A stretch of DNA of 64,000 nucleotides from Squalus acanthias (Eukaryota). The notes beneath the pieces were generated by a model. That model had not been told where the DNA came from. It saw nothing but the letters and a program-made list of their open reading frames with translations, and searched no databases. Each line of letters starts with the position of its first letter. Position 1 is the stretch's first letter. Shown here in pieces: positions 1 to 64,000 of this stretch. The position numbers and the translations under genes are program-made. The DNA is taken from the NCBI GenBank assembly GCA_030390025.1, contig JASTWF010000033.1, positions 622,001 to 686,000 on the forward strand. The letters are read 5' to 3'.

Positions 1-870
1 AGGGAGGGAGTTCCAGGAGTTTGACCCAGCGATGATTAAGGAAAGGCTATAAATTTCCAAGTCATGATGATATGTGACTTGGGGAGGAAGTTGGAGGTGA
101 CGGGGATCCCATGTGCCTGCTGCCCTTATCCTTCTAGGTGGAAGAGGTCGCAGGTTTGGGAGGTACTGCCGAAGAAGCCTTGGCGAGTTGCTGCAGTGCA
201 TCTTGTAGATGGCACTCACTGCAGCCACGGTACGCATGTGGTGGAGCGATTGAATGTTGAAGGTGGTGGATGGGATGCAAGTCAAGCGGGCTGCTTTGTC
301 CTGGATGGTGTAGAGCTTCTTCAGTGTTTTTTGAGCTGCACTCACCCAGGCATTGAAGAGTGTTTCATCCAACTCCTAACTTATGCCTTGTAGAAGGTGG
401 AAAGGCTTTTGTAAGTCAGGAGGTGAGGCACTTGCTCCAGAATACCCAGCCTCTGATTGCCTTTTTAGCCACAATGTTTACGCGGCTGATCCAGTTAAGT
501 TTCTGGTCAATGGTGACCACCAGGATGTTGCTGGTGGAGGATTCGGCGATGTTAATGCCATTGAATGTAAAGGGGCGGTGGTTAGACTCTCTCTTGTTGG
601 AGATAGTCATTGCCTGCCACTTCTGTGGTGCTAATGTTACTTGTCACTTTTCACCCAAAGCCTGACTATTGTCCAGGTCTTGCTGCATGCGGGCATGGGC
701 TGCTTCATTATCTGATGAATTGCGAATGGAAATGAACACTGTCCAATCATCAGCGAAACATCCCCACGTCTGTTGTTATGATGGAGGGAAAGTCACTGAT
801 GAAGCAGCAGAAGTTGTTTGGGCCTAGGACACTGCCGTGTTCTGGGGCAGTGATGATTGGCGTCCAACAT
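1..870 (-). mobile_element. LINE fragment (RT/C-terminal region), Zenon-like CR1-group family; same family as 1745-2545 and 58268-60905
   Basis: Minus-strand ORF 416-610 (MTISNKRESNHRPFTFNGINIAESSTSNILVVTIDQKLNW) matches the translation of 60790-60900 and 1790-1930. Degraded. Confidence 0.8.
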
Positions 871-879
871 AGTCACTGT

Positions 880-1000
880 CACACACGCACACACCCTCAC
901 AGCATCTCACAGATATAGATGCACAGACACAGGCACAGACACACGCACACTCGCACGCACACACATAGAGTCACAAAGACAGACAGGCACAGACACACAT
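880..1000. repeat. Imperfect (CA)n/(CAGA)n microsatellite; similar tracts at 1665-1725 and 2550-2625
   Basis: Direct inspection. Confidence 0.85.
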
Positions 1001-1014
1001 GGCTGAACATAAAC

Positions 1015-1662
1015 ACCCACCCTGGGTTGGAGACTGGTCAGCAGTTAAAATTTTAAAAAATCTGAAACTGATCCCGATCCCGCCTCCAACCCACCCACTT
1101 CTGTGTTTAACGGAGATGGGACAAGGCGGTGAGTCAACCCACTCCCAGGAGACGGGTTGGCAATTTAAATATATTAATGAGGCTGGCAGCCTCTGTTGTA
1201 ACCTACGTTGCAGGTTTTATATGTGGCTGGCCGGGTTTCCCAGGCCTCGGTAGACACAGCAGCTGCAGCAGGCGAGGAGAGTTTCGGACAGTTAAATGCC
1301 TTTACAGCACTGCTTGTGGGCCAAGAGGAGCAGGAGTGCTTCCCCGGAGCCCAGCCAGGACAACCATCAGACCCCCATAAAAGACCCACGAGATCTGACA
1401 CCCCCGGGGTCTGGAATCAAAACGCCCTCAGCGATCGAACTACCCCCAGCCTGGTCCTAGCTGCTCCTGTGGCCTGCGACAGAGTCCTCCTCGCCCAACT
1501 GCAAGCAAATTAGATCAATCAGGCTAACTTATGGTGGGGAATCTATCAAATACAAAAAACTCACGCTGTGGAGTTAAAACACAACAGCATGCTGGGAAAC
1601 CCGGACTTCCGCACCAATACTCTGCCCCGCGATATTTAACCAACCTCTGTTAATATCCAGGT
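1015..1662. mobile_element. Probable non-autonomous DNA element (MITE-like) interrupting the CA tract
   Basis: GC-rich non-coding block flanked on both sides by the same CA-rich microsatellite. Right end TTAATATCCAGG resembles other MITE termini here. TIR pair not cleanly resolved. Confidence 0.4.
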
Positions 1663-1744
1663 TACAGAGACACGCACAGACACAGGCACACACAGACACC
1701 CACACACACACATACATTCACAGACAAAAGCGCATGTGTCAAGC

Positions 1745-2545
1745 CTGGAATGACAGGTGGCAAGTAAATTCGTGTCACACAAGTGCCCGGCAATGGTCAT
1801 CTTCAACAGCAGAGTCTAACCATCTTCGCATGACATTCAATGGCATAACCTTTGCCAAATCCCGCACCTTCAAAATCTTAGTGTCAGCATTGAGCAGAAC
1901 CTCTACTGAATAAGCCATATAAGTGCCGTGGCTACTAGAGCAGGATATAAACTAGGTACTCTGCGGCGAGTGCCTCAACTCCTTACTCCGCAAGGTTGCA
2001 CACGATCTACAAAACATAAGTCAGGAGCGTGTTGCAATTCTCTCAACTTTCCGGAATGGATGTAGCTCCAAAAACGCTCATTAAGCTCGAAACTGTCCAG
2101 GTCAAAGTCGTCCACTTGACCGGCACCCCTTACATTGGTATATACATGAACTCCCTCCACCACCAGACCACCGTGCCTGCAGTGTGTACTATCCACAGGA
2201 TGCACTGCAGCAGGTCGCCAATGTATCTTCAGAAGAACCTCCTGCACCCGCGACCTCTACCACCTGGAAGGACCGGGGCAGAGGCGCATGGGAACATCAT
2301 CTCCTCCAAATCACCCTTTAAGTTACTTGCCATGCAAAAATGGACATATCTCGCTATTCCTTCATTGTCTCTGGGATAAAATCCTGGAACTTCCTATCTA
2401 ACATAATTGTAGGAGCATCTTCACCGCAAGAACCGCAGCAATTCAACATGGTAGCTAACCACCACCTTCTCAAGGAATCAAGCGCTGGAAATAAATTTCG
2501 GCCTTTCTAGCGAAGCCTAATCCCGAGAATGAGAAAATAAAAATA
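1745..2545 (+). mobile_element. 3' end of Zenon-like LINE (ORF2 C-terminus plus 3' tail)
   Basis: ORF 2029-2379 (..SLHHQTTVPAVCTIHRMHCS..) followed by the tail CACCACCTTCTCAAGG..AATAAA..A-rich end, shared with the SINE at 45985-46417. Confidence 0.8.
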
Positions 2546-2974
2546 ATCACCCACAGACATACAGACACATACAGAGACGAACACAGATACACACACACTC
2601 ACACACACAGTCGCAAACACACAAACAGCTTTGCTAACAAATGAAGGTGTTTGCAGTAGGCTATTATCTGATAAAGAGAAGGCCATTCTGATGTAGAGTC
2701 TCTCTGCCACTGTCTCTATTTCTACCTCCTTCGGTATCTCTGTCTATCTCTGCGTTGCAGCCTTTCTTTTGTCTTCAACTGTCGCAACCTTTTTACGATA
2801 ATTCAGCATCGGAACACTGCCCTATGCATTATTTTAACTCCGCTCCATGAATCCGCGTTACACTTAAATCCAGTGTCATCACCAGCTTCAAGCTAAGCTC
2901 ATTGTCCAGAAGATGTAAAACCTTAAATCCCTCAGCTCTCTCCATCTTTTAGTTGCCATCCTTGGTTTACGCTC

Positions 2975-3210
2975 GTAGGTTCAAATCCCGCTCCATTGAC
3001 TTGAGCACCAATTCCAGGCTGGCAATTCTGGGCCCGACTGAGGAAGTGCTGCCCTGTCAGAGGTGACTTATTTCAGATAAAACGTTAAACAGAGTATCGT
3101 CTGCCCTCCCAGGTGTTCTATTTTGAGGAAAAACAGGAGAATTTCCCCGGTGCCCTGGTTAATATTTATCCCTCAACCAACATCGCTTAACCAGATTATC
3201 TGTTCACTAA
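2975..3210 (+). mobile_element. Deu-domain SINE (SacSINE1/AmnSINE-like), 5' part
   Basis: B-box-like GGTTCAAATCC, then core similar to the reverse complement of 7765-8200 (AATATTTATCCCTCAACCAACATC). Confidence 0.7.
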
Positions 3211-3239
3211 CTAATTACGAATATACTTTCCCTTAAGGA

Positions 3240-6200
3240 ATAAAAAACCCACGGGTAAAGTGGTCCAATCATAGCTAAAGAGACGTTAAAGTAGTATTCG
3301 ATTAAAGGAAGAGGCTTGTAATGTTGCCAAAACGAATATTAAGGCTAAGGATTGGGAGGATATTGGAGTTCAGCAAAGGATGACCAGGAAATTAAAGGTG
3401 GGAAATATGGAGATGGCAAATACACCGAATGAATATTTAGTATCAATCATTACAGTAGAGGACACTAAGAATATCCCAACACTTGACAAACACGGGCCTA
3501 TGGGGGGGGGGGGGGGGGAGCTAAACACGATCAAAATCACTAAGGAAGTGGTACTCGGTAAAATAATGGGACTCAAGGCAGATAAATCACCTGGACCTGA
3601 TGGCTTACATCCTAGGGTCTTGAGGGAAGTGGCGGTAGGGATTGTGGATGCATTGGTAATAATTTTCAAAAACTCCCTGGACTCAGCAAAGATCCCGGCA
3701 GACTGGAAAACTGCTAATGTAACACCCTTACTTAAAAAGGGCAGTAGACAGAAAGCTGGAAACTATAGACCGGTTAGTCTAACATCTGTGGTAAGTAAAA
3801 TTTTGGAGTCCATTATTAAGGAGACAGTAACGGGACATTTGGATAATTATAATTTAATAGGACAAAGTCAGCATGGCTCTATGAAGGGGAAGTCATGTTT
3901 GACAAATTTGCTGGAGGTATTTGAGGAAGTAACATAGAGGGTGGATAAAGGGGAACCAGTGGATGTGGTGTATGTAGACTTCCAAAAGGCATTTGACAAG
4001 GTGCCACACAAAAGATTATTGCTTAAGATAAAAAATCAAGGGATTGCGGGTAATATTCTGGCATGGATGAAGGATTGGCTATCTAAGAGAAGGCAGAGAG
4101 TTGGGATAAATGGTTCATTCTCGGACTGGCAATCAGTAACTAGTGGTGTTCCGCAGGTGTCAGTGCTGGGTCCCCAACGCTTTACAATCTATATTAACGA
4201 TTTGCAGGAGGGGACCGAGTGTAACATATCAAAGTTTGCAGATGATACTAAGATGGGACGGAAAGTAATGAGTGAGGAGGACATAAAAAATCTGCAAGGG
4301 GACATAGACAGGCTAAGTAAGTGGGCAGATTTGGCAGATGGAATACAATACTGGAAAGTGTGAGGTTATGCACTTCGGCAGGAAAAATAGTAGAGCAAGT
4401 TATTATCTTAAAGGCAAGAAATTGAAAAGTACTGAAGTACAAAGGGATCTGGGGGTCCTGGTGCACGAAACTCAAAAGGTTAGTGTGCAGGTGCAGCAAG
4501 TGAGTAAGAAGGCCAATGGAATGTTGGCTTTCATAGGGATAGAATATAAAAATAGGGAGGTATTGCTTCAGTTGTACAAGGTATTGGTGAGACCGCACCT
4601 GGAATACTGCATACAGTTTTGGTGTCCATACTTAAGAAAATACATACTTGCTCAAGAGTCAGTGCAAAGAAGGTTCACTCGGTAAATCCCGGAGATGAGG
4701 GGATGGACATATGAGGAGAGGTTGAGTAGATTGGGACTCTACTCATTGGAGTTCAGAAGAATGAGAGGCGATCTTATTGAAACATATAAGATTGTGAAGG
4801 GGTTGGAATCGGGTGGATGCGGGGAGGATGTTCCCGATGATGGGTGAAAATAGAACTAGGGGGCATAGTCTTAGAATAAGGGGCTGCTCTTTCAAAACTG
4901 AGATGAGAAGGAACTACTTCACTCAGAGGGTGGTAGGTCCATGTAATCTGCTGTCCCAAAAAGCTGTAGAAGCTACATCATTACATAACATTAAAATAGA
5001 AATAGACAGTTTCCTCGAAGTAAAGGGAATTAAGGGTTACGGGGAGCGGACAGGAATTTAGACATGAGTCCAGGTTCGGATTGGTCATGGCCCTGTGGGT
5101 AACGCAGCGGGCCCAGGGGCCGTGTAGCCTGATCCTGCTCCTATTTCGTGTGTCCACTTCTGTTAGGTTCAGAAGATGGTTCTGTGATAGTAGTATGGCG
5201 GTTGGGATCAGATCAGCCAGGGTCTTATTGAATGGCGGTGCAGGCTCGAGGGGCCAATTGGCCTACTCCTACTCCTATTTCTTATGTTCTTATGTTCTTA
5301 TGTTCTTATGAAGTTGATAAAGAGAAGGAAAAGAGAATATGAGAGTAAACAAGCAAGGGACTTAAAAACAGATTGTAGAAGGATCTATAGGTATGTAAAA
5401 TGAAAGAGATTTGCGAAAGTAAACGTGGGCCCCTTACAGGCAAGACAGGATAAATAATGAAGCAGAATAACGATTAGGCAGAATAATTTAAAAATACTTT
5501 GTATCTATCATCATGGAGCAGGACACAGAAAACATTCCGGAAATAATGAGGAGCCAATTGTCTATGTGAGAATGAGGAATTTAAATAAATTATTATTAAT
5601 AAAGAAATAGTACCTGATAAATTAATTGGAGTAAAAGCCGGCAAATCCCCTTGACATAATGACCTACATCGGTGGCTTTTAAAAGAATTGGCTACAGACA
5701 TAGTGGAGGCATTGGTTTTGATTTTCCAAAATTCCATAGATTCTGGAATGGTTCCCACGGATTGGAAGGTAATAAAATAACCCCAATATTTAATCAAGGA
5801 TTGAGAGAGAAAACGGGGAACTAGAGATCAGATAGCCTGACATCAGTAGTAGGGAAAATGCTGGAATATATTATTGAAGACGTGGTAACAGGGCACTTAG
5901 AAAATAATAATGTGATTGGGCAGAGTCAACACGGACTTATGAAAGGGAAATGGTGTTTGACAAATCTGTGAGAGTTTTTTGAATTTGTAACTAGCAGAAT
6001 AGATAAGGGGGAGCCAGTGGATGTGGTGTATTTGGATTTTCAGAAGGCATTCGATAACGTGCCACCCAAGAGGTTGTAAACAAAATTAGGGCTCATGGGA
6101 TTGGGGGTAATATACTAGCATGGATTGAGGATTGCTAAACGGACAGAATACAGAGAGTAGGAATAATTTTCGGGTTGCCAGGCTTTAACTAGTGGGGTAT

Positions 6201-7216
6201 CGTATGGATCGGTGCTTGGGTCTCAGCTGTTCACAATCTACATCAATAATTTGTATGAGGGGACCAAATGCAATATATCGAAGTTTGCTGAGGATATAAA
6301 GCTGGGTGGGAATTTAAGTTCTGAGGAGGATGCAAGGAGGCTTCCAGGGGATATCGACAGGCTAAGTGAATGGGCTAGATCATGGCTAATGGAATTTTAT
6401 GTGGAACAATTTGAAGTTATCCACTTTGGTAGGAAAAATAGAAAATCAGAATTTTTTTTTAACTTTTGAGAGATTGGGAAATGTTGGTGTTCAGAGGGAC
6501 CTGGGCGTTCTTGTATACGAAACACTGAAAGTTAACATGCAGGTACAGCAAGCAATTAGGAAAGCAAATGGTATGTTGGCCTTTATTAACAGGATCTGAG
6601 TATCAGAGTAAAGACGTTTTACTGCAATTATGTAGGGCCCTGGAGAGACCACACCTGGAATCTTGTGTACAGTTATGGTCGCCTTACCTAAGGTAGGATA
6701 TACTTGTCACAGTGTGAGTGCAACGAAGTTTCACCAGACTGGTTCCTGGGATGGTGGAATTGTCCTATGAGGAGAGATTGACTAGACTAGGTCTATATTC
6801 TCTAGAGTTTAGAAGAATGAGAGGTGATCTCAATCAAACATACAACATTCTTACAGAGCTTGACAGGTTAGATGCAGGGAGGCTGTTTCCCTAGCTGCTG
6901 AGTCTAGAACCAGGGTTCACAGACTCAGAATAAGGTGTCGGCCACTTAGGACTGAGATGAGGAGAAATTTCTTCACTCAGTGGGTAGTTAATATTTTGAA
7001 TTCTCTACCCCAGAGGGCTGTGAAGGTTCAGTCGTTGAGTATATCCAGATAGAGAAAGATATATATTTGACTATTAAGGGAATCAAGGGATATGGGGATA
7101 CTGCAGGTAAGTGGAGATGAGGTAGAATATCAGCCATGATGTTATTGAATGGCTGAGCAGGCTCGAAGGGCCAAATAGCCTACTCCTGCTCCTATTTCTT
7201 ATGTTGTTATGTGCTT
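3240..7216 (+). mobile_element. Older CR1 LINE (ORF2 linker, RT, 3' UTR) interrupted by a younger CR1
   Basis: The CR1 ORF2 sequence breaks at ~3388 (..CAAAGGATGACCAGGAA) and resumes at ~5310 (GAAGTTGATAAAGAG..). Decayed RT motifs ([12 protein letters not shown]) and a TTCTTATG-type tail at ~7195-7216. Confidence 0.85.
3388..5310 (+). mobile_element. 5'-truncated younger CR1 LINE (subfamily A)
   Basis: ORFs 3380-3937, 3941-4363 and 4338-4685 carry [28 protein letters not shown] and KFADD. Ends in (TTCTTATG)n. Near-identical to 27620-29530. Confidence 0.95.
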
Positions 7217-8722
7217 ATGGTTTACGGACAGAAAACAGAGAGTAGGAATAAAATGTTCATTATCTGGTGGGCAGGCTGTACCTTTGAGGTTACCGGATGG
7301 ATCTGTTCTTGGGCCTCAGCTATTAACAATCTGCATCAATGACTTAGACGAGGGGACGGAGTGTAATGTATCCAATTTGTTTGCGATACATTGCTAGGTC
7401 GGTACGTAAGTGATGAGGTGGAAGCAATGTGGCTACAAAGGGATACAGACAGCTTAACTAACTTGCCAAGAAAACGACAGATGTAACATCAGGTGTAGAA
7501 ATGTGAATTATCCACTTTGGTAGGAAAATAGAAAATCAGAAATTTTTATGTAGTGTGGGAGATTGGGAAATGTTGATATTCAGAGGAACCTGGGTGTCCT
7601 TGTGCATTATTCACAGATAGTTAACGTGCAGGTACAGCGAACAATTGGGAAAGCAAATGGTATATTCCCCTTATTAGAAAGGATTGGAGTATAAGAGGAA
7701 ATACGTCTTACTGCAATTATGCCAGGCCTTGGTGAGACCACACCTGGAGTACTTGGTGCAGTTTTCAAAGAAACATAAAGAAAGACCTGCACTTCTATAG
7801 CTCCATCCGGCCACCGGATGTCCCAACGCGTTTTACAGCCAATGAAGTACTTTTTGAATTGTAGTTACTGTTGCAAAGCAAGCTCCCACAAACAGGAAGG
7901 TGATAATGCCCAGATATTTTTATATGTTAATTGGGGGATAAATCTTGGCTAGGTCATCGGAGATAACTCCCCTGCTGATCATCGAAATAGTGCCGTAGGA
8001 TATTTTAGTTTACCTGGGAGATTAGACGGGGTCTCGGTTTAACGTCTTATCTTAAATATGGCACCTCCGACAGCTCAGCGCTCCCTCAGTACTGCACTGA
8101 TGTGTCAGCCTAGATTCGGTGCTCACGTCTCTGGAGTGGGTGCAATGAACCCCCAACCTTCTGACTCAGAGGTAAGATTGATACCAACTGAGTCACAGCT
8201 GGCAATGTTTTGATCTTCTAACCTAAGGAAGGATACAGTTGCCTTAGAGAGAGTGCAACAAAGGTTCATTGCATTCATTCCTGGGATGGAGGAAATTGTC
8301 CCCTGAGGAGAGATTGCGTAGACTAGGACTGTATTCCCTAGAATTTAGAAGAATGAGACGTGATCCCATTGAAACATATAAAATACTTAATGGGCAAGAC
8401 AGAGTAGAAGCTGGGAGGTTGTTTCCCCTGGCTGGGGAGTCTAGAACTAGCGGGTCACAGTCTCAGAATAAGCGGTCGGCCATTATGGACTGAGTTGAGC
8501 AGACATTTCTTTTTTCAAAAGGTCGTGATTCTTTACAATTCTCTACCTCAGAGAGCTATGGATAGGTAGTCGTTGAATATATTCAAGGTAGAGATCGATA
8601 AATGTTTTGTGAATCATGGAGTCCATGAATATGGGCGGGAAGGTGGAGTTTAGGTAGAAGATCAGCCAGGATTTTATTGAGTGGCAGAGCTGGCTTGAAG
8701 GACCGAATGTTCTGACTCTGAT
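7217..8722 (+). mobile_element. Old CR1 LINE 3' part, interrupted by a SINE
   Basis: Degenerate RT/C-terminal motifs ([19 protein letters not shown]) and a decayed 3' UTR. Confidence 0.8.
7765..8200 (-). mobile_element. Deu-domain SINE, near full length
   Basis: Reverse complement gives a tRNA-like head (CTCTGAGTCAGAAGGTTGGGGGTTCA), Deu core and L2-like tail (..CATTGGCTGTAAAACGCGTTGGGACATCC..). Inserted in CR1. Confidence 0.85.
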
Positions 8723-8726
8723 TTCC

Positions 8727-8855
8727 GCTGTGCTCAAACTGGCTGCTGCGTTTCCGCTCATTACATCTGTTATTAATGTTCTTCATTGGCTGTGAAGCAC
8801 TTTCGGACGTCCTGAGGTCGTGAAATGCGCCATAAAATGGAAAGCCTTTCTTCCT
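8727..8855 (+). mobile_element. Deu-domain SINE, 3' tail; probable continuation of 2975-3210
   Basis: GCTGTGCTCAAACTGGCTGCTGCGTTTCC..CATTGGCTGTGAAGCACTTTCGGACGTCCTGAGG tail. Confidence 0.7.
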
Positions 8856-9106
8856 TTCAACTGTTGATTCTTTCTTTATATCTGTGATTGCTTCTTTCTG
8901 TATTTCTATATCTTCCTTCACACTCAACATACTTTAAAAAACTAATTGAACGTCACTGCTTATTATGTTGCCTTGTCTCCTTCCTTACTGTTTATAACCA
9001 ATGAGCAGTGCTCCAGAATCAGCGCATGCCCTGCACCCAGTTTTTTCAATTTATAATAGTAACAATAATAATCTTATAAACGGTGAAATATTTTCATTCC
9101 ATCAAG

Positions 9107-9212
9107 GAATTGTTAAGGGCGGATCTGCTCATCACTGGATCGGGATGACGGACGAGAAAAGCGAAGACACCTGGCAATGGGTGGATGGGACAGGCCAGCT
9201 CTCTGAACCTCA
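9107..9212 (+). pseudogene. Isolated C-type lectin domain exon (WIG..D...E..W.WVDG), probably frameshifted
   Basis: Translates ..VKGGSAHHWIGMTDEKSEDTWQWVDGTGQLSEP, the hallmark middle CTLD exon. Acceptor TTTTCATTCCATCAAG and donor GTGAGT at 9213. Length is 106 nt versus the 3n+2 expected for a phase 0-2 exon. Confidence 0.75.
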
Positions 9213-9266
9213 GTGAGTACCGAGAGGTGTGAGTGAATAGAGGGGATGCAGAACAATATTATAAGG

Positions 9267-10525
9267 TGTAGATCGAAAAATCCGCCAGAAGCTCGAACAG
9301 AGCCCTAAAGGGCGTGATTTTTGGACCTTACATACAAACTTGGGAGGATGGGACCTAAGTGAAGTGATTTGATGTAAAAACCTCAGTTTTGGAAAGATTA
9401 GGGAAGAAAAAACCCTGAGGAAACTGACTTTCGAATCTTACTGTTGGGAGATACACCTTTCACAGACACAAGACAAGCTGCGGAGGGGCGTGGCCAGGCA
9501 GTGAATAGATTTGGGTATTGGGGCCCAATCAAGCTGTCTGGGAATTGTTTACACGGCAAATCCTGCCAAGGTGGAAGAGACAAAGCAAAAACTCACACAC
9601 ACATCGAAATATGAATAATACAAGAACACCTTTTGAAATTCCCAGGCCCAAACAGGATACCAGAAGCCTGAAATCAATAAAACATTTAGTACTTCATCAA
9701 AAACCAATCAACCAGGTATCCACAGAACAGATTTAAAAGCCCGCCAAAAGACCTAGGACAATAGGGTTGAGATTTGGCGCGTAGATAAGGCTGTGTTTAA
9801 ATCGGAAAACGATCAGGACATGTTTAACACTGAGCTAAAGCCATCGGTACTGGCAAGCCCGCCAAAACTAGACAATGGACTAAGCAAGGTTCACTTGCAA
9901 CCTAAAGGAATCCGTTTTAGTAAGGGGAATTTTGGGTGTGAAATAGAAACGGTATAATTGAAAGCCTGTCCCATAACTTCTCTCTTTTTTCGGACTCGCT
10001 GACTACGCTGACACAGCTCTCTCCCTGCTCCAGCAAAAACCACCACAAGCCACGAGGAGGAAGGCCAGAAAACAGACCAGCACGCAAGAAGAAACCAGAG
10101 CGACTGCCTCAGTGACCATCAGACACCTCGCAGCAACAAGGGTCTTACGGAGTCTTTTAAACAAAAGACTCTAAAATCCTGTCAAGGATTCGTTGGTGAG
10201 CATTATCCCTGATCTTCTGAAACCAAAATCCTAGCTAGATAGTGGGATCTTTGGGATGGATAAGGTTTTGTTTGATATATTGCCATTCTCCTTCGCTTGT
10301 ACCGTGTGCTCCCCAATCTGTGTTTAAGTAATAAGTGTGTTTCAAATTTGTTACCTTTTTATTTTAATAAAGTAACATTCTTTCATCAGAGACCTGTTGT
10401 CTACTGCAATTTTGTTCACAACCCCTAAATAAGTCCAACATCTAGGAACAAGAGCGGTGTGCGAGCGATTCGAACCGCTCACTGAGTCAAAAAGCGAAGG
10501 CTGACCCCATTACCACCCACTTACA
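9267..10525 (+). repeat. 5' LTR (1259 bp, TGTA...TACA)
   Basis: Direct-repeat homology with 19985-21145. TG..CA termini, TATA-like TATAATT at ~9953, AATAAA at ~10366. Confidence 0.9.
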
Positions 10526-10528
10526 TAA

Positions 10529-12351
10529 ATGGCGACCGCGGCAGGACTTTGGCAAAAGGGTTGTGGAGCAGTAAATGCTGGATTTGAGGAGAGAACAAAA
10601 ATGGAAGAGAGGATGTCATCCTATGTACATAAAAAAGTAAATATCACCAAGAAATGGGTCCTCAGTCTGTTGCATGCTGAACGTCCTATGGACGCTGCAG
10701 CTGCATGGACTGAGAGCAAGGAATACAATAAGTCTGTGGAGAAAGCCATATTGTTGGTGTGCTCCCAGAAACAAATACAGCTTATGGGGAAGCGAATTCA
10801 GGCTCTCACAGAAGAGCTAAATGAAGAAAGCCAACTGTCCCGTTCCAGAGCTATAGCAGGGGATAGGTTGTTAGCAGAGCTCGGCACAAAAGATCAGGAA
10901 CAGTCACAGATGCTGGAGGAACACCGTGCCTGTAAGGGATACCTCCAGTGTCAGTCTACCGAGGTCAAACGTAGTGAACTGGCATTGCGGGAAGATAACA
11001 CCCACCTTGCCAAGCAATTAAGGGAACTCACAGTGAAGTTAAACGATGTTCAGGCAGCCTACAGAGTAGCCAGTACAAGGGAGCTTGAGGTAGGGGACCA
11101 CGGCCCCTGTCAGAAGCAGATTGAGAGTCTGAACCTTGCTCTGTCCAAGACAAAAGGCATGTTGTGCCTGATAAGCCCGGGTGCGGCCAAGGTAGACCTG
11201 GAGGAGCAAGGAGAGACTGTTCGACCACCACCTGTGGCGCCAAGGAGAAGCTTGGTTAGGCAGCAGGAGGGGCAGACAATCTGTGAGGCTGACAGGGAGT
11301 GCACACCAGCACATGTGGCGCCGAGTTTTGACTCGGTCTGGCAGCAGGGAGAGGGGGGCGAACCGATGCAGGAGTAGTCGGAGCCAGGGCCAATGTGCCC
11401 AGCACGACAGCAAAAATTCGGCCCGCCCGCCGCTGGTGGAGGTCAGGGACCCCTTGAAAGTCAATTCTTGGCTCCCCACGGTACACAACAGCTTAGGGCT
11501 ATGGTAAGCCACCTGAGTAAACTTATCGAAAAGGAAGACCCCTCAGTCCACTTCATGGAGGTGGAGCCGGCAGCAGGCATCAACGAATGTGACGATGCCG
11601 AGATGGCAAAAATGCTCCTGTCCTCATTAGATGGCAAACTATACCAGTCCCTCTCTACTGAGAGCAAGAGAGGACAGAACGGGTATGCGGCCGTCAGAGA
11701 GGAAGCTTTAGAGGCCATGGGAATGAATGAGGGAAGTCCTTTCTCCCGGGTGAAGAAAACAGTGCAGCTCGCAGGGGAGACCCCACAGGCTTTCGCAGAC
11801 AGGATGTGGCCGGTGTACAGGGGTGCTTGTAATGCGGCTCTCGACAGGGCTAACCTGAACAGGGACGTGCTGGCCCACTGCTCTGCAGCCTAGTTGCAAA
11901 CAGCTTGCCACGATTCAAAGCCAAGGCTGAGCTTTGGTTTGACCCAGGAGATCCCCGGGTAACCGGGGAGGCAGTTGTCAGGCAACTGACCCGAGCCTAC
12001 CGGAACGGTAGTGGAGCTGAAGACACCCCACTGAAAGGGAAGGTGCATCAGATAAAGACCAGTCAGGATAGGAAGGAGTGGCACCAGGAAGGTGGTAAAC
12101 CTTCCGGCATGAAGCGTAGCTGCTTCGGGTGCGGGAAGACTGGGTACTGGAGAAAGGACTTTAGAAATCCCTGGAAGGATAGCCTAGCAAAGAAGTCCCC
12201 AACTCCTGCCCCAAAAGTAGAGGCACCGACCTCTTCCCCCACACTGGACATAATAGTAGCAGCCATCAGAGTCCTGTTTGGTGACCCAGGGAAGGTGGCT
12301 ATAGCCACTGGCGCTCAAATACCATCTGCCCCACCCAACCCAGAGGCATGA
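10529..12351 (+). pseudogene. gag: gag (coiled-coil N-terminal half, capsid-like region, degenerate CCHC knuckle); disrupted
   Basis: ORFs 10529-11377 and 11393-11893 are in one frame, split by TAG, then a frameshift to 11905-12351. Knuckle CFGCGKTGYWRKDF (His and last Cys mutated). True start may be ATG 10601. Confidence 0.85.
10530..10546 (+). promoter_or_regulatory. Primer binding site, tRNA-Ser-like (TGGCGACCGCGGCAGGA)
   Basis: Starts with TGG 4 nt after the LTR end. The TGGCG....GGCAGGA pattern resembles the complement of vertebrate tRNA-Ser 3' ends; exact isoacceptor not assignable. Confidence 0.7.
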
Positions 12352-15300
12352 CTGGAGCTAGCACAGCCGGTCTACCTGTGTTCCCTCGAGTATGATGCCT
12401 GGAAGAGACCGCATGTCAAGATGGAGGTAGAAAAGGTAGAAGGGACCTAATTGTTAGACACAGGAGCTTCGAGCACCCTCATTTATTCAGATAACCCATC
12501 CACTTCACTTCTGTCTAACGGGGTCCCGTGCAGTCTAATGGGATTCATAGGTAACGAGCAGGCTGGCTCATTCTCCATCCCGTTGTCCATTCATTTGGGA
12601 AAGCTCCACACCAAGTGGACCTGTGTCCTAATGAAGTGGGAGCAAGAAGGGAAGGGGATACTTGGGGCCGACTTTATCACAGGCCACAGGATTTTAGTGG
12701 ATTTAACGAACCACTGTCTATGGGGAGCATGTGCCCAAAAGGGTAGTGAGGTAGCAGTCATCCCGGAGGCACAAGGCAAGGGGACCTTGTGCACAGTAAA
12801 ACCAAAGGAGGGTTAGGACGTCGAACTCATGGTCAGTAACACTCCAATGGAGTACCAAGCATTTGTGCAGGAAAACCTCGCAGCATTTGCCACTCACAAG
12901 CACGACTGTAGGCGGGTAACCGGGGTCGAGGTCAGTGTGAGTGGGGACCCCATGAACAGCACACAAAAGCAGTATAACTTCCCCAGGGAAGCTGAGACAG
13001 ACTTGGAAACGGCTTTGACTTCTTTAGTCAAGCAGGTGGTATTGAGACCTATAGTTACCCACGTGAACTCCCCACTGTGGCCGGTTAGAAAACCAGACAA
13101 CTCCTGGAGGGTCACAGTGGACTTTCGAGTACTCAATCGAAACATCCCCGCCTGTGCCCCCACGGTTGCAGCCGTAGCCGACCTCATTGCAAGTATTCCA
13201 GCATCTGCGAACACCTTTACAGTGCTGGATATTTTCAATGGGTTCTGGTCCATCCCTCTGAGGAGAGAGGATCAGTACAAGTTCGCCTTTACATTTAAAG
13301 GCCAACAGTACACATGGAACTGTATGCCCCAGGGCTTCCACAACAGCCCAAGCATTTTTCACCAATGTATGGCGAATTGGTTGAAGGGCTTCAGCAGGCC
13401 CCATCAGCTGGTCCAGTATGTGGACGACCTACTCCTCTTTACCGATGAGGGAGAGGAACATGGTCCCCTTCTGCCAGAACTGCTGGAACTGTTCAGGCAA
13501 GAGGGTTTTAATGTAAACTCCAGGAAGGCACAGAGTGGCCAGCGGGAAGTCAAATTCCTGGGCTGGCAGTTCGAGCAGGGGAGAGGGCCATTGACAAAGC
13601 TAGAAGGGAAGCAGTTCAGGAGTTACCAGCCCCCAACACAGTTACAGGAGTAAGGTATTTTCTTGGGCTAACTGGGTACTGCAGAGATTTCATTGAGGAT
13701 TACGCAGCCACAGCAGCCCCTCTGCTCCGACTCCTACACAATGGAGTGGAGTGGGTTTGGGATGAGTGTTGCGAGGCTGCCTTAGTGAAACTCAAGAGAG
13801 ATCTGCAGACCGCACCGGCTCTAGGGGCCATTGATGGAGGGGAAGAGTTTTTCCTGTAGGTAGTAGCAGCCAGTGGGGACAGTCTGAGTGCAGTGCTGCT
13901 CCAAGAGAGGCATGGCAAGCTGAAACCAGTGGATTACTCCTCCAGAATACTCACTGATGTGGAGAGGAGCTACTCCAACGGTGAGAGGCACCTCCTAGCC
14001 ACTCACTGTGCTGTGAAAAGATCATTGATCTTCACAGGCACCTCTCCCATCACACTCCTCAATCACCGCACGCCCACCCAGATGCACTTGGATGGGAGAA
14101 TTAAAGATGGGACAGTGAGCAGTGCCCGCATTGTTCGCTGGACCCTGCTTCTCTCACAAATGGATCAGAGGGTAAAAGGTCTCTGCGTGCCAAAGCTCGC
14201 AGCCAACATGATTTACTCAGGGACAGCCCACCGGTGTTCCGTTGAAGGGGTATGGGAAGTCAACATAGGTTTTCGTGCTGAAATACACCCCACAGGCCAC
14301 AAAATCTATGTGGACGGTTCAAGTACAGTATCAGTTGGAAAGCGACTCACAGGGTGTGGGATTTATGACCCAGAGGCAGGCATTGCTCTGGCAATGAAGC
14401 TCCCCAGCACCATGAGTGCCCAGCAGGCTGAACTGTCTGCGGTGGTGTATGTAGTCACACACCCCGAGGAATTCCCTACCCCATACACGATTTGCTCGGA
14501 CAGCATGTTCACCTCCAATTCGTGTACAGAGTACCTGGCCATCTGGTCCCGTCGTGGATAAACCTCCGCTGATGGGAGACCCCTGCCCGTCAAGCCTCTG
14601 TTGGAGGAAATCATGAGGGCAGTAGGGGAGGAAGGTTGGGTCTACATCCAAAAGGTGAATGCCCATTCCAAGGTAGAGCCCCGCGCAGAGGGCAATCACC
14701 AAGCCGACATGCTGGTCAAAGAGGGCGCCAGTACAGGCACGTTGTGGGATCCATATGGATCAAACCCGGTAGCAGCAATCAGAGGTAGAGGAGGGACCCA
14801 AGGGAGTGCAGGGGTAGCATTGACTCCGGACCTAAAGACGGTCCAGGCACAGGATCCCATCCTAAAAACTGTTCTGGAAACGCTGGCTAGAGGGGAGAAG
14901 GTAGAGGGCCCAAACGGCGCAGCAGCCATCACCCACAAAGAAGGCATGCTGTTCAGAGGGTAAAAATGGGTAGTGCCGCAGCAGCACCGAAGGGAATTCC
15001 TCCAACTGGCCCATGAGGGTCCAGGAGCGGGGCATCCCGGGCCTGAGACCACCTGGCAGCGGGTGGAACAGGCAGGATGGTGGCCAGGACTGAGGGAGGA
15101 TGTCAGCGAGTTCTGTGCAGGCTGTCTGGTGTGTGCTACTAACAACCCTGACCCCCAGAAAAGAAAGGTATCTATGGGACACATCAGGAGGGTAGAGGAA
15201 CCATGGTAGTCGATCCAGGTCGACTACATCGGGCCCCTACCCACCACTCAGCGAGGCTACAAATATTGCCTAGTCCTGGTGGATGTGTTCTCAAAGTGGG

Positions 15301-17151
15301 TGGAAGCTTTTCCATGTCGAACAGCTACCGCTTTGGGTACAGCCAGGATCCTGGTCAGGGAAGTGTTCTCACGATGGGGGCTCCCAGAGTATGTGGAGTC
15401 AGACCAGGGGATCACTTTACTGGGCAGGTCATGCAAGAGACCCTCAGGGTACGCGGCATAGAAGGGAAATGGCACGTCGCCCACAACCCACAGTCATCAG
15501 GGATTGTGGAGCGTTTAAACCGTACCATCAAAGAAAGGCTGCAAAAGGAGATGGGAGTCTCACCCAAAAAGTGGGTACAAGCCTTACCGTTGGTCCTAAT
15601 GGGGATCCGGGCCAGCCAGTCAAAAAGCACGGGGTATTCCCCACACCAGCTCATGACTGGCAGGATTATGCGGAGTCCCACGCATGTGCTAGCCCATGTG
15701 CTCACGGAAGGGCATCTCAGGGAGGTGATGTCGAAGTTTGACTTCCGATTAAAGACTCTTGTAGACAATATCGTCAAAGTAGGCTTTTTATTATATTTTA
15801 CTTGCAAGGAGACTGCAACCATAGCCCAATTAGCTATGATGACAGACTGCCGAATCACAGAAAATGGAGTATTCTTATACAGTATAATATCACATGACAT
15901 GTTGTTTAAGGTAAGCTAAGTTAACAATTAGAAAAAACACATTAGAAATGCCTTACAATGAGACTAGCTAATCTCTATAAAATGGAGTCTATCTATTTTA
16001 CTTCTCTCACCAAGGTCAAGGCGCCTGGTTTGTTTACTTTACTAGCCCTTGGTTATCTCAATATTAAGCCTGTTTTCTTTTGTGCAGGCAGTCTTTTGCT
16101 GACAGCATAGTCTAAGAATTTAAAGTTATTTTCAGAAAAGAACATAACAATGCATTTTTTCCCTTTTCCACACAAGTCAGAGTCGGCCATTTTATTCGTT
16201 TAAATTCAAGGACACCATTTTGTCCGAGACAAAAACTGCACTTCCACAGTGAACCAGGACAGATTCGTCAGGAATCTGTTGGAATAACTTAAACAGGTCC
16301 ACTGGCAGGCTGCGAGTAACATGGGAAAACAGCATCGGGGTAACCGATTGCTGCTGGAACCCCGCAAGCACCACGAGTGGGAGGTTGGAGATCAGGTCAT
16401 GGTGAGAAATTTTGCCCGGGTAGGCGGATTCGAACCATTGTACATGGTGCCCTACAACATTGTAGACAAGGCAAGCCCCATGGTCTATGCCCTAAAGATG
16501 CCGCGCCGTACAAAGTGGCTTCACATCAACCAATGCAAACTGTTTAAACCTAAAAGGGAACAGCCGGCAAAGGTGGACCGCCCCCTAGTTAGAAATCTTC
16601 AGCCAGCAGCAGCTGTGGCAGACGCACAAGCTGCAGTGGGAGGAACAGTGTGTTGTCTTACAGGAGAGGTCACTCCACCGATTATGTGGGACTCAAGCAC
16701 ACCCCCAGTGGCCAGAGCCCTAAGAAGGTCTCCCCGCACACCACAGCAAAGGCTGCTGTGCCCACAGTTGTATCTGTTTAGAGGGTCCCATCCAAAGACG
16801 GTTGCAACCCGAAGAAGAGCGCCCAAGAGCACGGAGCGTTCTAAAGTTGGGGATTCCCAGCCTACAGCCTCCAACCGTGAGGGTTTCACAGGAGAGGTAG
16901 TACTGTGCTAAGAGACAGAGAAGGGTCCCCCGCCTGCAGCCTCAGGCTGGGAGGAGCCCACAGATATGAACGAGGGCGCTGCAGCCGCACCACAGGGGGT
17001 AGTGTGCTGCAGCACAGGACGCAGCTGGGATTTTAAGATACCCCCAGCGGTTTTGAGGAAGGCCTTCTGGGTCCGGCGGTACATGCCGCACTACACCCAG
17101 GTGTACAATCCATCCAGAGGCCACATAAGGCAGAGACTAAACAGGATTTAA
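12352..17151 (+). pseudogene. pol: pol: protease-RT-tether RNase H-RNase H-integrase; disrupted by stops, frameshifts and a nested solo LTR
   Basis: LLDTGAS at 12451, YVDD at 13417-13428, YVDGS/SAQQAEL/SDS/KVNAH/GNHQAD at 14307-14710, H..H..C..C at ~15012-15135, D..D..E core at ~15220-15510, GPY/F-type module at 16380-16545. Confidence 0.92.
15729..16248 (-). mobile_element. Solo LTR of an unrelated LTR element inserted in integrase
   Basis: 520 bp with ends TGTCGAAG...CTTCCACA and 4-bp TSD GTGA (15725-15728, 16249-16252). Minus-strand AATAAA at 15787-15792. Removing it restores the integrase frame (..LREV-NQDRFVRNLL..). Confidence 0.85.
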
Positions 17152-17351
17152 CCTGGCCGTCCGGAGACGGTCGGCAAATGTACCGAATTTTCGGTTTTAA
17201 GTAATTGCAGTTTTGGTGGTTATGGGTTATCATTAGTTTAGTTGTTTGTAGAGTTTATTAAGATTAAGGGCTTGATTAATTATCCAGCCAGAGAACCTTT
17301 CTGGGACATGGATATATGTTTTGTGTGTGCCCCTACAGAAAGGACTTTGGA

Positions 17352-19701
17352 ATGAAAAGGTTTCTGCTCCTGCTCGCCCTGGTAGGGGTGAGCATCGGTG
17401 ACCGAGGTGACGTGGAGGACTCCCACATCTATGGGCGCTCAGGAGTGACAGCACCAGTCGTCACCGCAGTGGGTGGCGAGCGGGGAGTGGAGGAGCTCGC
17501 CATCTACTTCCACGAGGGAAGGTGGCCAGGGTGGCTGGGGTCCAACTCTACTAAATACTCCAACCAGCCCGGGTTCACGTACGGGGAGGACTCCCTCCCA
17601 TGCCCCAGAATACAGGTCGTTGACACAAGGGTCAGTTTCACCGAGTGGAAGCGTGTGTGCCTTACCTGTAAGGGACGAATTCCCCTGAATAGGTGGTGGT
17701 GGCTCAGGAAGCTGAGCAGGGACGCAGGGGACCATACAGCCGACTGGGAAAGATTAGGGAACGACACCCACTGGACAATCACAGTGACCCAAGGAGGAGT
17801 AAGTGTTTGTTGGGATAAGTGGTGGTAGTCGGATCAGGGAGTCTATGTTTGTATGTGGGGATCAGAGGAAGCCTGCCCCACAGGGGTATCCATCATCTTC
17901 TACAGCCAATGGCAAGATGCCGGGGAGGGGATAGGGTGGGTTTCTAGCCTGCATGCGTGTGTGTTCCCACACATTCCGGTCCCAGTTAATGCCACTGAAC
18001 TCGTGGCACACACCCGAAAGCCCCTACCCACGAACCAGGTGCCGAAAATCCTGGAAGAAAAGTGCCCTACCACCACCAAGGGACCAGGGAATGGGTTAGT
18101 CCTAGTACCAACCGAAAAGGTAATATACCAAGTGGTACACTATGCAGTAGCTTCAGTAATATTAAACCTTACCGAGGTATATTACCTGAGTGGTGTCGTA
18201 AGGAGATGGAGCTGCTGTACCAGGCCCTGCTGAAGGAAATGTTTATGAAATTTTAAGAATTTCATTTTGCCAATATACACAAGGTAGAGCTATACAGAAT
18301 ACACCCTGAGAACCCTATGGGCACGGGTAAACAAAGAATTGGAGCCTGGAATGATGATTTCACTGACTAAAGTACAGGGTCCTCTGTAATAAATAGCCTG
18401 GATGACATGGAATTACAGACACAGATAAATGGTTTAAAAACTCAGGTAAGAAAGTTCCAGAAGGATGGGAACACAGTGGTAGGCTCAGAGCTACATGAGG
18501 ACCAAGCTATGCCGGTTCATTTAAAGGAAATAATTGCAGAATTGGAAAGACATGCCAAAACAGTAAACGCACTCATACGGGAGGATAGGAATGCATCGGA
18601 TCAGGCTGCACAGAATGAGGTGTGTGTGCTGTACGGGGCATGGTTGCTGGGCGAGGGCCGTAGCAACCTGGAGGATTTAAAGCAAGGTTTAGTCCCCTCC
18701 TGGATCAGCAACAAGCACCTTGCAGCCCTCCACCCGTTTAGTAATTCGCTGAGCCCATGCCAATTTCGTCTAGCCTCTGAAGCCTACCCTGTCCCAATAG
18801 ATTGTGGGCGTTCAAATCACACTATCATGGGATTAGTAGTGAGAATGCCGGTCATGAGTGGGACACCCCTACCCATACCGGGATTCAGGGTGGAGAACAT
18901 TGGAGTCATTCAAGGGGGTGCACACATCCGTTTTACAGCGGTCCCACCTTATGTCATAAAGTGGGAGCACGCCATGACAGGTACTGACCTCTCCGGGTGC
19001 CGGAGACGGGGTTCACACATAATACTGTGTCCCCAGCACTTGAACGCCTATTGGAAACACAATGCTGGTTCAGAGCTGCTGACGCGAAACATATAAATTG
19101 TACCATGGAGGTGATGGCACACGGTCATGTTTCCCCACAGGTAGCATAAATAGGGGGTGGGACATATTGTGTTACCACAGGTGCGCCCCACTACCAGCAT
19201 GGACACTTCTGGTGTCCGGTAAGTGACAGCAGTTTCAGCTTTAAACCCGAGGCAGAAGTTCAAGTGGCCCAGGAACGGATTGTCCACATTCCTGAAGCCG
19301 CCACTGTTCCCCTCACTGTAACAGAAAACATCAACAACCTGCAAAAGTATGTGACTTACTTTGGATATAAAATTCCCCCTCTACCCGAACATCTTACCAT
19401 CCTACTTAAAGCTGTAGAGATTTCACAAAAACATTTCTACACCCTGGAACAGAAAACAGTTGAAATAGGGGCAGAGATTTTGGATATAGTAGTTCCACCC
19501 TGGTGGGATATTTTCGAGAATATAGAGGTGCCCTCCTGGATCAGGATGGCTTCCCATCTTTTGGTGGTCTGCCAGCTCGGGATAGTTCTCTACCTGCAGC
19601 ACAACGTGCAGAGGAAGGGACGGGAGCTCCGCTCCAGACACGAAGGGACTTGGGAAGTGCATCAAAATAAAGGCTATGGCCAGGGATGGAACGAACCTTG
19701 A
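17352..19701 (+). pseudogene. env: env: signal peptide, Ig-like module, F-like class I fusion ectodomain, TM anchor; disrupted
   Basis: MKRFLLLLALVGVSIG signal peptide, N-glycosylation sequons, degenerate basic cleavage site (GKQRI/GAWND, ~18325-18350), heptad region MELQTQINGLKTQVRKF, Cys-rich DLSGC..ILC..C..C..YCVTT, TM WIRMASHLLVVCQLGIVLYL. Stops at 17826, 18254, 18368 and 19147; frameshifts at ~18178 and ~19048. Confidence 0.85.
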
Positions 19702-19973
19702 AATTTGCCTTTTAATAAAAAAAATTGTATGTGGGTTGTGTCATTTTTATGATGAGCATGATGTGTTTTTTCCAAGCTGAGCAGGGGTGTCGGACCCTCT
19801 CCGTGTTTGGATGTGAAATAAAGATTGATTCTTACCTGTATGTACCTGAAATATCACTTTCAATAGGGGAATTAATGTTTGGGTTTTTAGTTTAGGTAAT
19901 ACAGGGGAAGGTTGGTTTTCTGGGATCGGAAATTTTGCTCATTTGTTAATGATACTAATTCAGTTTTAGTATC

Positions 19974-19984
19974 AAAGTGGGAGA
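19974..19984 (+). promoter_or_regulatory. Polypurine tract (AAAGTGGGAGA)
   Basis: Immediately precedes the TGTA start of the 3' LTR. Confidence 0.75.
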
Positions 19985-21145
19985 TGTAGGCTTCGCAAAA
20001 TCCCCCAGAAATTCGAACAGAACCCTAAGTGAAGTGATTTTAAAGATCGTAAGAAAAAACCTGAGGAAACGGATTTTTTGAATCTTACTGTTGGGAGAGA
20101 CACCTTACACAGACACAAGCTGCGAGGGGCGTGGCCAGGCAGTGAACAGATCAAGCTGTCTGGGATTTGGTTACACTTCAAATCCTACCAAGGTGCAAGA
20201 GACAAAGCAACAACTCACAAACACATTAAATCACCAGGTGCAAACAGGATGCTGGAAATCTAAAAACGAGTCCTGACAATAAAACTTCCAGTACACAGTT
20301 TCATAGCCAGTATCCCATCAAAAAACCATCAGCCAAAGTATCGACCAGAGCAGTTAAGAAAGCCCGCCAAAAGACCTAGGACAATAGGGTGGAGATTTGG
20401 CGCGTAGATAAGGCAGTGTTAGAATCGGAAAACGATCAAGGCATGTTTAACACTGAGCAAAAGCCATCAGAACTGGCAAGGCCGCCAAAACTAGACAATT
20501 GGACTAAGCAAGGTTCATTTGCAACCTGAAGTAATCCGTTTTAGTAAGGGTTTTTTGGGCGCGAAAAAAAACAGTGTAATTTGAAAGCCTGTGCCATAAT
20601 TTCTCCCTCTTTCGGACTGGCTGACCACGCGGACAGAGCTCTCTCCCTGCTCCAACAAAACCTACCACAAGCCACGAGGAAGAAGGCCAGAAAACTGACC
20701 AGCACGCAAGAAGAAACCAGAGCGCCTGCCTCAGTGACCATCGGACACCTCGCAGCAACAAGGGCCTTACGGAGTCTTTTAAACAAAAGACTCTAATATC
20801 CTGTCAAGGATTCGTTGGTGAGCATTATCCCTGATCTCCTGAACCCAAAAACCTAGCCAGATAGTGGGATCTTTGGGAGCGATAAGGTTTTGTTTGATAT
20901 ATTGTCATTTCCCTCGCTTGTACCGTGTGCTCCCCATCTGTGTTTAAGTAATAAGTGTATTTCAAGTTTGATAACTTTTTCTTTTCATAAAGTCACATTC
21001 TTTCATCAGAAGCTGTCGTTTACTGCAATTTTGTTCACAACCCCTCAATAAGTCCAAAGACCAGGAACCAGAGGGGTGTGGGAGCGATTCGAACCGCTAA
21101 CTGTGTCAGAAAGCAAAGGCTGACCCCATTAAGATACCTCTTACA
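19985..21145 (+). repeat. 3' LTR (1161 bp, TGTA...TACA)
   Basis: Homologous to 9267-10525. Distal two-thirds are colinear; the U3 part differs by block indels. Confidence 0.9.
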
Positions 21146-23160
21146 ACAGCTGACATTAAAGGAAATCCAAAGCTCTTCTATAGACATATTAACAGTAAAA
21201 GGTTTGTCAGAGCAGCATTGGGGCCAAAATGGAGAACTATCGGTGGAGGCAGAGATAGTAAATTAGTACTTTTTATTGGTGTTTGCCAAGAAAGAGGAGT
21301 TTACCAAAGCTATGGTATTCAGGAGGCTGCTGGGATACTGGATGAGAAAATATAGATAAAGAATAAGTGCTAGTAAGTCTGGCGGTACTTAAAACACATA
21401 AGTCTCATAGTTGGGTCCCCAACTGTTTACAATCTATATTAACGATTTAAGGAGGGGACCGAGTGTAACATATCAAAGTTTGCAGATGATACAAAGATGG
21501 GAGGAAAACTAGAAAGTGAGGAGGACATAAAAAAACTACAAGGGGATATAGACAGACTGGGTGAGTGGGCGGAGATTTGGCAGATGCAATACAATATTGG
21601 AAAATGTGAGGTTATGCAACTTGGCAGGAAAAATCAAAGAGCAAGTTATTATCTTAATGGCGAGAAACTGGAAAGGACTGCAGTACAAAGGGATCTGGGG
21701 GTCCTAGTGCAAGAAAATCAAAAAGTTAGTATGCAGCTGCAGCAGGTGATCAAGAAGGCCAACGGAATGTTGGCTTTTATTGCTAGTGGGATAGATTATA
21801 AAAACAGGGAGGTATTGCTGCAGTTATATAAGGTATTGGTGGGACCGCACCTGGAATACTGCATCCAGTTTTCGTGTCCATACTTAAGAAAATACATACT
21901 TGCTCTCGAGGCAGTACAAAGAAGGTACACTCCGTTAATCCCGGGGATGAGGGGGTGGACATATGAGCAGAGGTTGAGTAGATTGGGACTCTACTCATTG
22001 GAGTTCAGAAGAATGAGAGGCGATCTAATTGAAACATATAAGATTGTGAAGGGGCTTGATCGGGTGGATGCGGTGAGGATGTTCCCAATGATGGGTGAAA
22101 CTAGAACTGGGGGGCATAATCTTAGAATAAGGGGCTGCTCTTTCAAAACTGAGATGAGGAGAAACTTCTTCACTCAGAGGGTAGTAGGTCTGTGGAATTT
22201 GCTACCCCTGGAAGCTGTGGAAGCTACATCATTAAATACATTTAAAACAGAAATAGATAGTTTCCTTGAGGTAAAGGGAATTAGGGGTTACGGTGAGCGG
22301 GCAGGAAATTGGACATGAGGCTGAGTTCGGATCGGTCAGGGCCCTGTGCGTGGCGGAGCGGGCCCAGGGGCTGAGTGGCCGGGTCCTGCTCCTACTTATT
22401 GTGTTCTTTAGTCTTGAGGTTAGGATCAGATCAGCCATGATCTCATTGAATGGCGGAGCAGGCTCGAGGGGCCGATTGGCCTACTCCTGCTCCTATTTCT
22501 TATGCTCTTGTGTTCTTATAAGTCTCATGGTCCGGATTGGATGCATCCTAGGTTGTTCTGGGAAGTAAGGGTAGAAATTCTAGAGGATACAGGAGTGGTG
22601 TCAAAGCTCTGGGGGATAGCAAATGTTGCACCTTGAAATTACAGGCCAGTCAGTTAAACAGCGGTGGTGAGGAAGCATTATAACAATAATCCGGGAGAAA
22701 AGTAACAGACAGTTAAACTAGCATAGACTAATAAAGGAGAGAAAACAGGGATATTTTAGGAGCAAATCGTGTTTGAATAAGTTGATTCCGTTTGTGTAAG
22801 AGTTAACAGAAAGGGTCGATGAGGGCATGTTCACTTGATATTGTGTATATGGACTTCCAAAACACATAGATGAGGTACTAAATGTGTACTTTCATCTGTC
22901 TTTACCAAGGAAACAAATGCTGCCAAAGTCAGTGGGTGGTAATGATCCAGAATGCTGTCCCTGAAAGGGTGGTGGAGGCAGATTGAATCGTGGCTTTCAA
23001 AAGGGAATTGGATGAGGACCTGAAAGGAAAAAAAAAAACAGGGCTGCAGAGAATGGGCGGGGGAGTGGGACCAGCTGAGGTGCTCTTGCAGAGAGCCGAC
23101 ACGTGATCGACGTGCCGAATTGGCCTCCTTCCGTGCAGTAACGATTCTGTGATTCTATGA
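21146..23160 (+). mobile_element. Mosaic of old CR1 fragments hosting a younger insertion
   Basis: Begins mid-ORF2 (DIKGNPKLFYRHINSK). KS.GPD..HPR and VYMDFQ remnants, and a (ATTCTATG)-type tail near 23145-23160. Confidence 0.7.
21409..22517 (+). mobile_element. 5'-truncated CR1 (subfamily A variant) with 11-bp TSD ATAAGTCTCAT
   Basis: ORF 21497-22318 is the CR1 RT C-terminus. TSD at 21398-21408 and 22518-22528. Confidence 0.92.
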
Positions 23161-23253
23161 TACTATTTTATGAGCAGGACATATTCGATATACGTTGCTT
23201 GTATAGAAGGTTAAGAGATGGTTGAAGTAGTTAATATGAAAGGGAGAGTCAAA

Positions 23254-23967
23254 GGGCCGTATATTCCGATCCCTACGGGTGTGTACGCGCTATGTACACA
23301 TCCGTAGAGACTTCGAATATGCCGGTTTCAGGCATACCAAGCGCATGCGTTGAAAACCGGCATTTCCGATCTGTCAAAAGCGACGCCTGCCCTGGAGAAG
23401 GGCCTCTGCGGGCGGATACTTCGCCTTTCTGCAGAACCACCGCCCGCAGAAAACTCTTAGAAATCTGACGCCTGGTAAAAGCAGCTGTACGGCATGCTTT
23501 TTCTAGCATAAGATTTGAAAAAAGATTTAAAAAAACTTTGTTTTCACTCATTTATTATTTTAAAATAATTTTAAAAAGAGGTAAGTTTATTTTTAGCCCC
23601 GTAAAAAACTTTAATTATTTTTTTAATAAAATTAAATTTCGGTTTAAAATATTTAATATTAATGTAATTTCAACTCATTTTAAAAACCTGATGAATTTTA
23701 ATGTATTTAATGTTTTACAGTGTTTTTGGGGTGATCTCCATTCATATATATAACAGGTATATCAGTCAAGTGCATGAAGGGAGATTCCCTTCTCCTCTTG
23801 GCTCCCCATGTCCCCCCTCGCGAACCGCATGCACCTCTGGGATACGTGGCCTCTGCATATTTCGAGTTGGAGCGGCCCAGGATCGGAAGAATACACACCT
23901 CGGGAGCCCTCCGGTAAGTTAGTACATTTTTTCCAAATCGGAGGCCTCAGATCGGAAAATACGGCCC
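23254..23967. mobile_element. Non-autonomous TIR element (PIF/Harbinger-like MITE)
   Basis: TIRs GGGCCGTATATTCCGATC / GATCGGAAAATACGGCCC (17/18 match). AT-rich core resembles 30054-30791 in the opposite orientation. Confidence 0.8.
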
Positions 23968-24283
23968 ACCGTATTTCCTTTGAAGGTGTAGTCTAGAGAA
24001 AAGGGCCATAATACTAAAATTAGAGCTATGCCGGTCAGGCGTGATGTCCGGAAACAATTGTTCACACACAGGTTAGTCCTCTGGGTAGCGTAGCGGGCCC
24101 AGGGGCCGTGTAGCCTGATCCTGCTCCTATTTCGTGTGTCCAATTCTGTTAGGTTCAGGAGATGGTTCTGTGATAGTAGATTGGAGGTTAGGATCAGATC
24201 AGCCATGATCTTATTGAATGGCGGAGCAGGCTCGAGGGGTCAATTGGCCTATTCCTGCTCTTATTTCTTATGTTCTTATGTTT

Positions 24284-24785
24284 AGTGAGGGAATGGGAGT
24301 GAGATTTACAGAGTGAGGGCATGGGAGTGAGATTAACAGAGTGAGGGCATGGGAGTGAGAATTAGAGATTGAGGGAATGGTAGTTAGATTTACAGAGTGA
24401 GGGATGGGAGTGAGGTTTACAGAGTGAGGGAATGGGAGTGAGATTTACAGAGTGAGGGATGGGAGTGAGATTTACAGAGTGAGGGGATGGGAGTGAGATT
24501 ACAGAGTGAGGGAGTGGGAGTGAGATTTACAGAGTGAGGGAATGGGAGTTAGATTTACGGAGTGAGGGAATGGGAGTGAGATTTACAGAGTGAGGGGATG
24601 AGAGTGAGATTTACAGAGTGAGGGATTGGGAGTGAGATGTACAGAGTGAGGGAATGGGAGTGAGTTTTACAGAGTGAGGGAATGGGAGTGAGATTTACAG
24701 AGTGCGGGAGTGGCAGTGAGATTTATAGAGAGAGAAAATGGGAGTGAGATTTACAGAGTGAGGGAATGGGAGTGAGGTTTACAGA
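24284..24785. repeat. 28-bp minisatellite (GAGTGAGGGAATGGGAGTGAGATTTACA)n; continues at 29533-30053 with a remnant at 30810-30865
   Basis: Direct tandem units. The array is split by a full-length CR1 and a MITE. Confidence 0.95.
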
Positions 24786-25365
24786 GTATAAAAAGACCAG
24801 TATGAGTGCGAGCCAGCACTCTCTGCTGACTTTGGGTGAGTGGGAGTAGTTCTTTAATTGTTAGTTCTCTTTAAATCATTCTTGATAAGAGTACTTAAGC
24901 AATTTAAGTGAAGGGGAAAAGTTAACTATTTGGGATTCTGTTGGTTTAGGAAGAGTAAAACAAGGTTACACTGCAGTAGGAGTAAATTGGCACAGCAGGC
25001 AGTGGAAACCAGTTTTCTAATCAATCAGCAGGGGTGACTCATTTGGCTGTAAACAAACAAACAGTATAAAAAGACCAGTGCTATTGCGAGCCAGCACTGA
25101 GTGCAAGTCAGCAGAGAGTGCTGAGTTTGGGTAAGTGGGAGTTCGGGTGAGTGGAGCGTAGGGTGCTCTTTTCAAACTTTAACTCTGTGGGTTGTAGTTA
25201 ATAAGGCCTTTCTGGTGCAGAGAGTCTGTTGGTAAACCAATTAACTGGTGTAATTTAGAGGGATTGATTTAAATTAAATCCAATTAATTAGAGGGGATAC
25301 TAGCATCTATAATCGGGCAGAGAGTGTCCATAACTAACAATAAAAAAAATAATTAATTACATAGA

Positions 25366-26304
25366 ATGGAGCAGGTGATGTGTTACTGTTGCGAGATGTG
25401 GGAGCCGGTGCAACCCATTGAGGCTCACGGTGATTACATCTGTGACAAGTGTCTGCTGCTACAGGAACTCCAGCTCCGTGTTGATGAGCTGGAGTCTGAG
25501 CTTCAGACACTGCGACACATCAGGGAGGGGGAGAAGTACCTGGACTCTGTGTTTCAGGAGGTGGTCACACCTATGAAGTTAATTAATTCAGATGTAGCCC
25601 ATGGTCAGGGACAGGACGGTGTGACTACGAGTGAGGCAGGTACGGGAATCCAGGAGGTAGTGTTGGATGAGCCGCAGCCCTTGCTCTTGTCCAACAGGTT
25701 TGATAGTTCTTATTCCCTGTGGGGACAGGAGCATGGACTGCAGGGAGGATGAGCAACCTCGCCACAGCACCGTGGAACGGGGGGCCATTCAAGAGGGTGG
25801 AGTAAATAGAAATGTTGTAGTCGTAGGTGATAGTATTATTAGGGGGATAGATAGAGAACTCTGCAGCCGAGAGCGAGAGTCCCGTAGGCTGTGTTGCCTG
25901 CCCGGTGCCAGGGTTAAGGACATCCCCTCTGGGCTGGAAAGAAACTTGCAGTGGGAGTGGGTGGATCAAATTTTCATAGTCCATGTTGGTTCAAACGACG
26001 TAGATAGGACATGGAAGGAGTATGAGCAGCAAGGGTCAAATTAAAAAACAGAACCTCAAGGGTAATAATCTCTGGATTATTACCTGAGCCACGAGCGAAA
26101 TTGGTCAGGACAAATAAAATTTGAGAGTTAAATGAGTGGCTCAAAGACTGGTGTGGGAGAAATGGGTTTTGCTTCCTGGGACACTGGCACCAGTACTGGG
26201 GCAGGAGGGAGCTGTTCCGTTGGGACGGGCTTCACTTGGCCAGTGCTGGGACTAGAGTCCTGGCGGATCATATAACTAGGGCTGTAGAGAGGGCTTTAAA
26301 CTAA
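25366..26304 (+). pseudogene. CR1 ORF1 (zinc finger/leucine zipper + SGNH esterase), frameshifted
   Basis: CYCCEMW..YICDKC, heptad LQELQLRVDELESELQTL, VVVGDSIIRG, LPGARVKDI, VHVGSND, DGLHL; ends AVERALN*. Confidence 0.9.
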
Positions 26305-26342
26305 CTAGTGGGGGGGAGGTTCCCAGAGAGCAAATAATAAAA

Positions 26343-29302
26343 ATGACAACAGAGAAGGTCATAGACTTAGGTAGCAGTGGGGAAATTAAAAACCAGAGTG
26401 TATCAGGAAGGGGCAGAAGGTATGGAGTAAAATGTAAAGTAATAAAAAGGGCAAAAGCAGGAACTAAGTGTCACAAAACATATTTGAAAGTTCTCTATCT
26501 GAATGCACGTAGCATTCGTAACAAATTAGAGGAGTTAATGGCACAAATAACTACATATGAGTATGATCGTGTGGCCATTACAGAAACATGGCTGCAGGGT
26601 GACAATGCCTGGGAATTAAACATACCAGGTTATTTAACGATCAGGAAGGACAGGCAGGGAGGAAGGGGAGGTGGGGTGGCTATGTTAATAAAGGAAGGAA
26701 TCACTGTAATACAGAGAAATGATTTTGGGTCAAAAGATCAGGATAATGAAACAGTTTGGGTGGAGATAAGGAATAATAAGGGGGAAAAAAAACATTAGTG
26801 GGCGTAGTCTATAGGCCTCCGAATAGTTGTAACTCTGTTGGACGGAGTATCAATCTGGAAATAGTTGAGGTTTATAATAAGGGAACATCTATAATTATGG
26901 GGGATTTTAACGATCATATTAATTGGACAAATCAAATTGGGCATGGCTGCCTTGAGGATGAGTTCATTGAGTGCATTAGGGATGGGTTTCTTGAGCAGTA
27001 AGTAACTGAACCGACCAGGGGGCAAGCAACCTTAGATCTGGTCCTGTGTAACGAGACGAGATTAATTAAAAATGTCCTAGTAAAGGCTTCCCTTGGAATG
27101 AGTGACCATAACATGGTTGAATTCCATATTCAATTAGAGGGTGAGAAGGTTGGATCTCAAACAAGCGTGCTAAGTTTGAATAAAGGAGACTATGAAGGTA
27201 TGCGAGCGGACTTTAGTAGAGTGGATTGGGAAAATAGATTAAAGGGTAAGACAATACATGATTAGTGGTGTACATTTAAGGAGTTATTTTACAACTTCCA
27301 AAAAATATATATTCCACTGAGAAGAAAAGGGTGTAAAAGAAAAGACAGTCATCCGTGGCTAAGTAAAGAAATTAAGGATAGTATTCGACTAAAAACAACG
27401 GCATATAAGGTAGCCAAATCTAGTGGGAGGATAGAGGATTGGGAAAACTTTAAAAGACAGCAAAAAATAACAAAAAGATTGATTAAGAAAGGGAAGATAG
27501 ATTATGAAAGTAAATTAGCAAAAAATATAAAAACAGATAGTAAGAGTTTTTATAGTTATATAAAAAGAAAAAGGGTGGCTAAAGTAAATGTTGGTCCCTT
27601 AGAGGATGAGACCGGGAAATTAATGGTGGGAAATATGGAGATGGCAAATACACTGAATGAATATTTTGTATCAGTCTTTACAGTAGAGGACACTAAGAAT
27701 ATCCCAACACTGGACAAACAGGGGGCTAGAGGGGGCGGGGGGGTGGAGCTAAACATGATCAAAATCTATAAGGAAGTGGTACTCGGTAAAATAATGAGAC
27801 TCAAGGCGGATAAATCCCCTGGACCTGATGGCTTACATTCTAGGGTCTTGAGGGAGGTGGCGGTAGGGATTGTGGATGCATTGGTAATAATTTTCCAAAA
27901 CTCCCTGGACTCAGCAAAGATCCCGGCAGACTGGAAAACTGCTAATGTAACACCCTTATTTGAAAAGCGCAGTAGACAGTAGGCTGGAAACTATAGACCG
28001 GTTAGCCTAACATCTGTGGTAGGTAAAATTTTGGAGTCCATTATTAAGGAGACAGTAACGGGACATTTGGATAATCATAATTTAATAGGACAAAGTCAGC
28101 ATGGTTTTATGAAGGGGAAGTCATGTTTGACAAATTTGCTGGAGTTCTTTGAGGAAGTAACACACAGGGTGGATAAAGCGGAACCAGTGGATGTGGTGTA
28201 TTTAGACTTCCAAAAGGCATTTGACAAGGTGCCACACAAAAGATTATTGCTTAAGATAAAAAATCACGGTATTGGGGGTAATATTCTGGCATGGATAGAG
28301 GATTGGCTATCTAACAGAAGGCAGAGAGTTGGGATAAATGGTTCATTCTCAGACTGGCAATCAGTAACTAGCGGTGTTCTGCAGGGGTCAGTGCTGGGTC
28401 CCCAACTCTTTACTATCTATATTAACGATTTGGAGGAGGGGACCGAGTGTAACATATCAAAGTTTGCAGATGATACTAAGATGGGAGGGAAAGTAGTGAG
28501 TGAGGAGGACATAAAAAATCTGCAAGGGGACATAGACAGGTTAAGTAAGTGGGCAGAGATTTGGCAGATGGAATACAATACTGCAAAGTGTGAGGTTATG
28601 CACTTTGGCAGGAAAAATAGTAGAGCAAGTTATTATCTAAATGGCAAGAAACTGGAAATTACTGAAGTACAAAGGGATCTGGGGGTCCTAGTGCACGAAA
28701 CTCAAAAGATTAGTATGCAGGTGCAGCAAGTAATTAAGAAGGCCAATCGAATGTTGGCTTTCATTGCTAAGGGGATAGAATATAAAAATAGGGAGGTATT
28801 GCTTCAGTTGTACAAGGTATTGGTGAGACCGCACCTGGAATACTGCATACAGTTTTGGTGTCCATACTTAAGAAAATACATACTTGCTCTCGAGGCAGTA
28901 CAAAGAAGGTTCACTCGGTTAATCCCGGGGATGAGGGGATGGACATATGAGGAGAGGTTGGGTAGATTGGGACTCTACTCATTGGAGTTCAGAAGAATGA
29001 GAGGCGATCTTATTGAAACATATAAGATTGTGAAGGGGTTGGATCGGGTGGATGCGGGGAGGATGTTCCCGATGATGGGTGAAACTAGAACTAGGGGGCA
29101 TAGTCTTAGAATAAGGGGCTGCTCTTTCAAAACTGAGATGAGAAGGAACTATTTCACTCAGAGGGTGGTAGGTCCATGGAATATGCTGCCCGAAAAAGAT
29201 GTAGAAGCTACATCATTACATAAATTTAAAACAGAAATAGACAGTTTCCTAGAAGTAAAGGGAATTAAGGGTTACGGGGAGCGGGCAGGAAATTGGACAT
29301 GA
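26343..29302 (+). pseudogene. CR1 ORF2 (APE endonuclease + reverse transcriptase), disrupted
   Basis: YLNARSIRNK, AITETWL, YRPP, GDFN and SDH endonuclease motifs. RT 28016-29302 is open (KFADD). Upstream stops and A-run frameshifts near 26790, 27001, 27263 and 27982. Confidence 0.95.
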
Positions 29303-30053
29303 GTCTAGGTTCGGATCGGTCATGGCCCTCTGGGTAGCGTAGCGGGCCCAGGGGCCGTGTAGCCTGATCCTGCTCCTATTTCGTGTGTCCAATTCTGTTA
29401 GGTTCAGGAGATGGTTCTGTGATAGTAGATTGGAGGTTAGGATCAGATCAGCCATGATCTTATTGAATGGCGGAGCAGGCTCGAGGGGTCAATTGGCCTA
29501 TTCCTGCTCTTATTTCTTATGTTCTTATGTTTAGTGAGGGAATGGGAGTGAGATTTACAGAGTGAGGGCATGGGAGTGAGATTAACAGAGTGAGGGCATG
29601 GGAGTGAGAATTAGAGATTGAGGGAATGGTAGTTAGATTTACAGAGTGAGGGGATGAGAGTGAGGTTTACAGAGTGAGGGAATGGGAGTGAGATTTACAG
29701 AGTGAGGGGATGGGAGTTAGATTTACAGAGTGAGGGGATGGGAGTGAGGTTTACAGAGTGAGGGCATGGGAGTCAGATTTACAGAGTGAGGGCATGGGTG
29801 TGAGAATTACGGATTGAGGGAATGGGAGTGAGAATTACGGATTGAGGGAATGGGAGTGAGAATTGCAGATTGAGGGAAATTTTTTGAGATTTACAGAGTG
29901 AGGGAATGGGAGTGAGATTTACAGATTGAGGGAATGGGAGTGGGATTTACAGAGTGAGGGAATGGGAGTGATATTTGCTGAGTGATAGAACGGGAGTGAG
30001 ATTTTGACAGTGAGAGAATGCGATTGCGAGTGAGACTCACCGAGTGAGAGAAT

Positions 30054-30791
30054 GGCGCAGAAATTGATCTCGCTCTGTTCCCGCGGGGGTAAGGCTTCCC
30101 CGCGCTCTCTCACTCCGCTTGTGCTTTTTCAGATCCAGCTGGCACGAACTTGATGTTCCAGACATCAGCTGGGCAGTGCTTGCGTATCCCACCGGCGTAG
30201 TGAATTCGTGCGAGCTGTGGGATCACGTGACTCAGTTAGAGCCAATGGCAGCACACCATCTTCCATTCATAAGTTTCACTTACGTGCTGTGAAATCTATG
30301 AATCTTACACCCCCCAAAATAACAGCTAAACCTCAATTAATTGTTTTAAAAAAACCATCACATTAATAAAATAAGTATAGTTAAATAAATTAACCATTTT
30401 AAATAAAAAATAAAATTTTTGAAAAATTTTAAATCTTTTAAAAAGTTATAAAAATAAACTTACCTGTCTTTAAAGTCTCTAAAAAGATATACCTGTTAAA
30501 AAAAATTCAAAAAAATTCTTAATTCACTACTTACCTTGTTAAAAGTGGGTCTTACTCCTTTTTCCATTTCTAAAATCTTCCGTACTTACCTGCGCGTCCA
30601 AAGCATGAAGTGCACAGCGTGCGCGCAGCCTGTAGCGCGCACGCGATGCACCGAGGAACCGCCCCCTTTTCAAAAGACCAAGTGCCGGTTTTCAGCGCAT
30701 GCGCAGGGCATGCAGAAAACCGGCAATTGGAGAGAGAATACGCGAGAGTACGCAGTGCGTACTCTCGCGTCGCGGGATGAATTTTTGGCCC
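30054..30791. mobile_element. PIF/Harbinger-like MITE, 3-bp TSD AAT
   Basis: Ends GGCGCAGAAATT...AATTTTTGGCCC with AAT on both sides. A highly similar copy starts at 63461. Confidence 0.85.
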
Positions 30792-31498
30792 AATATGTCT
30801 GGCATCGATAGACTGAGGGAATGGGAGTAAGAATGAGATTTACAGAGTGGGAGGATGGGATTTACATTTAAAGATGTGTGGGCTTGAAGGGTAAACTTTG
30901 TGCAAAAAGGGATAGAGAGATAAACCAGGTAAAGATAGATTAGTTCATTCATGTTCTCATTGACCGAATTTCAAAGCTTTAGATAAAAATTATAATTTTA
31001 AACGATGCTGTACACTGGGTGATATCGAATTAGACGCGTATTATCCACAATGCTGGATTCTCCTTTCTGAGGAAGTCAGTGGTGGGGAGATTCGGGCGGC
31101 GTGAATAATGAACGGCCAGTTCTCCATCGCCGGTGTTATGCCAACACCCAAACTTAAAGTGAACATCTTTGATTTTTCTGACAATCAACATCTCATGTAT
31201 ATTCAGCAGGCATTTACTTTCTCTCTTTAATTTAGCTACATGCTCCATCCCAGTATCATTTTCTGTGGCACTTTAGCTTCTGGCGATAATATGAAATGGG
31301 CAATATCGAATTGGCCTTCCATTGTATTCAATGGGAAGGAAAATCGGGCGTGGTATAAAATAGGGGACATATTGGATATGTCCCATTTTACACCGTCGCC
31401 CAAAGTTAATATCCCCCCTCTGTGTCACTTTCACGCACACACAACCCACAACTTTGCTGTTTGGACTGAGATACTGAGTGACTCTCTGCTGTTGACAG

Positions 31499-31610
31499 GC
31501 CTGGAGGGCATTGCCAGCCGGCTGGGACTCGGCCTCTTGGCTCCAAGGAAGAAGATCACGGTGATGTTGATGTGGAACTCTTCGGCCGGCAAGAGCTCGT
31601 TCATCAACTG
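31499..31610 (+). pseudogene. GTPase exon A (P-loop)
   Basis: TTGACAG|..LEGIASRLGLGLLAPRKKITVMLMWNSSAGKSSFIN(W)|GTGAGT. The G1 glycine is replaced by Trp (TGG, 31573-31575). Confidence 0.9.
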
Positions 31611-32589
31611 GTGAGTACGTCATTTGATTGTTCACTCTCGTGACCTCGGTGACGCTGGCAAGGACGCATTTATTCCCAACATTAGTTGTCTTGAAGGCAT
31701 TAAGAGCCAACCAAGTGGTGTGGCATTGGAATTACTTGTTAATGCTGCGGATGTAACATAAATTAATTTTCACAAGGCATTTGATAAAATGCTTCAAAGG
31801 AAGCTTGCTACAAAACTCAGGAAAATGCTATGAGAAATTACAGCATGATAGCTGTAAATCTGTTGACAGTGATAAAATGAGCAGGGACTCTAACCAGCGA
31901 GAATAGTGCAGGGGAAAGGTTAGAAATTTAAAATTTAGCTCCAAGCTCCAGCCCAATGCGTCCCGGCTGCCTTCATTGTCATGAAGGTGAATCACGCCAT
32001 CGACGAGACTCCCGCTAAAGGAAGGCGGGGCCTACTTAACATTCAATAGTTGTGCCCCAATAACCTCATCAGGCGTGCCAATTGCCTTGGATCTGGCACG
32101 CACCGTTCGCGGCAGCCCTTTTAAAATCGGGGCCTAATGGGGATGCCTGTATTGGAGACGGGTTGGAAGTAGTATAGTCCGGGGTCAGAACTGCGTCCAT
32201 TTTAGTTCTTGGTGTATATCAACGATTTGCAATTGAGCATAGGGAGCTTAATCTCAAAATTTGCGCATGAGCCAAATAGCAGCGGATTTAAAAACCAAGA
32301 GGACAACGAGTACAGGAATTAGAAAGTAAATTTGGACAGGCCTCAGACAGAAAATGTGTGCACTTTTAGGCACCCTATATAGAACCTCATTCAGCCGCAG
32401 ACAGCATGCAGCATAGATTCAGCAAGATGATGCCTGCATGGTGAAGTACTTACGTTAAAACTACTCATAGTATCATAGAAAGATAGCACCGGAGAAATAT
32501 AAAATCACGGGACTGTAGAATGGTGGAGTTACAGAAGCAGAGAGTCAAATAAACAGATAATCATTGAATCAGTGAATCATAGAATCATA

Positions 32590-33480
32590 GAGGGAAAAAT
32601 TCAGTTGGTTGCGCCTCCCGTTAGCGCCTTAAGAGGGTGCAAATGGGGCGCAAAGCATCTAGCGCCCGGGCGCGGCGATGTTTGTGCCGCTCGCGAAATT
32701 AACTAGACATTTTGCGACGGTGCTAAACATTACCGCCACGATCTCCTGCGCTGGCAGATCGTGACGTCAGTCAAGTGCGCAACGCCCCGGTAGCGCCCTG
32801 TAACGGATATTGAGTGGCGCCCCCTGCCTTACCGCCTGCCGCTAGCAACGACAGGTTGAGGAGAGCGTTTTGCAGTCAGGAAGGGACTGGGGGAGCACTA
32901 TTTAAAGGCGACTGCTTCCTGCCTTTTTTTGTTGGCGACATTTTCGAAACACGCATTCTGAGAGGGAGAGAGATAGACTTCTGGCGAGATTCAACGCTGT
33001 GTGAAGGAGTTTCAGGTATTGAGCTGCACTTTGCAGGTTCATTTTGATTTGACCTTCCTTGTATCGATTTAGAGCAGACGGTGGGGGCTGCACTCTGAGC
33101 TCTTTCCCTGGGGTTCTCCATTGTTCTTTCCAGCAGATTTGATGTACAGGTCTCTCCAGGCCGAGATTCAAGGCTGCAATGAGCAGGATGTAGATGGAAA
33201 GCAAGATAAACCCTACCCTTTAAGAACTGGCTGTGGTCATTGTGTCTGTGTTCCATTGCTGACTGACATCACGAGCTTCGCCAGCGCTCTGAGTTAGCGC
33301 CTCGCTCCTCAGCCTTTGCGCCTTAAGACAGATGTGTAGCGGCTGATTTAGCGCTCCAATCACCTCCAGGGGCGATAAAAGTCAAGTTTGCAGTCAGAGA
33401 TGATAATTATCGCGAGGCACTAATCTTTGCGCCCGGCCGATAATTGCGCCTCAAACGGGGCGATACTGAATTTTCCCACC
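32590..33480. mobile_element. TIR element (Harbinger-like, non-autonomous), TSD ATA
   Basis: Ends GAGGGAAAAATTCAGT...ACTGAATTTTCCCACC, flanked by ATA on both sides. CpG-rich subterminal regions. Confidence 0.7.
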
Positions 33481-34049
33481 ATAGAATCTTAGGACTTTGG
33501 AACCACTGATTCAGAGAATAATGTAACCATAGATATAGAAAATCAGAGGCACACAGTTCAGAGAACTGAGAACCGCAGCATCTTAGAAGCAGAAATCAAC
33601 GTGAATGAAAATCAGGTAATTTGCATAATTGGCGGGCAATCTGAAATGCCAGTTTGCTGTCCAGGCAGCACGCTGAAAATCTACTCCATAGAATCAGAGA
33701 ACTGAAGTACGGTAGAATCAGTGCATTATCCAGCTGCAGCACCAACGATTCATAGAATTATACAGCTGTAGAACAGTACAATCATAGAATAAGTTACTAA
33801 AATAAACATAGGATTAAATACAGGAGTTGGTAACGCAGCCCCTGTAACCTGTTCTATCATTCAATTGTATCATGGCTGATAACTTAATTCCCTTGAAACA
33901 TTTACCAAAAACAACCTCAATATTGAAAATGTCTCTATTCTCACTATTTACAATTTTTGATAGGCAAATTTCTAGATTGTTCTGGATTTCCAAACAACAG
34001 CATATGGATTTTATGTATCTACCCTGCCAAATCTGCATCTAACATTGAA

Positions 34050-35310
34050 ACATAGAAACATAAACATAGAAACATAGAAGATAGGAGCAGGAGTAGGCCA
34101 TTCAGCCCCTCGAGCCTGCTCCACCATTCAATGAAATCATGGCTGATCATCCAAATTCAGTAACCTCTCCCTGCCTTCTCCCCATATCCCTTGATCCCTT
34201 TAGCTTTAAGAAATATATCTAACTCCTTCTTGAATATATTTAATGAATTGGCCTATACTGCCTTCTGTGGTAGAGAATTCCACAGGTTCACCACTTTCTG
34301 GGTGAAGAAATTCCTCCTCATCTCAGTCCTAAATGGCTTACCCCTTTTCCTTAGACTGTGACCCCTGGTTCTGGACTCCCCCGCCATCGGGAACATCCTT
34401 CCTGCATCTAGTCTGTCTAGTCCTGTTAGAATTTTATAAGTTTCAATGAGATCTCCTCTCATTCTTCTAAACTCCATCGAGTATAAGCCCAATCGACACA
34501 ATCTGTCCTCATACGTCATGCCTGCCATCCCAGGTATCAGCCTGGTGAATCTTCGCTGCACTCCCTCCATGGCAAGAACATCCTTCCTCAGAAAAGGCGA
34601 CCAAAACTGCACACAATACACAAGATGTGGTCTCACCAAGGCCCTGTACAACTGCAGCAAGACATCCTTGTTCCTTTACTCGAACCCTTTCGCTACGAAG
34701 GCCAACATACCATTTGCCTTCTTAACCGCCTGCTGCACCTGCATGCTTACCTTCAGCGACTGGTGCACAAGGACATCCAGGTCTCGTTGCACTTCCCCTT
34801 TTCCCAATCTATTGCCATTCAGATAATAATCCGCCTTTCTGTTTTTGACGCAAAAGTGGATAACCTCGCATTTATCCACATTATATTGCATCTGCCCTGC
34901 TTCTGCCCAATCACCCATCCTGTCCAAATCATATTGAGTTTCTCGGCATTCTCCTCACGGCACACACTCCCACCCAGCTTTGTGCCGTCTGCAAACTTAT
35001 GGATATTACATCCAATTCTCTCGTCTAGATCATTAATATATATTGTGAAAAGCTGGGGTCCTAGGACCGATCCCTGCGGTACCCCACTAGTCACTGCCTG
35101 CCATTCGGAAAAAGACCCATTTATTCCAACTCTTTGCTTCCTGTCTGCCAACCAGTTCTCTATCCAAGGCAGTACCTTACCTCCAATCCCATGTGCATTA
35201 ACTTTGCACGCTAATCTCTTATGCGGGACCTTATGGAAAGCCTTCTGAAAGTCCAAATACACCACATCCACTGGTCCCCCCTTATCTATTCTACCAGTTA
35301 CATCATCAAA
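34050..35310 (-). mobile_element. 5'-truncated CR1 LINE (subfamily with (TTCTATGT)n tail)
   Basis: Minus ORFs 34819-35271, 34676-34927 and 34253-34660 are the RT C-terminal half. Tail (GAAACATA)n at 34050-34080. Confidence 0.95.
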
Positions 35311-37494
35311 ACATGCCTTAAGCTTTTAAAAAAACTCGATGAATTCACTCATTATAATTGCAAACCCGCCTGTCCTCATTATTTTACACTTCAGTGGTGG
35401 TGAAAATGGTTTGGGGGTGGTCGGGTCTTCCCGATTCCCATTATTCTTCGTGGGAAGATGTGCTTCCCGATTTTGCTCGTGAATGACCTAGCTTTATTTT
35501 TAAAGCTACGCTCCCTTCTTTTGGAGGACATAATTTCTTAGCATCCATCCTACTGAATATTTTTATCATTTTGAACGCTTCTATCAGATCTCCTTCAATG
35601 TTCTATACTCAGGGGAACACACATTTCTGCTGTTGATTACGTTCTGTAGCCCTCAAAGGCCAACACATGCTTGCTGAGGTGCAATGTCTAGAACTGAACC
35701 AATTCTCTAGAGGGGGGCCTCACCAAGGCTCTCCACAACTGGAGGATAACTTTCTCCGCTTTGACTTCCAGCCCCCTTGACATAGGGGCCAACATTCCAT
35801 CAATCATTTGATTAGGTTTGTTATCTGTCTATTAGCTTGCAATGATTTATCTGCACAGATACCGAATATATATTTGATTCTACATAGTTCGTAGTTTCTC
35901 ACGATACAGAGCATCCTCCGAATTCGTTTTCTGGATCTGGAGTGATGGCCTCACGCTTTCCCGTATTGAGATCATTTTGCTACAGTTGTTCCTATTTACT
36001 TCAACTGTTTTATGTCCTTTTGTAAATTCCTGCTCCCATCTACACATTCTAATGTGTCTGCCAACTAAGTGCAGACGTGTAATATACAACTCTCTATTCC
36101 TTCATCCAAACCATTGACAAATATGGTGAAAGGATGAGGACACAGAATAGATTCATGTGCAACAGAACTTGTCACATCAAGACAATCAGATTATTTGCAA
36201 TTTATCCAAACTCTCTGTCTGCTACCTCCCAACCAAATTCCAACCCATTTCACAATGTTGCTGCCAATTCCACACGCTTTCATTTTTGCTAATATCTCTT
36301 GTTCAAAACCTGATCGACTACCTTCTGGAAGTCCATGCAGAGAACATCCAGGGGCACTCCTTTCTCTAGCATGTTAGTGACCTCCTGAAAATAATCAACT
36401 AGTTTACTCTTGCCTCCATGGCAATTAATATCTCATACAGACTAATTCAATTTTCCTGCTCGCTAGCCGTACCTATTAATAGTATATATTCCATGAAGTT
36501 AATATATGTCCATTGACGTTAATGGAGAAGAAAATCGATTGCGGTGTAAAAGTGTCTCCCGGTTCGCTGTAACTCAGTTTCGTGAAACTGGCTGAGACCA
36601 ATTTCACCCCGTTGAGTCTGGAGCTGACAAAAGCAGGGATCAATGTTAAAAAGTAAATCGTGCATTTAATGTTATCACACACTATTCCGCCGTTGCCATA
36701 GTTTATGTGATACATCTGAGAGGAATACTGTTCTCTGTTCACTTCACTGTAAAGGTAAAGTGCCGTGTATGCACCGTCACTGTAAGAAAACATTGGAGGA
36801 AGAACTGAGTTCAACTGACCTGTAAATGAGCAAAGTTCTGGCAGAAAGACTGCACTCGTTATTCAAGTCTTCCTGAAGAGAAATGTTTGAAATAATGTTC
36901 GGATATTATTGACACAGCGATTGTCGAGGCCAAGTGTGGTCTTCAGGTGAAGCGTCTTTAGAGGCTGGGGGAATAATTGGAGCAGGGCGCACACATGTAC
37001 TTCACTTCTCATTTTAGAATTCTGTCCTCATTTTTATATAATGCTTTAATTATTTGGAATAAAACTGCAAAGCCAAAGGTGATTTGCGAAGCAGAGTTTG
37101 ATGCAACATATGGGGTTCCTCTAGAGTACAGGCAGATCATCTAGGAAAGCGCGACTACTGTTACATTGCAGCAGGAGAATTTAATTTGAAATTATGACTA
37201 AATGCGACAACAAGAATTACGGTTTTCCATATATTACAGATAGAGCTAAAGAAAGATAATGGGGGCATAAAACTGTGTTGTGGGATTATAGGTACAAATG
37301 CTTTCAGCCTTCCTCTGTAATTCACCTCCTCAATATTTTAGCTGAATATGTTTTTACTCCTTTACATTGCTGTCCGTCTCTTCAACCGTCTGCTCAGATG
37401 CCTGGTTGTTCGCCGGCTTTCTGTTGAATGATTCTGAGAGCACCGAGTTAGAGAAAACCTCAATATTTGTACCTCTAATCATTGTGTCTTGTAG

Positions 37495-37588
37495 GTATGT
37501 TGAAGAACATATATAGAAAACGGGAGTTGCAACAGAAACACAAGGATTTACCTTCGTCACCAGTGGCAGGAAAAGGGAATCCCTCACA
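37495..37588 (+). pseudogene. GTPase exon B (in-frame TAG at 37514-37516)
   Basis: TTGTAG|..YVEEHI*KTGVATETQGFTFVTSGRKRESLT|GTGAGT. Confidence 0.9.
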
Positions 37589-38064
37589 GTGAGTAATCTC
37601 ATGAATCATCACCGAGCCCTGGCTCATTCTGTGTCACTGATTGACTGCCTGGGAAGGAAATTCAATAAACACGAAACACTAAACTAGAGGATATTGTCTT
37701 CTGAGCCGAAGTGTGAGGGATCTGATCTCCCTCCTACCCGACCCGAAGCCCTGGATATCCCATTAATAGGGTGTGTAAACCCGGTTATTGTCTCCCATCC
37801 TCCGTCCCACGCATGGATTTGACATAGCTGCATGGATAGCTGTTTCTACCTTTCTAGCCCAAAGGGTTGAGGTTATTCTACTGTGATCACCGATTGAGAT
37901 ACGGAAACGCAGCACGGAACAGTGAGCGAGATGGGGGAGTTAATTGTATGTCTTGGGAAACACAGGGAAATATTCAACTTAAAGCTACTCCAAAAAGGAA
38001 CATTTTAAACAAGTTACGAGGAGTTAGCATTTACTTCCTCTAATGTTTGTTTTTATTTTCACAG

Positions 38065-38119
38065 GGCAAGACTACACTCCACCTATACCCGCAATTCCAA
38101 GCTCTGGAACAGATCGAAG
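38065..38119 (+). pseudogene. GTPase exon C
   Basis: TTTTCACAG|GKTTLHLYPQFQALEQIE(G)|GTAAAT. Confidence 0.85.
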
Positions 38120-38464
38120 GTAAATTCACAGCGACTGTCAGTATTGCAGACAACAGGAGGGGGAACGCTCACTTTCTCTCTTCCCTCAATCCAGTGAAGT
38201 TTCCACTGTTGAACTGTGAGCCTTTCACAGGCAGGATGTCCGACAGATTAACCGGCGGTAACTAAATATTGAAATTAGGACTCGCAGATTTAAGCAATGT
38301 AGCCTTGGACAGTGAGCACGTGCTGTATTGGAGGTGAAGCATCGACTGCAAGCTGGGAAGATGATAGACATTTTGTGTGAGTGACTCGTGCTTGAAGTTG
38401 TAGGTTGATGGACAGGTGATTGAACTGTGCTTCCCGGAGAAAGATTGGTCTTTTGCAAGCCAGA

Positions 38465-38580
38465 AAGAGACAAGAGAGGAAACAACAGAGATAGAGAGAG
38501 AGAGAAAGAGAGGATGAGAGAGAGAGACAGAGAGAAGAGAGAGAGAGAGAAAGACGGAGATAGATAGATAGATATGGATG
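38465..38580. repeat. (GA)n-rich microsatellite; another at ~57380-57680
   Basis: Direct inspection. Confidence 0.85.
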
Positions 38581-39254
38581 GATTGAGAGAAGTTTCTCTC
38601 CATTAGAACAAAGACAGTTAGCAGTTGAGAATTCTGCTGGATTGTTGCAAGGAGAATGGAGAAAAACTATTCCCACAGGTGGGTGAATCTATAACTTATA
38701 AGCTTTTCATTATAAGCAAAAGAGGGGAGAGGTTAGGAGATGTTTTAAGCAGGTGATTGTTAGGATATGGAGTGATTTATCAGAAATAGTTGGGTACATA
38801 GATTCAGCATAGTTTTTAAAAGGGAAGGGAATGCATATTTCGCAATGTAAAACATGGGAATGGGGAAAGGGTGGGGAAATGGGACTAAGGGGTTTGCTCT
38901 TTCAGAGAGCAAGCGAAGCCACAATGAGCCGAATGGCCTCCTCCTGCACTGTAAAATTCCACGATGCTGTTTGCTTATTGTTCTGATGCATCTACTTTCA
39001 ATCTATATGGGATGATTTACACTTTATTACAGTAGGTTTTATGTGGCAAGTAATACAAAAGCCGGGATTTGCTGGGAGCGCGCATCAAAGAGCTGGGTTT
39101 GGATTAAAGGGCTTATCGGGTCAGCCGGAGCTCCGTGGCAGCATCATCACCTCTGAGTCAGAAGACAGTGGGTTAAAGGACTCCAGCTCTCGAGCACATA
39201 GGTTGCCTGATATTTCAGTGCAGTAATGAGGGAGTGCTGAAAAGGAGATGAACA

Positions 39255-39530
39255 GAGGGTATAGACACTAAATGGGGAACAAACAGTGTTTTAGAAACTA
39301 AGTGGTGAATGAACAGGGGGGATATAAACTAAATGGGAAATAAACTGTAGAATAGGAACTAAATTGAGAATAATCAGGGTAATAGAAACTAAATGGGAAA
39401 TCAACTGTAGAATAGGAACTAAATGGAGAATAATTAGGGTAATAGAAACTAAATGGAAAATAAACTGTAGAATAGGAACTAAATGGAGAATAATTAGGGT
39501 AATAGAAACTAAATGGGAAATAACAAGGGA
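39255..39530. repeat. 60-bp (2 x 30-bp subunit) minisatellite
   Basis: AATAGAAACTAAATGGGAAATAAACTGTAGAATAGGAACTAAATGGAGAATAATTAGGGT repeated with period 60. Confidence 0.9.
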
Positions 39531-39744
39531 ACAGCAACTACATTGAAATAAAAAGGAGAATAGACACTGAATTGAAAAATGCACGTGGAATACTCACGGA
39601 GAATGTAAAATCAGTTGGTCATATACAGCGGGATAGAAATAAAATGTGTCATAAACGGCAGAATGCAGACTAACTGGGAAAGAACAGGTGTAATAGAATC
39701 TAAATGGGAAATATAGAGGAGAATAGGGGACTAAACAGGAGCGT

Positions 39745-40170
39745 GTTCAGGCACATTTTGATACCGAGATAACATTTAGGATATTCGGACAGATGACCAA
39801 AAGCTTTATCAAAGAGATAGGTTTTAAGGAGCGATTAAAGGAGGAGATAGAGGTAGAGAGGCGGAGAGGTTTACAGAGGGAACCGCAGAGTTTCGGGCCC
39901 AGGCAGCTGAGGGACGGCCGCCAATAGTGGAGCATTGAATAGCGGAGATGTGCAACAGGCTAGAATTGATGGAGCTCAGAGCTCTCGGAGGGCTGTAGGG
40001 CTGGAGTAGGTTACAGAGATTATGAGGGTCGAGGCCATGTGGGATTTATTGAACACATGAATGTTAATTTTAAAATCGAGGCATTTGCAGACAGGGTGGC
40101 AAAGTCGGTCAGTAAGAATAGGGTTGATGGGTGAATGGGACTTGGTGCGATTTAAGACACGAGGAGCAGA
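39745..40170 (-). mobile_element. L2-type LINE 3' fragment
   Basis: Reverse complement resembles the 3' region of 52515-53140. Confidence 0.7.
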
Positions 40171-40741
40171 GTTTTAGGTGAGGGGGAATATGAACTAAAT
40201 GGGGAATAAACAAGTGGAATACCAACGCATAGAATCAAACATAGTACAATTTGCGAAGCAGAGAAGTAGAGGTCGGTGAAGTATACGTTCTTCTGTGCAT
40301 AAAGGTTGATGAGCTGAAAGATAAAAAACTGAGGTACCACAGCACCGCCACTGACAGGAGGGTGGAATTACAGCATAATGTTCCCATTCAGTTTCTATTA
40401 TAAAATGGACACAGAAATTTATAATTTGGAAAATGTTGTTGGAAATGTGTGACAAAAACATGACTTTGGAACAGTTGCAGACAGGAATTGTACACAGACA
40501 TAAGACTTTTTTTGATATATTTATGATATAGCCATCTCATCAATTCCATTGCGGGATATTATCATTAAATCTATTTTGGAATTTAAATTAATTTACTATC
40601 AAGGGAGGTTGATGAATAAAGAAAGCCTTTCGCGAATTACAAACACACCAACATGAAATGGAAAGTCCTATTCTTGCAGCTGAACCTGGAATTCTGGAAC
40701 AACTTCTGCTCCTGCTCACTGCTCGTTCTGTGCTCCCACAT

Positions 40742-40881
40742 GAGTGACAGACTACCTGGCCACCGAGATCAGCAACTCCAAACAGAAGCAGTTTAACCTG
40801 GTGACCTTTATCGATACCCAGGCCTTGTGGATGGAGACATGACCTATGAGTTTGATGTTGACAAAGCGCTTATCTGGCTGG
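40742..40881 (+). pseudogene. GTPase exon D (G3 motif; acceptor AG>AT, -1 frameshift)
   Basis: VTDYLATEISNSKQKQFNLVTFIDT(fs)GLVDGDMTYEFDVDKALIWL(G)|GTAAGA. 140 nt where 141 is needed. Confidence 0.9.
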
Positions 40882-40989
40882 GTAAGAGATCAACCCGCAC
40901 TCTGAGATACACACCAGTGCTCGATCATTTGGAAGTTGCTGTCAACAAATTTCAATATTAAATCTGGCAGATTTCGATAATTTGCTTTT

Positions 40990-41408
40990 ATATTCATTCT
41001 CGGGATGTCAGCGTCACTGGCAACCTTGGCATTGATCGCCCATGCTTAGTTCTCCTGAAAATGTGTTGGGGGAATTTCTTCTCAAATTGGTGATATATTT
41101 TCTGTGATGTAACAAAGCCGCTCCAAGTTTACTTCAGAGGCGAGTTGTCAAACCAACTGCTGAGGGACTGGAGTCACGTGTATGCCAGATCGGGTAAGGA
41201 TGACAGTTTGACTTCCCTAAATGGCTTTAATAAACCAGTTAGTTGTTTATGACAATCCGCCAGCCTTATACTCACGTTTACTAATATCAGCGTTTTCTTT
41301 CCAGATTGTTTAAAAAAAGGAATCAAATTCTTATTTTCTGTGGTAGGATTTGAATGCAAGTTTTGCTCGATTTCTAGTCCAGCAACTTAAACACTACACT
41401 GCCGTACC
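40990..41408 (-). mobile_element. tRNA-headed SINE of the 45985-46417 family, older copy; partial copy also at ~42500-42705
   Basis: Reverse complement contains the head, the GTGACTCCAG core and the LINE-derived tail. Confidence 0.7.
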
Positions 41409-41864
41409 TAACCCAATGTATGCGGGAATCGGATGACAGAGGGATACCTGGGAGCCTGGACACCAATGAGCAAGGGATGTTCTTGTTCTAAGTTATTTCG
41501 TTGTATCTGTGTTCAGAAATGAACCATCGTCCACCCTTCCCCGTAAAGATCTAATAATTAAAGGGAAACAGGAAGAACTTTGTTCAGAAACAGTATTAAC
41601 CAGAATGACAGAAGGTTCCATTTGTACAGCGACTTTAGACAGAAAATGATAAAGGAAAAGACAAGAATGGATAACAGTTATAGGGTTCAGAAACGGAATA
41701 AAGACTTGTATTTAAATATTAGATTAAATAATCTGTTTAAAGGTGGATCGCCAAGTGAGAAGTTTAATGGGAGAGTTTGAGTGAGTGATAAGGAATTTGA
41801 TAATAGGAGTGGGGTAAAGGCTGCAGAGCAAACTGTGGGCGAGGATGAGGATTTTACATTCTTT

Positions 41865-42045
41865 GGCCTAGAAATTCGGCTCGGGCGGTGGCGAAAAACG
41901 AGCGGTATCGGATCGGCCGCCCATTGTTCGCCGTGCCTGATATTCAGTTCTATTGCAGTTTACTGAATATCGGGCGCTGCGTAAAACGGGCGGCCGATCC
42001 GATAGCGCTCGCTTTGCGCCACCGCCCGAGACGAATTCCTAGCCC
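41865..42045. mobile_element. 181-bp palindromic (hairpin) MITE
   Basis: Two ~84-bp inverted arms, GGCCTAGAAATTCGG..GATATTCAGT / ACTGAATATC..CGAATTCCTAGCCC, around a short loop. Confidence 0.85.
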
Positions 42046-43203
42046 GCTGACTCTGGAGAATAAGGAAACAGGGTAGGTCAGTGAAGATGGGAGTGATGGG
42101 AGACCAAAACTCACTGCGACAGGAAGTGGGAGGCGAGGCGACATTTTAAATGAGCTTGTTAAGCGTCTGTTGACAATATTACATTTCATGATTTCTGGAT
42201 TTGAAAATCCACTCAGGTAGTGTTTCTGTTTGCCTGGTTTGCAATCCGACTCACTCCCCATAGTCCACATCCACTCAGGAATCCACACCGGGTAGGGTAG
42301 ATCCAACACCGATCGCCGGTAAACGGTCTGCTGATTGCTCAGCCGGTGGTGAGCCTGACTTGTTCTGCAGGGCCTGTGAACCTAAGTCGGAAGCACATCG
42401 CCGACCAGCGACAGGCTATCCCTCATCTCCCAATAAAGAATGCGATAGCTGGTCATTCAGAGTGTCCTGCAGTGTAGCGGAACCTGTCTCACCAAATAGT
42501 AAGGGACTGGAGTCACATGTAGTCCAGACCGGATAGGCATCTCCGAAGTGATGTTAGTGAGTGTTTGTTATAATAATCCAGCAGCCTCCATGGTCATTTT
42601 TTTGGTACCAAATTATTTCATTCTGTTTCACAACTCACCATGGTGAGATTTCAATTCACAACCTCTGGGTTTCTAGTCAAGTACCACGACCACTTCACTA
42701 CCACCCACTTCATGAACGGAGACTTCTTTGTTTCCCTTTTTTGCTGCTTTCTCCATTCTGGAGAATAACTCTTGCCGGGTTCTGTACCACGGGCGTGGGT
42801 GCCCTTTGGTACCTGGTGTGATTAGAGACTCTCCATATTTGAGCCAAGACACTGTGCGTGGGCTGGCGTTTCCTTGCTGCAGTCTGATACAATGGAGCCC
42901 ATTCGGTCCCCTCACCTTACCCGGACGCGCAAGGAGTCAAAAGCCAGGGATGAACTATGGGAGTCAGTCGCTGGTTGGCCCCTCCCTGACCCAGTGCCCA
43001 CTCAGTAAAGTTGCAGCGTCCAGTGCACCCCGGCTGAGAGTAGTTGAGCAGCAGAGCTTGTGAACAAGTTTGTAACGTCATAGGCTTCAGCCCCGCCACT
43101 TTCAGAGCACTCACCCATCCATTGTGGTCATTTATTGGGCATTATTGAGACACTCCTAACACCGTGTAAGTTTCCGAATTGTTCACTCGTTTTCTGTCTG
43201 CAG

Positions 43204-43364
43204 GTGAACAGGCCGATCTGATCTTTGTCTTCTTTGACCCGATGGGCCAGGCCCTGTGTAAACGGGCACTGAACGTTGTGGAAAAGCTGAACGAAAAACA
43301 CGATGATAAACTGAAGTTCTACCTGAGCAAAGTCGATGAAGCTGGTCTTGAGAGTGACAGACAG
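43204..43364 (+). pseudogene. GTPase exon E (G4-like SKVD)
   Basis: CTGCAG|..EQADLIFVFFDPMGQALCKRALNVVEKLNEKHDDKLKFYLSKVDEAGLESDRQ|GTACAG. Confidence 0.92.
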
Positions 43365-45289
43365 GTACAGAGAGAGTTCACTTTATTGCAACTGAGAGTC
43401 CCCTTCATGGCTGGATTTGCAAATTCAGTGATTTGATCACGGTGCTCAGTGAAAAGTGCGGCCAATTAATACAAGGCAGATGCGATGTGGAATCGATGCG
43501 TACAATGAGATTCTTTACAAACATCGCCCCGAATCTCTCCTCCCACACACACATTAAGGTGTTCCTTTTGAATGAGTGAATAGTACTATTAAAAAGTCCC
43601 ACCCAACTCATTAATTGAATAAGGGTTCCGCAATTGAAAGTCATACATGTTGTCCTTATTGTGATATAATTCCTTGATTTGATATTGTTACTTATAATTA
43701 AATAGTAAAGCTTACTGCAATTTGGAAAGTTGATTTTGTTGACGCTGCTTGTACATTTTCTGCCGGAGAGGCTCAGAAGCGGGGAGACGTAAATGTGAGA
43801 CGCTACAGCGCCACCACAGGCGGCGCATAGTTAAAGTTGGTTCTGCAGTTTGCAGTATAAACTTGGACCAAGGAATTTTTAAATGGAGAATGTGACAACA
43901 GGAAGTTAGGTTTTGTAGACAGGAAGTACACGCAGGCATAAGGTTTTGAATAGGTCGTAGATAATAAAAGGATTAAAACTTGCCAATAGCTGTCGGTTGC
44001 AATATCTGACAACGTGATTTGAATCCAGCGTTGGAATTGTTTTGCATGATAACAGAGCACGTTTCCAGATCCTAATAGCAAAGCTATAAGGTTTTGAGAA
44101 GCTTTTCTCCCCTTATCACTTACTGTACACCATCCTGACTGTGCACCTGGACAGTATTGACGGCACGGGCAGCATTTGCGGAGAGCTATGAACACAAAGT
44201 ACAGTAACAGAGTTCTGGTATAAGATTAGCAACGCATTTAAAAGAATGATTGGAGCGCAATGGAGGTCGCACAATACAAATACCAGGCTGGACTCTATGG
44301 GACAGATTGGGGGACTGGTTGTCTCGCACTAACAATCCAAATTTCGGGATTTAAACACCAACCACAGCAAGATGTGCCATTGAATTCAATAAAATATGAT
44401 AATTTTTGGACTGGGGCCAAAGGAAATTATGGTGAATGTTACTGAAGTTCAGGAGGAGGCAATGGATCCTCTCTCAGGATTTGATGAATCTTGTAGTTTT
44501 GGCTAACCTTCATTCCTTAACTAAAGCCATCAAAGGACAGATTAACTGGTCATTTTACTCAACCTCAAGATTGTTTTATAAACTCAACTTGTGACATAAT
44601 GCCCTTCAGGGAAATAAACCTCCCCCATCTACCTGGTTTGGATTACAGAAAACTCCAGTTCCGGGTAGATTTCGACTTTGTACGATACAGTAAAATGTAT
44701 AATAGCGCGTCTTCCGAATGTCGTTCATCTCCCCCGATTTTTAGTTTCGTCGTGCTAAATCTTAATGCCCCCATCGCAACCCAGGATGGGCAACAAATGC
44801 AGCTACACTGCGAGAGCAAATTTACAAAGTGATCCCGTAAAGATACTCAGAGATATGAAACTTGGGGGCTGAATGTAATGCATGAAAGCTTTTAACGCAG
44901 ATTTTGCGACTTCTACTCCTTGATCAGCAGTTAGATCGTCCAATTATCCCCCTATTCTCAGCAAAATAAAGCAGCAAAAGCAATGATTCCTAATTGGGTG
45001 TGAAATAGGAAACATAAAGCTTATTTTGGTTCAATGCCTCAATCGAAATAATGGATCTGAATCAGCAAACTGTGTTTCCTAATCTATTTATGTTTGAAGC
45101 TGCTTTGCGTCTCCAGAATTGCCTGCTTTGTTCTACGTGTTAAGTACAAGTCTTTGTAAATCATTGACTTTAGATGAAATACCAATTTTACAGATCCATA
45201 GTAGCATTTTGAGGTCGATAGCGGAGCAGTGCACTGATTGCCTTTACCAATATCTCACATATTGCACAGGCGGCTCTCATTTAGTCCTA

Positions 45290-45690
45290 AACACTCGCCT
45301 CGGAATCAGAAGATCACCGGTTCATGCCTCATTCTAGAAGTTATGTCCACAATGCAGGCTGACGCCCAGTGCAGTGCTGGGCGAGTACTGCCATGTGGGA
45401 GCTATCATCTTTTGGATCAGAAGTTAAACTGAAGCCTCGTCTGCTTGTTCAGGTGAACGTAAAAACTACTCTGGCACTATTTGAAGAAGGTAGTGATATT
45501 GGCGAATATTCATTCCTTAATCAACGCCACTAAAAATAACGTAAGTGATCATTTATCTCAATACCGTTTGCAGGAAATTGCTTTGTTGCTGCGTTTGCCT
45601 GAAATTAACAATGACTGTACTTGTGCAGTTGATTAACTGTGAAGTGGTTCGGGACTTTCTGAGGATGTGAAATGCTCTATAACAGTAGGA
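45290..45690 (+). mobile_element. Deu-domain SINE, decayed
   Basis: Head, core and tail colinear with the reverse complement of 7765-8200. Confidence 0.7.
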
Positions 45691-45776
45691 TTAATTTATT
45701 TCTGATGGGATGTTGTTTACTGATGTCCGGACATGTGCTGAGATTTATAGTGGAATATGTTTGTGTCATTCCTCAG

Positions 45777-45875
45777 AGAGTTATGATGCAGATAGTACAA
45801 GAGCTGTGCAAGAGACCCGGGCTGAACAAATGTGGCTTTGATATGCCGACCATCTACATCCCAGATCCCAACAAG
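45777..45875 (+). pseudogene. GTPase exon F
   Basis: CCTCAG|RVMMQIVQELCKRPGLNKCGFDMPTIYIPDPNK|GTAGGG. Confidence 0.92.
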
Positions 45876-45984
45876 GTAGGGCCGTGTTTCCTGAAAGTTA
45901 ATCAGGAATGTACAGACCTCACTGAAACAACGCTCTGTAGACGCTGCACGCGCTGCTTCCAATGTGTATGTTGGATAAGGAACA

Positions 45985-46417
45985 GGTAGCATAGTGGTTA
46001 TGTTACTGGACTAGAATTCCAAGAGAGCTGGACTAATGATCCAGAGACATGAGTTCAGAATCCCACCACAGCAGCTGGGGAATTTAAATTCAGCTAATAA
46101 TTAAATCTGGAATAAAAAGCTAGTAGAAGTAATGGTAACCACTGAAACTATCGGATTGTCGCAAAAACCCATCTGTTTCACTAATGTCCTTTCGGGAAGG
46201 AAAGCTGCCGCCCTTACCTGGTCTGGCCTATATGTGACTCCAGACCCACAGCAATGTGGTTGACTCTTAACTGCCTTAGCAATCCGCAACGAGAAACAAT
46301 AATACTGTAGCGGTTCAAGAAGGCTGTACACCACCACTTTCTTAAGGGCAATTAGGGTTGGGCAATAAGTGCCGGCCTGGCCAGCAACGCCCACATCCCA
46401 GGAACGAATAAGAAAAA
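45985..46417 (+). mobile_element. tRNA-derived SINE sharing both head and tail with the Zenon-like LINE
   Basis: A-box TAGCATAGTGG and B-box-like GAGTTCAGAATCC. Head matches 58268-58600; tail matches 2435-2545. Confidence 0.85.
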
Positions 46418-48515
46418 GGCTGACAAACGGCCTTCATCAATGGGGTAAATCCACCTGCAGCTAGATAACAATTTCAGTCATGCGGTGCTCCGTGTTGGGT
46501 GACTGTTGTTAACCAACTTCATAAGTGATTTGAATGAGATGATGCAATGTTAACAAGGCTCCCTATCAACTTATTTGTGCGTTAGTGTTACCAATTGTAA
46601 TAATTTTCCCTTTAGTTGTTCTCAACATACGGGTGGTTCTGGATAAGTAGCTTTTATTGCCCCGCCTCCCCCCAAGATGCCTTGAGGCGATGTCGGACAT
46701 TCTCTTTGAATCACTGAAGGCCTTTTGATGCTGGTGCTCCCAGGGTGATGTCAGGAGAGGAATTTCACGATATTGACCCAATCCGGTGAATAAATGGCGG
46801 TGTATGTCCCTGTGAGGGTGAAGTGTAAATTGGGGATGTTGGTGTTCCCATTACTCTGCTACTCTTGCTTTTATTTGCGGTCGAGTTCACGGAGGAGGAA
46901 AGTGTTGTCGAAGAAACCTCGGAGAGTTGCTGCAGTACATCCTGTGGACCGTACATTCAGCAGCTGCATTGTGTCGGGAGTGCAGCGTTTAGTAGTGGGT
47001 CAAATTAAGGCCGATTTAGGGAATGGGTCCCAGTGTCGCAGATATCCTTCAATGTGTATCAGTGTAGGCTGGAGAATTTTTAAATGAAAAACTCCAGGAA
47101 TGTGTAGACAATGTAGCGGGACCGGTTAATGGCTGACAGGCAGGCAGGAAACGTGGTATCATAAACAATAAATAATTGACGATTCACAAGCAGTGTTACA
47201 AGGACATTGGGGAGGTAAATTTAGATTTAGGTTGTATTGCTGCAATAGTACAATATAAATTAAAAACACTCTAACGAGGCTTTGGCATGGTTCCGCTTGG
47301 GATATTGCAGATCATTTTGGCAGGCATAGACAGTGAGGGTGCAGGAGGAGAGCGATCAAAGCGATATCCATTCTAAGGGCACTTTATTATTGGGATGGGC
47401 TTCATAATTTGAGCTGATTTTCAGAAGAGAAATGTTAGATCGGTGAAGATATCATTGAAGGCTTTAAGTCGTTGAGGAGATTACATTCTGCTCAGTTGTA
47501 TGAGTTACTCGACCCCTGGGAGAACTAGGGGCAATGAGTATAAACCACGGCGACAAAGTGTTAGGTTAGACATTCGGGCCCAGAGTCCTTAAACTCTGGA
47601 GCAGATTACTGAGCCATGCAGTGAATGTAAATTCACCACAGTCCAATCGGAGCAACATGAGTTACCGAGTTAGCGGTACAGTTCTGTTATTGGTAAGTCA
47701 CGGGCTAGCTGGAGGGCTCATGGTTATTGTACTCTCCTGTCGCTTTGCTCGATTACCTTAGAGGGTCGAAAACAATAGCCCCGAGTTTGTCCTCAATTTA
47801 CAGATGTTCTTTTCTCTGTGTTTACCTCTCGCAAAAGACCGTATGACTGGGAGGCGGATGGTGGGGGGTTCGGGCGGCTGGTGGGAGCTTGATATTCTTA
47901 ATGGGCTACAACATGCCAGCTTGGGAAGGGTTTACAGATGAAAGGATATTTATCAGGCCCTTTCCTGTCTTCGTTTGTGTATTCTAATATCTAACATCAG
48001 CCCCTTTATTGAAAAGTCTGGTAGAAATCAGAAGGAGCAGATGAATGTTGAAAAGAGCAGTAGAGCAGAATAATAATGGTCAATCATCGTCAGGTTTGAT
48101 TTTCAAAACCTGTGTTTTCTATCGCGAAACGAATAGTCATGTGGGCAAGGAACTTCTGGATTCTGGGGTCCTTAAGGGCAATTTTATCTGTTAGTGATCG
48201 AGTACGACGGGCGATAGCGGAACGACCATCCGATAAAAATCGCCCGATTTATTTTCCCGTTGCAGTTATCCGATATCGATCCGATATCGCCAGTTTCACA
48301 CTATTGGACACACTTAAAATAAACCCCATTGTGTTAGTGTCGGAAACAGCGCCCCGAATTCTCAGTTAAATACAACCTGGAGGTAGAGAGGTCGCAGAAT
48401 GATCAGTTATTCATCGATGTGGATTAGAGAATGCACAGTGTGTCCATCCGAATGAGATGCCTCTAATTTATCAGTTGGTAGTTCCTATGTCTGTTTGTGT
48501 CTTTTGGACTGGCAG

Positions 48516-48661
48516 CCAACACGTTGCGTCAATCAGATCCAAGAGGTGTGCACGACAATAGAAAAGACGGTAAACTGGAGAGTTCAGAAGACGCTGGACC
48601 AGCTGGAGAAGGACTGCGAGCTGATCATCCGCACCACCAGGTGCTAGCTCGAGGAGAGCAG
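48516..48661 (+). pseudogene. GTPase exon G (in-frame TAG at 48645-48647)
   Basis: GGCAG|PTRCVNQIQEVCTTIEKTVNWRVQKTLDQLEKDCELIIRTTRC*LEES|GTGAGG. Confidence 0.9.
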
Positions 48662-48763
48662 GTGAGGCTGTAGTGGGAGTTGTGTTCAGGACAGGTGCAG
48701 TAAGACTGGGCAAACAAGATGGGAATTAATAACATTGACAGAAATGGTAACAGAAAAAGTATT

Positions 48764-49515
48764 GGCCCTGAAATTCGCCTCTCCGGCTTGACGCGGGGGT
48801 AAGGATCGCGCGCGCACTTACCTACCGCGCCTGCCTATGACCTCTGGGCCCACGGGAACTTCAGCTCCTGGGCCTGCTCCAAGTGCCAGCACGCAGTGCG
48901 TGCGTGTCCCAGGGACGTAGTCCCCTGGGATCACGTGGGCCATGGAGAGCCAATGGCAGCAGAGCATCTTTTATTCCTAGATTTGACAGGAAGACCTGTC
49001 AATTCTATGAATTGAAATCGGCCCCAAAAGAACAGCTAAACTTAATATAAATTTAAAAAAAACATCACATTTATAAAATAACTATAAGTTAAATAAAATA
49101 ACTACTTTATACAAAAATTTAAATTTTTCAAAAAATTAAAATACTTTTTAACATTGCTAAAAATAAACTTACCTTTCTTTAAAGTATCGAAAAAAGATAA
49201 AACTGTTGAAAATGTTCTTAAATTATAATTAATTAACCACTTACCTTGTTGAAAACGGGTCCTGCGCCTCCTTTTTAATAGCTCAGGTTCTTCAAAACAT
49301 ACCCTCCCGGAGAAAACTGAAAAAAAAACCTAAGTTTGCTGCGTGCGCGCATCCTCTACTGCACACACGGTTCACCTATGAACCGCTCCCTTCACCAGAC
49401 CGGAAGTTCCGGTTTCCCGCGCATGCGCAGTGCATGCAGGAAACCGGCACTTCAGGACGCTTTACGGGTGAGTACACAGTGCGTACTCAACCGACAAGGG
49501 CCGAATTTTTGGCCC
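48764..49515. mobile_element. PIF/Harbinger-like MITE, 3-bp TSD ATT
   Basis: Ends GGCCCTGAAATT...AATTTTTGGCCC with ATT on both sides. Interior colinear with 30054-30791. Confidence 0.85.
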
Positions 49516-49559
49516 ATTATAACTGAAGAGGTCATCGGGACAAGGAGACTGGGCTCGAT

Positions 49560-49845
49560 ATTCCTTTCTCAGCTCCTCTAATTCTGGCATCTTGCACATC
49601 TCCGATTTTAATCGCTCCACGATCGACGGCCCTGACTTCAACTGCCGACGCTCTAAGGTTTGGAATTCCCTCTCTTAGCCTCTCCACCTCTTTACTTCTC
49701 TTTACTCCTTCAAGAGGCTCGTTAAAAAATACCTCTTTTCATGTGCACTATTATCTCCTTATGTGGCTCGGTGTCAAATTCTGTTTGATGCGCCTTGGGA
49801 CGTTTTACTACATTAAAAGCACATTATAAATATAAGCTGTTGTTA
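49560..49845 (+). mobile_element. L2-type LINE 3' end
   Basis: Similar to 52830-53140; tail ..ATAAATATAAGCTGTTG. Confidence 0.7.
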
Positions 49846-49984
49846 TTATATCATGAATATTTAGATAGGAAAATTGGACTTATTTTCTTCAGCAGCTATT
49901 ATACTTCAAGATGATCTTATCCAAGATTTCAAGTTAATGGGGTAGTTGAAAAAGATTATTGTGAACTGTTCATAATAGTTGGCT

Positions 49985-52225
49985 CAGAGACGAATGTCCT
50001 GAATTTAAATAAAGGAAACTACGATGGTATGAGGCACGAATTGGCTAGGATGGATTGGGGAACGTTACTTAAAGGGCTGACGGTGGATAGGCAATGGCAA
50101 ACATTTAATTATCGCATGGATGAACTACAGAATTTGTTCATCCCTGTTTGGCATAAAAATAAAACAAAAAAGGTGACTCAACCGTGGCTAACTAGGGAAA
50201 TTAGGGATAGCATAAGATCCAAGAAGAGGACATATAAATTGGCCAGAAAATGCAGCAATCCTGAGAATTGGGAGCAGTTTATGGTTCAGCAAAGGATGAC
50301 AAAAGGATTAATTAAGAGGGGGAAAATAGAGTATGAGAGTAAGTTTGCTGGGAAAATAAAAACTGACTGTAAATGCTTCAATAGATATGTGAAGAGAAAA
50401 AGATTGGTGATGTCAAGCGTAGGTCCCTTGCAGTCAGAATCAGGGAAATTTATAATGGAGAACAAAGAAATGGCTGACCAATTAAATACATTGTTTGGTT
50501 CTGTCTTTACAAAGGAGGACACAAATAAACTCCCAGAGATGTCGGGGAACATAGTGTCTAATGAGAGGGAAGAACTGAATGAAATCAGTGTTTGTAGGGA
50601 AATGGTGTTAGGGAAATTGACGGGATTGAAGGCCGATAAATCACCAGGGCCTGATAATCTACATCCGAGGGTACTTAAGGAAGTGGCCCTAGAAATAATA
50701 GATGCATTACCGTTCATCTTCCAAAATTCTATAATCTCTGGAACAGTTCCCATGGATTGGAGGGTAGCTAATGTAACACCACTATTTAACAAAGGTGGCA
50801 GAGAAAAAACGGGGAATTATAGACCGGTAAGCCTGACATCGGTAGTGGGGAAAATGCTAGAGTCCATTGTAAAAGATTTAATAGCGGAGCACTTGGAAAA
50901 CAGTGACAAGATCGGACAAAGTCAACATGGATGTACAAAAGGTAAATCATGCTTGACTAATCTACTGAAACTTTTTGAGGATGTAACTGTTAGAATAGAT
51001 AAGGGAGAACCAGTGGATGTGGTGTATTTGGACTTTCAGAAGGCTTTCGATAAGGTCACGCATAACAGATTAGCGTGCAAAGTTAAAGCACATGGGATTG
51101 GGGGCAAGGTACTGACTTGGATAGAGAACTGGTTGGCAGACAGGAAGCAAAAAGTTGGAATAAACGGGTCTTTTTCCGAGTGGCAGGCAGTGACTAGTGA
51201 GGTACCGCAGGGATCGGTGCTAGGACCCCAGTTATTCACAATATATATCAATGATCTAGACGAGGGAACTTGATGTAATATCTCCAAGTTTGCATACGAC
51301 ACAAAGCTGGGTGGGCGTGTGTGTTGTGAGGAGGATGCAGAGAAACTCCTGTATGATTTGGACAAGTTGGTTGATTGAGCAGATGCATGGCAGATGCAGT
51401 ATAATGTGGATACATGCGAGGTTATCCACTTTGTTGGCAAAAACAGGAACGCAGATTATTATCTGAACGGCAATAGATTGGGAAACGGGGAAGTGCAAGG
51501 TGACCTGGAAGTCCTTGTGCACCAGTCGTTGAAGGTAAGCTTGCAGGTTCAGCAGGCGGTGAAGAAGGCAAATGGAATGTTGGCCTTCATAACGAGAGGA
51601 TTCGAGTATAGGAGGCAGGATGTCTTGCTGCAGTTGTACAGGGCCTTGGTGAGACCACACCTTGAGTATTGTGTGCAGTTTTGGTCGGCTTATCTGAGGA
51701 AGGATGCTGTGCCAGGGAAGGAGTGCAGCGAAGGTTCACCAGACTGATAACTGGGATGGCAGGAATGACGTCTGAAGAGAGATTGGGACGATGGGGCTTG
51801 TATTCGCTAGAGTTTAGAAGAATGAGAGGGGATCTCATTGAAACTTATAAAATTCTAAAAGGACTAGACAGACTAGATGCAGGAAGGATGTTCCGGATGG
51901 CGGGGGAATCCAGAACCAGGGGTCACAGTCTAAGGATAAGGGGTAAGCCATTTAGGACTGAGATGAGGAGGAATTTATTTACCCAGAGAGTGGTGAACCT
52001 GTGGAATTCTATACATCAGAAGGCAGTTGAGGCCAATTCATTAAATATATTCAAGATGGAGTTAGATATATTTCTTAAGGCTAAAGGGATCATGAGATAT
52101 GTGTAAAAATCAGGGACTGGGTACTGAATTTGGATGATCAGCCATGATCTCATTAAATGGTGGTGCACGCTCGAGGGGCCGAATGGCCTACTCCTTCTCC
52201 TATCTTCTATGTTTCTATGTTTCTA
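49985..52225 (+). mobile_element. 5'-truncated CR1 LINE (same subfamily as 34050-35310)
   Basis: ORF 50029-51273 (linker + RT N-half) and downstream fragments. Tail (TTCTATGT)n. Confidence 0.95.
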
Positions 52226-52514
52226 TACCAAGCAGCAAAGGTAGAATCGGGGAGTTAGGAGCAAGAATACAAATCGAATGACCCGTTTTATCCGAAGTGA
52301 ACTGAGATCCTGGAATAATTTTCCATGGAAGAGAATTGAAGCGAGCAGCACAGTGAACCTTGAGTCAGGATTGAAGGATATGTGTGTGGATGCAGAAAGA
52401 GTTCGAAGCAGAGTTGAAGTTGGAAGCTATAATAATTATGGAGAATAGAATGTTGCTGTAGTGGGAACATATCTTAGATTTAGACTGGCCTTGGAACTTA
52501 ATATCCGAGGTTTC

Positions 52515-53140
52515 GTCCTTGCCTCTGCCCATCTGCTGCTGAAACCCTCATCTTGCTATTTTTACCTCCAGAGTGGACTCGCCTATTCCAGGGCTCTCCT
52601 GGCCGCTCGCCCTTCTTTCACCCTCCATAATCTTGAGCTCATAGTAAACTCTGCGGCCCCTATCTTAACTTGCACCAAGTCCCTTGCACCCATCTCCCCT
52701 GTGAGCGCTGACCTATATTGCCCCCTTGTTCAGCAACACTTCGATTTTAAATTTATCATCCTCCTGTTGAAATCTCTCCATGGCCTCGCTAATCCTTATT
52801 CGATAAATTTCTAAAGCCCTACAGCCTTCTGTGGATTCTGCGTTCTTCCAACTCTGTCCTCTTGTGCATCCCCCACTTCCGTCGCCCCACCATTGGTAGC
52901 TGTGCCTTCAGCTGCCTAAGCCCTAAGCTCAGGAAATACTGCCCTAAACCTCTCTACTTCTCCAAATCTCTCTTCCTATAATACAATCCTTAAAACCTAC
53001 CTCTTTCATCAAGGTTTTGATCAGTCATCCTAATGTATCCTTCTTCGGCTCCGTGTCAATTTTATTCGATTACGTTCCTGTGAAGCGCCTCGGGACGTTG
53101 TACTACGTTAAAGGCGCTATATAAATGCAAGTTGTTGCTG
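52515..53140 (+). mobile_element. L2-type LINE 3' end
   Basis: Decayed L2 ORF2 C-terminus (..LHNLELIVNSAAPILTCTKS..PISPV.ADL..FKFIILLLKSLHGLA) and tail GGCGCTATATAAATGCAAGTTGTTG. Confidence 0.85.
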
Positions 53141-53637
53141 CTTTCATGAGAGAAAGGAGCAGCAAAAGGTTCTGGAGTGGCAGTGTTAGTGAATGATTCT
53201 ATTACAGCGCTAGGAAACAATGGCATCACAGACGTTGCAATGAGAAAGAATTCACTTGGACAGGGTTAAGGATAAGGAATGGCCAAAGTACAATTCTCGA
53301 TGGACATAACAGAACGTTAAGTGTATGTGATAGAAGGGGAGAACTGCAGCCAGTTCAAAGGATAATGTAAGAACAAGAGCTTAACCATATTGGGAGGTTG
53401 TATATATCCCAAGTTTAACAGGAATAAACTGAATATGCGTGGCCAAAGTGGAGAACACATATTAGAATGGATCCGGGACTGCTTGTCAGATCAGTATGTT
53501 TCAATTCAACAAGGAAAGAAACATCGCTTGCTTAAGTTCTGGAGATTTATGTCGGGTAAACAACTGTATTGAGAGTAGGAGAGAAACTTGGAAATAGTGA
53601 CCACCATATTTATTGGGAGAAAGGGGCGCCTCAGAAT

Positions 53638-53900
53638 GTTGGCCATTTTAACTCTGGGCAATAATGTAAAACGGATGATATCGGTTGGACCGCTCGTGAT
53701 AAATCTCACGAAATTTTCCTTTCAATTAAAGTCATTCGGGAGAGATGTCAAACCGGCTGCCGATTCATTATCACACGTTTTACACCATGGCACACAGCCA
53801 GAATTACTCCCAGGGCAAAGAAAATCGAACGGGCCTATAATGGGCGGATAAATGGACATCACCCATTGAACACTATCGCCCAGAGTTAAAATTACCCACA
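53638..53900. mobile_element. Short palindromic MITE; relatives at ~31255-31418 and ~54138-54302
   Basis: Inverted ends ATTTTAACTCTGGGC...GCCCAGAGTTAAAAT. Confidence 0.65.
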
Positions 53901-54495
53901 ATGGGAAACTTCAAATGAAGGCGTCTGATGAAGTTTAGTGCTAATAATGTTAAATATAATCACGTGGAATGTAAAAAGCTTAATGGCGTTTTCAAACTTG
54001 AGAATGGATGGTTTAAAATGGGGTATTAAGGTGACAAGAGGTAGCATATCAGCAAATAGTAAGGGCTTTTATAAATACACAAAATTAATCAATTAATTAG
54101 AGAAGGTAGGACCGATCAGGAATACAGTATGCGGTGGTGGGTAATTATAACATTGTGTGATGGTGTAAAATGGACGATATAGAATTATCCGCCCAATATA
54201 CACCATGAAGTCAACCGAAGGGAAAATTGGGCACGGCATAAAATGGCGCCCAATTCAATAACGTCCATTTTGCACCCGCGCCCAAAGTTAAAATTACCTC
54301 CATGGAGTCTAATTGAGATGAATGTATGGTAATGATAGCTGATCTCATATATTAAGAAATGATCCAGCTTCGGATCACTGTTGTTGACTCCTGGTTTCCT
54401 GCGGTGCTGAGTTTCCATTATTGCACTGATTTGGTGGATTTGTGGAAGCTGTTTTCCACCAGTTACTGAAGATACTGATTCTGATTCAATTTCAG

Positions 54496-54667
54496 TGAAC
54501 AGGCATCTCAGAACAGGAAAGCCTGTATCAAGCGGATGTTCTTCAGCTCCTTGACATACCTGGCACCACTCTCACTGCTGACAAGTTTCATCATTTCCAA
54601 CACATCAAGAGAAAGCCTTGCCGATATAATGGGAGAGCACTTGGCCCACATTTCGTTGATCTGGGCG
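54496..54667 (+). pseudogene. GTPase exon H (first hydrophobic segment)
   Basis: TTTCAG|..EQASQNRKACIKRMFFSSLTYLAPLSLLTSFIISNTSRESLADIMGEHLAHISLIWA|GTATGA. Phases fit the neighbouring exons. Confidence 0.75.
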
Positions 54668-54809
54668 GTATGACTCTCTTTTAATATCCTGAGTCTAACC
54701 AATGAATATCTGCCAGTGTTAGGCGTCTATTTGTTTGATTGGACTGCGTAGATGGATCACTATTCCATATCCCGATCTGTACCTGCCCCTTGTGTCTTTG
54801 AGGAGAAAA

Positions 54810-55950
54810 TACAGACGACCTTTACTGTGTATCGAACCCGTATTCTCCCAAACATAGGAGAGGTTTATGGAAGATGAATAAAGAACTTTACTCAATATCT
54901 AACCCGTGCTATACATTCCCTGGGAGGTTTTGATGGGTCATTGTAGCGAAAGCTTCAAACTGTATCTAACCTGTGCTTTACCTGCCCTGGGAGTGTTTAA
55001 TGGGACAGTAAATATGGAGCTTTACTCTGTATCTAACCTGTGCTATACCTGCCCTGGGAGGTTTTAATGGGACATTGTAGCGATAGCTTCAAACTGTATC
55101 TAACCTGTGTTGTATCTGCCCTGGGAGTGTTTAATGGGAAAGTGTAGATGGAGCCTTACTCTGTATCTGACGCATGTTTTATCTGAAGCATACTGTACTT
55201 TACCTCTTGTCAGTTAATGTGAGTGTTTGATTGGGCATTGTACAGGACGTTTTATTCTGTATGTGACGCATGCTGCACCTTCCCTGGGAGTGTTGGATGG
55301 GATAGTGTAGCGGGTGCTTTACTCCGTATATAACCATTGCTGTACCTACTCTCGGCGTGTTTTATGGAACAGTATTGATGGAGCTTTACTCTGTATCTGA
55401 CGCTTGCTTTATCTAACCATGACTGTTTATAACCTGACGGTAGTTGATGTGTGCTTTTGATGGGATATTGTAGAGGGAGTTCTGCTCTGCATCTGACCAG
55501 TGCCGTACCTGTCCTGGAATTATTAAATGGGTCTTGTAGAGAGAGCTTTACTTTGTATCCAACCCGTGCTGTACCTGTCCGATGTGAGTTTGATGGGATA
55601 GTGTAGAGGGAGCTTTACTTTGTATCTAACCCGTGCTGTACATGTCCTATGTGTGTTTGATGGGATAGTGTAGAGGGAGCTTTACTTTGTATCTATCCCG
55701 TGCTGTACCTGCCCTATGTGTATTTGATGGGATAGTGTAGAGGGAGCTTTACTTTGTATCTGACCAGTGCCGTACCTGCCCTGGAAATATTAAATGAGAT
55801 ATTGTAGAGGGAGCTTTACTTTGTATCTATCCCGTGCTGTACCTGCCCTATGTGTGTTTGATGGGACAGTGTAGAGGGAGGTTTACTGTGTGTAAAACTC
55901 CTACTGTACCTCACCTGATGGTAGTTGATGGTAGTTGTAGCTGGAGTCTT
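54810..55950. repeat. 67-bp minisatellite
   Basis: Unit ~TCTAACCCGTGCTGTACCTGCCCTGGGAGTGTTTGATGGGACAGTGTAGAGGGAGCTTTACTCTGTA. Period 67 (e.g. 55561 and 55628). Confidence 0.92.
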
Positions 55951-56169
55951 TCAGATTTCAGTCTTGCTTTGCACATAAGATGCTAGCATTTTCTCTGGGC
56001 ACAGAATGAGGTGGTGGTTGAGAAGAACTTAATATATTTCAGAGAAATAATGAGGCTGTTCCACTTCTCTGGTCACTTTCATTCTTGCAATTTAAGACTG
56101 GAAATCAGATTTGCTTTGATGTCAACTTCACATGCTCATTTTTAGCTATGTTGATCTCAGATGCTATTA

Positions 56170-56901
56170 TTATAGATTATAAAAACAGGGAGGTATTGCT
56201 GCAGTTATATAAGGTATTGGTGAGGCCGCATCTGGAATACTGCATACAGTTTTGGTGTCCATACTTAAGAAAAGACATACTTGCTCTCGAGGCAGTACAA
56301 AGAAGGTTCACTCGGTTAATCCCCGGGATGAGGGGGTGGACATACAAGGAGAGGTTGAGTAGATTGGGACTCTACTCATTGGAGTTCAGAAGAATGAGAG
56401 GCGATCTTATTGAAACATATGAGATTGTGAAGGGGCTTGATCGGGTGGATGCGGTAAGGATGTTCCCAAGGATGGGTGAAATTAGAACTAGGGGGCATAA
56501 TCTTAGAATAAGGGGCTGCTCTTTCAAAACTGAGATGAGGAGAAACTTCTTCACTCAGAGGGTAGTAGGTCTGTGGAATTTGCTGCCCCAGGAAGCTGTG
56601 GAAGCTACATCATTAAATAAATTTAAAACAGAAATAGACAGTTTCCTAGAAGTAAAGGGAATTAGGGGTTACGGGGAGCGGGCAGGAAATTGGACATGAG
56701 GCTGAGTTCGGATCGGTCAAGGCCCTGTGGGTGGCGTAGCGGGCCCAGGGGCTGAGTGGCCGGGTCCTGCTCCTACTTCTTGTGTTCTTTAGATTTGAGG
56801 TGAGGATCAGATCAGCCATGATCTTATTGAATGGCGGAGCAGGCTCGAAGGGCCGATTGGCCTACTCCTGCTCCTATTTCTTATGTTCTTATGTTCTTAT
56901 G
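56170..56901 (+). mobile_element. 5'-truncated CR1 (subfamily A variant)
   Basis: Near-identical to 21790-22517; (TTCTTATG)n tail. Confidence 0.95.
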
Positions 56902-57126
56902 CCTTTCACTTTCCCCTAGATTTCTCAAGAACTAAAAGTTATTGGATTGTAACAGGGGCCAGCGCTTTATTTTAGCAAGAGAAGCTCAATCTGACCTGCA
57001 ATGGACCTTCATAACTTCTTACCATAAACCTTAATGTACAAAGATTGCAATGTGAGATTTTTACTCCCCCTTTATTACAGACCTGCTCAATGTGACACTG
57101 TGTTCCTCTTCTCTTCTGGCTCGTGG

Positions 57127-57236
57127 TGTGTATCGACAACCTGGAACTGGTTAACCGTTGACAGTTACCTTCTGGCGCTGATTATGCTGATGGGATTCAT
57201 GTTCGTTTCGATGTTCCTTTCAAAGTGCTATTCCAG
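57127..57236 (+). pseudogene. GTPase exon I (second hydrophobic segment; acceptor apparently mutated, 5' boundary uncertain)
   Basis: CVSTTWNWLTVDSYLLALIMLMGFMFVSMFLSKCYS|GTAAAT after a pyrimidine tract ending TGG instead of TAG. Confidence 0.65.
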
Positions 57237-57849
57237 GTAAATGTTACTCTGACAGCGGAAGATGCAGTGGAACAGAAACAAAGGGAAAGTGACGTAAAGG
57301 GATAAGGCTAGGGAGACTGAAAGCGTCAGATATAGGTAGAGAAGCAGTAACAGATCAAGAAAGCTAGGTAATGTCAGAAAGAGATACAGACATCTACAAA
57401 CACACAGCGAGACGTAAGGGAACAAACAGAGACACGGAGAGACAGAAACAGAGAGAGGGGGCTTATAAGATATTCAGGCGAAACATATAGACAGAGATAT
57501 AACGAAGCAGAGAGAGAGAGAGAGAGGTGAAAGACAGAGACAGAAAAAAAGAGTGAGGAGACCAAGAGAGCGACAGGGAAAAAGAAAGAGACAGAAAGAG
57601 AGATTGAACCAAAGATAGAGGGAAGAGAGAGAGGCAGCGAGAGACTTCGAGATACAGCGAAAGAGAGAGAGAGAGATTGAAGGAGACTATCATCAATAGA
57701 GGGGTAGGCATTTAACCAGGGAGGAAGATTTCTGCAGGTGCAGTTTGCCAGATGTACAATAATGTTAGATTGTGACTGAGGAGACGAGAAAACTGCTCAT
57801 CAATACATGGTATCCTGGCCTGTACTGAATTTCTGCCTCCATTTTTCAG

Positions 57850-58216
57850 CACCAAAACGACCCTATCGAGGAAGGAGAAAAAGAAACTAGAGGCAAACCG
57901 TGACTATGTCCAATGTGTTGTGGTTGAGAAAAAGTTGAAATTTCCCTGTCTTCCTGTCCTCTCTCTGATCATAACACTCTACCTATATTCTTCTCTATAT
58001 TTACATTTGCATTACATTTGCCTTTTACAGGCCTGTATTTACCTTCTGTATTTGCATATCTGTCTCTCGACAATTATTTTCACCAGACATTCCTGCTTTG
58101 ATGCAATTCATTCTTGAATTTCCTTTATTGACACGGGAATACTCCTTTCTTTGTTGCAGGCACAGCTCTATGAGATGTACCTCCATCAGTGTGTCTCTGA
58201 ACAGGAACTGAGCTAA
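57850..58216 (+). pseudogene. GTPase last two exons (57850-57934, 58160-58216)
   Basis: TTTCAG|TKTTLSRKEKKKLEANRDYVQCVVVEKK|TTGAAA (no in-phase GT), and TTGCAG|AQLYEMYLHQCVSEQELS*. Confidence 0.8.
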
Positions 58217-58267
58217 AACTGACCAGCAGTAGGACTTTGGAAAGTGAGACAATAACATGATGCGATT

Positions 58268-60905
58268 TCTAACGCTGGGCTCCCATGAGTGCACGGTGGT
58301 ATAGTGTTTATGTTATTAGGCTAGTATTCCAGACGCCTGGGATAATGATCTGGAGACGTGAGTTCACATCCCACCTCGGCAGCTGAGGAATTTAAATACA
58401 GTTAATTAAATAAAATCTGGAATAAAAAGCTAGTATCAGTAATGGTGATCATGAAAATATCAGATATTCGTAAAACCCCATCTGGTGCAATAATGTCCAT
58501 TAGGGAAGGAAATCTGCTGACCTTACCTGGTCTGGTGATATGTGACTCCAGACCCACTGCAATGTGCTTGACTCTGAAGGGTCCTCTGAAATGGAATAGC
58601 AAGTCACTCAGTTGAACCAAACCGCTACGAATAAGAATAAAACCGGGCGGAACTCCTGGCATGGACCTCGGCACTGGCATACCCAGCCCAGTCGAACCTG
58701 CCAAATCCTCCTCACGAACATTAGGGACTTTTGCCAAAATTGGGAGAGCTGTCCCACAGACTAGTCAAGCAACAGCGTGACACAGTCATACTCAGAGAAT
58801 CATAACTTTCAGCCAATGTCCTAGTCTCCTCCATCACCATCCCTGGATATGTCCTGTCCCACCAGAGGTGGGAGCACACTGGTATACATTCGGGAAGGCT
58901 TGGACCTGGGAGTCCTCAACATTGACTGGGAACCCCATGAAGTCTCATGGCTTCAGGTCAAGCATGGTCAATGAACCCGCCTGCTGATTACCACCTACCA
59001 CCCTTACTAAGCTGATGAGTGGAGCACCACTTGGAAGAAGCACTGAGAGTAGAAAATGCACAGAATATACACTGGGTGGGGGTCTTCAATGTCCATCACC
59101 AAGAGTGGCTGGGTAGCACCACTGCTGGCCGAATCCTGAAGGACATAGCTGCCAGTCTGTGCCGGCAGCAGGTGGTGAGAGAACTAACACGAGGGAAAAA
59201 TCTACTTGACCTCGTCCTGACAAATCGACCTATCGCAGATGCAGCAGTCCTTGATAGCAGTGGTTGCACTGCCCACCGCAATGTCATTGTGGAGATGAAG
59301 TCCCGTCTTCACACTGAGGACACCCTCCATCGTGTTGTGTGGCACTACCACCGTGCTAAATTCAAAATTCAGAACAGATCTAGCAATTCAAAACTGGGCA
59401 TCCATGAGGCGCTGTGGGCCATGAGCAGCAGCAGAATTGTATTCCACCACAATCTGTAACCTCATGGCCCGGCATATCCCTCAATTTCCCATTACCTTCG
59501 AGCCAGGGTACCAAACCTGGTTCAATAAGGAGTGCAGAAGAGTATGCGAGGAGAAACAGCAGGCGTACCTAAAAATGGGTTGCCAAACTGGGGAGCTGCA
59601 ACACAGGTACATGCAGGCAAAAGAGTGGAAGCAGCATGCTATAATCAGAGCAAAGCGATCCCACAATCAACGAATCAGATCAAAGCTCGGCAGTCCTGCC
59701 ACATCCAGTCGTGAATGTTGGTGGACCATTAAACAATTAACGGGAGGAGGAGGCTCCTTTATTATCCCCATCCTCAATAATGGCAGAGCCCAGCACGTGA
59801 GGGCAAAAGACAAGTCTGATGCGTTTGCAACCATCTTCAGCCAGAACAGTCGAGTAGATGATCCATATCGGCAGCCTCTTGAGGTTCCCCACCGTCACAG
59901 AAGCCAGTCTTCAGCAAATTCGAGTCACTCCACGTGATATCACGAAACGGCTTAGCCCACTGGATACAGCAAATGCTGTGGTACCCGACAACATCCCGGC
60001 TGTCGTGCTGAAGATTTGTGCTCCAGAAATAGCTGCGCCTCTAGCCAAGCTGTTCCAGTACAGCTGCAACACTGGCATCAGTACAGCTGCAACACTGGCA
60101 TCTGTTCGATAATGTGAAAAAGTGCCCAAGTATGTCCTGTCCACAAAAAGCAGGACAAATCCAATCCGGCCAATTACCGCCCGATCCGTCTACGCTCAAT
60201 GATCAGCAAAGTGATGGAAGTTGTCACCGACAGTGCTATCAAGCGGCGCTTACTCACCAATAATCTGCTCACCAAAGCTCAGTTTGGGTTCCGGCAGGAC
60301 CATTCGGCTGTATACCTCATTACAGCCTTGGTCCAAACACTGACAAAAGAGCTGAATTCCAGAGGAGAGGTCAGAGTGACTGCTCGTGACATCAAGGCAG
60401 CATTTGACCGAATGTGGCTTCAAGGAACCCTAGTAAAACTGAAGTCAATGGGAATCAGGGAGTAAAGTTTCCACTGGCTGGAGTCATACCTAGCACAAAT
60501 GAAGATGGCTGTGGTGGTTGGAAGTCAATCATCACAACCCCATGACATCGCTGCAGGTGATCCTCAGCTTAATGTCCTAGGCCCAACAATCGTCAGCTGC
60601 TTCAGCAATGACCTTCCCTCCATCATAAGGTCAGAATTGGGGATGTTCGCTGATAATTACACAGTTTTCAGTTCCATTCATAACTCCTCAGATAATGAAG
60701 CCGTCCATGCCCGCATACAGCAAGACCTGGACGACATTCAGGCTTGGCCTGATAAGTGGCAAGAAATGTCCACGTCACACAAGTGACAGGCAATGATTAT
60801 CTCCAACAAGAGACAGTTTAACCACCGCCCCTTGACATTCAAAGGCATTACCATCACTGAATATCCTACCTTCAATATGCTGGGGTTCACCGTTGAACAG
60901 AAACC
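58268..60905 (+). mobile_element. Zenon-like (CR1-group) LINE with tRNA-derived 5' head, single APE-RT ORF, 3' end missing
   Basis: SINE-type head at 58268-58630. Endonuclease (NIRGL..LGEL, IPGY, FNVHHQEWL, LDLVLTN) and RT (NYRP, QFGFR, DIKAAFDRMW, MFADN) remnants. Confidence 0.85.
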
Positions 60906-61054
60906 TGACTATGATGCTCTGCTCATTATAATAGATTGATCACTGTAGCCCAACGTACCCCCCGTCACCCCCCCCCCCCCAACCTTTTCATTATAAATGG
61001 CTCAACCCAGCTAGAAACATCTGGCTGAGGGGACGGGCCAGCATGGACTTCTTA

Positions 61055-62110
61055 TTACAACAACGTTCATTTATATAGCGCAATTAAATTAATAAAACTC
61101 CCCAAGGCGCTTCCAATGAGCGTAATCAGACACAAAGGGCTAAGGAGCCAAAGAAGGAGACACGTGGACAGGTGACCAAAAGCATGATCAGAGGTAGGTT
61201 TTAAGGAAAGTCTTAGCGGAGAGGAGAAATGCAGAGTTTCAGGGATGAAATTTCAATTTTTAGAGCGTATAAAACTAAAGGCACGGCTGCCAATGGTGGG
61301 GCGAAGAAAGTGGAGGACGCACAGGAGGAAATTTTGGCTCATCCTTGAATGGAGGGCAGACAAGCTAATTGCCAACACAGAGACAGTGGAGGAGTTAAGA
61401 GAGTTGGTGGTGAGGTAGAGTTGTGTGTCTTCAGCATACATGAGGAATCTGATGTTGCTTTTCCGGCTGATGTCGCTAAGGCCCAGCATGTAGATGCGAA
61501 ATAGAAGGATCAAAGAGTATAACCTTTGGGGTTAGAGGTAACGGTGCGAGAGCTCGAAGATACGCCATTGCAGGATATTCTCTGGCTCAGACTGCATAGA
61601 TAAGAATGGAACCAGACGAGGGCAATTCCACACAGCTGGAAAATGGAGGAGAGGCGTGGAGAAGTATGGTGTGTTCAACCGAGTCAAAGACGGGAAGAAT
61701 GAAGAGGGATAATACACCATGGTCAGAGTCACAGAGGATATAATTTGTGACTTCAATAAGGGCCGTTTCTGGTGCTTTGCAAAGGCAGAAACTTGATTGG
61801 AGAGATTCAAACAGGGAATTGTGGGAAAGATGGACAGGAATTTGGGAGGCTACAATAAGTTCAGGTAATTTGGATAGGAATATGCTGTTGGAGATGGGAC
61901 GGTAGATTGCAAAAGTCATCGGGGATCAAGGGTCGATTTGGCAGGAGGGAGTGATGGAGGCAGAGGTGAAAGGGAGAGGACAGTAACAGAGCAGAGGGAA
62001 CCGTTCACAATATTAGACAGCATGTGGCCAGGAAGAGAAAGTGGATGGTCAGCAGTTTTGTGGGAATGGGGTTTAGGCAGCAGGAGTTAGTTTTCGGTGA
62101 CAACATGAGC
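61055..62110 (-). mobile_element. L2-type LINE fragment(s)
   Basis: Minus ORFs with YRPISN..FLSKL.E and YAEDTQLYLTT; tail complement ACAACAAC..ATTTATATAGCG. Confidence 0.8.
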
Positions 62111-62284
62111 TTGGACCGTACACGGGGGGTAACAGGGGAATTCATGGGAATAAAGTAAGTGCATAATTAAATTACAGGACAGGTAAATTTAGCGGAAGGC
62201 AGCAAATCTTTAGTTAAAACAGAATAAAGGAGACTTTAGGGGAATACAACAATTGTTTACTTTTCAGTAGAATAACGGGATCGA

Positions 62285-62600
62285 TAGGGGAACACAGTAA
62301 TTGTGTAATTAGAGATAGAGGACAGGGTAATTTAGGGGTACACATTAACTGTGTAATTAGAGATAGTGGACAGGGTAATTTAGGGGAACACAGTAACTGT
62401 GTAATTAGAGATAGAGGACAGGGTAATTTAGGGGAACACAATAACAGTGTAATTAGAGATAGAGGACAGGGTAATTTAGGGGAACACAGTAACTGTGTAA
62501 TGAGAGATAGATGACAGGTGAAGTAAGGGGTACATGTTAACTTTTTAATTAGAAATAGAGGACAGGAGAATTTGGGAGAATGCTGTAACTGTTTAATTAT
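62285..62600. repeat. 48-bp minisatellite
   Basis: GGGGAACACAGTAACTGTGTAATTAGAGATAGAGGACAGGGTAATTTA repeated. Confidence 0.9.
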
Positions 62601-62729
62601 AAATGGGGACCAGCGGGAATCATAAACCATTTATTTAGAAGTAGGGAACATGGAAAGATAATAACCGTTTAATAACAAATAGAGGGCTCAGGAATGCCAG
62701 GAGAACACAACAACTGTTCAATAAGAATA

Positions 62730-62870
62730 GCAAAATAGAGCGGATGCTGGAATTCTGAAATAACAACAGAAAATGCTGGAACCACTCAGCAGATGAGCCC
62801 CAAATCGAGGAGAGAGAAACAGAGTCAACGCTTCGGATCGAACCCTTCGTCAGAATTGGAAAAAGTTGGT
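62730..62870. mobile_element. Probable Penelope-like element terminus
   Basis: GATGCTGGAATTCTGAAATAACAACAGAAAATGCTGGAA..CTCAGCAG..GACCC-like..TTCGTCAGAA pattern, recognised from memory as a common shark repeat end. Confidence 0.45.
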
Positions 62871-63460
62871 GAAGAGAGATTTTTAAGTAGTGGCTGTTTA
62901 AGTAGAAGCGAGGGCGAGAATCACAACCATATGGGATGGAATTTGACACGGTAATGTAATAGTTAACTTTGCTTCCTATTTTATTTTTGATTTTGGATGA
63001 TGTGGTTCATTACAAATCGACTTCTCACGATTGTAGCTGGGTGCAGATGCATCGCATCTGAGTCTGATGGAGTGAAAACCTCTGCCTGAAGCCTGACTGG
63101 TGCCTTAAGTACTGTTGGTCGTCTGACTCCAGTTAAATGAGAATGTGCCTGTTACACAGAATTACTCCAAACTCATAATCACTGCCCCAGAAGCTGAACG
63201 GCAGACGGATTGGCAAAGCCTGGGCTCCACGGAGACTTGTAACCAAGTGGAGTTTGGCTTTTACAGAAACTCAGGATCAAGTGGAACTTTGAAGAGTGAC
63301 GGTTAAAGAGGGCAGTTAATCACAATTAATAAATGAAGCTCATTCACAAAGTACTGAAGCTATTGTTAGCGAAAGGTTTTCAATCAGGTTCTTGAACATT
63401 GAAGTGAGGTGGCATAGGTATTTTAAGCACACAGTATATGTATTAGCAAATAAACATAAT

Positions 63461-64000
63461 GGCCCAGAAATTGATCTCGCTCTGTTCCCGCGGGGGTAAG
63501 CCTTCCCCGCGTATTCTCACCTCGCTTGTGCTTTTTCAGATCCAGCTCGCACGAACTTGATGTTCCAGACATCAGCTGTGCTGGGCTTGCGTATCCCAGC
63601 GGCGTAGTGAATTCGTGCGAGCTGTGGGATCACGTGACTCAGTTAGAGCCAATGGCAGCACACCATCTTCCATTCATAAGTCTCACAGCATGGCTGTGAA
63701 ATCTATGAATCTTACACACCCCCCAAAATAACAGCTAAACCTCAATTAAATTTAAAAAAAAACCATCACATTAATAAAATAAGTATAGTTAATTAAATTA
63801 ACCATTTTAAATAAAAAATTAAATTTTTGAAAAAATTTAAATCTTTTAAAAAGTTATAAAAATAAACTTACCTGTTTTTAAAGTCTCTAAAAAAGATATA
63901 CCTGTAAAAAAAAATTCAAAAAAATACTTAATTCGCTACTTACCTTCTTAAAAGCGGGTCTTACTCCTCCTTTTTACATTTCCAAAATCTTCCCTACTTA
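63461..64000. mobile_element. PIF/Harbinger-like MITE (truncated by window end)
   Basis: Highly similar to 30054-30590; preceded by AAT. Confidence 0.9.

What the first reader, a model, noticed from the sequence alone, without database searches (positions are those of the whole stretch)
17600..17900. Immunoglobulin-fold signature at the N-terminus of the viral envelope
Seen: after the signal peptide env has VCLTC (Cys codon 17667), a Trp cluster 9-11 residues later (WWWLRK), and D-Q-G-V-Y-V-C (Cys codon 17850), 61 residues after the first Cys. All are in one frame across a single TAG. Established: Cys(B)..Trp(C)..D-x-G-x-Y-x-C(F) with 55-75 aa spacing is the canonical IgSF signature. Paramyxovirus F has no attachment domain of its own and relies on a separate protein. 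Inference: this env may have captured an Ig domain as a receptor-binding or immune-decoy module fused to an F-like fusogen, an architecture I do not know from retroviral envelopes.
Basis: partly seen in the sequence, partly recalled or inferred. Interest (0 to 1): 0.8.

Follow-up and report, generated by a model that had tools for sequence, protein, structure and literature searches.

The report
Ig head on shark retroviral envelope
A dead endogenous retrovirus in a shark-type genome has an envelope whose outer tip probably folds like an antibody (Ig) domain and sits on a foamy-virus/paramyxovirus-F-type fusion core, most likely as an exchangeable cell-binding head.

The parts
9350..10527 (+). 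5' LTR (ends approximate)
   Evidence: blastn match 9405-10513 to 20052-21132, 83.8% with gaps; 111 mismatches in 1079 aligned bases
10530..10547 (+). primer-binding site, arginine-tRNA type (tRNA identity recalled)
   Evidence: position; context
10529..12351 (+). gag in pieces, with a degenerate CCHC knuckle near 12121
   Evidence: ORFs; no Pfam gag hit; knuckle read by eye
12451..16500 (+). pol in pieces: protease, RT, tether RNase H, second RNase H, integrase
   Evidence: Pfam gag-asp_proteas E=0.002, RVT_1 3e-33, RT_RNaseH 4e-12, RNase_H 9e-9, weak rve_3/SH3; RT best matches foamy PR-RT structures
17352..17399 (+). env signal peptide
   Evidence: short hydrophobic N-terminus, by inspection; no predictor run
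17400..17600 (+). conserved N-terminal extension of the head (aa 17-83), fold unresolved
   Evidence: conserved in skate/sawshark homologues; pLDDT mostly under 50
17601..17906 (+). Ig-like domain (aa 84-185): Cys 17667, Trp 17694-17702, Cys 17850; further conserved Cys at 17601, 17658, 17808, 17874; broken by TAG at 17826
17907..18062 (+). linker with Cys203 and Pro/Thr-rich stalk with an N-glycan sequon
   Evidence: 9 of 32 residues Pro/Thr in aa 206-237, sequon at 213
18063..19701 (+). F-type fusion core: begins C-P-x-x-x-x-G-P-x-x-G-L, basic cleavage site near 18329-18340, heptad region, Cys-rich region, TM near 19546-19596; broken by frameshifts near 18182 and 19065 and stops at 18254, 18368, 19147
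   Evidence: profile of 34 relatives matches foamy Env 8RM1 E=1.1e-4; breaks; TM from hydropathy of a sibling
19985..21132 (+). 3' LTR after a polypurine tract (ends approximate)

Best explanation
The stretch is a diverged Ig-superfamily (V/I-set-like) domain forming the head of the envelope of a snakehead-retrovirus-like (class III) endogenous retrovirus of a cartilaginous fish. The envelope is signal peptide, head, Pro/Thr stalk, then a foamy/F-type (class Ib) fusion core. In the exogenous virus the head most likely bound the host-cell receptor and the core carried out fusion after cleavage at the basic site. The head is a cassette that recombination can exchange at the stalk. Shown: motif, conservation, purifying selection, core homology to foamy Env, different heads on near-identical sister proviruses. 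Predicted: Ig fold (about 0.85). Inferred: receptor binding (about 0.65), extra disulfides Cys103-Cys153 and Cys84-Cys175 from Ig strand order, remote host-IgSF origin. This copy is dead.
Confidence: 0.6

Rival explanations
1. The Ig head is an immune decoy or modulator (mimicking a TREM/CD300/NITR-type receptor or ligand), and attachment is done by the F core.
For: Top structural matches are TREM-1/2, NKp44, TLT-1, NITR11, CD300, FcmR. Envelopes without any head exist: P0039 and 20 of 21 lokiretroviral Env shown, so the core can work alone. The SIRP-like RBD precedent keeps CD47-contact residues.
Against: Rows within 1 Z unit are tied and identity is 10-18%, so no family is singled out. The slot is filled by unrelated non-Ig heads in sister families, which fits a tropism module better than one specific mimicry.
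Confidence: 0.15
2. The head is a structural cap, shield or fusion trigger that stabilises the prefusion trimer and binds nothing on the host.
For: Strong purifying selection and many conserved Trp and Cys, including the extension aa 17-83; in foamy Env the RBD also holds the prefusion state.
Against: Wholly unrelated heads sit on cores 93-95% identical in DNA; a long Pro/Thr stalk argues against a tight fixed interface (inference).
Confidence: 0.13
3. It is not an Ig-superfamily domain but another small viral beta-sandwich whose Cys/Trp pattern resembles the signature by convergence.
For: Sub-threshold Pfam scores, middling Z, weak model; no sequence link to host Ig proteins nor significant link to the Ig-like heads of other families (hhalign probability under 5%).
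Against: Motif, spacing, strand order, Pfam profile positions 2-75 of 78 and structure search all point to the same fold; a relative's head is named Ig-like by UniRef.
Confidence: 0.12

Closest known systems
Foamy virus Env gp130 (PDB 8RM0/8RM1; PMC11468914)
   Same: F-type class Ib fusion core detectable by profile (E=1.1e-4); RT closest to foamy among solved structures; carries its own binding module on an F scaffold.
   Different: Foamy RBD is a 327-residue insert before the cleavage site with a novel fold; here that slot is about 25-40 residues and the extra domain is N-terminal and Ig-like. Short signal peptide, Gag knuckle remnant and Arg-type PBS differ from foamy viruses (foamy features recalled).
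Gamma-type Env with N-terminal Ig RBD (MLV/FeLV RBD-C, Env-Pb1) and the SIRP-like IgV of Env-Dbi (bioRxiv 10.1101/2024.03.17.585361)
   Same: Signal peptide, Ig-fold head, proline-rich linker, fusion machinery; heads are transferred between lineages; extra disulfides.
   Different: Those cores are gamma-type SU/TM, not F-type; the SIRP-like head aligns to its host donor by BLAST, this one has no detectable donor.
Lokiretroviruses (PMC7947760)
   Same: Dual RNase H; F-related Env; the G-P-x-x-G-[IL]-V-L start of the core looks shared (by eye).
   Different: 20 of 21 Loki Env entries shown run from leader straight into the core with no head (1 is a fragment); none found in 6 chondrichthyan genomes; RT motifs differ.
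Snakehead retrovirus and SnRV-like ERVs (CmiERV lineage I, PMC4422223; clade Huo, PMC6001957)
   Same: RT motifs match the SnRV row best by eye; SnRV-like ERVs are known in a chimaera; Arg-tRNA primer (recalled).
   Different: I could not compare Env with SnRV Env; its fold or an Ig head is not described in what I could read.
Coronavirus spike (class Ib)
   Same: Receptor-binding module at the N-terminus of an F-like scaffold (PMC11468914).
   Different: Only an architectural parallel; no sequence link tested.

Membership tests
Ig superfamily V/I-set domain | B-strand Cys and F-strand Cys 55-75 residues apart | tested here: met
   61 apart; 50/50 and 48/50 copies
Ig superfamily V/I-set domain | C-strand Trp after the first Cys | tested here: met
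   Trp115-117 in 50/50; strand predicted over them
Ig superfamily V/I-set domain | D-x-G-x-Y-x-C tyrosine corner | tested here: met
   Full motif in window, skate, P0010, P0066; Glu for Asp in 42 of 50 copies
Ig superfamily V/I-set domain | Seven-plus-strand Greek-key sandwich | tested here: inconclusive
Ig superfamily V/I-set domain | Score above Pfam gathering cut-off | tested here: not met
   Ig_3 11-20 bits against 30
Ig superfamily V/I-set domain | B-F disulfide formed in the structure | not testable with these tools
   model coordinates not available to scripts
Class Ib (F-type) fusion protein | Homology of the core to F or foamy Env | tested here: met
   foamy Env E=1.1e-4 over profile positions 204-380; one relative has a weak Baculo_F hit, E=0.0011; no paramyxovirus F among 15 rows
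Class Ib (F-type) fusion protein | DI-DII-DIII fold of the ectodomain | tested here: inconclusive
   single-sequence model failed, pLDDT 33
Lokiretrovirus | RT groups with lokiretroviruses | tested here: inconclusive
   No tree possible; by eye the motifs match SnRV, not Loki rows; PDB ranking foamy 124 bits, MLV 88, Ty3 79. Leans against
Lokiretrovirus | Dual RNase H | tested here: met
   shared with all retroviruses, so not diagnostic
Lokiretrovirus | F-related Env with basic cleavage site | tested here: met
   shared with foamy viruses
SnRV-like ERV (clade Huo) | RT clusters with snakehead retrovirus | tested here: inconclusive
   motif match by eye only
SnRV-like ERV (clade Huo) | Arg-tRNA primer site | tested here: inconclusive
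   PBS at 10530; both its tRNA identity and SnRV's primer are recalled; the SnRV paper was not held
Foamy virus (Spumaretrovirinae) | RBD inserted between the HRC helix and the cleavage site | tested here: not met
   only about 25-40 residues there against residues 217-543 in foamy Env

The most novel reading that the evidence does not exclude
SnRV-like retroviruses of sharks, rays and amphibians use an F-type fusogen with an exchangeable N-terminal slot that has been loaded several times independently with host Ig-superfamily domains (and with non-Ig modules), a coronavirus-spike-like modularity. With foamy and Loki Env this would make the F-type envelope a candidate for the ancestral retroviral Env.
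Probability: 0.3. Interest if true: 0.75.

Novelty: new variant of a known kind. Interest (0 to 1): 0.55.

Why it matters
Class Ib fusogens are known to take binding modules as an internal insert (foamy) or at the N-terminus (coronavirus). This would be a retroviral case of the N-terminal kind, with an Ig fold, and with genomic evidence that heads are swapped between near-identical proviruses. It ties the poorly studied SnRV-like Env to foamy and Loki Env, which bears on where retroviral Env came from, and it offers small soluble domains for finding the receptors of cartilaginous-fish retroviruses. The parts each have precedent, and this copy is a dead member of a large family.

Tried and rejected
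Single-sequence fold of a whole natural env: failed, pLDDT 33. PDB sequence searches with the head: nothing. Foldseek in PDB and viral libraries: nothing at E<=0.001. No relative in viral contigs. Frameshift artefact: rejected; 19 of 20 closest copies have no indel against the window upstream of or within the domain. Recent capture from a host gene: no host Ig protein among 49 hits in 1.84 billion representatives (whole-env query) or 9 hits of the head profile; rejected as unshown. The zinc-finger, Niban, cadherin and F-box fusions among hits are read as gene models that spliced in provirus pieces, not as donors. Common ancestry of all Ig-like heads: looked likely by eye (shared W-x-x-[WF]-W-x-x-x-x-G stretch) but hhalign gave under 5% probability in all 15 pairs and Pfam found no Ig in the heads of L054, L057, L061, P0013, P0019, P0038, so it is left open. 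My first reading, lokiretrovirus, was dropped. One row (L070) was on the wrong strand and is ignored; row L052 in the tree is frameshifted and ignored. Literature: 10 searches found no paper on an Ig head on an F-type or SnRV-like Env; subscription papers are mostly not covered, two relevant ones were not held, and bioRxiv supplements were not seen.

Full report
Observation. The env frame starts at 17352. The pattern occurs once in six frames of the window, in 1 of 100 codon-shuffled windows and in 61 of 100,000 residue shuffles. About 67 conserved residues lie between the signal peptide and the domain.

Context. The gene belongs to a provirus with LTRs near 9350-10527 and 19985-21132, broken gag, and pol with protease, RT, tether, second RNase H and integrase. 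The genome is 3.7 Gb; named close homologues come from skate, sawshark and whale shark, so the host is a cartilaginous fish (inference). This env is dead: stops at 17826, 18254, 18368, 19147 and frameshifts near 18182 and 19065.

Conservation. Among 50 loci (the 20 best of 40 scored DNA matches and the 30 best of 150 scored protein matches; the window is one; some may be assembly duplicates) Cys84, Cys103, Cys106, Trp115-117, Cys153, Gly163 and Cys203 are in 50 of 50, Tyr165, Cys167 and Cys175 in 48 of 50. Position 161 is Asp in 6, Glu in 42, other in 2; the stop is in 6. Skate, P0010 and P0066 have the full D-x-G-x-Y-x-C, sawshark has Glu. For 8 copies, dN/dS over the 102-codon core is 0.08-0.17 in the 16 between-subfamily pairs without the window, 0.14-0.23 in the 5 with it, and 0.95 and 1.23 against its own subfamily (dS is near saturation for the distant pairs). 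So the domain was under purifying selection while the virus replicated and has decayed neutrally since.

Fusion core. Pfam does not recognise it. A profile of 34 relatives matched only foamy-virus Env at E<0.01 among solved structures (8RM1 1.1e-4, 8RM0 6e-4; ids confirmed). That Env has the fold of paramyxo/pneumovirus F, and the authors describe F as a scaffold that takes binding modules at the N-terminus (coronavirus) or as an insert (foamy) (PMC11468914, passages). Here the foamy insert site is short and the extra domain is N-terminal, followed by a Pro/Thr stalk.

Lineage. I first read it as a lokiretrovirus. Against that: none was found in 6 chondrichthyan genomes (PMC7947760 supplement); 20 of the 21 Loki Env entries shown, of 23, go from leader straight into the core; the RT ranks foamy 124 bits, MLV 88, Ty3 79; and by eye its motifs match the SnRV row of that paper's RT alignment better than the Loki, foamy or gamma rows. 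SnRV-like ERVs are known from elephant shark (PMC4422223, first part of text). The Arg-type PBS fits SnRV, from recall only. No tree with reference RTs could be built. This disagrees with scan note e1-7789869, which concerns another locus that I did not see.

The head is a cassette. Relatives found by the whole-env search (49 hits) share the core but differ in front of it: the window-type Ig head; an eroded Ig-like head (P0013, L054, L057, L058, L061); a C-W-C head in frogs (P0019, P0038); a V-set-like head (P0030, E=0.045); a Cys-rich head without Ig motif (P0012, P0024); another type (L070); or none (P0039). In an unrooted tree of the core start (22 rows, 231 columns) the window's clade (99/100) lies in a 100/99 branch with the non-Ig-head families, apart from the other Ig-like families, and P0039 is sister to P0030. 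So heads were replaced or lost at least twice; whether Ig was gained once or often cannot be told without a root, and the heads are not significantly alike. The clearest case is DNA-level: of 6 sister-lineage loci compared, L066, L067 and L070 are 92.6-94.2% identical upstream and 93.4-95.5% downstream but share nothing over the head.

Mechanism. Most likely the head bound a host receptor, the stalk gave it reach, the precursor was cut at the basic site, and the F-type core fused membranes; exchange at the stalk changed tropism. Binding is inferred from position and precedent, not shown. Rivals are an immune decoy, a structural cap, and a convergent non-Ig sandwich.

Known and new. Ig-fold heads on a proline-rich linker, their transfer between lineages, and capture of a host SIRP IgV are described for gamma-type Env (bioRxiv 10.1101/2024.03.17.585361, passages and section 10; its supplements not seen). 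F-type Env is described for foamy viruses and lokiretroviruses. 'Immunoglobulin' does not occur in the main text of PMC7947760, PMC9040795, PMC12440569, PMC13709493 or bioRxiv 2023.10.26.564294 (term look-ups); the last says its vertebrate analysis will be reported elsewhere. PMC6001957 and PMC4977317 were seen as passages. Ten searches found no report of the combination, within an open-access library. UniRef already labels one relative Ig-like, and this scan noted the Ig head twice on other DNA of this genome; those notes are not independent evidence. Verdict: real feature, new variant of a known kind, interest 0.55.

Noticed in passing
L066, L067, L070 (G000 C6, C2, C25): Sister-lineage proviruses 93-95% identical on both sides of the env head but with unrelated signal peptide and head (0.43-0.8 kb); the heads look Cys-rich and show no Ig motif by eye. 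L069, L071, L072 share the L070 type at least in part.
   Followed up: partly
L054, L057, L058, L061; P0013: Other env families in this genome and in Chiloscyllium carry a more eroded Ig-like head, related among themselves (phmmer E 1e-5 to 4e-10 for several pairs); UniRef names P0013 'Ig-like domain-containing protein'.
   Followed up: partly
P0030 (Logan), P0019 (Pelodytes), P0038 (Mantella, 16 cluster members), P0039: Distant relatives: P0030 has a V-set-like head without the canonical cysteines (Pfam E=0.045), resembling CD2/CEACAM-type domains by eye; its sister P0039 has no head; the frog proteins have a C-W-C Ig-like head.
   Followed up: partly
window 9350-10527 and 19985-21132: The two LTRs differ by about 10% and their termini do not match, while env is 96-99% identical to siblings; possibly a recombinant provirus or a converted LTR. 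No target-site duplication found.
   Followed up: partly
L001-L006: Six copies share the same stop at codon 159 and the same frameshift, so this sub-lineage multiplied after env was broken (intracellular copying, helper or segmental duplication).
   Followed up: no
G000 genome-wide: The family is large: 1,666 to 11,727 first-look candidates per query (not copy numbers), in several subfamilies, many with long open frames over this region.
   Followed up: no
window 24387-24910, 29415-30134, 54749-55958, 62173-62604, 39256-39712: Tandem arrays of 28, 67, 48 and 30 bp units, and several LINE copies (e.g. 21443-22318, read by eye as CR1/L2-type).
   Followed up: no
P0003, P0004, P0005, P0035: Shark gene models (zinc finger, Niban, cadherin, FBXO15) that include pieces of this env; probably annotation chimeras, exonisation not excluded.
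   Followed up: no
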